DNA of 32,000 bases from Nostoc sp. PCC 7120 = FACHB-418 (GTDB lineage Bacteria > Cyanobacteriota > Cyanobacteriia > Cyanobacteriales > Nostocaceae). How positions within the stretch are numbered: the stretch's first letter is position 1; each line of letters opens with the position of its first letter. A model generated the notes under the pieces. It was not told the origin of the DNA and made no database searches. It saw nothing but the letters and a program-made list of their open reading frames with translations. Both the position numbers and the translations under genes were made by a program. Where the stretch lies: NCBI RefSeq assembly GCF_000009705.1, contig NC_003276.1, positions 300,001 to 332,000 of the forward strand. The letters are read 5' to 3'. Below are positions 1-32,000 of this stretch, piece after piece.

Positions 1-18
1 AACAGGAGAATTAATGGT

Positions 19-399
19 ATGGGTAAATATATTATTTTCAAAGCTGAGTCAATGTCAGCAGAAGGTTGGGAGTCAAGGCGATTGGCTCATACTGAGGCTT
101 ATACCAGCATACTTACTGAACATTATGATTCTTCTAATTCTCCAATACCACAACCAGGATATAGACTCAGAGAATATCATCAAGTATCTAAGTTTGCAGA
201 TAAGCAGTTTCCTGATTCGAGTACCCACAGCAGAATCGGGGATTGGAAAGTGACTAGAGTTGAAGAATATACCCCAGAAATTCCCAATCATGATTTTGAG
301 GTTGTGGTTATTTGTTACTGCCAATACTCCCCAGTAACTACTCCACTAGAGCCAATGCCAGAAATTCAGGTTTCCCAAGAGGAACTACAGGAAGTTTAG
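19..399 (+). CDS. hypothetical protein, 126 aa
   Basis: Longest ORF in this stretch. AGGAGA (4-9) lies 9 nt upstream of the ATG. Overlapping ORFs 14..253(+) and 73..324(-) look like frame shadows. No recognisable motif. Confidence 0.5.
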   Translation: MGKYIIFKAESMSAEGWESRRLAHTEAYTSILTEHYDSSNSPIPQPGYRLREYHQVSKFADKQFPDSSTHSRIGDWKVTRVEEYTPEIPNHDFEVVVICYCQYSPVTTPLEPMPEIQVSQEELQEV

Positions 400-718
400 C
401 GGAATTTGGGCAACAAGCGAACACTGATAAAAATTTTGTAAGCATGACAAACCCCCAAGTATTACTTTCCAGCAATCAATGGTGCAGTTAACGTCCACAC
501 CGGACTGCATCAAGCGATTCACGAACTGCGGCACGGGTCGGTGACTGAGGCAAAACAACTGCTGGCGCGGCAGATTGCGGTATTGGCGAATGTGCTGATG
601 GTGCTGTAGGAGTGTGGGGATGGAGTGAGCCTTTTTGTTGTTATCTGTCCCTATTGTCAAAATTTGAATTTGGAATTGCTGCTTAACTGTGGCTTTCCGT
701 TTTTCTTAACGCTATTTC

Positions 719-727
719 TGATATGAT
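719..727 (+). promoter_or_regulatory. candidate extended -10 promoter (TGaTATGAT) upstream of the PCAT gene
   Basis: TG at 719-720, one spacer nt, then TATGAT at 722-727. Lies about 50 nt upstream of the GTG at 777. No convincing -35. Confidence 0.3.
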
Positions 728-776
728 TTAGCAACTAGATATTCATCATGTCGCCTAAAACTTACCACTTCATTAA

Positions 777-2987
777 GTGCGTGTCAAAACTCCCACTGTC
801 ATACAAATGGAAGCGGCCGAATGTGGAGCAGCTTCCCTAGCGATTATTCTTGCCTACTATGATAGCATTGTCCCCTTAGCCGAACTCCGCATTGAGTGCG
901 GAGTTTCCCGTGATGGGAGCAAAGCCTCTAATATCATTCTTGCTGCTCGACGCTATGGAATGGTTGCAGACGGCTTTAAAGCAGAACACCTAGAACAACT
1001 CCAAGACTTAACTCCCCCCTACATCGTTTTTTGGAACTTCAATCATTTTCTGGTAGTGGAAGGATTGAGCAAACATTGGGTGTTCCTCAATGACCCCGCT
1101 ACTGGTCCCCGCAGGGTTTCCTGGGAGGAATTTGACGAAAGTTTTACAGGGGTTGTCCTAGTGATGGAACCTGGTGCCGACTTTAACAAAGGCGGTCGCA
1201 AACCCAGTGTCATCTTAGGCTTGATAGACCGTTTGCGGGGTTCAATTGGTTCAATTTTATACTGCATTTTCGCCGGATTTTTCTTGGTGTTGCCCGGTTT
1301 AGCAATTCCGGTTTTCAGTCAGGTGTTTGTGGATCATGTTCTGGTGGAAAGTCGCACTGAATGGCTGCGTCCCCTAATTTTAGGGATGATTCTTACCACG
1401 GTGTTTCAAGGACTGCTGACACTACTCCGACTGCGCTATTTGAGAAAGTTGAGGATTAAGTTGGCTGTGGGAATGTCCACTCGCTTCCTGTGGCATATTC
1501 TGAGATTACCTGTGAGATTTTATGCCCAAAGGTATGCAGGAGAAGTTAGCAATCGCGCCAGTTTGAATAATAAGGTGGCTGAGGTGCTTTCCGGGCAATT
1601 GGCAACTACAGTTATTGATGTAGTTATGATCTTGTTCTACGCCCTAGTGATGTTTGCCTATGATTGGGTATTAACGTTAATTGGGATCTGTTTTACTGCG
1701 ATCAATGGGTTAGCCTTGCAATGGGTTGCTAGACATCGCGTAGATGCAAATATACGTTTGATACAGGATTGGGGAAAAGCAACTGCGGTGAGTATTGCAG
1801 CGATTCAGAGTATCGAAACGTTGAAAGCATCAGCTTTAGAGTCGGATTTCTTTTCCCGATGGTCTGGATATTATGCCAAAGCTGTTAGCGCACAGCAAGA
1901 TTTAGAAGTCACAAATCAAATATTAGGGATTTTGCCCATACTGCTGGCCTCTTTAACTTCGATGTTAATTTTAGTCGTTGGAGGTTGGCGGGTAATGGAT
2001 GGGAATCTCAGCATTGGGATGTTGGTGGCATTTCAAAGCTTGATGCTGAGTTTTCAGCAGCCTGTCAACACTTTAGTAGATTTCGGTACTACTCTCCAGG
2101 AATTAGAAGGGGATTTAAATCGCTTAGATGATGTGTTAAGCAATTCCCTTGATCCAGAGGTGGAGATGGTAAGCAGGGAAGCAGGGGAGCAGAGGGAGCA
2201 GGGGAGAGGGGGAGATGAGGAGAAATCCAAAATCGAAAATCCAAAATCGAAAATCCAAAATTTGCAAGGTTATGTGGAGTTACGAAATATCACTTTTGGT
2301 TACTCTCATATTGACCCGCCATTGATTGAGGACTTCAGTTTATCGTTGCAACCAGGACAAAGAGTAGCGTTGGTTGGTGCAAGTGGTTCGGGGAAATCAA
2401 CCTTGGCTAAATTAATCTGTGGACTTTATCAACATTGGGAAGGAGAAATTCTTTTCGACGGGATTAAAAGAAGCGAAATTCCGCGTCATGTGTTGGCGAG
2501 TTGTCTGTCGCTGGTAGAGCAGGATATCTTTTTATTTGGGGGGACGGTGCGGGATAACCTAACGTTATGGGATGCTACAGTTCCAGATGAGCAGCTTGTA
2601 CAAGCTTGTCAAGATGCAGCTATCCATGAAGCGGTAATGGCAATTCCGGGGGGATATGATGGGGAATTGTTGGAGGGAGGGGCTAATTTAAGTGGGGGAC
2701 AGCGCCAGAGGCTAGAAATTGCCCGTGCGTTGGTAAAAAATCCAGCTATTTTAGTAATGGATGAGGCGACATCTGCGTTGGATGCCCAGACAGAACAAAT
2801 TATTATGGAAAATCTGCGACGGCGCAACTGTAGTTGCATACTAGTAGCGCACCGTTTGAGTACGATTCGCGATTGTGATGAGATTATTGTTTTAGAACAG
2901 GGGAAGGTGGTGCAACGCGGGACTCACGATGAGTTATGGCAAGAAGGAGGAGTTTATGAGCGGTTAATTCGTGCTGAGGAACGATAG
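777..2987 (+). CDS. peptidase-C39-domain ABC transporter (PCAT; double-glycine peptide processing and export; NHLM-type peptidase/permease/ATPase subunit)
   Basis: 736-aa ORF. C39 motif QMEAAECGAAS (Cys codon 822-824), His in NFNHF (1044-1046), Asp in NDPA (1092-1094). Followed by a multi-TM ABC membrane domain. Walker A GASGSGKST, signature LSGGQRQR, Walker B ILVMDEATSALD, H-loop VAHRLS. The GTG start directly follows an in-frame TAA, so the start is uncertain. Confidence 0.95.
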   Translation: MRVKTPTVIQMEAAECGAASLAIILAYYDSIVPLAELRIECGVSRDGSKASNIILAARRYGMVADGFKAEHLEQLQDLTPPYIVFWNFNHFLVVEGLSKHWVFLNDPATGPRRVSWEEFDESFTGVVLVMEPGADFNKGGRKPSVILGLIDRLRGSIGSILYCIFAGFFLVLPGLAIPVFSQVFVDHVLVESRTEWLRPLILGMILTTVFQGLLTLLRLRYLRKLRIKLAVGMSTRFLWHILRLPVRFYAQRYAGEVSNRASLNNKVAEVLSGQLATTVIDVVMILFYALVMFAYDWVLTLIGICFTAINGLALQWVARHRVDANIRLIQDWGKATAVSIAAIQSIETLKASALESDFFSRWSGYYAKAVSAQQDLEVTNQILGILPILLASLTSMLILVVGGWRVMDGNLSIGMLVAFQSLMLSFQQPVNTLVDFGTTLQELEGDLNRLDDVLSNSLDPEVEMVSREAGEQREQGRGGDEEKSKIENPKSKIQNLQGYVELRNITFGYSHIDPPLIEDFSLSLQPGQRVALVGASGSGKSTLAKLICGLYQHWEGEILFDGIKRSEIPRHVLASCLSLVEQDIFLFGGTVRDNLTLWDATVPDEQLVQACQDAAIHEAVMAIPGGYDGELLEGGANLSGGQRQRLEIARALVKNPAILVMDEATSALDAQTEQIIMENLRRRNCSCILVAHRLSTIRDCDEIIVLEQGKVVQRGTHDELWQEGGVYERLIRAEER
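2173..2263 (+). repeat. in-frame low-complexity insertion in the TMD-NBD linker: purine-rich GCAGGGGA-like repeats followed by six AAAATC[C/G]-type heptamers
   Basis: 2222-2263 reads gaaatcc aaaatcg aaaatcc aaaatcg aaaatcc aaaattt (6 x 7 = 42 nt, in frame). It encodes ...EQGRGGDEEKSKIENPKSKIQNLQ between the membrane domain and the ATPase. Confidence 0.85.
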
Positions 2988-3112
2988 CCGAATTTAGACC
3001 AACGGGGTGCCAGGTATCGAAATTGCCAAAAGCCACATAAAACCAATTCGCAATTAAACTAAGCCACTCACAAGGGGTGGGGTTTTTACTACCTTGCGAT
3101 ACAAGGACTGTT

Positions 3113-3135
3113 TCGCCCACCAGGGGCGAGGTTTT
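3113..3135 (+). terminator. possible rho-independent terminator after the PCAT gene
   Basis: Stem tcgccc/gggcga (3113-3118 / 3124-3129) followed by gGTTTT. Short stem. Lies in a ~117-bp segment unique to the first repeat unit. Confidence 0.35.
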
Positions 3136-3162
3136 GAACCTTCACTTTTTGATAAATAGGTT

Positions 3163-3196
3163 AAAAGCCTATTGTTAAATCTTCTTAACAATGGGC
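3163..3196 (-). terminator. rho-independent terminator after precursor A
   Basis: 12-bp stem gcctattgttaa/ttaacaatgggc with loop atcttc. On the minus strand it is followed by TTTT (plus-strand aaaa at 3163-3166). Confidence 0.6.
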
Positions 3197-3259
3197 TGAG
3201 GTGCTTTAGTGATAAGCTGATGAGGAAAGAATACCTAACCCCGACTGCTTACTCGTTTC

Positions 3260-3391
3260 TCACTCAATCATCCAAGTAGGTCCGCCAGCTACACTATCCA
3301 GATGTTTCAAGCTGAGTGGTTGAAGTTGTGAAAGTTTCTTGTCTTGGGCTTTTTGGGCTGTGTTGGTTTTCGTCTGTTGTTTATCGGTCAT
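3260..3391 (-). CDS. double-glycine-leader precursor peptide A, 43 aa, core PTWMIE
   Basis: Hand translation: MTDKQQTKTNTAQKAQDKKLSQLQPLSLKHLDSVAGG|PTWMIE*. Leader has hydrophobics at -4, -7, -12 and -15 and GG at -2/-1. An in-frame TGA two codons upstream fixes the ATG. Below the ORF-track length cutoff. Confidence 0.8.
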   Translation of the reverse strand: MTDKQQTKTNTAQKAQDKKLSQLQPLSLKHLDSVAGGPTWMIE

Positions 3392-3442
3392 TGCTTTTCA
3401 CCCATTTTTATTTAATTGGAATAAGAGATTTTCACAATTGCA

Positions 3443-3450
3443 GCGATCGC
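3443..3450. repeat. HIP1 site GCGATCGC (example; more than 20 in the window)
   Basis: Exact octamer. Other copies include 6036-6043 and 9040-9047, and others near 9676, 10053, 10177, 10588, 11686, 11726, 12194, 15655, 16378, 16852, 17850, 19793, 27958, 28672, 28954 and 31456. Confidence 0.95.
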
Positions 3451-3469
3451 TCTGACTGTTCAGGGAACT

Positions 3470-3555
3470 CTCGTCACCCGCCATCCACGAGATTTTGAGC
3501 AAGCCCCTAAGTCCAGTATTTCATCAATTCTTAACAGATTGAGTCTGCCTTGAGC
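3470..3555 (-). pseudogene. probable decayed F-type precursor gene (unit A)
   Basis: By-eye alignment to the 3' two-thirds of gene F. Flanked by the homologous promoter and downstream spacer. Start codon and first ~20 codons are absent. Confidence 0.35.
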
Positions 3556-3568
3556 AAAGGTTACAGCG

Positions 3569-3577
3569 ATTCTATCA
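3569..3577 (-). promoter_or_regulatory. candidate extended -10 promoter (TGaTAGAAT) of unit A
   Basis: Plus-strand attctatca is TGATAGAAT on the minus strand. Conserved in four units and homologous to the F promoter. Confidence 0.4.
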
Positions 3578-3676
3578 GGGAGCAGGTCAAACTTGTCAGT
3601 TCAGGTGTACTATTTGTCTATGATCGCCTTAGATGACTCAGAACTTACGAAGCTCAAAGGTATTGTTCCACGATTC

Positions 3677-3739
3677 CACGATGAGTTATGGCAAGGAGGA
3701 GGAGTTTATGAGCGTTTAATTCGTGCTGAGAAACGATAG
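3677..3739 (+). pseudogene. duplicated 3'-end fragment of the PCAT gene (copy 1)
   Basis: Same length as 2925-2987 with a few substitutions. Reads HDELWQGGGVYERLIRAEKR* versus the genuine HDELWQEGGVYERLIRAEER*. No upstream ORF. Confidence 0.9.
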
Positions 3740-3800
3740 CCGAATTTAGACCAACAGGGTGCCAGGTATCGAAATTGCCAAAAGCCACATAAATTAAGTT

Positions 3801-3834
3801 AAAAGCCCATTGTTAAATCTTCTTAACAATGGGC
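3801..3834 (-). terminator. rho-independent terminator after precursor B
   Basis: Perfect 12-bp stem gcccattgttaa/ttaacaatgggc (3805-3816 / 3823-3834), 6-nt loop, minus-strand TTTT tail. Confidence 0.6.
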
Positions 3835-3900
3835 TGAGGTGCTTTAGTGATAAGCTGATGATGAAAAAATACCCAACCCCGACTTCTTGTTTCTACAAGA

Positions 3901-4035
3901 TCAGATCGCCCAAACAACAACCCGTCCGCCAGCTACACTATCCAGATGTTTCAAGCTGAGTGGTTGAAGCTGTGAAAGTTTCTTGTCTTGGGCTTTTTGG
4001 GTTGTCTTGGTTTTCGGCTGTTGTTGGTTGGTCAT
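3901..4035 (-). CDS. double-glycine-leader precursor peptide B, 44 aa, core RVVVWAI
   Basis: MTNQQQPKTKTTQKAQDKKLSQLQPLSLKHLDSVAGG|RVVVWAI*. Lies inside track ORF 3901..4110. Start placed at the ATG conserved in all copies. Confidence 0.8.
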   Translation of the reverse strand: MTNQQQPKTKTTQKAQDKKLSQLQPLSLKHLDSVAGGRVVVWAI

Positions 4036-4113
4036 TGCTTCTACCTTACTTTTATTGAATTGGAATAAGAGATTTTCACAATTGCGATGATCGCTGTTGC
4101 TGTTAAGCAAATT

Positions 4114-4199
4114 CTAGTCATCCGCCATCCACGAGATTTTGAGCAAGCCCCTAAGTCCAGTATTTCATAAATTTGTAACCAATTGAGTCTGCCTTGAGC
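4114..4199 (-). pseudogene. probable decayed F-type precursor gene (unit B)
   Basis: Ends ...tggatggcggatgacTAGaatttgcttaacagcaa, matching the F end ...tatacggatgacTAGaatttgcttaacagcaa. The upstream part gctcaaggcagac resembles gcccaagacaag of F. No start codon. Confidence 0.45.
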
Positions 4200-4212
4200 A
4201 AAGGTTACAGCG

Positions 4213-4221
4213 ATTCTATCA
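4213..4221 (-). promoter_or_regulatory. candidate extended -10 promoter (TGaTAGAAT) of unit B
   Basis: Same 9-mer and same context (ctgacaagtttgacctgctccc upstream on the minus strand). Confidence 0.4.
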
Positions 4222-4312
4222 GGGAGCAGGTCAAACTTGTCAGTTCAGGTGTACTATTTGTCTGAGATCGCCTTAGACGACTCAGAACTTACGAAGCTCA
4301 AAGGCACTGTTC

Positions 4313-4372
4313 CCCGATGAATTATGGCGAGGAGGAGTTTATGAGCGGTTAATTCGTGCTGAGGAACGATAG
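4313..4372 (+). pseudogene. duplicated 3'-end fragment of the PCAT gene (copy 2)
   Basis: Reads PDELWRGGVYERLIRAEER*. Has a 3-nt deletion relative to 2925-2987. Followed by the same ccgaatttagaccaacagggtgccaggtatcgaaattgccaaaagccaca tail. Confidence 0.9.
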
Positions 4373-4433
4373 CCGAATTTAGACCAACAGGGTGCCAGGT
4401 ATCGAAATTGCCAAAAGCCACATAAATTAAGTT

Positions 4434-4467
4434 AAAAGCCTATTGTTACATCTTCTTAACAATGGGC
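4434..4467 (-). terminator. rho-independent terminator after precursor C
   Basis: Same hairpin, with small variations, at 4438-4467 plus the T tail on the minus strand. Confidence 0.55.
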
Positions 4468-4532
4468 TGAAGTGCTTTAGTGATAAGCTGATAGGAAAGA
4501 ATACCCAACCCCAACTTCTCATTTCTACAAGA

Positions 4533-4667
4533 TCAGATCGCCCAAACAACCAGCATTCCGCCAGCTACACTATCCAGATGTTTCAAGCTGAGTGGTTGAA
4601 GCTGTGAAAGTTTCTTGTCTTGGGCTTTTTGGTCTGTGTTGGTTTTCGTCTGTTGTTTATCGGTCAT
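4533..4667 (-). CDS. double-glycine-leader precursor peptide C, 44 aa, core MLVVWAI
   Basis: Hand translation, codon by codon: MTDKQQTKTNTDQKAQDKKLSQLQPLSLKHLDSVAGG|MLVVWAI*. Not in the ORF track. Confidence 0.8.
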   Translation of the reverse strand: MTDKQQTKTNTDQKAQDKKLSQLQPLSLKHLDSVAGGMLVVWAI

Positions 4668-4767
4668 TTCTTCTACCTCACTTTGATTTAATTGAAATTA
4701 ACAAATGTTTACAATTGCGGCGATACCTTCGGTAAGCTTCGCTAACGCTCTTACTGTTCAGGGAACT

Positions 4768-4853
4768 CTCGTCACCCGCCATCCAAGAGATTTTGAGCAA
4801 GCCCCTAAGTCCAGTATTTCATAAATTCGTAACCAATTGAGTCTGTCTTGAGC
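4768..4853 (-). pseudogene. probable decayed F-type precursor gene (unit C)
   Basis: Same as unit A. Confidence 0.35.
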
Positions 4854-4866
4854 AAGGGTTACAGCG

Positions 4867-4875
4867 ATTCTATCA
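4867..4875 (-). promoter_or_regulatory. candidate extended -10 promoter (TGaTAGAAT) of unit C
   Basis: Same 9-mer. Confidence 0.4.
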
Positions 4876-4966
4876 GGGAGCAAGTCAAACTTGTCAGTTC
4901 ATGTGTAATATTTATCTGTGATCGCCTTAGACGACTCAGAACTTACGAAGCTCAAAGGTATTGTTC

Positions 4967-5029
4967 CACGATGAGTTATGGCAAGAAGGAGGAGTTTATG
5001 AGCGTTTAATTCGTGCTGAGGAACGATAG
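4967..5029 (+). pseudogene. duplicated 3'-end fragment of the PCAT gene (copy 3)
   Basis: Reads HDELWQEGGVYERLIRAEER*, identical at protein level to the genuine C-terminus. Confidence 0.9.
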
Positions 5030-5090
5030 CCGAATTTAGACCAACAGGGTGCCAGGTATCGAAATTGCCAAAAGCCACATGAATTAAGTT

Positions 5091-5124
5091 AAAAGCCCAT
5101 TGTTAGACCTTCTTAACAATGGGC
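5091..5124 (-). terminator. rho-independent terminator after precursor D
   Basis: Same hairpin at 5095-5124 plus the T tail on the minus strand. Confidence 0.55.
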
Positions 5125-5189
5125 TGAGGTGCTTTAGTGATAAGCTGATAGGAAAGAATACCCAACCCCAACTTCTCATTTCTACAAGA

Positions 5190-5324
5190 TCAGATCGCCC
5201 AAACAACAACCTGTCCGCCAGCTACACCATCCAGATGTTTCAAGCTGAGTGGTTGAAGTGGTGAAAGTTTCTTGTCTTGGGCTTTTTGAGTTGTGTTGGT
5301 TTTCGTCTGTTGTTTATCGGTCAT
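5190..5324 (-). CDS. double-glycine-leader precursor peptide D, 44 aa, core QVVVWAI
   Basis: MTDKQQTKTNTTQKAQDKKLSPLQPLSLKHLDGVAGG|QVVVWAI*. Lies inside track ORF 5190..5372. Confidence 0.8.
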   Translation of the reverse strand: MTDKQQTKTNTTQKAQDKKLSPLQPLSLKHLDGVAGGQVVVWAI

Positions 5325-5427
5325 TTCTTCTACCTTACTTTTATTTAATTGGAATAAGAGATTTTCATTCACAATTGCGGCGATACCTTCGGTAAGCTTC
5401 GCTAACGCTCTTACTGTTCAGGGAACT

Positions 5428-5513
5428 CTCGTCACCCGCCATCCAAGAGATTTTGAGCAAGCCCCTAAGTCCAGTATTTCATCAATTCTTAACAGGTTGA
5501 GTCTGCCTTGAGC
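5428..5513 (-). pseudogene. probable decayed F-type precursor gene (unit D)
   Basis: Same as unit A. Confidence 0.35.
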
Positions 5514-5526
5514 AAAGGTTACAGTG

Positions 5527-5535
5527 ATTCTATCA
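5527..5535 (-). promoter_or_regulatory. candidate extended -10 promoter (TGaTAGAAT) of unit D
   Basis: Same 9-mer. Confidence 0.4.
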
Positions 5536-5626
5536 GGGAGCAGGTCAAACTTGTCAGTTCAGGTGTAATATTTATCTGCAATCGCCTTAGACGACTCAGA
5601 ACTTACGAAGCTCAAAGGCACTGTCC

Positions 5627-5689
5627 CCCGATGAATTATGGCGAGAAGGAGGAGTTTATGAGCGGTTAATTCGTGCTGAGGAACGATAG
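5627..5689 (+). pseudogene. duplicated 3'-end fragment of the PCAT gene (copy 4)
   Basis: Reads PDELWREGGVYERLIRAEER* and has the same downstream tail. Confidence 0.9.
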
Positions 5690-5749
5690 CCGAATTTAGA
5701 CCAACAGGGTGCCAGGTATCGAAATTGCCAAAAGCCACAAAAATAGGTT

Positions 5750-5783
5750 AAAAGCCCATTGTTAAATCTTCTTAACAATGGGC
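5750..5783 (-). terminator. rho-independent terminator after precursors F and E
   Basis: Perfect copy of the hairpin at 5754-5783 plus the T tail on the minus strand. Confidence 0.6.
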
Positions 5784-5849
5784 TGAGGTACTTTAGTGAT
5801 AAGCTTATGAAGAAAGAATACCCGGCCCCGACTTCTCGTTTCTACAAGA

Positions 5850-5984
5850 TCAGACCGCCCAAACAAGCTGCTGTCCGCCAGCTACACTATCCAGATGTTT
5901 CAAGCTGAGTGGTTGAAGCTGTGAAAGTTTCTTGTCTTGGGCTTTTTGGGCTGTCTTGGTTTTTGTCTGTTGTTTATTGGTCAT
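5850..5984 (-). CDS. double-glycine-leader precursor peptide E, 44 aa, core QQLVWAV
   Basis: Hand translation: MTNKQQTKTKTAQKAQDKKLSQLQPLSLKHLDSVAGG|QQLVWAV*. Not in the ORF track. Confidence 0.8.
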   Translation of the reverse strand: MTNKQQTKTKTAQKAQDKKLSQLQPLSLKHLDSVAGGQQLVWAV

Positions 5985-6062
5985 TGCTTTTCACCCACTT
6001 TTATTTAATTGGAATAAGAGATTTTCACAATTGCGGCGATCGCTCTTGCTGTTAAGCAAATT

Positions 6063-6197
6063 CTAGTCATCCGTATAAGCTACCCAACCTGCGGCTACAC
6101 CCTCTAACTGTTTCAAGCTTACTGGTTGAAGCTGTGAAAGTTTCTTGTCTTGGGCTTTTTGGGCTGTCTTGGTTTTCGGCTGTTGTTGGTTGGTCAT
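6063..6197 (-). CDS. divergent precursor peptide F, 44 aa, AG cleavage variant, core WVAYTDD
   Basis: Hand translation: MTNQQQPKTKTAQKAQDKKLSQLQPVSLKQLEGVAAG|WVAYTDD*. GAGG lies 8 nt upstream of the ATG. Sits only 78 nt upstream of gene E with no hairpin between them, so the two are probably co-transcribed. Confidence 0.75.
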   Translation of the reverse strand: MTNQQQPKTKTAQKAQDKKLSQLQPVSLKQLEGVAAGWVAYTDD

Positions 6198-6234
6198 TGC
6201 TTTGACCTCACTTTTATTTAAAAGGGTTAAAGCG

Positions 6235-6261
6235 ATATTATCACGCTAGGAACTTGTGCAA
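6235..6261 (-). promoter_or_regulatory. candidate promoter of precursors F and E (TTGCAC, 15-nt spacer, TGaTAATAT)
   Basis: On the minus strand: -35-like TTGCAC (6256-6261), extended -10 TG (6242-6243) and TAATAT (6235-6240). Lies about 40 nt upstream of the F ATG in the divergent region shared with the second ABC gene. Confidence 0.45.
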
Positions 6262-6307
6262 GTGATATCCTCGTTGTTAATGACAGAAAACAAGCCCATC
6301 TGGTCAA

Positions 6308-8449
6308 ATGACAGAAAAAGCCCTACGGGAACTAGCCTCTGTCCTCAATCCCGCCGCTAATCTTCCCCAAGGAGAAACACCCTTACTAGTTGCTGTGGGT
6401 GCTGTAGGAAAAGCATTGGGGATAACTATTCGCCCACCTGCAAAAACTGAAATTCTTCTTAGCGGACTCCCGGAAACCCTCTTAGGAATTGCCCGTGCTT
6501 CTGGTTTCCGCATCCGTCGAGTTACCCTCATACCCAACTGGTGGAAAACAGATTGCGGTTCTCTAGTAGCTTTTACTCAAGCAGAAAATCGCCCTGTTGC
6601 TCTACTCAGGGTAAAAGCTAACAAGTATGAGATACTTGACTCTGTAGATTTGACGTACACTCCTGTCAACCGCCAAACTGCTGCACAACTCGCACCCATC
6701 GCCTATACTTTTTATCGCCCCTTACCAGACAAAGAAATTACATTCTTAGATATGCTGCAATTTACCCTTAGAGGGAGTACAGCAGATTTGCTGAAAATCC
6801 TCTGGGTGGGAGTATTTGCAACTTTGTTCGGGATGTTTACCCCGCAAATAACAGGCATTCTCATCGACTATGCCATTCCCGATGCGAACCGCCAATTATT
6901 AATTGAGATGGGTTTAGGGTTGTTAGCCGCTAGCTTTGGGGTGACAATCTTTCAACTGACTCAAGCTTTTGCCATTTTGCGAGTACAAACCCAAGTCAGT
7001 TACGATACTCAAGCTGCGGTTTGGGATCGACTCCTCAAACTTAAACCCGCCTTTTTTCGCTCCTATTCCACAGGGGATCTCTATAATCGCGTCTCCGCTA
7101 TGACTCAGATTCGCAACCGATTGAGCGGTAGCATTCTGCGAACCTTATTCACGAGTATATTCTCATTGTTAAATTTGGGATTGCTATTAATCTATAGTTT
7201 TCCTCTGGCATTAGTAGCAATGGCGATCGCTTTGGTAATAGTTCTGATTACTACTATTATTAGTCTGCTTACCCGCCGAAAATTACGTCCCCTCCAGCAG
7301 CTTTCGGGAGACATTCTGGGACTAACAGTGCAGTTAATCGGTGGAGTCTCTAAACTGCGAGTTGCTGCTGCTGAATCAGAGGCGTTTGCTTACTGGGCAA
7401 AAAAATACACTCAGCAGGTAAAACTGATGTTAAGTACCCAATTCATTGAAGATGTGCTGACCACCTTTAATGTTATGCTGCCAGCAGTCAGTTCAATTGC
7501 GCTGTTTGGATTGTCTGTTTCCTTGCTGGGAAAGGCTGAGGGAGGAACGGGATTATCTACGGGGACATTTCTCGCCTTTAATACTGCCTTTGGTACTTTT
7601 ATCGCCAGTGCCACAAGATTAAGCAACACCCTCATAGATATTTTAGAAATCACGATTTTATGGGAACGCACCCAACCCATTTTAAAAACAAAACCAGAAG
7701 TTGATGCTGATAAATTCCATCCTGGCAAGCTTTCTGGTGAAATTAAATTAAACCAAGTTAGCTTTCGCTACCGCCAAGATAGTCCTTTAGTTTTAGAGAA
7801 TATCGCGCTAGAAGCCAAAGCCGGGGAATTTATTGCGATTGTCGGAGCATCGGGAAGTGGAAAATCCACTGTTCTAAGGTTATTACTGGGATTTGAAACC
7901 CCAGAGGCAGGAACAATCTCCTATGATGGCAGAGATTTGTCGGGATTAGATATTGCAGCCGTGCGGCGACAATTGGGAGTAGTGCTGCAAAATGGGCGAA
8001 TTATGAGTGGTTCGATTTGGGAGAATATTGCTGGGGGCGCAATTGTTACCCAAGATGAAGCTTGGTCAGCATTGCAGATGGCTGGATTAGCGGAGGATGT
8101 GGAAGCAATGCCTATGGGGATACATACTATTATTTCCGAAGGAGGGGGCAACGTTTCAGGAGGACAGCGCCAGAGGTTATTTATCGCCCGTGCGTTGGTA
8201 CATAAACCGCAGATTTTACTGTTTGATGAGGCGACATCGGCGTTAGATAATCGCACCCAGGCGATCGTGACTCAAAGTTTAGCACAATTGGGAGTCACTC
8301 GCGTAGTGATTGCCCATCGTTTAAGTACAATTCGTCATGCAGACATGATTTATGTGCTGCAAGCAGGGAAGATAGTCCAGCAGGGAAGTTTTGAGGAATT
8401 AGCAGCCGTTGAGGGGTTATTTGCTAATTTGATGGCGCGACAGAGATAG
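6308..8449 (+). CDS. ABC transporter permease/ATPase without an active peptidase motif (NHLM-type second ABC subunit)
   Basis: 713-aa ORF. The ~150-aa N-terminal domain lacks the Q..ECG peptidase motif. Followed by a TM domain, Walker A GASGSGKST, signature VSGGQRQR, Walker B LLFDEATSALD and H-loop IAHRLS. Confidence 0.93.
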   Translation: MTEKALRELASVLNPAANLPQGETPLLVAVGAVGKALGITIRPPAKTEILLSGLPETLLGIARASGFRIRRVTLIPNWWKTDCGSLVAFTQAENRPVALLRVKANKYEILDSVDLTYTPVNRQTAAQLAPIAYTFYRPLPDKEITFLDMLQFTLRGSTADLLKILWVGVFATLFGMFTPQITGILIDYAIPDANRQLLIEMGLGLLAASFGVTIFQLTQAFAILRVQTQVSYDTQAAVWDRLLKLKPAFFRSYSTGDLYNRVSAMTQIRNRLSGSILRTLFTSIFSLLNLGLLLIYSFPLALVAMAIALVIVLITTIISLLTRRKLRPLQQLSGDILGLTVQLIGGVSKLRVAAAESEAFAYWAKKYTQQVKLMLSTQFIEDVLTTFNVMLPAVSSIALFGLSVSLLGKAEGGTGLSTGTFLAFNTAFGTFIASATRLSNTLIDILEITILWERTQPILKTKPEVDADKFHPGKLSGEIKLNQVSFRYRQDSPLVLENIALEAKAGEFIAIVGASGSGKSTVLRLLLGFETPEAGTISYDGRDLSGLDIAAVRRQLGVVLQNGRIMSGSIWENIAGGAIVTQDEAWSALQMAGLAEDVEAMPMGIHTIISEGGGNVSGGQRQRLFIARALVHKPQILLFDEATSALDNRTQAIVTQSLAQLGVTRVVIAHRLSTIRHADMIYVLQAGKIVQQGSFEELAAVEGLFANLMARQR

Positions 8450-8543
8450 TGGCGTGGCCAAGCTAAAAGAGTGTGAAAATATAGTTATTGTGGTGTGGGA
8501 ACTCCTATAGAAGGGCTAGAGAGCTTATCCTCCAAGAGAATTT

Positions 8544-8687
8544 TCATCCAAGACCACTACCCCCAGATCCTGTTCTACCACCGATTACATTTTTCAAGTC
8601 TTCCAGTGAGAGTTGCGAGAGAGGCAGAACGTCAATTATTGATGATTTGCTTGTCTTAGAATGAGGTTGATAATTGGCTTTTTTCAT
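8544..8687 (-). CDS. double-glycine-leader precursor peptide G, 47 aa, core RTGSGGSGLG
   Basis: MKKANYQPHSKTSKSSIIDVLPLSQLSLEDLKNVIGG|RTGSGGSGLG*. Has the textbook LSxxDLxxVxGG motif. GGAGA lies 10 nt upstream of this ATG. It is the internal Met of track ORF 8544..8756. Confidence 0.7.
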   Translation of the reverse strand: MKKANYQPHSKTSKSSIIDVLPLSQLSLEDLKNVIGGRTGSGGSGLG

Positions 8688-8735
8688 ATCAAAGATATCT
8701 CCGATTTTAGAAATGAGAGTATAAATTTTTGGTAT

Positions 8736-8763
8736 TTTATACTGACTTAATGTCAAGTTTCAA
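8736..8763 (-). promoter_or_regulatory. candidate sigma70-type promoter of precursor G (TTGAAA, 16-nt spacer, TATAAA)
   Basis: Minus-strand TTGAAA (8758-8763) and TATAAA (8736-8741) with a 16-nt spacer. Lies about 50 nt upstream of the ATG at 8687. Confidence 0.35.
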
Positions 8764-8788
8764 GATTTTTACATCTAAAATTACATGA

Positions 8789-10237
8789 ATGTCTGACAAA
8801 AAACGCAGTATCTTTCGTCAACAAGCACTTGATCGCCTATCTTCTCCAGAACGTTTGGATCATTTGATGCAAGTTGTTAACCACAAAGATTGGTTATCTT
8901 TGGGCGGATTGGCTATTTTTGGGGTTTTAGGTGTACTCTGGAGCGTGTTTGGTAATATTCCCATCACAGTCACAGGAAAGGGAGTGTTAATTAATCCCCG
9001 GCGGGTGGTGCAGTTTCAGTCTCCGATATCGGGACAGGTGCGATCGCTAAATGTTAAAGATGGACAATGTGTAGCCAAGGATGATATTCTCGCCACCATC
9101 GATCCCTCTCAACAAAAACAGCAATTACAGCAACAACGGGATAAACTAGCTCAATTACAACGACAAGTCCAAAAAACTACTTTACTGCGACAACAACAAA
9201 CCCAGTTAGAAACAGAAGCGATTGCTGCTGAAAGAACAAGTTTAAAACAACGGTTGCAAAATACTCAAAAATTAGCTCCTCGCCTGCAAGATGAAGGATT
9301 AAATAGCATTGACCAACAGCGTCTTAGTCTTCAAGAACGTCTCAAAGATGTAGAAGAATTAACGCCTGTACTCCAAAAAAGAGTTGAAAAACAACGGGAA
9401 TTGCAAAAGCAAGGAGCAATTTCCGAAGAACAAGTTTTACAAGCAGAACAAGAATATCGCCAAACCCGTCAGAATATCTCAAAGATTAAAGCACAGTTAC
9501 AGCAATTACGAGTCCAAGAAACAGAACAACAGCAAAAATATTTGGAAAATAAAAATAATATTACCCAAATTAACGCTGAGTTAGAAAAATTAAATACCCG
9601 TAGCAAACAACTAGAACAGAATAATCTAGCAGCTGATAATACTGAAAACAATCAAATTCAGGAATTGCAGCAAGCGATCGCTCGCTGGGAAAAAGAAGTT
9701 GCAGACAACAGTACCATTAAAAGTTCTCACGCTGGATGTATTGTAGAAATAACCGCTACTCTAGGGCAATATCTCAGTCCAGGCAACCGTCTAGGAACTT
9801 TGCAAATATCTGGACAAGCCAGCGAAATGATGAGCGTTGCTTATTTTAGGGTACAAGATGGCAAGCAAATTAAACCAGGAATGCCGATTTTAATTACACC
9901 AGATACGGTCAAGCGGGCAAGATTTGGGGGGATTGTCGGGAAAATTACTAATATTTCAGCCTTTCCTGTCACCTCGGAAGGTGCAAGTTCTGTAGTAGGA
10001 AACCCAGAATTAGTCCAAAAAGTGATGGATGGGGAAGGAGGGAAAATAGAGGCGATCGCGCAATTAAAACTTGACCCTAAGAACTTTAGCGGTTATGAGT
10101 GGTCATCTTCTGATGGGCCAAAGTTGGCAATTTCTCCAGGAACAACTACCACTGTCAGAGTAACAGTAGAAGAGCGATCGCCCATCACTTTTGTTTTGCC
10201 AATTTTAAGGGAGTGGAGTCGGCTAGAAAATCTTTGA
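8789..10237 (+). CDS. HlyD-family membrane fusion / secretion adaptor protein (NHLM-type)
   Basis: 482-aa ORF. N-terminal FRQQALDRLSSPERLD, a single TM helix (WLSLGGLAIFGVLGVLWSVFG), barrel/lipoyl segments around a ~200-aa Q/E/K-rich coiled coil. Confidence 0.9.
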   Translation: MSDKKRSIFRQQALDRLSSPERLDHLMQVVNHKDWLSLGGLAIFGVLGVLWSVFGNIPITVTGKGVLINPRRVVQFQSPISGQVRSLNVKDGQCVAKDDILATIDPSQQKQQLQQQRDKLAQLQRQVQKTTLLRQQQTQLETEAIAAERTSLKQRLQNTQKLAPRLQDEGLNSIDQQRLSLQERLKDVEELTPVLQKRVEKQRELQKQGAISEEQVLQAEQEYRQTRQNISKIKAQLQQLRVQETEQQQKYLENKNNITQINAELEKLNTRSKQLEQNNLAADNTENNQIQELQQAIARWEKEVADNSTIKSSHAGCIVEITATLGQYLSPGNRLGTLQISGQASEMMSVAYFRVQDGKQIKPGMPILITPDTVKRARFGGIVGKITNISAFPVTSEGASSVVGNPELVQKVMDGEGGKIEAIAQLKLDPKNFSGYEWSSSDGPKLAISPGTTTTVRVTVEERSPITFVLPILREWSRLENL

Positions 10238-10361
10238 TGTGGCAAGGAACTAAGAACTCGCATCGAATGTGTTGTCGTAGTTGATGTGAACAGTTTACTA
10301 ACCTAAAAACCAAAAGCATTTTTCCCTTTGAAGCTTTATCCATCTGATTAGAGCAAGATTA

Positions 10362-11207
10362 TTGGAGTTGATTTGCTATCGAATCTGGACGAAAACCACT
10401 GAATTAAAACAAGTGGAATATGAATACACCACCTTCCAGGCGCAAAAAATCAGTTCTGCCCAATCTAGGGATAATACATCACCAGATAACTTTGCCCAGA
10501 AGGATATCTCCAAAGAAGAAAATCCAGCTACAGCAACTATTACAGTTAATGCTGTTGAGATACCTGAATTAACCGAGCAGGAGCAGAGCGATCGCCTGTT
10601 TTTAAAACGTAAGGTCGAAAGGGCGTTTTTTGAAGCGGGGAAGGCACTCATGGAACTGCGCGATCGCAGATTGTACCGTTCGACCCATGCAACATTTGAG
10701 GAGTATTGTAAGGACAGGTTTGGATACAACCGTTCTCGTTCCTACCAGCTAATTGATGCCGCTATCGTTGTGGACAATCTGCAAAAATGTCCACAATTTG
10801 TGGACATTTTACCAACAGCCGAAGGTCAAGTACGCCCTTTAACAAAGCTTGAACCGCAAGAACAGCAAGAGGCTTGGCCAACTGCTGTGGAAGAAACTGG
10901 TGGTAAAGTGCCAACTGGCCGCATCGTTAAAGATGTGGTGCAGCGAATTATGGAGCGCACCCAAGTACCTAATAGTTATCAGATTGGCGAAGTGTGCCAA
11001 ATCTTAGCTAAAGATAACCCCGAACTCAGAGGCAAAGGCGGGTGTTGGTGCATAGTGGTTGCTGTCCATGACTTCAGTTGTACCGTTAGAATTTGGGACG
11101 GAGAACTGACGGCTGGGCTGAAGCATCTCAAGTCCTTCGATTACTTGCCTGTGGAATGTCAGCAGATGCAGGAGATTTGCGATGGCGTTCCGCAAGAGCG
11201 TAGCTGA
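10362..11207 (+). CDS. hypothetical protein with a ParB/KorB-like helix-turn-helix segment
   Basis: 281-aa ORF with a TTG start and no in-frame ATG before residue ~95. Contains the motif LMELRDRRLYRSTHATFEEYCKDRFGYNRSRSYQLIDAAIVVDNL, typical of ParB-like DNA-binding proteins. Both start and 3' end are uncertain. Confidence 0.5.
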   Translation: MELICYRIWTKTTELKQVEYEYTTFQAQKISSAQSRDNTSPDNFAQKDISKEENPATATITVNAVEIPELTEQEQSDRLFLKRKVERAFFEAGKALMELRDRRLYRSTHATFEEYCKDRFGYNRSRSYQLIDAAIVVDNLQKCPQFVDILPTAEGQVRPLTKLEPQEQQEAWPTAVEETGGKVPTGRIVKDVVQRIMERTQVPNSYQIGEVCQILAKDNPELRGKGGCWCIVVAVHDFSCTVRIWDGELTAGLKHLKSFDYLPVECQQMQEICDGVPQERS

Positions 11208-11466
11208 TCGCATCGGTCGGATGTACCCCGGTGATTTAGAAGGGTCGGTGCAGAGGTTTTTGGAGTCGCTAGGCAAGCTAAACTGACGCAATATTTCTTA
11301 AACTTGAGATTTCCTCGATAATAATCATAGAGTTAAGTATATCCACTGATTTTGCACAATCTTTATAAAGAATTTATTCCTAAAGATAAGTATATAAGTG
11401 TATTCTCGTATCAATGTCGATAAAATCACATTGAATTTTATTTTTACGTATATAAATCAGAGTAAT

Positions 11467-12207
11467 ATGATGGAAAATTTTCAAGTTCAAGAACTGCTGA
11501 TTGTGATCGCTGTTCGGCAGCAAAACCCCAGTATTTTGACCGCAGACTTTCTCAAGTATACGGGGATTATCCCCAGTGACTGGGAATTAGCTAGACCACC
11601 AGTTTTAACCAACACTGCGGCTCAGGTTGTTTACCAGAATGGTGTGAGCATTGTTGCAGAGGTCAATAGGGTGATTTTTGCAGAAGCGATCGCCAATAAA
11701 GAAGCAAGCGATGTGCAAATTGCGGCGATCGCTCATAAATATATTGAAACAGTCAAACAAGTGGACTATCAGGGCGTGGGAATTAACTTACGAGGACTTG
11801 CACCTTACGAGCCAGAAAACTTGGGCGGACGCAACTACACGTTTAGTAAACTTCTCCAACCAGGAGCATGGCAGGATTTTGGTTCTGCGCCTGTAGAAGC
11901 GTCAATGAGGCTAGTTTATACGCTGAACGAGACTCAGCTATATCTGGATATTAATGAAGCTCAATTACAGTATCCAGACAAAACTACTAAGCCAGCAGTT
12001 TTGTTTTCGGCTAACTTCAGTCGAGCGATAAATCACGAAGAACCAGCAGCACGGTTGGCAGCTATCAGTGCAGTGATTGACAAGTGGCAAGGTGATGTTA
12101 AAACACTCAAAGAGCTTGTCAATAGTAAGTTTTTGGATAATCAAAGCTATTCCATCAATACGGCAACGACTGAGACGCTGTTATTTCCTGCTGCGATCGC
12201 TGGGTAA
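11467..12207 (+). CDS. hypothetical protein, ~246 aa
   Basis: Track ORF 11398..12207. The first ATG (ATGATG at 11467) is preferred over the GTG at 11398, which lies in AT-rich promoter-like sequence. No motif recognised. Confidence 0.55.
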   Translation: MMENFQVQELLIVIAVRQQNPSILTADFLKYTGIIPSDWELARPPVLTNTAAQVVYQNGVSIVAEVNRVIFAEAIANKEASDVQIAAIAHKYIETVKQVDYQGVGINLRGLAPYEPENLGGRNYTFSKLLQPGAWQDFGSAPVEASMRLVYTLNETQLYLDINEAQLQYPDKTTKPAVLFSANFSRAINHEEPAARLAAISAVIDKWQGDVKTLKELVNSKFLDNQSYSINTATTETLLFPAAIAG

Positions 12208-12983
12208 TTTTAAAGATTTATTTTCGTTTCATTTAAAGAGATGCTTATTTGTTCATACCTTTGGTAGCTCGTGGCTACTTGGTTTTTGATGTGTAAGTGA
12301 TTACCCTTAATTATTTAATACCCCTTACTCTCAGCATTTTTTGATGAACCTATCCCACCCTGAAAAAGCTCATTAAGAAGATGAATAATACTTATATCCT
12401 CCGTAACAATCTAGTTGTAGAGTCTCCCTTAATTATTGACCTAACTATGTTAGGGGTTTTAGAACAATCTCTGGTTCTGCTGCAAGAACGACTGCGAGCT
12501 TTTGCTGATGACTCAGATTTTGCTCAAAAGATGGCAGTAGCTTTTGGGGAAGGGGTTGCGGTTGAGTCTTTACGAACAACGTGGTTGGCAGGGGATTTTA
12601 GTATTATTCCTCAAATAGCGATTCGCAATGCAGCAGATATTAATGGTGCGAATGGAGTTTATGGGGTATTTACTAACCGGATTTATCTATCTTGGGAATT
12701 TTTGCAAGCGAATCAGGGGAATCCAGAAAATTTAGTAGAGTTGTTGCTAGAGGAAATTGGGCATCGAGTTGATAGTGTTTTGAACAATAGCGATAGTGCT
12801 GGGGATGAAGGGGCAATTTTCTCTGCATTAGTGCAAGGAAAAAGTTTTGGTAATGAAGCTTTGGCACGCTTAAAGGCGGAGGATGATTCAGCAGTTATTA
12901 CTATTTATGGGCAGGTTATCGCAGTTGAACAGCAGAATTTCACTGGTACTAATGGAAATAACACAATAATCGGAACCTCTGGC

Positions 12984-13183
12984 GACGACACAATTAACGC
13001 AGGATTAGGAAGCGATAGTGTAGATGGTGGTGCAGGGAATGAACTGTTAATCGTCGATTATTCTAGTAACACTTATACTGGTACAAGTTCCGGCATATCA
13101 AGTTCGGTATCCAGCAATGGCGCAGGGGGATTTAACGGTTATTATCAAGCCTACAATGGCTCTAGTTACGATACAGTTAATTT
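12984..13183 (+). repeat. direct repeat R1, left part (paralog of 15332-15533)
   Basis: Differs from 15332-15533 by 4 substitutions plus a 2-nt indel. Confidence 0.9.
13176..13183. repeat. target-site duplication, left copy (gttaattt, possibly 9 bp including c)
   Basis: The same 8-mer directly flanks the other IS end at 14861-14868. The uninterrupted paralog at 15526-15540 reads gttaatttctctaac. Confidence 0.85.
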
Positions 13184-13208
13184 CTAGCGTGGCAAAACTT
13201 ACTAGAGA
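13184..13208. repeat. IS terminal inverted repeat (left in window)
   Basis: ctagcgtggcaaaacttactagaga is the exact reverse complement of 14836-14860. Confidence 0.9.
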
Positions 13209-13999
13209 AGACGACTCTCTAGATTAGCCAAGTAAGCCTTGGGGTCTCTGCGAAATCGATACTGTTCAATTCTGGCTTTGTGGTGTTTTTGCAATTGAGA
13301 GCGTAATTCGAGCCAAGTATGAATATCAACTTGTGCTAAATCAGATGCGGTAAAAGAATGAAGCTTAGTAGCTATCGCACAGGCAAGTTTGACAGAACCA
13401 CGAATAACGAGAGATGAGGGGGCAACCTTACGACCGGTACAACGACGTTGATGATAACGTAGCATACCAAAAGCGTGTTCTAAGTCATTATTAGTTCTAG
13501 GAAAATCTTCAATTTCATAACAATGAAAAAGTCCAGACCAGTAGCTGTGGGTGGTTTTTATAAAGTTATCGATTGCAGTGTTCAGGGTACCAGCTTTCTG
13601 CTTTTGTTGAGACATTTCTGTCAACAGTTGCTGATAACTTTGTTTGACCCCAGCAGCATCAAGACCTATTTTATTGTTGAGAATATTACTAGCTTTATCA
13701 ACCCACTGATATGCAACCCTCACAGGTGAAAATAAAGATGCAGTAGCAGATAATCCCTTAGCTAGAAGGTGTTTTAGGTTAACTAAAGGTGGTGGTAAAG
13801 CACTTCTTTTTTCCATCCTTTCTAAGCTTTGTTCTATCAAAGTCAAATTTTCTTGTAACTTTAATCCAGATGCCTCTAACGGTGGATGTCCATCATTGGT
13901 TATAGAACTACGGACTGCCGAGCAATAATCTTCAATAATAGTCACCAAATCCTTATCTTCATTGGTAACACTACGTTCAATTTCTCGTAATCCTCTAAC
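13202..13999 (-). CDS. transposase, C-terminal part (other frame, open back to the A10 run)
   Basis: The frame of track ORF 13202..13948 stays open upstream and reads KKKVRGLREIERSVTNEDKDLVTIIEDY... from the A run. Its stop lies inside the left IR. Confidence 0.7.
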   Translation of the reverse strand, partial: VRGLREIERSVTNEDKDLVTIIEDYCSAVRSSITNDGHPPLEASGLKLQENLTLIEQSLERMEKRSALPPPLVNLKHLLAKGLSATASLFSPVRVAYQWVDKASNILNNKIGLDAAGVKQSYQQLLTEMSQQKQKAGTLNTAIDNFIKTTHSYWSGLFHCYEIEDFPRTNNDLEHAFGMLRYHQRRCTGRKVAPSSLVIRGSVKLACAIATKLHSFTASDLAQVDIHTWLELRSQLQKHHKARIEQYRFRRDPKAYLANLESRLL

Positions 14000-14783
14000 T
14001 TTTTTTTTTCAATTCCTTTTTTGCATTTCTATCCGCCTCATATATGGGTTTAATTGCTTCTTTCAGGTAATGGTAATGACATAAACCATGAGCAATTTTA
14101 GGTAATGCTAACCCAACAGCTTTACGAATTGATTGTTGTCCATCACTAACAACTCCATCAATTGGTACATCCAGTGTATTAGCCACTTCTAATAATAACG
14201 CTACTAAATCTTCATTCCTTGATGATAATAAAGTTTTAGCAAGTAAAATTTCTCCTGATAGACAATCTCGAATTACCCATAATACCTCATGTCCAATTTC
14301 TGGCTGCATCCCATCAATGGCTAATATCACCCGTCCTTGATTAGCCACTATTGCTTTTAATCTTTTATGGTCTTTTAGCCATAAAGAAAGTAACTCGTCA
14401 TATCTGTCAATTAAGTGTGTGACCGTTCGTTTACTTATACATATACCTTTTAATTCAAGGTGAGTATGTATTTGAGGAACACTTCTATGTTCCTGGTAGC
14501 GTAATGCTCCTATATAAGCAATCACATCCAAACCAAATTCGTTCTGTGGTAGAGCGAGTGACCCTTCTTGCTCTGGTCGATATGCTTTTTTATACCGCAT
14601 ACATGACTTATTTTGACATCGCCGAATTTTTAGCTGTAGTTCTACTACCCCATTTAGCGTTCTTATATGTCGAGGATTATTGTATTCATTCCACATTGCT
14701 TGACCACACGAAGGGCATTTTTTTTGAACACAATCGAGTACTTCAAACGATGTTGCTTCTGGTTTTAAACTTTTTCTTACCAA
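13995..14783 (-). CDS. transposase, N-terminal part (zinc-finger and first half of the DDE domain)
   Basis: 262 aa with a TTG start. Contains CPSCG...C..KSC zinc-finger-like pairs, then LAIDGMQPE and VVSDGQQS Asp motifs. Ends in KKKS* inside an A10 run. Confidence 0.75.
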   Translation of the reverse strand: MVRKSLKPEATSFEVLDCVQKKCPSCGQAMWNEYNNPRHIRTLNGVVELQLKIRRCQNKSCMRYKKAYRPEQEGSLALPQNEFGLDVIAYIGALRYQEHRSVPQIHTHLELKGICISKRTVTHLIDRYDELLSLWLKDHKRLKAIVANQGRVILAIDGMQPEIGHEVLWVIRDCLSGEILLAKTLLSSRNEDLVALLLEVANTLDVPIDGVVSDGQQSIRKAVGLALPKIAHGLCHYHYLKEAIKPIYEADRNAKKELKKKS

Positions 14784-14835
14784 GTTTTTGTACCATTATT
14801 TCGTTACAAGCTCAAGATTACAGGATCTCTGCTCC

Positions 14836-14860
14836 TCTCTAGTAAGTTTTGCCACGCTAG
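14836..14860. repeat. IS terminal inverted repeat (right in window)
   Basis: tctctagtaagttttgccacgctag. Confidence 0.9.
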
Positions 14861-14868
14861 GTTAATTT
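14861..14868. repeat. target-site duplication, right copy (gttaattt)
   Basis: See 13176-13183. Confidence 0.85.
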
Positions 14869-14982
14869 CTCTAACATTGAGCGATTTGAGATTACTGGCA
14901 CGGCAGCCAATGATAACATTCGCACAGGTGATGGTAATGACACCATTGTTGGTGGTGCAGGTAATGACAGCATAAGTGCAGG
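14869..14982 (+). repeat. direct repeat R1, right part (paralog of 15534-15647)
   Basis: 5 substitutions over ~114 nt. Confidence 0.9.
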
Positions 14983-15331
14983 GAATGGGAACAACAACAT
15001 CACAGGTAGTGATGGTAACGACACTATTACTAGTGGTAGCGGCAACGATACCATTGCGGGTGGTTTAGGAAATGACACTATCACCGCAGGAACAGGCATC
15101 AATATCATTGATGGCGGAGAGGGAACAGATACCTTAGTTGATGGCAACTTCAGTACACTAACTACGGCTATCAATGTCGATGATATAGGTATAACTCAAA
15201 CTGCCATCACCTTAGCAGATGGTACAAGTGTCACCAACATTGAACTGTTTACCAATTTAACCACTGGCAGTGGCAACGATGTCATCAGCTTTACCCAGCG
15301 CAACAATAACACGATTAATACTGGGAGTGGA

Positions 15332-15647
15332 GACGACACAATTAACGCAGGATTAGGAAGCGATAGTGTAGATGGTGGTGCAGGGAATGTGACCTGTTAA
15401 TCGTCGATTATTCCAGTAACACTTATACTGGTTCAAGTTCCGGCATATCGAGTTCGGCATCCAGCAATGGCGCAGGGGGATTTAACGGTTATTATCAAGC
15501 CTACAATGGCTCTAGTTACGATACAGTTAATTTCTCTAACATCGAGCGGTTTGAGATTACTGGCACGGCAGCTAATGATAACATTCGCACAGGTGATGGT
15601 AATGACACCATTGTTGGTGGTGCAGGCAATGACAGCATAAGCGCAGG
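15332..15647 (+). repeat. direct repeat R2 (uninterrupted paralog of R1)
   Basis: Matches 12984-13183 plus 14869-14982. Contains the intact IS target sequence. Confidence 0.9.
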
Positions 15648-15699
15648 TGGTGGAAGCGATCGCCTGATTGGTGTAGCTCAAAACGCTGTCAACCCAGGA

Positions 15700-18600
15700 T
15701 TGGGAGAAATTGACATCCTCCAAGGTGGTGCAGGTGGAGACATTTATGTTATCGGTAATGCAGCTACTACTTTCTATGATGATGGCAACACTACCACCGC
15801 AGGGACAACAGATTACGCTCGGATTGTTGGCTTTAATGCTAGCGAAGATATCATCCAACTAACAGGCCCAAAAAGTAACTACATCCTGGGGACATCTCCC
15901 ATCAATGGCATCACTGGCACGGCAATTTACATTAACAAACCCACTGGCGAACCCGATGAACTCATCGCCATTATTGAAGGAGTTACAGAATTAAACCTGA
16001 ATTCCAACGTTTTCATCGAAGCGCAAAACGAATCAGGTTTACTTTCTTTTAGTCAGGCTACTTTTAGCACTCCTGAAAGTAACAACGCCACCATTACAAT
16101 TACCCGTGAACAGGGGACTGTTGGTACAGTTAGTGTAACTTTGGCTCTGACTAACGGTACAGCTACAGCTCCTAGTGATTACGACAACTCTAACATTATC
16201 GTTAACTTTGCTGATGGCGAAATAAGTAAAACCGTTACTATCCCCATCGTTAACGATACTATTTTTGAACCAAACGAGATTGTCAATCTTACCCTGATTA
16301 ACCCCACTGGTGGTGCATCTTTGGGAACTCAGAGAACAGCGACTTTAACTATTGTTGATAACGATGCTCGTCCTGGTGCGATCGCCTTTAGTGCAGCTAA
16401 CTACAGTGTTAATGAAAATGGTACACCTGTCACAGCAATCACTATTAACCGGACTGGTGGTAGTGATGGTGCAGTTAGTGTTACCTTAACTCCTAGTAAC
16501 GGTACAGCAGTAGCACCTAGTGACTTTAATAGCAACCCAATTATAGTTAACTTTGCTAACGGAGAAACTACTAAAATAGTTGCCATTCCTATAGTTAATG
16601 ACACTGTTTCTGAACCAAATGAAACAATTAATTTAACCCTCAGTAATGCCACAGATGGAGCAACCATTGGCGCACAAAATACTGCCGTATTAACAATTAT
16701 TGATAACGATCCTTTGCCTGGAACTCTTGCGTTCAGTAGTTCCAGCTACAGCACCAATGAAGACGGTACACCTGTTGCGGCTGTGACTATTACCCGGACA
16801 GGCGGTGCAAGCGGCGCAGTTAGCGTTACTCTGACACCTACTAATGGAAGTGCGATCGCCCCCGATGACTACAGTAACACTCCCATTACAGTTAACTTTG
16901 CCAATGGAGAAACTAGTAAAACTGTTAATTTAACTCAGGTAAGTAAAGCTTTATCTTTTGATGGGGTTAATGATTATGTCAATGTAGGAGCAAAATCAGG
17001 TTTAGAAGTTTCTACAGATATAACGATTGAAGCATGGATTAATCCTACTGGTAGTGGAAGCAGTACTATTGAAGGTGGAATTATTGTTAATAAGGAAGGA
17101 GAATATGAAGTAGCTCGTTTTTCTGATGGCACTATTCGATGGGCATTTGCGAATAATAACCCCACTTGGCTATGGATTAATACGAGTTATGTTGCTCCCT
17201 TAAATCAATGGACTCATATTGCTGTAACTTATGAATTAGGAGTAATTAAAACCTATTCTAACGGTGTTTTAGTTCATACCTATAATGGTTCAGGAAATAT
17301 AGGAGATTTTCACGCTAATGAAGATGATTTTCGGATTGGTGGTAGACAGATAGGAAACCAATTATTCCAAGGCTCAATTGATGATGTTCGTATCTGGAAT
17401 AAAGCTAGAACTCAAGCCGAAATACAAGCAGATTTGATTCGTGAATTAACAGGCAAAGAAACTGGCTTAATTGGTTATTGGAATTTTAATTCAATTAATG
17501 GTACTACAGTTCAAGATTTAACTGGCAATCAAAATAATGGGGCAGTTCTTGAAGCACAAAATGTAATAGGTATTGTTACAACCTCACTAATAACAGATGA
17601 CAGTATTTATGAACCCACAGAAACCATTAATCTAACCTTAACTAATCCTACTAACGGAGCAAATTTAGGTACACAAAAAACAGCAACTCTAAATATTGTT
17701 GATAATGATGCTGTAGCAGGAATTTTTCAGTTTAACAACGTCAGCTATGCGATTAATGAAAATGGTACACTTGTAACTGCTGTAACTTTAAACCGCACAG
17801 GGGAGAGTGATGGTGCAGTTAGTGTCACAGTTAACTTAAGTAATGGTAGTGCGATCGCCTCTGTTGACTACGATAATACCCCAATCACTGTCAACTTTGC
17901 CAATGGCGAAACGAGTAAAATTGTCACCATTCCCATAGTTAACGACAATCAATTTGAACCCAATGAAACCATCAATTTAAGTCTGTCTAATCCCACAGGT
18001 GGTGCAACTGTAGGAACTCAAAATACAGCCATACTAACCATTGTTAATGACGATTTACCTCAACCTGGCACGATTAACTTTAACATTAACAATTACACCG
18101 TTAACGAAAACGGTACAGCCAGTATTAACCTAGTTCGCACAGGGGGAAGCGATGGAGAAGTTAGTGTTACTTTAACACCATCAGACGGTACAGCAACAGC
18201 CGGAAGTGACTACAATAATTTACCTATCACCGTTACCTTTGCCAACGGAGAAACCAGTAAAACAATTAACTTAATATCGCAAAATCAGGGGCTATTTTTT
18301 GATGGCAATGATTATGTAGATAATCCTGCAAATTTCTCAGAGACTAAAGACACCTTCACAATAGAATTGTGGGCTAATCCTACTGCAACTAGAGCTTCCA
18401 CTCCCGAAACGAGTTCTGGTGTTAATGCCTTTTTTAATCAAAAATATGCAATTTTTCCGAAACAGGGTTTAGGAACTCTAGGAACCAGTAATGATGTTTA
18501 CGCTGGAATTTCTATTGGTACAAATGGAGTAACTATCTCTGAACACACACTTAACTATATGCCATCTGTATTAGTGTATAACACTGCATTGTCAGGATGG

Positions 18601-21600
18601 AATCATATAGCATTAGTTTATGAGAATAAAACTCCAAAATTATATATTAATGGTCAATTTATTAAAGCAGGCTTAACAAGCCAGTATATTGTTCATCCAA
18701 GTAGTCTATTCGGTGGTACTTCTATTCGACAAGAGGATTGGTCTTTTAAAGGTTCTATAGATGATGTTCGTATTTGGCATAAAGCTCGAACTGAAGAAGA
18801 GATAAAAGCAGGCTTGAATCGTGAATTAACAGGAAATGAAAGCGGATTAATCGGTTATTGGAACTTTAATTCAATTAATGGAAATATAGTTCAAGATTTA
18901 AGCACGAATAAGAATAATGGTACATTTTTTGGCGCACAAAGTACGGCAGGTTTTTCAACATCATTTATTATTAATGATAATATTTATGAGCCTATAGAAA
19001 CAGTTAATTTAACATTAACTAATCCAACTGGTGGCGCAACACTCGGAACACAAAAAACAGCCAACTTAAATATTGTTGATAATGATGCCATTGCTGGAAC
19101 TATTCAATTTAGTAACGCTAACTATGCGGTTAATGAAAATGGTACGGCTGTAAATGCTGTAACTTTAAATCGCACAAACGGAAGTGATGGAGTAGTTAGC
19201 GTCAGAATTAACTTAACTAATGGCACTGCCACAGCAGGAAGTGACTACAATAATAGTCCTATTACAGTTAACTTTGCCGACGGCGAAAACAGCAAAACTG
19301 TCACCATACCCATCATTGATGACAGTATTTTAGAAAGCAATGAAAGCATCAATTTAACTCTGGCTAATCCCACCAACGGTGCAACAATCGGTACACAAAA
19401 TAGTGCAGTTGTCAATATCATCGACAATGATTTGAAACCGACATTAACCGTTAATATTACAGCCGAGCAACTTACCGAAGGTAACACCATTCAGGGAACA
19501 GTCACTCGCAACACCGACACCACAGAACCCCTGACTGTTACCTTAGTTAATAGCGATAATACTCAAATTACCGTACCGACAACAGTCACAATTCCGGCGG
19601 GAGCAAATTCGGTTAACTTTAGTATTACGGCTGTTGATGATAACTTAATTGAACTGCCGAGAAATTACAGTATCATTGCCTCAGCACCGGGATTTATTAG
19701 CGGTTCAGATAGCGTTGGTGTCATTGATAATGATGCAGTCACCTTAAGTTTAACCGTTGATACTACTAATATTAACGAGAATGGCGGTAAAGCGATCGCT
19801 ACCATCACCCGTAACATCGTCACAGATATCCCCTTAGTAGTTCAACTTTCTACCAGCGACACCACAGAAGCCACCGTCCCCGCTACAGTCACCATCGCCG
19901 CCAATCAAGCATCTGCTACCTTTGAAATTCAAGGCGTTGATGACACCATTGTTGATGGAACACAAGCTGTAATTATTACGGCTAGACCAATCTATACAAA
20001 CACCAATGTAGCCGTACCAACAGGAAATGCAACTGCTAATTTGAATGTCGTTGATAATGAAAGTCCCAGTTTAAAATTAACCATAGACAGGGATTTAATC
20101 TCAGAAACAGGAACAGCAACTGCAATAATTACTCGCAATACTAATACAGATAGTGCGTTAGTTGTCACCCTTAATTCTAGCGATACAACAGAAGCAACAG
20201 TTCCCAACACAGTCACAATTGCGGCGGGACAAACTTCAGCAACATTTACAATTACTGGAGTTAGTGATGGAATTAATGATAGCAGTCAAAATGTCACGAT
20301 TACTGCTGCCGCCAATGGGTTAAATAGTGGTACAGATAGCTTAGAAATAACTGATATCAATGTACCCGATTTAACCATTACTAATTTACAAGGAATTCAA
20401 CCCACCTATACAGGCAAACAATCTCAATTTACTTACACAGTTGCTAATAATGGAATTATTGCTGCATCGGGAAGCTGGAAAGACAGAGTGTATCTATCTA
20501 GAGATAATAAACTCGATGCCAGCGATACATTATTAGGTGGATTTGCTTTAGGAAGTGCAGAAAATCCTGCTAATTTATTATCAGGAACATCCTATGACCG
20601 CACCGTTACTTACTTTGCACCGCGCACACCTGGACAATATTATTTAATTGCTAGCACTGACACTGATAATACAGTGAATGAAGGCGTAGGAATTGGGGAG
20701 AATAACAATACCACAATTACGCCTGTGACAGTGACTCCAGCTTATCGGGCAATTGTTTCCACAGATACCGAGACAGCTTTAGCTGGAAATTCTGTAATTT
20801 TGCGCGGACAAGCTATTAGTAATAGTGATAATTCTCCCGTGGCGTTTGAATTTGTCAAAGTCAGGGTAGAAAATAAAGGGACAATTCGAGAATTTGACTC
20901 ATTTACCGATGCAAACGGTAACTTTGTTAGACAGTTTAATCCCCTCCCAGGTGAAGCGGGGACTTACAACATTAACGCTTATTTCCCTGCTTTTGCTGCG
21001 GAAGATAACGCCGCCGAAGACCAATTTACCTTATTAGGAATGCGGTTTGAGCAGAATGACCAATTCTTGCAGCAGGTAACGCAAAAAATAGTTGAAGGGA
21101 CAACCTTTAACGGACAAGTTAAACTGCAAAACCTGAGTAATGTAGGCTTATCAGGACTAACTGCAAGTATTATTGATGCGCCGAGTAATTGGATTGTAGA
21201 AGTTACACCACAAAAAACCAGCCTCGCCGGAAACGAAGAAATTACCGTTAACTACAACATCACCGTTCCTGATGACAGTTTACTCTACGACCAATTACAA
21301 ATTCGCCTCAATACTACCGAAGGAGTCACCGCTACTTTACCTGTAACGGTGAATGTCGAGCAAATTTTACCGCGTTTAGTGGCTGATACCAGCAGTTTAC
21401 AAGCCAGTATGCTGCGTGGAGGACAAACATTAGTTGAGTTTACTGTCACCAACCAAGGGGGAATTGCTTCTGGGGAATTAGATGTATTGCTTCCTGAAGC
21501 GTCTTGGTTAAAGTTAGCGTCTCCAGTGGAAATACCTACCCTAAACCCAGGGGAGTCAACAAAAGTTTCTCTGTTATTACAACCATCTGCTACGCAGGAA

Positions 21601-24600
21601 TTAACAGTTTATAACGGCGATTTAGTAATTGCAGGTGCGGAGACATCGTTAAGATTACCGTTTAATTTCCGTGCGGTTTCAGAAGCAAAAGGGAATCTAA
21701 ATATTAATGTAGTTGATGAATTATTCTTCTTTGCTGAAGGTTCGCCCAGGTTAGAAAATGCCACAATTACGCTTATAGACCCTTTTAACGGTAAAGTTAT
21801 CTTTTCTCAGAGAGATGCAGACGGTATTTTATCCTTCACAGATTTAGTAGAGGGGTATTACACACTCAGAATTAATGCAGATAATCACGATTCTTATCAG
21901 CAAAATATCTATATTGGTGCTGGAGAAACAGAAAATATTCAAGCGTTCTTGTCTAGGCAAACGGTTAAGTATACTTGGACAGTAACTCCGACAGAGATTG
22001 AAGACCGTTATACAATTAGTGTTCAATCAACCTTTGAAACCGATGTTCCCATTCCAGTTGTTACCATTAATCCACCTTTAATTGATTTAAAAGATTTACA
22101 GGTAATTGGTCAAATCATGCAAATTGATATGACTGTGACTAATCATGGGTTAATTGCTGCCAATGATATTAAATTGAATTTTGGTAGTCATCCTTTCTAT
22201 AAAATTGAGCCTTTAATTAATGATGTAGATATTTTATCAGCTAAAAGTTTTCTAACTGTTCCAATAAGAATTACAAGAATTGCTGATTTTGATACATTGC
22301 CTAATGGTCAGAGTGAATTAAGTCTTGCTTCTACGCCTCAAGTTCCTTGTTCAATTTCTAGTTCTATCATTTATTCCTATCCCTGTGGTGATATTGATGT
22401 CCAAAGATCCACAACAATTGTAATTAATAATGTAGAAGGCAATTGTGGCGGTGGTTTACCTAGTATTGGTATTGGTGGTGGCGGTGCTGGCGGTGCTGGC
22501 GGTGCTGGCGGTGGTGTGTTTGTTTATTCCTCCACTCCTATCATTTATGCTAGCAATCCTTGTAATACAGATCCAGATAATCCACCTAATGAACCAGACT
22601 GTAATTATCCGGATATGCTCGATACTTTTTCAGATAAGTACGATGATAAAAGAGGAACAGCAACTGCTGGATATCATCATCAGGTTCTTTGTATTGCTGA
22701 AAAAGCAGCAGGAAACAACTGGGGTCAAGGATTCGTTAAAAAGATTCTTTGTCAAATGGCAAACGATCTAAAAAACGGTCGAGGCAGCACAAGAGAACTT
22801 GACTATCTTACCGATTTGATTCCTCCTTGGATACCTGTTTCTAGTCCTGGTGTACCAACAACTGGTGATATTGGTTCTCTTGGTGCAGGAGGTTTTCACT
22901 TTATTAGAGATTTACTTCCAGGATTTACTAGAGCAATTTGTAATGGATCATATAATCGGTCTGAGCATGAGGGGTTTTTTAATCAGGGTGTTGTTCCTTG
23001 CTTTAATGAGGTTGCTGCATCTGGAGAAATGAGTCAGTTTGCCGCCGATATAGCGCAACGAGTAGTTCCTGATGGTGCAGACTTAATGGTAACTTATTTG
23101 ACGGCTCGAAAGGATGACGGAACTCTTAATTGTAGTGGATTTGGCTCTCAATCTTTGATTGCAGAGACTTCGCCAAACTTGCTCCCTCAAAACTATCAAC
23201 AAATTCAGCCTTCTTCTTTAACAAAAGATCAACTATTTTCTGAAGAACTTGCATCATCTTCTGTTTTAAAAATCGAAATTGATGATTTATTTTTCTTGTC
23301 AGTTGGAGAACAGTTTCAACTTAAAGTAAGCAAAAATAACCTAGATGGTACTATTTCTGATTTAACTTCTTCTCTAACTGGAACTCAGTATTTTGTTGTT
23401 GCTGATAATCAAATTTCTCAAATTTCCACCGATGGATTATTGTCTATTCTGAGCAGTTCTTTTCCTCTTGTTCAATTTACTCCTATCCTTTATGTAATTG
23501 CTCGAAATGGAGATGATTTTGGTATTGGACAATTTGCTATTCAAGACAGTGATAATGACGGTGATGGACTAGCTGATTCTTATGAACGTAAAATTGGTCT
23601 AGACTCAAACGTCTCTAATAATAAAAATTCAGATTTAGATGGAGATCGATTGAATGATTTTTATGAAGCCTTAATTTATTCAAATCCATTAGTTAAAGAC
23701 ACTGATGGTGATGGCGTTGATGATGGAATTGAAGAACAAAATGGTCGAGATCCTAATAATCCCGACCCAAAAGATAATACACAAGGCGTTTGCGCTCAAG
23801 TCAAAATTCAAATAGATCAAGAAGCGGTAATGACTCGTGCTGCCTTCCTTGGTACACTTGAAATCGACAACGGCAATATTAGCAACCTTGAAAACCTCTC
23901 TGTTACTCTCCAAGTCAAAGATGCACAAGGCAACATTGTAAATGACTTATTCGGCATTACCAACCCCGTCCTCAAAAATATCACCGCCGTTGACGGTACA
24001 GGTATCCTCATCAAAGATGACCCGACAACTACCGTAGATGAAGGTATCGGTTCCGCCCAATGGACATTCATCCCCACCAACCTCGCAGCACCAGAAACCG
24101 CAACTCAATACAGCATCGGCGGAACCCTCTCCTACAAAGAAAACGGAACAACAGTAACAGTTCCCCTGCTTTCCACCCCCATCACCGTATACCCCCAAGC
24201 AGAACTGTACCTTGACTATTTCCATCAACGCGATGTCTTTGCTGATGACCCATTCACCAATGATATTATTGAAACCTCCGTTCCTTACTCGCTAGCAGTA
24301 TTAGTGAGAAACGAAGGTAAAGGTGAAGCGAAAAACTTAAAAATTACCTCTGGTCAACCCAAGATAGTTGACAACGAAAAAGGTCTACTCATAGACTTCC
24401 AAATTATCGGCTCAGAAGTCAACGGAACTGGTGTTAGTCCTTCTTTAACCGTCAACTTTGGTAATATTGCTGCTGGACAAACAGCCGTTGCTGACTGGTT
24501 ACTGAAATCATCCCTGCAAGGTAAGTTCATCGACTACAAAGCGACATTTGAACATATTAATAATCTTGGTAAGGCTGAACTTTCCTTAATTAAGGATGTC

Positions 24601-27600
24601 AAAATCCACGAACTGACGCGCAAAGTCCAAATCAACCAACCCACAGATGACGGACTCCCCGACTTTTTAGTTAACGATATCTTTGATGCAAACTTCACCC
24701 CTGATACACTCTACTTCAGTCAGGGAGGAACAGCACCCGTCAACGCCATCACCAACGCCACATCTGACGCACCTGCAACCCTCGGCGACCTCAGTGTACA
24801 GATTTCCACCACCGTCAACGCAGGTTGGAATTATTTCCGCCTCGCTGACCCCAGTAATGCCCAATTTGATATTCAAAAGGTATTACGTGCAGATGGTAGC
24901 GAAGTCAAACTAGATAATGTGTGGACAACAGACCGCACCTTCCCCGCTACAGGTCGTCCCATCTACGAAAATATTCTGCATTTCCTTGATCGCAATTCTA
25001 CCGCAGGCAACACCACCTACACCGTCATCTACACCCCAGGCGGCCCCAGCATCACAGATATTATAGATGTCAGCCCAGACCCCCGTTCCACAGCAGTCAA
25101 CGCCATCACTGTTGACTTCTCAGAAGCAGTTAAAGCCGATACATTTGATATCAGCAATATCACTTTAACTCTTGACGGTGGGGCAAATCTGATTACTTCT
25201 GGTGTGGGGATTGTTGCTCAATCTCCTACCCGCTTCCAAATTATTGGACTGAGTAACTTAACTAACTTAGATGGCACTTATCAACTCACTGTTAACGCCG
25301 CAGGCATTGCAGATATTGGGGGTAAACTGGGTGCAGGTGCAGTCAGTGAAACATGGATTAAAACAGCCACAGGTAACGCTGATACCACTGCGCCTATTGT
25401 TACCGATGTTGTCGATTTATTAGCCAAAACCCGCAATCAACCTGTATCATCACTCAATGTCACATTCAGTGAAAAAATTGACCTGAGTACCTTCAATTGG
25501 CAAGATATCACCCTCACTCGTAACGGCGGTGCGAATTTAATTACCAACGCTGTCACTATCTCTGCCATCAACGATACTACCTACCGCATCAACGGACTGA
25601 GTGGCTTAACTACAACAGATGGCAACTATACCCTCACGGCCAACGGTAGTGGTATTCAAGATTTATCTGGTAACGCAGGTACTGGTACACAGTCAGAAAC
25701 TTGGGTGATGGATACTGTAGCACCCACTGTTCCCAGCAATATTTCTGTGACAGCTACCCCATCCCCAGCTAGTCTGCAAACAACCTCAGCTAGTTTGGGA
25801 GTCCTCAACCAATTCGGACAAATTCGGGTTAACAGTACCTCTGTAACTGTCACTGGTGATTTGGGTGAAACAGGTTTGCGTGTTTCCTTAATTGATAAAA
25901 CCACATCCCAAACCCTGGGACAGGCCACTGTCACCGGCACCAGCTTTAGCAGTAACATTCAACTACTATCTCCTGGTAATAGAGATGTAGATTTACAAGT
26001 ACAAGACGTAGCCGGAAACATCACGACAACTACCCTCAGCTTGTTCGCCGATATCACTAAACCTACCATTACCGACTTCCTCAACGTTCCCCAAAATTCT
26101 GTTACTACTCCCGTCAACTTTATTGATGTCCGCTTCTCCGAACAAATTAATCTGAATACCTTCGACAGAAACGATATCACCCTCAGCCGTAACGGTGAAA
26201 ATCTGACCCTTCCCAACACTGTCACAGTTGAATATCTCTCCGGCACAACTTACCGCATCAACGGCTTAAGTAACTTCAACACCCCTGGAACTTACCAATT
26301 ACAGGTTGATGCAACAACAGTTCAAGATAACGCTGGTAATAGCGGTGATGCTGCCAGAACCACCACCTTCACCATTGCTGCACCTCCTACCCCTGGCGTT
26401 ACCATAACTCAAAGTGGTGGCAGCACAGCAGTCATTGAAGGTGGTAACACTGACAGTTACACCCTAGTTCTGAGAACCCAACCCACAGCTGATGTTACCG
26501 TCACCCTGAACACAGGTAGTCAAATTACCACCGATAAAACCACTCTCACCTTCACATCCGCTAACTGGAATACTCCCCAAACAATAACCGTTAACGCAGT
26601 TAACGACACCATAACCGAAGGAAATCACACCAGCACCATCAGTCACAGTATCAGCAGTACAGATACCAATTACAGCAATGTTACTCTCCCCGATATTGCT
26701 GTCAGCATCACTGATAACGATGCCGAAATTCGCGGGATGAAATGGAATGACATTGATGGCGATGGGGTAAAAGATACTGGAGAACCAGGGTTACAAGGTT
26801 GGACAATTTACCTCGACAGCAACACTAACGGACAATTAGACAACGGCGAAATCTCTACTACTACCGACGCTAACGGTAATTATCAATTTACCAACCTGCG
26901 CCCTGGGGTTTACACTGTTGCGGAAGTACAGCAACCAGGATGGAAACAAACTTTCCCCGGTACTAATATCACCACCACTAACGCTGATATTCCCTTGGCT
27001 ATTCCCAGCTTAGATATGATTTCCCCTGGTGATAGTAACGGGATACAACTTAACTTTAGTGCAGCTAATTATATAGTCAAGGAAGATGGCACGGCCATCA
27101 CAGAAGTTTGGGTAACTCGCACAGGTAACACCAGTAGTGCAGTTAGCGCAACACTTAGCTTTACTGATGGTACTGCCACTGGGTGCGGGTGTGGGGCTAG
27201 TTCCGTCAATAATGATTTCAATAATGTGCCGTTTACGATCGCATTCGCAGAAAATGAAACTAGCAAACTCATCTCCGTACAAAATGCCCTCTTAGCTAAT
27301 CCTAACGCCATCAAGATTCGCAATGATAGCAAAGTCGAGGGCAATGAATATTTCACCATTAAGCTGACTAACCCCACAGGTGGCGCGGTGATTGGAAATC
27401 AAAGTATAGCCACTGTTACAATTATTGATGACGAAGCCCCATCTGATATTACCGTCACCCCTCCCCTAGAAACTCCTAGTACCACAATTACCAGTGCAGT
27501 AGACTCTCAAGCGATTTACTTAATTAATCTGAATAATTTCTGGGCAGATAGTCGCTTTGCTAACATCAAAGGTAATGATTTCACAAGCGTCATTATTGAT

Positions 27601-30600
27601 ACTGGGATTGATTTAAATCATCCCTTCTTCGGGGCTGATACTGACAATAACGGCATTGCTGATAAAATCGTCTATCAATATGACTTTGCTGATAACGATG
27701 CAGACGCAAGTGACAGAAACAATCATGGTTCTCACATTGCCAGCATCTTTAGCAGTGTTGCGCCTAACTCCGATATCATCGTCTTAAAGGTCTTTAAAGA
27801 TAACGGTGCTGGTAGTTTTGCAGATTTAGAAAAAGCCTTACAATGGGTTGCGGCTAACAGCAATACATATAATATTGCATCTGTCAACCTTTCCATTGGT
27901 GATAGCCAAAACTGGACAACAGCTACCGGACGTTATGGAATTGGGGATGAATTAAGTGCGATCGCCTCCAATAACATCATCATCAACGCCGCCGCCGGAA
28001 ATAGTTTCTACCAATACACAAGCAATCCCGGACTAGCTTACCCAGCTATAGATCCCAATGTCATCGCCGTTGGTGCAGTTTGGGCGGATAACTTTGGCGG
28101 GCCGAAAAACTTCGTCGGTGGGGCAATTGATTACACTACCACGGCTGACCAAATCGCTAGTTTCTCCCAACGTCACCCAGAATTATTAGATATCTTTGCC
28201 CCAGGTATCTTAATTACAGGTGCAAACGCCAACGGTGGTACAACTACTCTGGGAGGAACTAGCCAAGCTACTGCTTACCTTACAGGTGTAGCAACTCTCG
28301 CACAACAGATAGCCCAAGAAAAACTGGGTCGGAAACTGACAGTTACAGAGTTCCGTAATCTCCTGGATACAACCAGTGTAATTATCAACGACGGTGATAA
28401 TGAAAATGATAATGTTACGAACACAGGATTTAACTACCCCCGCGTAGACTTATTGAAACTTGCGGAAGCTATTCTTAGCCTCACTGGTACAACTCCTAAC
28501 CCCGATCCTGTCAATCCAGGTAACAACAATAACAACAACGGTACTACCACATCAGACAATACCATTAACCAAGTCCACACTGTCAACCTCGCCGCCGGAC
28601 AAGTCCGCACAGACGTTGATTTCGGTAATCAACAAATTATCACCAATCAAGCACCCACAGTTGCCAATGCGATCGCTGATCAAATCATCAACGAAGATGC
28701 CAACTTTACTTTTGTCATCCCAGCCAACACTTTTGTTGATGCCGATGCTGGTGATGTTCTGACTTACTCTACAACTTTACCGAGTTGGCTGACTTTCAAC
28801 GCCACAACTCGCACATTTAGTGGGACTCCTGGAAATAGTAATGTGGGGACAGTGAATATCACAGTCACAGCCACTGATAGTACTGGGGCAAGTGTAGATG
28901 ATAGCTTCACCCTGACAGTAGCTAATACTAATGATGCACCAATTTTGGGTCTGGCGATCGCCGACCAAAGCACCGCATCAAATACCCCCTTCACATTCCA
29001 AATTCCCCTCAACACCTTCAGCGATATCGATACGGGTGACACGCTGACTTACTCTGCAAAATTAGTAGGCGATATCCCCTTACCAACTTGGCTAACTTTC
29101 AATGCCACAAATCGCACATTTAGCGGCATTCCGGGAAATGTTGATGTGGGTACACTGAATATTACAGTACAAGCGATCGACACCAGCAACGCGAGTATCA
29201 GTGATAGCTTTGTTCTCACTATTACTAACCTCATCAATAATATTGTTGGTACATCGGGTAACAATACCCTCGCTGGCACACCCAATAACGACAACATTCA
29301 AGGCTTAGGCGGTAATGACATTATCTTTGGGTTAGCTGGTAATGACACCCTCAATGGTGGTACAGGCTCAGATACCATGACTGGAGGGTTAGGCGATGAC
29401 ACTTACATCGTTGATAACAATGTCGATAAAGTAGTAGAAAACCTCAATGAAGGTATTGATACTGTTCGCTCATCAATTAGTTACACACTACTTGAAAATG
29501 TAGAAAATCTAATTTTAACTGGCACAAGTAACATCTCAGGCACAGGTAATATCTTAAGCAATATCATTACAGGCAACAGTGGCGCTAACACTCTTAATGG
29601 CAAAGCGGGTGATGATATTCTCAACGGCGAAGGTGGTAACGACAACCTCAAAGGGGAAGACGGGAACGATGTCCTCAATGGTGGTGCTGGCAATGATATT
29701 TTAGATGGTGGACTGGGTGACGATGTAATGACAGGTGGTGTCGGCAACGATATTTACTATGTTGATAGCAGCAATGACATTATCATAGATGAATTAAACG
29801 AGGGAACTGATACTGTCAATACCATTATTACTTGGACGCTAGGCAATCATTTAGAAAACCTGACTCTCATAGGTAGTAGTGCGATTAATGGTACTGGTAA
29901 TGCGCTGAAAAACATAATTATAGGAAACAGTGCCGATAATATACTGTCTGGTGGCGATAACGATGACATTTTGCGAGGCGGTGAAGGGAATGACACTCTC
30001 TATGGTGGTGCTGGGAACGACTCCTTAGACGGTGGTATTGGCAATGACTCCTTGAATGGTGAAGATGGCAATGACAACCTCAAAGGCGATGTAGGAAACG
30101 ATATCCTCAATGGCAATGCTGGCAATGATACTTTAGATGGCGGTCTTGGCGACGATGTAATGACAGGCGGTGCTGGCAATGATATTTACTTTGTTGATAG
30201 CAGCAATGACACAATCATAGAAGAACTCAATGAAGGAACTGACACTGTTAATGCCAGCATAAACTGGACATTAGGCAATAACCTAGAAAATCTCACTCTC
30301 ACAGGCAGCAATGGGATTAATGGTACTGGTAATGCGCTGAAAAATATTATCACAGGGAACAATGGTGATAATATCCTGTCTGGTGGTGATAACGATGACA
30401 CTCTCCGAGGCAATGCCGGGAACGATACTCTTTTTGGAGGTTCTGGGAATGACTCCCTCAGTGGCGGTATTGGCGATGATATCCTCAATGGCGCAGATGG
30501 CAATGATAACCTCAAGGGAGAAGCTGGCAATGATACGCTGGATGGAGGTGCTGGTAACGATTCCTTAGATGGTGGACTTGGTGACGATGTAATGACAGGT

Positions 30601-31593
30601 GGCGCTGGTAATGATACTTACTTCGTTGATAGCAGCAATGACACAATCGCAGAAGAAACTGATGGGGGAAGTGATACTGTTAATGCTAGTGTGAGTTGGA
30701 CATTAGATGATAATTTAGAAAATCTCACTCTCACAGGCAGCAATGCTATTAATGGGACTGGTAATGCGCTGAGAAATACCATCACAGGTAACAGTGCTGA
30801 TAATATCCTGTCTGGTGGTGATAACGATGACACTCTCAGAGGAAATGCTGGCAACGATATTCTCAATGGAGGTGCTGGTAACGATTCCTTAGATGGTGGA
30901 CTTGGTGACGATGTAATGACAGGTGGCGCTAGTAATGATACTTATTTCGTTGATAGCAGCAATGACACCATCATAGAAGAAGCTGATGGGGGAACTGATA
31001 CTGTTCGTGCCAGTATTACGCTAACTTTAGGCGACCACTTAGAAAATCTCATCTTGATCGGTAATAGCCCAATTGATGGTACTGGTAATGCTTTAAGAAA
31101 TAATATTACTGGTAATGTCGCAAACAACATCTTATCTGGTGGTGCTGATAATGACACCATAATCAGTGGAGATGGAGATGATACGCTTTATGGCGATAGT
31201 GGTAATGATACTTTAACTGGCGGGAACGGCAACGATATACTCGTGGGTGGTATGGGTAGTGATCGCTTGACTGGCGGTAATGGTAAAGATACTTTTGCTT
31301 TCTCTGCTCCAATTACCGATGGCATCGACACGATTACAGACTTTAATCCCCTTGACGATCTCCTTCGTGTTGACGCTGCTGGATTTGGTGGTGGGCTTGT
31401 AGCTGGTACTCTGCTTGCAAGTCAGTTTGTTTTGGGTACAGCAGCCAAGACTACAAGCGATCGCTTTATTTATAATCAATCCACAGGTGCGTTATTCTTT
31501 GATGTTGACGGCACAGGTTCTAGCAGTCAAGTTCAGATTGCTACTCTATCGAATAAACCTGTGATTAATGCGACGAATATCTCGGTAATTTAA
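15700..31593 (+). CDS. giant multidomain RTX/T1SS-type exoprotein with an embedded S8 protease (3' part of the disrupted gene)
   Basis: 5297-aa ORF. Its frame is open from 15367, and the TTG start at 15700 is only the ORF-caller's choice. Contains Calx-beta, LamG, CARDB, TSP3-like, SdrD-B-like, subtilase, cadherin-like and GGxGxD nonapeptide repeats, plus a typical C-terminal T1SS region. Confidence 0.9.
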   Translation: MGEIDILQGGAGGDIYVIGNAATTFYDDGNTTTAGTTDYARIVGFNASEDIIQLTGPKSNYILGTSPINGITGTAIYINKPTGEPDELIAIIEGVTELNLNSNVFIEAQNESGLLSFSQATFSTPESNNATITITREQGTVGTVSVTLALTNGTATAPSDYDNSNIIVNFADGEISKTVTIPIVNDTIFEPNEIVNLTLINPTGGASLGTQRTATLTIVDNDARPGAIAFSAANYSVNENGTPVTAITINRTGGSDGAVSVTLTPSNGTAVAPSDFNSNPIIVNFANGETTKIVAIPIVNDTVSEPNETINLTLSNATDGATIGAQNTAVLTIIDNDPLPGTLAFSSSSYSTNEDGTPVAAVTITRTGGASGAVSVTLTPTNGSAIAPDDYSNTPITVNFANGETSKTVNLTQVSKALSFDGVNDYVNVGAKSGLEVSTDITIEAWINPTGSGSSTIEGGIIVNKEGEYEVARFSDGTIRWAFANNNPTWLWINTSYVAPLNQWTHIAVTYELGVIKTYSNGVLVHTYNGSGNIGDFHANEDDFRIGGRQIGNQLFQGSIDDVRIWNKARTQAEIQADLIRELTGKETGLIGYWNFNSINGTTVQDLTGNQNNGAVLEAQNVIGIVTTSLITDDSIYEPTETINLTLTNPTNGANLGTQKTATLNIVDNDAVAGIFQFNNVSYAINENGTLVTAVTLNRTGESDGAVSVTVNLSNGSAIASVDYDNTPITVNFANGETSKIVTIPIVNDNQFEPNETINLSLSNPTGGATVGTQNTAILTIVNDDLPQPGTINFNINNYTVNENGTASINLVRTGGSDGEVSVTLTPSDGTATAGSDYNNLPITVTFANGETSKTINLISQNQGLFFDGNDYVDNPANFSETKDTFTIELWANPTATRASTPETSSGVNAFFNQKYAIFPKQGLGTLGTSNDVYAGISIGTNGVTISEHTLNYMPSVLVYNTALSGWNHIALVYENKTPKLYINGQFIKAGLTSQYIVHPSSLFGGTSIRQEDWSFKGSIDDVRIWHKARTEEEIKAGLNRELTGNESGLIGYWNFNSINGNIVQDLSTNKNNGTFFGAQSTAGFSTSFIINDNIYEPIETVNLTLTNPTGGATLGTQKTANLNIVDNDAIAGTIQFSNANYAVNENGTAVNAVTLNRTNGSDGVVSVRINLTNGTATAGSDYNNSPITVNFADGENSKTVTIPIIDDSILESNESINLTLANPTNGATIGTQNSAVVNIIDNDLKPTLTVNITAEQLTEGNTIQGTVTRNTDTTEPLTVTLVNSDNTQITVPTTVTIPAGANSVNFSITAVDDNLIELPRNYSIIASAPGFISGSDSVGVIDNDAVTLSLTVDTTNINENGGKAIATITRNIVTDIPLVVQLSTSDTTEATVPATVTIAANQASATFEIQGVDDTIVDGTQAVIITARPIYTNTNVAVPTGNATANLNVVDNESPSLKLTIDRDLISETGTATAIITRNTNTDSALVVTLNSSDTTEATVPNTVTIAAGQTSATFTITGVSDGINDSSQNVTITAAANGLNSGTDSLEITDINVPDLTITNLQGIQPTYTGKQSQFTYTVANNGIIAASGSWKDRVYLSRDNKLDASDTLLGGFALGSAENPANLLSGTSYDRTVTYFAPRTPGQYYLIASTDTDNTVNEGVGIGENNNTTITPVTVTPAYRAIVSTDTETALAGNSVILRGQAISNSDNSPVAFEFVKVRVENKGTIREFDSFTDANGNFVRQFNPLPGEAGTYNINAYFPAFAAEDNAAEDQFTLLGMRFEQNDQFLQQVTQKIVEGTTFNGQVKLQNLSNVGLSGLTASIIDAPSNWIVEVTPQKTSLAGNEEITVNYNITVPDDSLLYDQLQIRLNTTEGVTATLPVTVNVEQILPRLVADTSSLQASMLRGGQTLVEFTVTNQGGIASGELDVLLPEASWLKLASPVEIPTLNPGESTKVSLLLQPSATQELTVYNGDLVIAGAETSLRLPFNFRAVSEAKGNLNINVVDELFFFAEGSPRLENATITLIDPFNGKVIFSQRDADGILSFTDLVEGYYTLRINADNHDSYQQNIYIGAGETENIQAFLSRQTVKYTWTVTPTEIEDRYTISVQSTFETDVPIPVVTINPPLIDLKDLQVIGQIMQIDMTVTNHGLIAANDIKLNFGSHPFYKIEPLINDVDILSAKSFLTVPIRITRIADFDTLPNGQSELSLASTPQVPCSISSSIIYSYPCGDIDVQRSTTIVINNVEGNCGGGLPSIGIGGGGAGGAGGAGGGVFVYSSTPIIYASNPCNTDPDNPPNEPDCNYPDMLDTFSDKYDDKRGTATAGYHHQVLCIAEKAAGNNWGQGFVKKILCQMANDLKNGRGSTRELDYLTDLIPPWIPVSSPGVPTTGDIGSLGAGGFHFIRDLLPGFTRAICNGSYNRSEHEGFFNQGVVPCFNEVAASGEMSQFAADIAQRVVPDGADLMVTYLTARKDDGTLNCSGFGSQSLIAETSPNLLPQNYQQIQPSSLTKDQLFSEELASSSVLKIEIDDLFFLSVGEQFQLKVSKNNLDGTISDLTSSLTGTQYFVVADNQISQISTDGLLSILSSSFPLVQFTPILYVIARNGDDFGIGQFAIQDSDNDGDGLADSYERKIGLDSNVSNNKNSDLDGDRLNDFYEALIYSNPLVKDTDGDGVDDGIEEQNGRDPNNPDPKDNTQGVCAQVKIQIDQEAVMTRAAFLGTLEIDNGNISNLENLSVTLQVKDAQGNIVNDLFGITNPVLKNITAVDGTGILIKDDPTTTVDEGIGSAQWTFIPTNLAAPETATQYSIGGTLSYKENGTTVTVPLLSTPITVYPQAELYLDYFHQRDVFADDPFTNDIIETSVPYSLAVLVRNEGKGEAKNLKITSGQPKIVDNEKGLLIDFQIIGSEVNGTGVSPSLTVNFGNIAAGQTAVADWLLKSSLQGKFIDYKATFEHINNLGKAELSLIKDVKIHELTRKVQINQPTDDGLPDFLVNDIFDANFTPDTLYFSQGGTAPVNAITNATSDAPATLGDLSVQISTTVNAGWNYFRLADPSNAQFDIQKVLRADGSEVKLDNVWTTDRTFPATGRPIYENILHFLDRNSTAGNTTYTVIYTPGGPSITDIIDVSPDPRSTAVNAITVDFSEAVKADTFDISNITLTLDGGANLITSGVGIVAQSPTRFQIIGLSNLTNLDGTYQLTVNAAGIADIGGKLGAGAVSETWIKTATGNADTTAPIVTDVVDLLAKTRNQPVSSLNVTFSEKIDLSTFNWQDITLTRNGGANLITNAVTISAINDTTYRINGLSGLTTTDGNYTLTANGSGIQDLSGNAGTGTQSETWVMDTVAPTVPSNISVTATPSPASLQTTSASLGVLNQFGQIRVNSTSVTVTGDLGETGLRVSLIDKTTSQTLGQATVTGTSFSSNIQLLSPGNRDVDLQVQDVAGNITTTTLSLFADITKPTITDFLNVPQNSVTTPVNFIDVRFSEQINLNTFDRNDITLSRNGENLTLPNTVTVEYLSGTTYRINGLSNFNTPGTYQLQVDATTVQDNAGNSGDAARTTTFTIAAPPTPGVTITQSGGSTAVIEGGNTDSYTLVLRTQPTADVTVTLNTGSQITTDKTTLTFTSANWNTPQTITVNAVNDTITEGNHTSTISHSISSTDTNYSNVTLPDIAVSITDNDAEIRGMKWNDIDGDGVKDTGEPGLQGWTIYLDSNTNGQLDNGEISTTTDANGNYQFTNLRPGVYTVAEVQQPGWKQTFPGTNITTTNADIPLAIPSLDMISPGDSNGIQLNFSAANYIVKEDGTAITEVWVTRTGNTSSAVSATLSFTDGTATGCGCGASSVNNDFNNVPFTIAFAENETSKLISVQNALLANPNAIKIRNDSKVEGNEYFTIKLTNPTGGAVIGNQSIATVTIIDDEAPSDITVTPPLETPSTTITSAVDSQAIYLINLNNFWADSRFANIKGNDFTSVIIDTGIDLNHPFFGADTDNNGIADKIVYQYDFADNDADASDRNNHGSHIASIFSSVAPNSDIIVLKVFKDNGAGSFADLEKALQWVAANSNTYNIASVNLSIGDSQNWTTATGRYGIGDELSAIASNNIIINAAAGNSFYQYTSNPGLAYPAIDPNVIAVGAVWADNFGGPKNFVGGAIDYTTTADQIASFSQRHPELLDIFAPGILITGANANGGTTTLGGTSQATAYLTGVATLAQQIAQEKLGRKLTVTEFRNLLDTTSVIINDGDNENDNVTNTGFNYPRVDLLKLAEAILSLTGTTPNPDPVNPGNNNNNNGTTTSDNTINQVHTVNLAAGQVRTDVDFGNQQIITNQAPTVANAIADQIINEDANFTFVIPANTFVDADAGDVLTYSTTLPSWLTFNATTRTFSGTPGNSNVGTVNITVTATDSTGASVDDSFTLTVANTNDAPILGLAIADQSTASNTPFTFQIPLNTFSDIDTGDTLTYSAKLVGDIPLPTWLTFNATNRTFSGIPGNVDVGTLNITVQAIDTSNASISDSFVLTITNLINNIVGTSGNNTLAGTPNNDNIQGLGGNDIIFGLAGNDTLNGGTGSDTMTGGLGDDTYIVDNNVDKVVENLNEGIDTVRSSISYTLLENVENLILTGTSNISGTGNILSNIITGNSGANTLNGKAGDDILNGEGGNDNLKGEDGNDVLNGGAGNDILDGGLGDDVMTGGVGNDIYYVDSSNDIIIDELNEGTDTVNTIITWTLGNHLENLTLIGSSAINGTGNALKNIIIGNSADNILSGGDNDDILRGGEGNDTLYGGAGNDSLDGGIGNDSLNGEDGNDNLKGDVGNDILNGNAGNDTLDGGLGDDVMTGGAGNDIYFVDSSNDTIIEELNEGTDTVNASINWTLGNNLENLTLTGSNGINGTGNALKNIITGNNGDNILSGGDNDDTLRGNAGNDTLFGGSGNDSLSGGIGDDILNGADGNDNLKGEAGNDTLDGGAGNDSLDGGLGDDVMTGGAGNDTYFVDSSNDTIAEETDGGSDTVNASVSWTLDDNLENLTLTGSNAINGTGNALRNTITGNSADNILSGGDNDDTLRGNAGNDILNGGAGNDSLDGGLGDDVMTGGASNDTYFVDSSNDTIIEEADGGTDTVRASITLTLGDHLENLILIGNSPIDGTGNALRNNITGNVANNILSGGADNDTIISGDGDDTLYGDSGNDTLTGGNGNDILVGGMGSDRLTGGNGKDTFAFSAPITDGIDTITDFNPLDDLLRVDAAGFGGGLVAGTLLASQFVLGTAAKTTSDRFIYNQSTGALFFDVDGTGSSSQVQIATLSNKPVINATNISVI
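16036..16932 (+). other. Calx-beta domain block 1 (three repeats)
   Basis: Repeated pattern: F..A.YSV.E.G..V...V.R.GG..G.VSVT......GTA....DY......V.FA.GE..K.V.IPI.ND...EP.E...L.L.NP.GGA.LG.......L.I.DND. Confidence 0.75.
16933..17586 (+). other. LamG / concanavalin-A-like lectin domain 1, nested inside a Calx-beta repeat
   Basis: ALSFDGVNDYVNV...ITIEAWINP...WTHIAVTY...LFQGSIDDVRIWNKARTQAEI. Flanked by ...GETSKTVNL and LITDDSIYEPTETINLTL. Confidence 0.7.
18274..18963 (+). other. LamG-like domain 2, nested at the same Calx-beta position
   Basis: GLFFDGNDYVDNP...FTIELWANP...WNHIALVY...FKGSIDDVRIWHKARTEEEI. Flanked by ...GETSKTINL and FIINDNIYEPIETVNLTL. Confidence 0.7.
20362..20735 (+). other. 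CARDB-like domain
   Basis: PDLTITNL...FTYTVANNGIIAASGSWKDRVYLSRDNKLDASDTLLG...PGQYYLIASTDTDNTVNEG. Confidence 0.6.
22348..23133 (+). other. Cys-rich module of unknown function with an internal poly-Gly/Ala tract
   Basis: 10 of the 13 Cys residues in the 5297-aa ORF fall within these 262 residues. GGCGGTGCT occurs three times at 22480-22506. Locally AT-rich. Confidence 0.6.
23545..23775 (+). other. thrombospondin-type-3-like Asp-rich calcium-binding repeats
   Basis: DSDNDGDGLADSYE...DLDGDRLNDFYE...DTDGDGVDDGIEEQNGRDPNNPD. Confidence 0.65.
26725..26960 (+). other. SdrD-B / Cna-B-like domain
   Basis: EIRGMKWNDIDGDGVKDTGEPGLQGWTIYLDSNTNGQLDNGEISTTTDANGNYQFTNLRPGVYTVAEVQQPGWKQTFP. Confidence 0.7.
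27560..28330 (+). other. subtilisin-like (S8) serine protease domain
   Basis: Catalytic triad contexts: VIIDTGID (Asp codon 27598-27600), NHGSHIAS (His 27724-27726), GTSQATAY (Ser 28261-28263). Oxyanion AAGNS. Confidence 0.85.
28645..29229 (+). other. two cadherin-like (dystroglycan-type) Ig repeats
   Basis: NQAPTVANAIADQ...F.IP.NTF.D.D.GD.LTYS...LP.WLTFNA..RTFSG.PGN..VGT.NITV.A.D occurs twice. Confidence 0.7.
29235..31290 (+). other. RTX (hemolysin-type calcium-binding) repeat region built from ~108-145-aa super-repeats
   Basis: Dozens of GGxGxD nonapeptides. The block GGLGDDVMTGG.GND.Y.VDSSND.I.E....G.DTV recurs at about 29703, 30139, 30571 and 30895. Confidence 0.9.
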
Positions 31594-31626
31594 TCACTGA
31601 ATTAACGGAATTTATGTTTAAGACTG

Positions 31627-31664
31627 TTTTGCCCTTAGCCAAGAAGCAAGGGCAAAATTTATTT
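31627..31664 (+). terminator. rho-independent terminator of the giant gene
   Basis: 10-bp stem ttttgccctt/aagggcaaaa (31627-31636 / 31648-31657), 11-nt loop, then TTTATTT. Lies 34 nt after the stop codon. Confidence 0.75.
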
Positions 31665-32000
31665 ATATTCAATTCACAATTTTTGCTTTTAAATTACCTA
31701 AACTTTATACTCTAGAATTTACTTAAGCACTTCATTACAGTTTCAAAGATAAGTGCAGTTTCTTGATAGCTTCTTGAATCTAATTTCATTAATTTCATCA
31801 TCGTAGTAACAGTTTAGATGATTGATATTAGAGATTAGGTTTAGCTTAATCCACTTATATTATCTATGGGATTAATATTTTTGGTTCTTCCGGTAGTTTT
31901 ATGGTGTTTATTAGAATTGACTTGATTTTAATAACTTATAATTTAGTGATATCAATGCCTATAAGATAGATTACATAGGCATTTAGTAAATATCAAGCAT

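Follow-up and report, generated by a model that had tools for sequence, protein, structure and literature searches.

An NHLM-type exporter cassette with embedded short-core double-glycine peptide genes in Nostoc sp. PCC 7120

The locus described here lies within a 32,000-nucleotide stretch of Nostoc sp. PCC 7120 DNA, i.e. the window analysed in full, and represents a variant, so far uncharacterised, of a known type of bacteriocin/pheromone exporter. On balance, its NHLM-type tripartite exporter probably releases a diversified set of short peptides, cut after GG or AG and most likely unmodified (Table 1).

Table 1. Features of the exporter cassette and its precursor genes (positions refer to the window)
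Feature	Position	Strand	Basis
ABC1, peptidase-containing ABC transporter (C39 protease, permease, ATPase)	777-2987	+	TIGR03796 and LahT150 alignment
Tandem array of five ~633-752-bp units (~650 bp)	2925-6062	.	Repeat families D1-D5
Terminator-like hairpin and T-run after ABC1 stop codon	3064-3090	+	Consensus scan; putative function
13-bp-stem hairpin downstream of p1	3167-3196	-	Terminator-like by consensus scan
p1, 37-aa GG leader, core PTWMIE	3260-3391	-	ORF; leader HMM E 9.5e-24
ABC1-tail copies	3677-3793, 4310-4426, 4967-5083, 5627-5743		Repeat family D4
13-bp-stem hairpin copies downstream of p2-p5	3805-3834, 4438-4467, 5095-5124, 5754-5783		
p2, leader, core RVVVWAI	3901-4035	-	ORF; leader HMM
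p3, leader, core MLVVWAI	4533-4667	-	ORF; leader HMM
p4, leader, core QVVVWAI	5190-5324	-	ORF; leader HMM
p5, leader, core QQLVWAV	5850-5984	-	ORF; leader HMM
p6, leader ending AAG, core WVAYTDD	6063-6197	-	ORF; leader HMM
ABC2, second ABC permease/ATPase without protease domain	6308-8449	+	TIGR03797
p7, second leader family (MKKANYQ...LSQLSLEDLKNVIGG), core RTGSGGSGLG	8544-8687	-	ORF
p7/HlyD divergent intergenic region, 101 bp, promoter-like motif	8688-8788	.	Promoter scan
HlyD-type periplasmic adaptor	8789-10237	+	TIGR03794

In profile searches with curated thresholds, all three exporter proteins scored far above the cut-offs of their families, i.e. ABC1 with 1202 bits (cut-off 853), ABC2 with 1025 bits (cut-off 709) and the HlyD adaptor with 338 bits (cut-off 156), which identifies the trio as the NHLM-type cassette recognised in the initial annotation, at the positions given there. 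The Q/C/H/D motif reported for ABC1 is indeed intact: residues 2-133 aligned without gaps to LahT150 (6mpz; E 1.9e-43), and Q10, C16, H90 and D106 correspond to LahT Gln21, Cys27, His101 and Asp117, making the catalytic four complete. As had also been proposed, ABC2 is devoid of such a motif, giving no Peptidase_C39 match in the profile search, and its N-terminal 165 aa were unlike a C39 domain both by BLASTP and by profile-profile comparison. None of the exporter genes is disrupted, and their catalytic and ATPase motifs are complete. ABC1, with a predicted active LahT-like C39 protease, would thus act together with its partner ABC2 and the HlyD adaptor, the outer-membrane channel presumably being encoded away from the locus.

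The putative cargo genes are placed between the exporter genes and run in the opposite direction. All seven small ORFs claimed on the minus strand were found, encoding precursors of 43-47 aa with a 37-aa leader, carrying hydrophobic residues at -4, -7, -12 and -15 and a double glycine (AG in p6), and a core of 6-10 residues. Their description as antisense holds for the strand but not for any overlap with exporter coding sequence. An SD-like GAGG precedes the precursor start codons, e.g. 9-12 nt 5' of the p2 ATG, and p1-p5 each have a hairpin downstream, both features being expected of real genes. In line with the proposed distinction from NHLP/Nif11 peptides, the precursors gave zero matches to these models when E values of up to 10 were admitted. 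p7 belongs to a leader family other than that of p1-p6 and reached 13.6 bits against TIGR01847, below the cut-off of 15.7. While p6 is annotated as P0004, a protein identical to p5 (P0002, annotated as hypothetical) is encoded on a plasmid of Anabaena sp. FACHB-709.

Several lines of evidence indicate that these ORFs are more than chance occurrences. The six paralogues were the only sequences of the window that the leader HMM matched (E 1e-20 to 1e-24), and the same leader with cores of 6-9 aa was present in ~20 relatives from other assemblies, so that the short-core ORFs are recurrent, a point that the initial annotation had left to a search of other genomes. Across paralogues and orthologues the leader dN/dS was 0.09-0.51, and the p6 leader has been kept (0.18-0.32 versus p1-p5) although its flanks differ from those of the other units. 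Therefore, judged by these sequence signatures, the small ORFs look like real genes. Selection on the cores themselves is indicated by the core types seen again in independent sources, i.e. PTWMIE, PG[VLM][VI][ST]GA[DE]M, FANPF and PYVMND[LA], and in particular by the identity of PTWMIE in the metagenome protein P0009 despite its diverged leader. Among the array copies, 6 of 9 columns in core codons 1-3 were variable versus 44 of 297 in the flanks (p = 0.0008), and in the last 22 leader codons only 3 of 66. The first three core residues are accordingly the focus of variation, giving a small library of xxVVWAI-type peptides, PTWMIE and WVAYTDD. Homologues of p7 occupy the same ABC2-HlyD gap in L006 and Nostoc sp. 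PCC 7524, the latter with the core RTGCGGTGIA; a weak point of p7 is that dN was about equal to dS in the comparison with PCC 7524.

The array units, 89-93% identical to each other, share one order on the minus strand, i.e. upstream region, precursor gene, hairpin and a copy of the last ~117 nt of ABC1. The six-gene array is most likely the product of tandem duplication of a ~650-bp unit that dragged the ABC1 3' end along. Mobile-element debris is abundant in the region, including the ABC1 tail fragments and transposase remnants at 13202-14783.

The suggestion that read-through from the exporter genes produces antisense RNA against the precursors found no support. The hairpin after ABC1 lies on the plus strand (fold of 3040-3100: -14.9 kcal/mol, z = -2.1), while ABC2 and HlyD each have a precursor gene in divergent orientation ~100 bp away, the p6 start being 110 bp from that of ABC2. 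The p7/HlyD region carries a promoter-like motif on the minus strand (TTGAAA, 18 nt, TAAAAT), kept in the window, L006 and PCC 7524 and in part in Calothrix L027. Together, hairpin, spacing and conserved motif suggest that precursors and exporter genes form separate, divergent transcription units. The 13-bp-stem hairpin of the array had five matches versus 0 expected by chance, with folding energies of -25 kcal/mol (z = -2.2) and -30 kcal/mol (z = -2.9).

That no maturase gene is visible in the window was borne out when all ORFs of at least 100 aa were scanned for LanM, YcaO, radical SAM and prenyltransferase enzymes, and none was found in the 9 kb further upstream either, which leaves the cassette without a recognisable maturase over ~10 kb upstream and 22 kb downstream. 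Likewise, no radical SAM, LanM, YcaO or ABBA/ComQ-type enzyme occurred among 30 neighbour proteins at 12 of the closest genome loci or among the called genes of L006/L007 and PCC 7524, and no recognisable maturase lay beside related cassettes at 14 other cyanobacterial loci. At L006, L027, L029, L011, L013 and L010 and in Nostoc sp. PCC 7524, GG-peptide genes were again embedded in the trio while a recognised maturase was missing. None of the neighbouring ORFs of the window was conserved beside loci with the p1-p6 leader family; for the three ORFs adjoining the cassette (126, 281 and 269 aa) no family assignment was found, and the 281-aa ORF that follows HlyD is a member of a family with >2000 clusters in Nostocales, a distribution far broader than that of the ~20-member leader family. 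Considering that no maturase is linked here or at related loci, and that no modifiable residue is found in all cores, release in unmodified form is most likely. The C39 domain would cut after the double glycine, and export would yield linear peptides of 6-10 residues. Against cleavage at this site, many family cores begin with Pro, which is uncommon at P1' in cysteine protease substrates.

Alternatively, the small ORFs may encode RiPP precursors modified by an unlinked enzyme, such as an XyeB-like radical SAM cyclophane synthase or a Trp prenyltransferase (precedents being ComX and kawaguchipeptin), so that the cassette would only cleave and export; we regard this as possible but rather unlikely. 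The leaders of p1, p2 and p6 do weakly resemble the XyeA triceptide precursor model TIGR04495 (E 0.0022-0.038), but at 14-18 bits they stay far under the cut-off of 33. Six window cores have Trp within W-x-x, and their WAI, WMI and WAV agree with the aromatic-x-x motif known from three-residue cyclophanes; however, the earlier claim of a Trp in every core fails for the seventh, the prevalence of Trp is peculiar to this strain, with just 3 of 20 further cores of the family having one, no residue is common to all, Cys occurs in none and several have no aromatic residue at all, e.g. PGVVSGADM, PGMITGAEM, PMGSPEL and PPAINGDGM. The leader, with its 37 aa, exceeds what a C39 protease needs and is conserved in its N-terminal half, which could be a docking site for a maturase. 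Moreover, prochlorosin precursor genes are scattered in the genome, far from their maturase (PMC2887384), and XYE systems have a similar architecture (bioRxiv 10.1101/2024.12.16.628070), but no radical SAM gene lies within the ~10 kb upstream and 22 kb downstream or beside L006, L027, L010 or PCC 7524. The conserved N-terminal half can also be explained by transporter selectivity, as demonstrated for pneumococcal RtgAB (PMC7018657).

The peptides would act extracellularly between cells, in competition or interference or in signalling. Like ComC/BlpC or the short hydrophobic pheromones that Gram-positive bacteria use, they might be pheromones in the strict sense, exported by the peptidase-containing transporter and sensed by a receptor encoded elsewhere, although we consider this unlikely. 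The short hydrophobic cores, the combination of conserved leader and polymorphic core, which resembles pherotype variation, and the comparatively conserved core and promoter of p7, as might be expected of an induction peptide, would all be in keeping with it, but neither a histidine kinase nor a response regulator nor an RRNPP-type receptor was found in the window or 9 kb further upstream, a 108-aa XRE-type HTH protein being the sole regulator there. In addition, four near-identical variants side by side are unlike a one-signal/one-receptor arrangement and more like a product library, and we know of no experimental evidence for peptide quorum sensing in the host's group. A diversified effector library fits at least as well, and since the locus encodes several variants that are almost identical but has no linked receptor gene, we lean towards an effector set over a single quorum signal. 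It is highly improbable that the ORFs are merely decaying remnants, e.g. bacteriocin precursors truncated by premature stops and carried in a repeat array. The units are recent duplicates, so that conservation alone proves little, mobile-element debris abounds in the region, the NCBI annotation names no more than two of the seven precursors, and p7 has its near-equal dN and dS. Nevertheless, short cores are a family-wide trait across genera and not a local truncation, and the constrained leaders, recurring core types and intact exporter genes likewise speak against decay.

XYE systems of Gram-negative bacteria share with the window a GG leader, very short aromatic-rich cores, an HlyD protein and a protease-transporter, but carry a radical SAM gene inside the cluster (bioRxiv 10.1101/2024.12.16.628070), in contrast to the cassette described here. 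In streptococci, peptidase-containing ABC transporters export GG-leader pheromones (PMC6363468; PMC7018657). Recognition by the protease would depend on the last ~15 leader residues, i.e. L-15, L-12, L-7, V-4, A-3 and GG or AG, and the window leaders have exactly the Val-4, Leu-7, Leu-12 and Ala-3 that LahT150 requires for cleavage (PMC6363468). LahT150 also cuts a synthetic peptide of 13 leader residues and a 4-residue core (PMC6363468); a protease of this type can thus work with very short cores.

The three exporter genes, i.e. ABC1, ABC2 and the HlyD-like adaptor gene, are clustered within positions 777-10237 on the plus strand, as the initial annotation had proposed, and their products pass the curated cut-offs of TIGR03796, TIGR03797 and TIGR03794, respectively. 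The first 133 residues of ABC1 form an ungapped alignment with the solved double-glycine protease LahT150 (6mpz, E 1.9e-43), in which Q10, C16, H90 and D106 of ABC1 correspond to Gln21, Cys27, His101 and Asp117 of LahT (offset 11; LahT residues according to PMC6363468). Judged by this alignment, ABC1 is an intact LahT-like protease-transporter with the full catalytic Cys/His/Asp and oxyanion Gln set. No Peptidase_C39 match was found in ABC2, and a degenerate C39 domain at its N-terminus found no support: BLASTP showed no similarity of the first 165 residues and profile-profile comparison using the related-locus alignments gave an hhalign probability of 0.3%. The single-sequence AlphaFold model of this domain, with a pLDDT of 35, was unusable.

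The two gaps between the exporter genes hold seven minus-strand ORFs (p1-p7), none overlapping an exporter coding sequence. The precursors p1-p6 share a 37-residue leader with a mean column identity of 84%, ending in ...L(-15)Q P L(-12) S L K H L(-7) D S V(-4) A(-3) G G, and p7 carries a leader of a second family (MKKANYQ...LSQLSLEDLKNVIGG) with the same hydrophobic spacing. All seven translations show the pattern of a double-glycine (GG) leader, i.e. G-G/A/S at -2/-1 and hydrophobic residues at -4, -7, -12 and -15, and match the positions required for cleavage by LahT150 and ComAB/BlpAB. With the 15-residue GG model TIGR01847, p7 scored 13.6 bits against a cut-off of 15.7 and none of p1-p6 matched; searches of p1, p2, p6 and p7 for NHLP (TIGR03793) or Nif11 (TIGR03798) gave no match at E values up to 10.

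Features of the exporter locus and its downstream neighbours (window coordinates unless stated otherwise)
Feature	Position	Strand	Details
ABC1	777-2987	+	TIGR03796, 1202.1 bits (cut-off 853.3), full-length match 4-732
Hairpin just after ABC1	3064-3090		terminator-like
Array hairpins	3167-3196, 3805-3834, 4438-4467, 5095-5124, 5754-5783	-	terminator-like by consensus scan
p1	3260-3391	-	core PTWMIE
ABC1-tail copies (last ~117 nt)	3677-3793, 4310-4426, 4967-5083, 5627-5743
p2	3901-4035	-	core RVVVWAI
p3	4533-4667	-	core MLVVWAI
p4	5190-5324	-	core QVVVWAI
p5	5850-5984	-	core QQLVWAV
p6	6063-6197	-	core WVAYTDD; AG in place of GG
ABC2	6308-8449	+	TIGR03797, 1024.8 bits (cut-off 709.4)
p7	8544-8687	-	core RTGSGGSGLG
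HlyD-like adaptor	8789-10237	+	TIGR03794, 338.1 bits (cut-off 156.2)
281-aa ORF, just downstream of HlyD	10362-11207		no family assignment; homologue at L036 12605-13319 (Nostoc MAG)
269-aa ORF			no family assignment
268-aa RTX-repeat protein	12381-13187
248- and 262-aa ORFs, transposase remnants	13202-14783	-	weak partial IS66/MULE/Mutator matches
5297-aa giant protein	15700-31593		Calx-beta, LamG, CARDB, subtilase S8, 21 RTX repeat matches

Five tandem units (repeat families D1-D5; 633-752 bp, 89-93% identical) hold the genes p1-p5. In minus-strand order, each unit consists of an upstream region, the precursor gene, a hairpin with a 13-bp stem and a duplicate of the ABC1 end (last ~117 nt). 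Since the units carry ABC1 tails, the array grew by duplicating a segment starting inside the ABC1 3' end. The hairpin was matched five times against none expected by chance, with folds at z = -2.2 and -2.9. The sixth gene, p6, has flanks unlike those of the other units, is located 78 bp upstream of p5 and misses a hairpin of its own; therefore, p6 and p5 are likely co-transcribed, probably as a single transcription unit. Four ABC1-tail copies still encode ...HDELWQGGGVYERLIRAEKR and mark how the array was built, and precursor transcripts, if reading through the hairpins, would be antisense to ABC1-tail sequence. Two sets of ORFs, one on the plus strand opposite the leaders (MVEVVKVSCLGLF...) and one on the minus strand opposite the ABC1-tail copies, were regarded as side effects of the repeat structure. 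Scanning the region for Rfam families and tRNAs gave no match.

The proposal that read-through from the exporter genes would yield antisense RNA against the precursors finds no support in this anatomy: ABC1 is followed by a terminator-like hairpin, and both ABC2 and HlyD have a divergently oriented precursor gene at a distance of ~100 bp, pointing to divergent promoters. The divergent HlyD/p7 region contains a conserved promoter-like motif. This gap is exactly 101 bp long in three loci (window 8688-8788, L006 3420-3520 and L073 9900-10000), and its motif CTTGAAAC...GTCAGTATAAAAT, which is partly kept in Calothrix (L027), is a candidate for a shared promoter or operator.

As the units are recent copies, similarity between them alone tells little. 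For the leader, all informative comparisons, involving p1-p6 and relatives taken from three further loci, gave dN/dS values of 0.09-0.51. Within units 2-5, core codons 1-3 are variable at 6/9 columns compared with 44/297 in the non-coding flanks (Fisher p = 0.0008), and the last 22 leader codons vary at 3/66 columns, i.e. below the flanks (p = 0.025). In favour of p7, both L006 and Nostoc sp. PCC 7524 (core RTGCGGTGIA) have a homologue at the corresponding position, and the promoter-like motif of the HlyD/p7 gap is conserved, but the comparison with PCC 7524 gives dN ~ dS (0.12 vs 0.13), and support for p7 as a real gene is weaker than for p1-p6. We discarded a PatS/HetN/PatX-like interpretation of the p7 core, since the heterocyst-inhibitor motif, RGSGR or RG[ST]GR, is missing (as RGSGR and as RGTGR) from both RTGSGGSGLG and the PCC 7524 core.

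Relatives of the p1-p6 leader retain short cores elsewhere, and the question of recurrence raised by the initial annotation could be answered positively, i.e. the leader family with short cores is found in other assemblies. A word-indexed search of 5.8 billion proteins yielded 11 leader-family clusters and an exhaustive profile search of 1.84 billion representatives yielded eight. Together with the loci L005, L006/L007, L010, L027 and L076, these clusters provided 20 further distinct cores, 15 of which are 6-9 residues long, e.g. RNSIWVI, PTLYGDM, PHIYNE, PPAINGDGM, PMGSPEL, PYVMNDL/A, PHINTNF, PG[VLM][VI][ST]GA[DE]M, FANPFA, VLLFANPFA, FANPFNG and GLIWLE. Trp is present in three of the 20 and absent from the other 17, no residue is common to all cores, and Cys is missing from the seven window cores as well as the 20 further ones. 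Independent samples share core types, and PTWMIE is found unchanged in a metagenome protein (P0009) on a leader with seven differences; this recurrence argues for selection on the cores themselves. In eleven family cores Pro directly follows GG, and many of these end acidic or in an acidic residue plus Met/Leu. At P1' of a cysteine protease Pro is uncommon, and the N-terminal Pro left by cleavage would resist many aminopeptidases.

The family is small, comprising about 20 sequence clusters among billions of proteins. Scanning 185,579 species-representative genomes with the six back-translated window leaders revealed no relative; in such genomes the family came up only when the scan was anchored on ABC2, and then in L027 and L010. 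Identical proteins are annotated on a plasmid of Anabaena sp. FACHB-709 and in the assembly Nostoc sp. PCC 7120 = FACHB-418; PLSDB plasmids contained nothing that closely matched the array or ABC2-HlyD. A scan of metagenome contigs gave one locus, L076, in which the transporter is absent from 10 kb upstream, so leader-family precursors are not always found beside a transporter. The two L076 members (9983-10345; cores GLIWLE and RLVRPQEGVYAIDETGDPGDP) adjoin a 1837-aa protein that by eye resembles a Ser/Thr kinase with ATPase and repeat regions.

The statement that the window lacks a maturase, i.e. a peptide-modifying enzyme, was borne out by a scan of all ORFs of at least 100 aa, and the search was extended to contigs with an identical ABC1 (L001/L002 1-9623), which reach 9 kb further upstream. 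Modification enzymes, which could have been located just outside the window, were not found in this flank either: neither set contained a LanM or LANC-like or Radical_SAM match, nor was a polyprenyl synthase or kinase present in the window or upstream flank, and Radical_SAM was also missing beside the related loci. The flank, with all genes on one strand, encodes an RRXRR/HNH nuclease, an MT-A70 methyltransferase, a 2OG-Fe(II) oxygenase fragment, DUF1392, an XRE-type HTH protein and many small unassigned ORFs, and in its gene content looks like a mobile-element or plasmid backbone. ORFs of 126, 281 and 269 aa were considered as hidden maturases and dismissed; they had no Pfam, NCBIfam, PHROG or PDB-sequence match. 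The unassigned neighbour ORFs are not conserved beside related cassettes, except for one homologue of the 281-aa ORF after ABC2 in L036. This ORF, an identical copy of which is annotated in the assembly named Nostoc sp. PCC 7120 = FACHB-418, belongs to a family without Pfam entry that comprises >2000 clusters across Nostocales, with several members per genome and some on plasmids. Since this distribution is ~100 times wider than that of the leader family, the 281-aa protein is not a dedicated partner and, by its distribution, is a common Nostocales plasmid or mobile gene. Further downstream, the 248- and 262-aa ORFs probably represent a broken insertion sequence, and the 268-aa and 5297-aa RTX proteins are classical type I secretion substrates that the adjacent exporter is not expected to carry.

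The ABC2-anchored scan of species-representative genomes returned 65 loci; we surveyed the closest clade (73-84% ABC2 identity) together with L006 and PCC 7524. In the surveyed loci, GG-leader genes are again found between the exporter genes, mostly on the opposite strand, with cores of 6 to ~40 residues, e.g. RVRRLR in L013, four peptides of 14-26 residues in L029 and five of 10-23 residues in PCC 7524. Pfam scans of 30 neighbour proteins from 12 loci returned housekeeping and mobile-element genes with three exceptions, i.e. a MauE/DoxX-thioredoxin protein (L008), a TPR protein (L027/L010) and terpene-synthase-like genes (PCC 7524, L010). The TPR protein was discarded as a conserved partner as its gene is missing from the window, and so were the terpene-synthase-like genes, the two being unrelated to each other. 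Judging from gene content, the trio plus variable GG cargo is thus the only module travelling together, in agreement with the 'mix-and-match' of cargo and transporter described when the cassette was defined (PMC2887384).

Several of these loci have features of their own. The PCC 7524 locus (L073; chromosome CP003552.1, 4156999-4177142) contains a syntenic trio with 84-89% amino acid identity to the window. Besides the p7 homologue, it encodes four more GG peptides on the opposite strand, with cores of 10-23 aa. Interspersed with the precursor genes is the gene of a 318-aa Terpene_syn_C_2 protein, to which the Terpene_syn_C_2 match of L010 (6219-6890) is unrelated, and two small genes (55 and 108 aa) form an insertion separating p7 from ABC2. 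Directly upstream of a ~360-aa TPR_12/TPR_10 protein, L027 (7357-8891; two leader-core repeats in one ORF) and L010 (105-1562) carry GG-type leaders of a third family ('LTITELDxxAGA|GI.TSP...'). The TPR proteins share 81% identity between Calothrix rhizosoleniae and a Xenococcaceae MAG, and leader peptide and TPR protein may constitute a partner module within the same exporter cassette, not present in the window. In L008, from an uncultured cyanobacterium, the ABC1-ABC2 gap (5597-7111) encodes a same-strand GG peptide with a 33-aa two-Cys core along with the MauE/DoxX and thioredoxin-like membrane protein, suggesting disulfide handling of that cargo; a similar two-Cys peptide is encoded in L027 (9383-9628). 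From the 58-66% clades, the one inspected locus, L032 (~61%), has a longer ABC2 (879 aa) and, by eye, a two-CAP_ED-type protein and a CHASE2 cyclase-like protein as neighbours, a layout that by its gene order is that of 'group V' of the 2011 survey (PMC3140520).

Mutation of Val-4, Leu-7 or Leu-12 impairs cleavage by LahT150, and position -3 is usually Ala (PMC6363468); as Val-4, Leu-7, Leu-12 and Ala-3 are present, the precursor leaders conform to these experimentally defined recognition rules. LahT150 also cuts a synthetic peptide consisting of 13 leader and four core residues (PMC6363468), and a 6-7-residue core is therefore no obstacle at the protease step. The precursors are thus predicted to be cleaved after GG/AG by the C39 domain of ABC1, cleavage would be coupled to export across both membranes, and linear 6-10-mers would be released. 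We favour release of these peptides without modification, because no maturase is linked in any independent context, the cores lack Cys, no residue is universal in them and Trp is so rarely found in the further cores. As for the leader, its conserved N-terminal half might serve as a maturase docking site; a documented alternative is that it would confer transporter selectivity, by analogy with the pneumococcal peptidase-containing ABC transporter (PCAT) RtgAB, which selects its own GG peptides via leader residues -22 to -18 (PMC7018657).

That the ORFs are decaying, non-functional remnants is highly improbable given the selection signatures. The main alternative, which we consider less likely, is that they are RiPP precursors modified by an unlinked maturase: p1, p2 and p6 weakly match the XyeA model TIGR04495 (14.1-18.1 bits vs a cut-off of 33), XYE systems also pair a GG leader and very short aromatic-x-x cores with HlyD and a protease-transporter, and WAI, WMI and WAV are formally possible three-residue cyclophane motifs, but in XYE systems the radical SAM gene is always within the cluster. 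The initial annotation had favoured secreted signalling peptides or pheromones, a possible but rather unlikely role, as the locus has no receptor gene nearby and, by encoding four almost identical variants next to each other, looks more like a product library than a single signal. With due caution, as we consider it unlikely, one may speculate that the locus is a PCAT-dependent polymorphic peptide communication or kin-discrimination system of filamentous cyanobacteria, in which unmodified 6-7-residue hydrophobic peptides, varying in their first three positions and from strain to strain, would leave the cell via the ABC1/ABC2/HlyD pump and perceived by a receptor encoded elsewhere, with the conserved p7 peptide possibly acting as inducer. 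If true, cyanobacteria would thereby have their first demonstrated ribosomal-peptide pheromone ('pherotype') system; to our knowledge, peptide pheromones have been raised for Gram-negative bacteria since the early 2000s and never demonstrated there.

Both the export cassette and its GG-leader cargo are of known kinds, and the processing mechanism is predictable. What is unusual is a small leader family with mostly 6-9-residue cores inside an exporter locus without linked maturase. A leader family with 6-9-residue cores in a maturase-free cassette was not found in the 2010 and 2011 cyanobacterial surveys or the LahT/HetC papers, and a full-text search with core and leader strings returned no paper; a previous characterization of such short-core arrays, which would have counted against the initial annotation, thus did not come to light in these sources. 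If released unmodified, the peptides would be among the shortest PCAT cargos known and, as routine peptide synthesis suffices, cheap to test, making a cyanobacterial ribosomal-peptide cell-cell interaction directly testable in genetically tractable Nostoc/Anabaena. If they are modified by an unlinked enzyme, the family would point to a cyanobacterial RiPP class with short cores that is still to be discovered. In both cases, a role of the NHLM cassette uncoupled from lanthipeptide or azole chemistry would come to light.

Among known systems, Bacillus ComX has C-terminal products of 5-10 residues with Trp that are highly polymorphic between strains. An isoprenyl transferase (ComQ) and a sensor kinase (ComP), both encoded by linked genes, are needed for ComX, which has neither GG leader nor PCAT and contains Trp in every pheromone, whereas ComQ/ComP-type genes are missing from the window and its upstream flank and most further cores are free of Trp. 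The mature GG-leader pheromones of streptococci exceed 6-10 aa by a considerable margin. The XYE triceptide/xenorceptide systems share with the window the Gram-negative host, the GG leader, very short aromatic-containing cores and export by HlyD and a PCAT, but the window has two ABC proteins and no linked XyeB radical SAM or XyeC aspartic protease, and repeated aromatic-x-x motifs are missing from most family cores; in addition, the XyeA scores lie below the cut-off, and no Radical_SAM match was found in window, upstream flank and related loci.

The NHLP/Nif11 (NHLM) cassettes (Haft et al. 2010, PMC2887384), including the prochlorosin system, agree with the window in all three exporter families, in the cyanobacterial host and in having multiple paralogous precursors whose GG leader is conserved while the core is hypervariable. 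In contrast to these, the window leader is 37 aa rather than about 70-90 aa long and the cores have 6-10 aa rather than about 26 on average (PMC2887384), the precursors lack an NHLP/Nif11 domain and Cys in their cores, and no LanM or cyclodehydratase is linked, i.e. the LanM-type synthetase and the combination of Cys with Ser/Thr in cores that characterize lanthipeptides and prochlorosins are both missing. The LahT/LahA system (Bobeica et al. 2019, PMC6363468) has the same catalytic residues and one transporter for many precursors with diverse cores. However, LahA peptides are Nif11-type lanthipeptide precursors with cores of >20 aa and a lanthionine synthetase, from a Gram-positive host without HlyD adaptor or second ABC protein. 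A similar exporter set is found in groups III-V of the cyanobacterial GG 'bacteriocin' clusters (Wang, Fewer and Sivonen 2011, PMC3140520), with a short-type C39 ABC transporter, an extra protease-less ABC transporter, HlyD and unannotated small GG precursors nearby, some clusters being plasmid-borne. There, the extra ABC transporter accompanies LanM (group IV) or CAP_ED proteins (group V), whereas the window has neither, and ultra-short cores as a family trait are not described in PMC3140520. Finally, the Gram-positive PCAT cargos (ComC/ComAB, BlpC/BlpAB and pneumococcal rtg; PMC7018657) depend on linked two-component or Rgg regulation and are exported in the absence of an outer membrane, HlyD and a second ABC subunit, but they likewise are GG peptides, cleaved and exported unmodified, with several cargo genes per locus and leader N-terminal motifs that aid transporter selectivity, and the rtg locus has been linked to competitive fitness (PMC7018657).

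Follow-up and report, generated by a model that had tools for sequence, protein, structure and literature searches.

Copies of a transporter gene's 3′ end in an array of peptide precursor genes in Nostoc sp. PCC 7120

How did short precursor genes come to alternate with fragments of the transporter gene that lies beside them? The array in question lies on the large plasmid alpha of Nostoc sp. PCC 7120, between two ABC-subunit genes of an NHLP-type peptide export system; we analysed it within a window of 32,000 nucleotides (plasmid positions 300001–332000; Table 1).

The export cassette and its predicted substrates

The left-hand gene, alr7295, matched by exact-sequence look-up, encodes all three PCAT domains in one protein (Pfam PF03412 at the N terminus, PF00664 and PF00005) and scores 1202 bits against TIGR03796 (NCBIfam cutoff 853). 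The right-hand gene, alr7297, lacks a peptidase domain and scores 1025 bits against TIGR03797 (cutoff 709), and the HlyD-type adaptor scores 338 bits against TIGR03794 (cutoff 156); ABC1, ABC2 and HlyD are thus encoded together as an NHLP-type three-gene export cassette. All three transport proteins stand well above the curated cutoffs of the NHLP/Nif11 cassette (TIGR03796, TIGR03797, TIGR03794; Haft et al. 2010, PMC2887384), whereas the precursors differ from that system in having 37-residue leaders, no NHLP/Nif11 match, cores of 6–7 residues and no modification enzyme nearby.

A double-glycine leader is recognized by a GG (or GA/GS) end, a preceding hydrophobic pattern L-x-x-x-L-x-x-V and an adjoining C39 transporter. 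In our alignment LSLKHLDSVAGG is kept in precursors A–E, and F has VAAG; A–F, whose genes adjoin the PCAT gene, are all candidate double-glycine precursors and putative PCAT substrates. Their predicted products are mostly hydrophobic, Trp-containing peptides of 6–7 residues, cleaved after the double glycine. The core and 3′UTR segment is the most divergent part between units (23%) and the leader is conserved (5.4%); homologues elsewhere also keep the leader and vary the core. The label 'N11P' given to these leaders by Wang, Fewer and Sivonen (2011; PMC3140520) was not reproduced, as none of precursors A, B and F matched an NHLP or Nif11 NCBIfam model at E up to 1. XyeA-type triceptide precursors, which are defined by a TIGR04495 match and an adjacent radical SAM maturase (XyeB), were rejected as well: TIGR04495 scored 14–18 bits against a cutoff of 33, and no radical SAM gene was found in the window or, in L081, in the 10 kb upstream.

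Table 1. Features of the precursor array and its export genes, in window positions. A slash marks the predicted cleavage site.
Feature	Position	Strand	Remarks and evidence
PCAT gene alr7295 (BAB78379.1)	777–2987	+	C39 peptidase, ABC membrane and ABC ATPase domains; NHLM_micro_ABC1 family
Master copy of 117-nt segment	2925–3041	+	Left boundary X; opens unit U0 (2925–3676); repeat search, alignment, junction listing
U0-only segment, ~113 nt	3042–3153	+	Alignment, terminator scan, fold
Terminator-like hairpin of precursor A	3166–3197	-	Fold, terminator scan, repeat family
Precursor A	3260–3391	-	MTDKQQTKTNTAQKAQDKKLSQLQPLSLKHLDSVAGG/PTWMIE; ORF list; exact protein in public records
22-nt element	3556–3577	-	Minus strand reads TGATAGAAT...; extended -10 likeness
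PCAT relic 1 (63 nt coding, 54 nt flank)	3677–3793	+	97% identity to reference; opens U1 (3677–4309)
Equivalent terminator-like hairpins	3804–3835, 4437–4468, 5094–5125, 5753–5784	-	Fold, scan, repeat family
Precursor B	3901–4035	-	...VAGG/RVVVWAI; CDS39 of Wang et al. 2011
22-nt element copies	4200–4221, 4854–4875, 5514–5535	-	Local alignment against shuffles
PCAT relic 2	4310–4426	+	Coding part 4313–4372; one codon lost (3-nt deletion, hence 86% ungapped identity); opens U2 (4310–4966)
Precursor C	4533–4667	-	...VAGG/MLVVWAI; CDS40 of Wang et al. 2011
PCAT relic 3	4967–5083	+	97% identity; opens U3 (4967–5626)
Precursor D	5190–5324	-	...VAGG/QVVVWAI; annotated in BA000020 as 60-aa asl7296 (5190–5372)
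PCAT relic 4	5627–5743	+	96% identity; opens truncated unit U4
Precursor E	5850–5984	-	...VAGG/QQLVWAV; CDS41 of Wang et al. 2011
Precursor F, divergent	6063–6197	-	...LEGVAAG/WVAYTDD; alignment
Diverged 22-nt element	6222–6243	-	TGATAATAT; upstream of F; fifth copy
Second ABC subunit alr7297	6308–8449	+	NHLM_micro_ABC2; TIGR03797; right-hand boundary of array
HlyD-type adaptor	8789–10237	+	NHLM_micro_HlyD; TIGR03794; third part of export cassette

Relics of the PCAT gene and a shared join

The original prediction, made from the sequence alone, had reported the coordinates of four extra copies of the PCAT 3′ end at a spacing of 633–660 bp, each with a readable peptide and followed by the same stretch of about 50 nt; repeat search and translation confirmed all of this. 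A 117-nt segment, made up of the final 63 nt of the PCAT gene and 54 nt of its 3′ flank, occurs in five copies, with start-to-start spacings of 752, 633, 657 and 660 nt. Read to the stop codon, the resident PCAT ends in HDELWQEGGVYERLIRAEER, relic 1 (3677–3739) in HDELWQGGGVYERLIRAEKR, relic 2, with one codon missing, in PDELWRGGVYERLIRAEER, relic 3 (4967–5029) again in HDELWQEGGVYERLIRAEER, the same as the PCAT C-terminus, and relic 4 (5627–5689) in PDELWREGGVYERLIRAEER, so the stubs encode the resident C-terminus with 0–3 changes; in the 50 nt after the stop, each of the five copies has at most one substitution. A 117-nt match at 96–97%, four times over, is far beyond chance. The relics are 95–98% identical to the resident 3′ end, against 81% for the next orthologue, and because species without the array (L001, L002, L003) have an orthologous PCAT C-terminus, the PCAT gene is the donor of the relics.

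A single founding duplication should leave head-to-tail units with the same novel join at every internal boundary. We found five head-to-tail units whose repeat starts 63 nt inside the PCAT gene, and in the junction listing all four internal joints read AAAGGYAYTGTYC/CMCGATGAR; the same Y/X join, GGTAATGTTC/CACGATGAG, recurs with other cores and layouts in a sister strain (L091, L092) whose PCAT is 98.5% identical. The single common join, together with the closeness of the relics to the resident PCAT 3′ end, argues for amplification in situ from one founding duplication and against separate insertions, in line with the earlier proposal of a duplication junction inside the transporter gene. Divergence between units (5–15%) exceeds that between the strains (~1.5%); the founding event is therefore older than the split of PCC 7120 and its sister strain.

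Classical bacterial gene amplifications have one novel join at every unit boundary, change copy number by unequal crossing-over and have units that conversion homogenizes or makes mosaic; they are unstable, with near-identical units. The Nostoc array, by contrast, is old (5–23% unit divergence) and has reached fixation in the PCC 7120 clone family. Judged from these sequence features, it very probably arose by tandem amplification from one illegitimate founding duplication, with later unequal crossing-over, conversion and deletion, the stubs being scars of that origin. Illegitimate recombination would first have joined Y, ~285 nt upstream of a precursor gene, to X, 63 nt before the PCAT stop, yielding a duplicate that bears a transporter-gene stub. 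Homologous unequal crossing-over could then have expanded the direct repeats so formed, which were more than 600 nt long, gene conversion would have scrambled the units into mosaics, and deletions would have trimmed the array to compact joints such as E–F. Some 250 nt of each unit, from the ribosome-binding region to the join, has no detectable source in the single-precursor allele or the rest of the window, the 22-nt element excepted, meaning that the founding event was not a simple duplication of a present-day intergenic region like that of L095.

Unit anatomy, mosaicism and related strains

Each relic-bearing copy lies in a unit of 633–660 nt, whose other parts are a minus-strand terminator hairpin, one GG-leader precursor gene of 43–44 codons and a spacer that includes an extended -10-like element. 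The minus-strand hairpins fold at -11 to -18.8 kcal/mol (z -2.1 to -5.6), with UUUUAAC after each. The conserved 22-nt element (z 3.3–6.2 in local alignment against shuffles) is a putative promoter; a strict sigma-70 consensus scan found none. A full unit would be a self-contained minus-strand transcription unit running from the -10-like element through a ribosome-binding region and the precursor to the terminator hairpin, and the net effect of the array would be more numerous and more varied substrates for the neighbouring exporter. On the precursor strand in PCC 7120, TU03861 is transcribed without an annotated gene; it is antisense to the transcription units of alr7295, which it overlaps by at least 50 nt, and alr7297, and within the array there are also three plus-strand TUs without annotation (PMC10287535 Dataset S1).

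The expectation of one precursor, one hairpin and one promoter-like element per copy holds for U0–U3, each with a single 22-nt element, and fails for the truncated last unit, U4, where the two precursor genes E and F lie together. No 22-nt element belongs to E alone, nor any hairpin or relic to F; F is joined directly to the upstream region of E, and the two genes are probably co-transcribed. Homology of U4 to the other units stops at ~6069, and the stop codon and last three codons of F fall in sequence common to the upstream regions of other units. At the opposite end, a segment of ~113 nt with an ATAAA direct repeat on either side (3037 and 3152) occurs only beside the intact PCAT gene and is missing from every relic-bearing copy. 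It contains two plus-strand terminator-like hairpins (3064–3080, followed by a T run); it is present in the single-precursor allele L095 and missing next to the PCAT gene in L091. Its absence from the copies requires an additional deletion or insertion.

Two unit subtypes, A/C/D and B/E–F, had also been proposed. This grouping is valid only for the N-terminal end of the leader together with ~80 nt of upstream sequence; elsewhere the units cluster differently, and in the spacer all three possible 2+2 splits are present. Of 351 site pairs, 194 fail the four-gamete test, with Rmin at least 9 plus at least 3. The units are mosaics, not two lineages, which points to repeated gene conversion and supports the earlier suggestion of more than one round of duplication or gene conversion.

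Comparison with related strains, which the original prediction had proposed, revealed variable copy number: L095 has just one precursor; L093/L094, more distantly related, has four genes in a compact array and no relics; and Stigonema and Xenococcus, the source of the closest PCAT orthologues outside the genus, have none between ABC1 and ABC2. Some functional-looking units, in L091, in L092 and F in the window, have no relic. In Calothrix-type loci, a second, different PCAT 3′ relic abuts a precursor.

Alternative explanations and known systems

Could the relics be more than scars? They and their 54-nt flank might be functional, either through read-through minus-strand transcripts of the array, whose four additional antisense copies of the PCAT mRNA 3′ end would couple precursor and exporter expression, or as homology handles for cassette exchange with the 3′ end of the transporter gene, but we consider this unlikely. 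Within the unit, conservation peaks in the flank (1.5% mean pairwise divergence against 5–15% elsewhere), which could hint at function or at homogenization by the master copy; with only five related copies, however, this conservation carries no statistical weight, and conversion from a selected master copy suffices. The antisense overlap of TU03861 with the alr7295 unit and the plus-strand TUs would fit such a role, as would the first unit of L091, which looks as if a relic had recombined with the true PCAT end, yet the relics have suffered a codon deletion and non-conservative changes, the units lacking any relic look functional, and Rfam gave no match. Scars without a function are the most likely reading of the PCAT stubs. 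It is quite improbable that the stubs and the flank have been kept as antisense segments in the long TU03861 transcript pairing with the 3′ end of alr7295 mRNA, or as recombination handles. If they were, antisense stubs would tie exporter level to precursor transcription, recombination handles would let strains shuffle or replace peptide cassettes at the transporter 3′ end, and the Calothrix-type relic beside the same precursor family would reflect a general cassette-exchange mechanism, not coincidence.

In orphan cdiA-CT/cdiI and rhs-CT arrays, 3′ stubs of a large gene lie downstream of its intact copy, each stub with its own small gene; these modules carry alternative, divergent C-termini and arise by displacement. 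The Nostoc layout resembles theirs, and incoming DNA that recombined in the PCAT 3′ end, pushing the old end and its precursor downstream step by step, might also account for the second relic of Calothrix-type loci. Such displacement is nonetheless very unlikely here: independent events would have left differing joints, whereas one Y/X junction runs throughout; the relics encode the resident C-terminus, so that nothing was replaced; and they are far closer to the resident gene than to the nearest orthologue. The differing C-termini and joins of an orphan-module array were accordingly not found. An assembly artefact, named beforehand as the finding's refutation, is extremely improbable: although repeats of ~650 nt at ~90% identity can mislead short-read assemblers and some metagenome contigs (L089, L090) end within the array, the units differ enough (5–23% by segment) for unique placement, and collapse, expansion or chimerism is excluded by eight independent assemblies from different projects, two of them complete plasmids (CP183474.1, AP018217.1), that match the window colinearly over 5.7 kb at 99.93–99.98% identity and agree on unit number and order.

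We rate the array a sound, ordinary tandem amplification whose scar is clear but ordinary, and it reveals no new kind of system. Several small, tandem GG-motif genes beside a C39 ABC exporter and HlyD are also known as ebfG1-4 and PteB in Synechococcus elongatus PCC 7942; these have no sequence relation to the Nostoc genes, and the EbfG products are longer, secreted and linked to biofilm, with no transporter-gene relics reported for them (Parnasa et al. 2016, PMC4997328; PMC12267927). The Nostoc locus itself had been described as a group V cluster among cyanobacterial double-glycine 'bacteriocin' gene clusters (PMC3140520). That paper gives precursors B, C, D (asl7296) and E, four of the six, at BA000020 303901–305984, adjoining the C39 ABC transporter; it misses A and F, gives an ORF of relic 4 (window 5603–5689; 305603–305689) as putative precursor CDS42, contains neither of the words tandem and duplication, and leaves the amplification scar undescribed. 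Public annotation misreads short ORFs here: relic ORFs are given as genes or as a "precursor", and the 2011 list lacks two real precursors. For a widely used model organism, the scar establishes the boundaries of a peptide-gene expansion and shows that it took place in situ. Strains that carry a single precursor, a compact array of four, or six or more form a small natural series in which to study how duplication, conversion and deletion diversify peptide families with conserved leaders and variable cores.

The repeated unit and its PCAT relics

The PCAT gene (alr7295, or ABC1; 777..2987, plus strand) encodes 736 residues in which Pfam recognises a C39 peptidase, an ABC membrane and an ABC ATPase domain; the protein scores 1202 bits against TIGR03796, the NHLP-family export ABC1 subunit. 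The segment at 2925-3041, comprising the last 63 nt of this gene and the next 54 nt, has four further same-strand copies, one at the start of each of U1 to U4 of the five tandem units (U0-U4) between ABC1 and ABC2; the lower ungapped identity of the second copy is due to its 3-nt deletion. In order, these relics translate as HDELWQGGGVYERLIRAEKR, PDELWRGGVYERLIRAEER, HDELWQEGGVYERLIRAEER and PDELWREGGVYERLIRAEER, each closed by a stop, and the C-terminus of PCAT itself reads HDELWQEGGVYERLIRAEER and stop. The original prediction had placed and described these fragments from sequence alone; the repeat search and translations bear out its coordinates and description.

Alignment of the five units gave the order of their parts on the plus strand: the 63-nt relic and its 54-nt flank; a hairpin (-11 to -18.8 kcal/mol, z -2.1 to -5.6 by folding) that is followed on the minus strand by UUUUAAC; the 3'UTR and a minus-strand precursor gene of 43-44 codons; about 80 nt of upstream sequence; and a spacer, about 190 nt long, running up to the join. 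The similarity of U4 to the other units ends at about 6069, where precursor gene F begins on the plus-strand map; its stop and last three codons (TDD) fall in the upstream sequence shared by the other units.

Features of the array and its surroundings (window positions unless a locus is named; relic identities are ungapped, to 2925-3041, from the repeat search)
Feature	Position	Strand	Detail
Relic 1	starts 3677	+	97%
Relic 2	starts 4310	+	86%
Relic 3	starts 4967	+	97%
Relic 4	starts 5627	+	96%
Precursor A	3391..3260	-	core PTWMIE
Precursor B	4035..3901	-	core RVVVWAI
Precursor C	4667..4533	-	core MLVVWAI
Precursor D	5324..5190	-	core QVVVWAI
Precursor E	5984..5850	-	core QQLVWAV
Precursor F	6197..6063	-	core WVAYTDD, preceded by VAAG
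U0-only segment	3042-3153		about 113 nt
ATAAA repeats	3037, 3152		
21-nt indel	4727-4747, 5387-5407		U2, U3
22-nt element	3556-3577, 4200-4221, 4854-4875, 5514-5535	-	in spacer
Related 22-nt copy	6222-6243		upstream of F
Annotated relic ORFs	3593-3739, 5603-5689		
Annotated relic ORF, L081	7298-7432		
Annotated relic ORF, L087	7286-7432		
PCAT linker repeats	2172-2261		
ATG ORF at PCAT start	748-840		MSPKTYHFIKC...
Calothrix-type relic, L098	5896-5955 vs 6250-6310		
Calothrix-type relic, L003	12752-12793 vs 12080-12122		
281-aa ORF	10362-11207		
269-aa ORF	11398-12207		
MULE-like transposase remnant	13995-14783	-	
5297-aa ORF	15700-31593	+	

A segment present in U0 and missing from the copies holds the plus-strand terminator-like hairpins of the PCAT gene (terminator scan and folding) and is flanked by ATAAA. 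We rejected it as a mobile element, as no second copy was found in any of the loci compared. The segment is present in L095, a single-precursor allele, and absent from the sister-strain locus L091, and the difference could be an insertion or a deletion between the ATAAA repeats. A separate 21-nt indel (ACCTTCGGTAAGCTTCGCTAA), which resembles small dispersed repeats of the Nostocales, was confined to array copies among the loci compared; the L095 version of the 113-nt segment contains an insert that has the 11-mer CTTCGCTAACG in common with it, and a second insert there is its inverted complement.

Several public assemblies annotate relic-terminated ORFs as small genes; neither their start codons nor their frames are conserved, and they are most likely annotation artefacts. 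An Rfam search gave no match above noise. Within PCAT, tandem 7-8-nt repeats (AGCAGGGG five times, AAATCCA 5.6 times) encode the stretch that links the membrane domain to the ATPase domain and yield a Gly/Glu/Lys-rich insert. The DNA span of the tblastn match to the gene varies from 2136 to 2325 nt among related loci. The PCAT start is given in public records as GTG 777 (736 aa) or ATG 807 (726 aa), and an ATG ORF in another frame overlaps it; this could reflect a frameshift near the N-terminus, or no more than doubt over the true start codon.

One join, expansion and mosaicism

All four internal unit boundaries are the same junction, ...CTCAAAGGTATTGTTC joined to CACGATGAG or ...CTCAAAGGCACTGTYC joined to CCCGATGAA, where the PCAT gene itself reads ...CGCGGGACT followed by CACGATGAG; the U0/U1 joint carries an additional 8-nt slip that duplicates TCCACGAT. 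Recurrence of one join at each boundary is the hallmark of a single illegitimate duplication that founded the array and was then expanded by homologous recombination. Most likely the founding duplication had its left end inside the PCAT gene, and unequal crossing-over, conversion and deletions would have followed. The join variants alternate along the array (alpha, beta, alpha, beta), which suggests that at least one expansion step copied a two-unit block. The relics themselves are best taken as scars of this history; a regulatory or recombinational role for them finds little support.

The spacer has no detectable source. Its positions 17-75 look, by eye, like the 3' half of a leader, and in L092, also from the sister strain, a real precursor occupies the equivalent place; as a decayed precursor gene, however, the spacer is unsupported, with z below 1.7 against shuffles in local and global alignments. 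Placing the right boundary in the 5' end of ABC2 would extend the unit across the entire intergenic region and give it a stub of the gene on either side; this is rejected by a z of about 0 for the distal spacer aligned to 6244-6420. The sole match in a window-wide search was weak and lay upstream of F (6205-6244).

The grouping of the units shown by informative sites changes from one segment to the next. Two subtypes had been proposed; this split holds for the leader N-terminus and the upstream 80 nt, and gives way to other groupings elsewhere. The suggestion of gene conversion fares better: 194 of 351 site pairs in the first 592 alignment columns fail the four-gamete test (Rmin at least 9; at least 3 in the spacer), and together with the shifting groupings this makes conversion among units well supported.

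Mean pairwise divergence and unit grouping by segment
Segment	Divergence	Grouping
Relic (coding)	5.0%	{U2,U4} at relic start
54-nt flank	1.5%	
Hairpin	6.0%	{U0,U4} beside hairpin
Ribosome-binding region		{U0,U4}
Core and 3'UTR	22.9%	{U2,U3} in 3'UTR
21-nt indel		{U2,U3}
Leader	5.4%	{U1,U4} at N-terminus
Upstream 80 nt	14.6%	{U1,U4}
Spacer	6.6%	all three 2+2 splits

Assemblies, earlier listings and related loci

Exact look-up identified the PCAT protein as BAB78379.1, on a 408,101-bp contig, and the 60-aa form of precursor D as asl7296 of Nostoc sp. PCC 7120. In Wang et al. 2011, supplementary file 5 places group V precursors at BA000020 303901-304035, 304533-304667, 305190-305372 and 305850-305984 (PMC3140520), each being the window position with 300,000 added. 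That list omits precursors A and F; its putative bacteriocin precursor 'CDS42' (305603-305689, forward) is the relic ORF of U4, and the text is silent on tandem arrangement and duplication (PMC3140520). Neither locus tags nor leader sequence were found in main texts of the literature searched, the locus occurring in supplements only (PMC3140520, PMC10287535). The array had no match in PLSDB, where the record is absent, and the join had none in a metagenome collection that evidently does not include these samples.

The ABC2 protein occurs on many contigs, eight of which (L081-L088) span the array; they include the complete plasmids CP183474.1 and AP018217.1 (Trichormus variabilis NIES-23), three FACHB drafts, and JGI and ENA assemblies. 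All eight are colinear with the window, 99.93-99.98% identical over up to 5.7 kb and unchanged in unit number, so the array is not an assembly artefact; because they belong to one clone family, they show correct assembly and not evolutionary stability. In NIES-23 (L082) an IS605-family tnpA/tnpB splits the PCAT gene at window position 2427/2428 and another TnpB element splits the HlyD gene (L082 features 4412-6023 and 13216-14427); with its exporter genes interrupted and its array intact, it represents a naturally occurring exporter mutant.

In the sister strain (L091/L092, JGI 3300078828; PCAT 98.5% identical) there are at least six precursors (PPAINGDGM, PTLYGDM, PHIYNE, PTWMIE, ATFSDPFGGGYVKTL and one cut by a contig end) and two relics whose join is the one described above. 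Compact joints that lack relic and hairpin also occur, and the PCAT gene has no adjoining 113-nt segment. A join common to two strains, with units more divergent than the strains, indicates that the founding duplication predates their split. L095 (JGI 3300043445) has one precursor (RNSIWVI) between its PCAT gene and ABC2, which matches F in the 5' part and upstream sequence (108/110 nt) and the A-E type in the 3' part; the locus represents the ancestral state or else an array that has collapsed. A more distant relative (L093/L094; PCAT 85%) has a four-gene array that is compact and free of relics.

Among 80 related PCAT loci, no other carries arrayed PCAT 3'-end copies; the closest in other genera, Stigonema (87%) and Xenococcus (84%), have ABC1 adjoining ABC2 with no precursor between. 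The Calothrix rhizosoleniae-type locus alone among them has a different short relic, about 60 nt from another part of PCAT (the H-loop region, RQRNCSCILVAHRLSTIRD), which directly abuts the stop codon of the one homologous precursor present; in L003 the true PCAT end and the relic are also separated by a Uma2-like pseudogene. Here the PCAT 3' region was partially duplicated a second time, independently, next to a member of this precursor family. The original finding is real and its interpretation correct once refined as above; the mechanism is evolutionarily ordinary and the locus already partly known.

Transcription and export

A 22-nt spacer element (minus strand, TGATAGAAT...) is conserved and resembles an extended -10 (z 3.3-6.2 against shuffles), with a related copy (TGATAATAT) upstream of F; a strict sigma-70 consensus scan found no promoter, so we infer promoter function for this element. 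Precursor E has none of its own and is probably co-transcribed with F. In the entries of Dataset S1 of Brenes-Alvarez et al. 2023 for this region, TU03861, without an annotated gene, is antisense to TU03858 (alr7292-alr7295), TU03865 (alr7297) and three unannotated units, TU03862-03864 (PMC10287535). As far as these entries go, TU03862-03864 lie inside the array on the opposite strand (window 2900-6400, BA000020 302900-306400), and the precursor strand is transcribed, overlapping both transporter TUs; 24 h after nitrogen step-down TU03861 is listed as two-fold down and TU03863 as up (PMC10287535).

Directly 3' of the HlyD gene lie two conserved ORFs of 281 and 269 aa that match no Pfam or NCBIfam model and travel with the cassette in all PCC 7120-type assemblies. 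Further downstream come the remnant of a MULE-like transposase and an ORF of 5297 aa with Calx-beta, Laminin_G_3 and CARDB domains (Pfam, from the corresponding L081 gene) and tandem repeats of 27 nt and longer near its 3' end; its product is a possible substrate of type I secretion.

The precursors form a very small family, 15 members among 5.8 billion proteins, in which the leader is conserved and the cores vary greatly. No modification enzyme gene lies nearby, and a XyeA-like identity was rejected, the match being weak and below cutoff and no radical SAM gene being present. The exporter would cut the precursors after the double glycine, and the array likely supplies several short peptides to the ABC1/ABC2/HlyD exporter.

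Follow-up and report, generated by a model that had tools for sequence, protein, structure and literature searches.

A plasmid-borne tandem array of double-glycine leader genes with a dedicated three-part exporter in Nostoc sp. PCC 7120, most likely encoding unmodified ultrashort exported peptides

We identified a set of tandemly amplified double-glycine (GG) leader peptide genes with a dedicated three-part exporter, the products of which are most likely ultrashort peptides exported without modification. The analyzed stretch of 32,000 nucleotides (hereafter, the window) corresponds to positions 300001-332000 of plasmid alpha of Nostoc sp. PCC 7120. Six small minus-strand ORFs, A to F (window positions 3260-6197), share a near-identical 37-aa GG leader followed by divergent cores of 6-7 aa. 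They are flanked by a C39-peptidase ABC transporter (PCAT, TIGR03796) and by a pair consisting of an ABC2 subunit (TIGR03797) and an HlyD protein (TIGR03794). The cluster was already known as a putative bacteriocin locus, in which precursors B to E were catalogued as putative bacteriocin precursors of group V (Wang et al. 2011). The genes are as follows:
777..2987, plus strand: PCAT (C39 peptidase, transmembrane domain, ATPase); TIGR03796, 1202 bits (cutoff 853)
3260..3391, minus strand: precursor A; leader end SVAGG, core PTWMIE
3901..4035, minus strand: precursor B; core RVVVWAI; CDS39 in Table S3 of Wang et al. 2011 (BA000020 303901-304035)
4533..4667, minus strand: precursor C; core MLVVWAI; CDS40 of Wang et al. 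2011 (304533-304667)
5190..5324, minus strand: precursor D; core QVVVWAI; annotated as asl7296 from an upstream GTG at 5372
5850..5984, minus strand: precursor E; core QQLVWAV; CDS41 of Wang et al. 2011 (305850-305984)
6063..6197, minus strand: precursor F; diverged leader ending GVAAG, core WVAYTDD
6308..8449, plus strand: ABC2, second ABC transporter subunit; TIGR03797, 1025 bits (cutoff 709)
8544..8687, minus strand: seventh small double-glycine ORF; different leader, MKKANYQPHSKTSKSSIIDVLPLSQLSLEDLKNVIGG then RTGSGGSGLG
8789..10237, plus strand: HlyD-type membrane-fusion (periplasmic adaptor) protein; TIGR03794, 338 bits (cutoff 156); Pfam HlyD/Biotin_lipoyl_2

The peptides are double-glycine precursors, and profile and catalytic-motif evidence shows that the C39 peptidase transporter beside them is intact. 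The PCAT matches the Pfam families Peptidase_C39, ABC_membrane, and ABC_tran; over its first 144 aa, it matches LahT150, a double-glycine protease (6mpz, E=1.6e-43), and its C39 domain also matches ComA structures. The Cys of ECGAAS, the His of FNHF, and the Asp of NDPA are all conserved. No peptidase domain is recognizable in ABC2, the N-terminal 160 aa of which have no Pfam C39 or PDB match. The seventh double-glycine ORF has no Pfam family and no homolog among 80 related loci. A giant RTX/Calx-beta adhesin-like gene lies near the array.

As regards cleavage, export, the absence of modification, and biological role, we infer the following from the sequence. Each unit would have a start site and a hairpin terminator of its own, between which it is transcribed, and its 43-44-aa product would carry a basic 37-aa leader in which Leu-15, Leu-12, Leu-10, Leu-7, Val-4, and Gly-Gly are predicted to fit a LahT-like C39 groove. 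The PCAT would cleave after GG and would act in export jointly with ABC2, the HlyD adaptor, and an outer-membrane channel not linked to the array. The released products would be linear, probably unmodified 6-7-mers: PTWMIE, RVVVWAI, MLVVWAI, QVVVWAI, QQLVWAV, and WVAYTDD. Their calculated [M+H]+ masses are 776.37, 842.53, 831.48, 814.48, 843.47, and 869.37, respectively. To our knowledge, a cargo of 6-7 residues is shorter than any proven GG-leader substrate. Because of their small size, their lack of Cys, and the lack of linked modification or immunity genes (no linked immunity or receptor gene was found), these products are less likely to be classical pore-forming bacteriocins than small effectors that diffuse and have a signal-like role or a narrow bioactivity. 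The leader is also conserved in its N-terminal half, which is dispensable for the C39 domain; this hints at a further partner.

The precursor genes sit in tandem units of ~633-660 bp that are 80-97% identical, non-coding DNA included (~92% for the non-coding part). Copies of the PCAT gene 3' end are found inside these units:
2925-3041: original PCAT 3' end
3677..3793, plus strand: PCAT 3'-end copy (last ~20 codons and stop) inside the repeat unit; repeat family D4
4310-4426: further PCAT 3'-end copy
4967-5083: further PCAT 3'-end copy
5627-5743: further PCAT 3'-end copy
The repeat search gave 86-97% identity for these copies, the ORF fragments of which read ...HDELWQ(G/E)GGVYERLIRAE(K/E)R, and a 3'-terminal piece of an F-type gene is also present in each internal unit. 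Over codons 13-37, A, B, C, and E are separated by 0-1 nt, with synonymous sites counted as well (pS 0.036). Leader B is a mosaic, as its codons 1-12 match F (1 difference) and its codons 13-37 match C (0 differences, vs 11 to F). Such mosaic copies therefore point to recent duplication together with recombination or gene conversion. Leader identity within the array is thus largely a DNA-level phenomenon and for the most part does not show that the protein is under purifying selection. In our model, a ~650-bp unit carrying the PCAT gene 3' end would have been duplicated repeatedly, with leaders and flanks kept near-identical by recombination; the first 2-3 core residues would be driven or kept apart, and this would yield several different products sharing a (V/L)VWA(I/V) scaffold, in addition to two further core types.

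As claimed in the first-pass annotation, leader residues 13-37 read from the ORFs are the same in A, B, C, and E, with two substitutions in D (Q22P, S33G) and five in F (L26V, H30Q, D32E, S33G, G36A). The last of these places Ala at position -2 of F (AG, not GG), which is atypical for the C39 double-glycine protease class, and cleavage of F may be poor. The claim that the residues after the cleavage site vary, with the variation concentrated at the core start, also stood. When the four full units B-E were aligned and scanned in 9-nt sliding windows (n=598), the first three core codons formed the most divergent window (rank 1/598), non-coding DNA included. The mean pairwise difference was 0.41 for the first 9 core nt, 0.076 for the non-coding part of the unit, and 0.020 for leader codons 13-37. 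Variable sites made up 6/9 of the core window vs 76/597 elsewhere in the unit (Fisher p=3e-4); ~6 variable sites underlie these statistics. The pattern is not a product of chance. The proposed comparison of leader and core rates gave a pN/pS of ~2 for the core vs ~0.4-0.6 for the leader, from few sites. The top rank of the core start fits selection for different products. Overall, a diversifying core with a purified leader is partly supported: the core start is indeed the fastest part, but the leader identity within the array is mostly due to recent duplication and recombination.

The cores of A and F had been described as entirely different. Their literal sequences do differ, but with a 6-nt gap, the TGG and next codons of A align with those of B-E (W-M-I vs W-A-I). 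A single Trp is present in each of the six array cores, and in five of them it probably represents one inherited residue, so that 'one Trp each' is statistically light. As it occupies core position 3, 5, or 1, the feature is compositional rather than positional. The Trp is not invariant in the wider family, where 10 of the 21 cores lack it (e.g., PHIYNE, PTLYGDM, FANPFA, PGLISGAEM).

It is only across this wider family that true leader constraint becomes visible. All 21 leaders are 37 aa long; Leu is invariant at -15, -10, and -7, position -4 is Val or Leu, and Gly occupies -2 in 19/21. None of the 21 cores contains Cys, and their 192 residues comprise 6% W, 5% F, and 3% Y. The PTWMIE core recurs unchanged in a relative (L013), the leader of which differs at 7/37 residues. 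Between the two sets of core codons, 3/3 synonymous and 0/15 non-synonymous sites have changed (p=0.0012); this core is under purifying selection. Likewise, FANPF cores are kept down to 49% leader identity. Because PTWMIE and FANPF outlast leader drift, the cores are discrete conserved types and not free-running hypervariable sequence. The within-array pattern is thus reversed between species, where core types persist while leaders drift, and the suggested equivalence with prochlorosins did not hold. The order PCAT, opposite-strand precursor(s), ABC2 recurs in L011/L013, L012, L021, and the Calothrix locus L016, with one precursor in L012 and L021 and at least six in L011/L013 (three per contig). 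The only module conserved across the relatives is the precursor with PCAT, ABC2, and HlyD. In one strain (L006, AP018217.1), IS605-family insertions interrupt both the PCAT and HlyD genes; the system is therefore dispensable in culture.

It could be argued that the leader-core pattern merely follows from tandem duplication and gene conversion in the recent past, without selection for diversity: the leaders would look conserved owing to the young age of the copies, the cores would differ through decay of redundant copies, and one peptide or none would matter. The unit identity extending into non-coding DNA, the mosaic leaders, the sufficiency of a single precursor in L012 and L021, the disrupted transporter, and the junk in each internal unit (PCAT 3' fragments and the F-type gene 3' end) all agree with this. 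We nevertheless consider it unlikely, as ORFs A-F are intact, without frameshifts or premature stops, and identical across seven independent assemblies with the sole exception of one D12A change. Moreover, relaxed constraint can neither raise divergence five-fold over the non-coding DNA of the unit nor limit it to 9 nt when the 3' flank and the four codons that come next (VWAI) are nearly invariant. PTWMIE, in addition, is under purifying selection.

An unlinked enzyme might modify the cores and make them true RiPPs, in which case the leader would be conserved in its N-terminal half as the recognition element of that enzyme; examples are a Trp prenyltransferase or a radical-SAM enzyme that introduces an aromatic cyclophane crosslink, as in triceptides/darobactin. 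XyeA triceptides and ultrashort aromatic RiPPs (e.g., darobactin) resemble the array in their short precursor, GG-type leader, tiny aromatic-containing core, and ABC export. The leaders weakly match TIGR04495 (XyeA triceptide precursor; E=0.002-0.04), the cores are aromatic-rich, often in aromatic-x-x contexts, and the leader is conserved from -37 to -16 although the C39 domain needs only ~13-14 residues. The XyeA matches, however, reach 14-18 bits vs a cutoff of 33, and aromatic residues are absent from three of the family cores. Within the 32-kb window and the 10 kb upstream of it, we found no RiPP enzyme of any kind (radical-SAM, LanM, cyclodehydratase, prenyltransferase, or other), and the 16-kb Calothrix locus likewise contains no radical-SAM or other RiPP enzyme. 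The radical-SAM maturase that defines XyeA systems is absent from every locus examined, and the relatives conserve only the precursor and the transporter trio. We therefore regard modified cores as improbable.

The transporter trio exceeds all three equivalog cutoffs of the NHLP/Nif11 export cassette (TIGR03794/03796/03797), and the profiling table lists a second PCC 7120 Trans-Cleave/Trans/Trans-Fuse set, GI 17233311/13/14 (Haft et al. 2010). NHLP/Nif11 and Wang 2011 group V clusters also share with the array the GG cleavage motif and several precursor genes beside the transporter. Despite the 'N11P' label of Wang, the precursors have no match at E<0.1 to the NHLP (TIGR03793) or Nif11 (TIGR03798/PF07862) leader models. 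NHLP/Nif11 leaders are ~60-80 aa long, whereas the array combines a 37-aa leader with 6-7-aa cores devoid of Cys and has no linked LanM or cyclodehydratase. From the gene numbering, the second PCC 7120 set is presumably the cassette of the window.

Prochlorosins (ProcA/ProcM, Prochlorococcus MIT9313) and LahA1-9/LahT likewise combine many precursors, a conserved GG leader, and divergent cores with one promiscuous C39 transporter, and the C39 domain of the array PCAT is closely related to LahT150. In contrast, the array lacks a lanthionine synthetase and core Cys, its cores are 3-4 times shorter, and its genes form genuine tandem repeats. At deeper divergence, the cores of the array family fall into conserved types, whereas those of prochlorosins remain hypervariable throughout. 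The Gram-positive pheromones ComC/CSP (ComAB) and BlpC (BlpAB) are unmodified linear peptides that a PCAT releases by removing a GG leader, as proposed here, with diversity also concentrated in the mature peptide. These pheromones are, however, 17-27 aa long, are encoded beside a histidine kinase/response regulator, and occur as one allele per strain; the array has shorter cores, no linked sensor, six variants in one genome, and two membranes to cross (HlyD).

The sole experimentally studied cyanobacterial case is EbfG1-4/PteB of Synechococcus elongatus PCC 7942 (PMC4997328), where a PCAT and HlyD accompany four small GG-motif genes arranged in tandem. By analogy with EbfG, the hydrophobic, beta-prone RVVVWAI, MLVVWAI, and QVVVWAI could self-assemble extracellularly into matrix or amyloid-like material. 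The GRAVY of cores B-D (1.9-2.8), the precedent for GG-motif secreted products in cyanobacterial biofilm formation (PMC4997328; PMC12267927), and the neighboring adhesin-like gene are compatible with such a structural role, which we nonetheless judge quite unlikely. Cores A and F are acidic and not hydrophobic, and the family also includes cores, e.g., PGLISGAEM and PEDDDNSGGQGSNAW, that are not prone to aggregation. The mature EbfG proteins comprise tens of residues, form an amyloid matrix, and have no sequence similarity to the array. The cluster is not among the EbfG-like candidates chosen in the 2025 Anabaena biofilm survey, and the four Anabaena PteB homologs named there (Alr7014, Alr1201, Alr5147, Alr1927) do not include the PCAT of the window.

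Hairpin terminators were found 3' of A-E through repeats, a terminator scan (matches at 3835-3804 and 5125-5094), and RNA folds; precursor F, 79 nt upstream of E, has no terminator of its own. The segments are as follows:
3154-3250: equivalent 3' segment after A
3792..3888, minus strand: 3' segment after B; 12-14-bp hairpin and U-run, intrinsic terminator; repeat family D5
4425-4521: equivalent 3' segment after C
5082-5178: equivalent 3' segment after D
5741-5837: equivalent 3' segment after E
It is very unlikely that the functional product is the ~340-nt RNA predicted in an sRNA screen, with incidental short ORFs: the unit was tabulated there as an sRNA family from its start site and terminator (PMC4734099) and an antisense PCAT 3'-end copy lies just past each terminator, but that screen accepted any unannotated start-site-to-terminator segment, no Rfam family matches, folding of the 3' regions does not surpass that of shuffled sequences once the terminator hairpin is set aside, and the ORF, 37-aa leader, and GG are conserved at the protein level, with synonymous changes, to ~50% leader identity. 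Four array units have start sites and terminators listed in Table S3 of the dRNA-seq study (PMC4734099). The span from the start site at window position 3508 to the terminator at 3167 covers gene A and is entered as segment alpha 303508->303167, 'Family1, 4 members'; expression of the tabulated unit was weak, with 19 dRNA-seq reads.

Six small minus-strand ORFs, A to F, lie within window 3260-6197 and are flanked on both sides by plus-strand transporter genes.

Precursor array and adjoining exporter genes
777-2987, plus strand: peptidase-containing ABC transporter (PCAT); TIGR03796 1202 bits (cutoff 853), Pfam Peptidase_C39, ABC_membrane and ABC_tran
A, minus strand: precursor, MTDKQQTKTNTAQKAQDKKLSQLQPLSLKHLDSVAGG followed by core PTWMIE
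B, minus strand: precursor, core RVVVWAI
C, minus strand: precursor, core MLVVWAI
D, minus strand: precursor, core QVVVWAI
E, minus strand: precursor, core QQLVWAV
F, minus strand: precursor, leader end LQPVSLKQLEGVAAG, core WVAYTDD
6308-8449, plus strand: second ABC subunit (ABC2), without a recognisable peptidase domain; TIGR03797 1025 bits (cutoff 709)
8544-8687, minus strand: seventh GG-type small ORF, in the ABC2-HlyD spacer; …LSLEDLKNVIGG followed by RTGSGGSGLG
8789-10237, plus strand: HlyD-type adaptor; TIGR03794 338 bits (cutoff 156)

The counts made in the first-pass annotation were all correct: leader residues 13-37 are the same in A, B, C and E, with two changes in D and five in F; the dipeptides following the cleavage site are P-T, R-V, M-L, Q-V, Q-Q and W-V; and all six array cores carry a single Trp. 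The genes sit in tandem units of 633-660 bp, with F and E only 213 bp apart from start to start. Tandem Repeats Finder returned nothing, as the period of about 650 nt exceeds its 500-nt limit, and the units were resolved by a separate repeat search. The F-E spacer and the last ~11 coding nucleotides of F recur upstream of A-D and mark the duplication junctions. Of these copies, which are on the minus strand (3440-3500, 4085-4140, 4720-4790 and 5380-5450), the one before B has GGATGACTAG unaltered and those before A, C and D carry mutations in it. A whole decayed F-type gene in each unit was considered and is at most a lead: the convincing alignment covers only those ~11 nucleotides and the spacer, the remainder being uncertain. 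Since L013, one of two related contigs from a single metagenome, keeps an intact F-type gene (core PTWMIE) where the window units hold the F-tail copy, the ancestral repeat may have been a two-gene module. Each unit also holds, on the plus strand, a duplicate of the final ~20 PCAT codons (3677-3793, 4310-4426, 4967-5083 and 5627-5743; repeat family D4), followed by ~230 nt of unit-specific sequence in which the mapped start site lies (the counterpart of window 3508). These copies are antisense-oriented in the internal units, and read-through beyond a unit terminator would yield an antisense RNA against the 3' end of PCAT.

A GG leader was recognised here by hydrophobic residues at -4, -7 and -12 (and -15) ahead of a Gly-Gly, GA or GS pair at -2/-1. 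Precursors A-E carry V-4, L-7, L-12, L-15 and GG, and F ends in A-2/G-1, which is atypical for the class. The adjoining ABC transporter has an N-terminal C39 domain (PF03412, E=5.5e-33) that keeps its catalytic Cys and His. This peptidase domain is closely related to LahT150, a characterised broad-specificity double-glycine protease (PDB 6mpz, E=1.6e-43). The motifs around the catalytic Cys, His and Asp line up and are conserved, and the ECGAAS Cys and NHF His are kept in the alignment to LahT150 and PCAT1. The N-terminal domain of ABC2 had no match in the PDB. All three profiles of the cassette of Haft et al. 2010 (TIGR03796, TIGR03797 and TIGR03794) score above cutoff. Judged by these comparisons, the leader fits known recognition rules, and the C39 transporter is intact and LahT-like, with partner ABC and HlyD genes. 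PCAT would cleave the precursors after GG and, together with ABC2, HlyD and an unlinked outer-membrane channel, would export the 6-7-residue cores unmodified; the core variants would differ in activity.

With limits of E<=0.1 for NCBIfam and E<=1 for Pfam, the precursors matched neither NHLP (TIGR03793) nor Nif11 (TIGR03798, Pfam Nif11), and such profile matches as there were, to XyeA and L_biotic_typeA, fell below threshold. They are therefore not Nif11-type, which corrects the annotation. XyeA triceptides have an adjacent radical-SAM/SPASM maturase; scores against TIGR04495 were 14-18 bits (cutoff 33), and no radical-SAM gene was found in the window, 10 kb upstream or at the Calothrix locus. 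Prochlorosin-type class II lanthipeptides depend on a LanM/ProcM synthetase and on Cys and Ser/Thr in the cores; no LanM domain was found in the window ORFs or 10 kb upstream, and the cores are free of Cys. In a cyanobactin precursor every core is flanked by recognition sequences, and the proteases are the subtilisin-like PatA/PatG. The array does not belong to this class: each precursor has a GG leader and one C-terminal core, the locus holds no PatA/PatG-type protease gene, and its sole S8 domain lies inside a giant RTX protein. The array shares many precursors and one tolerant C39 exporter with LahA/LahT and the prochlorosins, and with Gram-positive GG pheromones it shares diversity in the mature part and a peptide that is, here presumably, unmodified. 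A rival on this last point is that an unlinked enzyme modifies the cores; a search of the 32-kb window and 10 kb upstream for peptide-modifying enzymes (radical-SAM, LanM, cyclodehydratase and others) found none.

Leader and core were next compared at the codon level (Nei-Gojobori). Leader codons 13-37 of A-E gave pS 0.036 and pN 0.014, and codons 1-12 of all six genes pS 0.17 and pN 0.11. The cores of B-E gave pS 0.11 and pN 0.23 (pN/pS ~2), with pN 0.47 in core codons 1-3 and pS 0.00 and pN 0.054 in the last four. Because core sites are few, the whole repeat unit was taken as an internal neutral yardstick (MAFFT alignment of the four complete units, B-E, with 606 columns free of gaps). The pairwise difference averaged 0.076 in non-coding sequence, 0.020 in leader codons 13-37 and 0.407 in the first nine core nucleotides, the most divergent of 598 windows. 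Variable sites numbered 6/9 in those nine nucleotides against 76/597 elsewhere (Fisher p=3e-4), and 3/75 in the leader block against 63/471 in non-coding sequence (p=0.011). The contrast between leader and core is thus real: the start of the core outpaces every other part of the unit, and the leader block falls below non-coding sequence. By this alignment divergence is accelerated at P1'-P3', and divergence at the core start exceeds what relaxed constraint alone can produce, which counts against the rival view that the pattern is a neutral by-product of duplication.

That view finds its material in the history of the copies. Across the 75 nt of codons 13-37, counting synonymous positions too, only 0-1 differences separate A, B, C and E; the flanks are ~92% identical, and the copies are young or homogenised. 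B and F differ once in codons 1-12 and 11 times in codons 13-37; B and C differ seven times in the former and are identical in the latter. Such leader mosaics are the result of gene conversion or recombination, the breakpoint lying close to codon 12. The purifying constraint proposed for the leader therefore stands in part: the leader is less variable than non-coding sequence, but its identity is not simply the work of purifying selection. Accurately described, the units evolve in concert and the start of the core escapes being homogenised. A comparison of populations was uninformative, the array being 99.9-100% identical across seven assemblies; an apparent loss of gene D in one related contig (L002) was an N-run assembly gap.

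Homologs were scarce. No match to the array was found among PLSDB plasmids, a scan of genome contigs with the precursor alignment gave 105 pattern matches and 0 confirmed, and a degenerate DNA pattern for QKAQDKKLSQLQP gave 0 matches in metagenome contigs. A word-indexed search found only five further family proteins, and a profile search of 1.84 billion representatives nine more; there are 21 distinct members, one of them read from a contig. All 21 leaders are exactly 37 aa long and share Met1, Gln5, Lys8, Lys14, Lys19, Leu-15, Leu-10 and Leu-7, with Val or Leu at -4 and Gly at -2 in 19/21. The family is rare: only the Calothrix locus among the 80 closest PCAT loci of species-representative genomes holds a leader of this type; in Calothrix rhizosoleniae SC01 one member stands among other GG peptides. 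The order PCAT, opposite-strand precursor(s), ABC2 is conserved in relatives, with a single precursor in loci L012 (RNSIWVI) and L021 (FANPFNG) and at least six in the metagenomic contigs L011 and L013 together; no other conserved neighbour besides the exporter was found in this comparison. In L011, L012 and L013 the PCAT DNA is 98-99% identical to the window and the ABC2 DNA only 89-92%, which suggests that the cassette has recombined internally, across the array of precursors. Leader-like fragments near other cyanobacterial PCAT genes (L073 128-205, L056 5585-5662 and L093 5554-5631) are stop-to-stop, 25 codons long and without Met in the matched stretch (…PQLQPTCLKQLKE, …RQLLPMSLKQLE and …AQMQPMSLEQ); they may be decayed relics of the leader family.

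The family cores are 6-23 aa long, mostly 6-9, with 0 Cys in 192 residues. The Trp described as invariant is so only in this array: ten of the 21 cores do without it (PHIYNE, PTLYGDM, PPAINGDGM, ATFSDPFGGGYVKTL, PHINTNF, PGLISGAEM, FANPFA, VLLFANPFA, FANPFNG and VTSSEGKTIGAGTVTEIIE). The Trp of A aligns in DNA with that of B-E (W-M-I versus W-A-I after a 6-nt gap), and the Trp of A-E is probably largely one inherited residue. Nor does hypervariability of the core hold between species, where the pattern is reversed and core types are kept while leaders drift. The L013 gene has an F-like promoter and a leader that differs from that of A at 7/37 residues, yet its core is the identical PTWMIE; between the two PTWMIE codings, 3/3 synonymous and 0/15 non-synonymous sites have changed (p=0.0012), and purifying selection on at least one core is thereby demonstrated. 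FANPFA/FANPFNG cores are kept at 49% leader identity and PHIYNE/PHINTNF cores at 68%. From the persistence of these three, cores are discrete types under purifying selection, several of them combined per array, with the VWA(I/V) type varying its N-terminal 2-3 residues.

Many PCAT exporters are found in filamentous cyanobacteria, and to our knowledge almost none of these has a known natural substrate or role. The substrate of HetC, for one, is still unidentified (PMC10986499). A class II bacteriocin or microcin has antimicrobial activity and a dedicated immunity gene beside its structural gene, and in peptide pheromone systems the matching sensor, either a histidine kinase/response regulator pair or a receptor of the RRNPP type, is encoded with the peptide and the response depends on density. 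No recognisable immunity gene was found at the locus, nor a kinase or TPR receptor in the window. Size, composition and the lack of genes for immunity or modification speak against a RiPP or a bacteriocin of the classical kind; on the same basis small diffusible effectors or signals are mildly favoured. Matrix or amyloid material is a further, unlikely rival. The boldest version seems rather unlikely to us: that the array encodes unmodified 6-7-residue signals, the shortest known double-glycine/PCAT cargo and the first pheromone-like system of a Gram-negative multicellular cyanobacterium, with several 'dialects' on one plasmid drawing their specificity from 2-3 post-cleavage residues on the VWA(I/V) scaffold. 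The locus is a very simple test case: its six peptides are chemically trivial and can be synthesised, a single exporter is dedicated to them, and a strain naturally null for the transporter exists. In the otherwise near-identical L006 (AP018217.1), IS200/IS605-type elements (Y1 transposase, OrfB/TnpB; L006 positions 251-1462 and 8655-10135) break the PCAT and HlyD genes and leave the six precursors intact, so that it should serve as an exporter-null comparison. If the peptides are released and active, GG-leader export extends to ultrashort cargo, and there is a way into the study of communication or antagonism by peptides in Nostoc; if not, the locus shows how a signature of 'conserved leader, hypervariable core' can be imitated by tandem duplication with recombination.

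Parts of the array have been recorded before. From the dRNA-seq start sites of Mitschke 2011 and predicted terminators, Brenes-Alvarez et al. 2016 (PMC4734099, Table S3) list a reverse-strand segment of plasmid alpha, 303508 to 303167 (341 nt, reads 6/2/5/6), in Family1 with four members. It corresponds to window 3508 to 3167, starting 117 nt upstream of the A ATG and ending at the hairpin after A. Since a family in that study means several copies, each with a mapped start site and terminator, at least four units are, on this published table, transcribed weakly as separate mRNAs; this agrees with the hairpin of 12-14 bp and U-run that follow every one of A-E at a distance of ~65 nt, whereas F lacks its own terminator. 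The units were mis-filed there as candidate sRNAs, "sRNA family 1" being an mRNA family for putative peptides, and a function as non-coding RNA, the weakest rival, has that filing on its side and the codon pattern of PTWMIE against it; Rfam gave no family match. A sigma-70 consensus scan found no promoter.

Wang et al. 2011 (PMC3140520, Table S3) list four reverse-strand entries on plasmid alpha (BA000020) in group V cluster 'N11P': CDS39 303901-304035, CDS40 304533-304667, asl7296 305190-305372 and CDS41 305850-305984, of 44, 44, 60 and 44 aa. Their coordinates are those of our ORFs at an offset of exactly 300,000; B-E are thus already catalogued as putative bacteriocin precursors, and neither A nor F appears in the table. 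Haft et al. 2010 (PMC2887384) give PCC 7120 a second Trans-Cleave/Trans/Trans-Fuse set (GI 17233311/13/14), separate from the chromosomal one, which by gene numbering we infer to be the window cassette. A literature search by locus tag (asl7296 and neighbours) found no paper, and further searches found no experimental work on the A-F peptides. New here are the distinct fixed-length leader family with its ultrashort Cys-free cores, the unit structure with concerted evolution, and the conserved core types.

The seventh ORF has a leader unrelated to A-F and a Gly/Ser-rich core of 10 aa; no homolog was found in 80 related loci, and at the Calothrix locus (L016) a small ORF at 11342-11479 adjoins HlyD in a similar position. 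The 281-aa and 269-aa ORFs after HlyD were considered as conserved accessory genes and set aside, being unrelated to the 269-aa ORF of the Calothrix locus; flanking ORFs 10362-11207 and 11398-12207 are not conserved with that locus. Upstream of PCAT and co-oriented with it lie a 108-aa XRE-type HTH gene (~1 kb away) and a 60-aa ORF, both ahead of the window (contig L014, 9421-9996), and then a 126-aa ORF. The last, at window 19-399 on the plus strand, has no family match and occurs on very many contigs (320 index blocks). The gene or genes just upstream of PCAT could be a candidate regulator. A 268-aa RTX-repeat ORF lies at 12381-13187, and a plus-strand ORF of 5297 aa (15700-31593), with Calx-beta, laminin-G, CARDB, Ig-like and S8 subtilase domains and ~22 RTX nonapeptide matches, looks like a giant type-I-secreted adhesin-like protein. 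Between the exporter region and this giant gene lie minus-strand ORFs of 248 and 262 aa (13202-14783) that resemble the remains of transposases; in one of them a MULE transposase domain is weakly matched.
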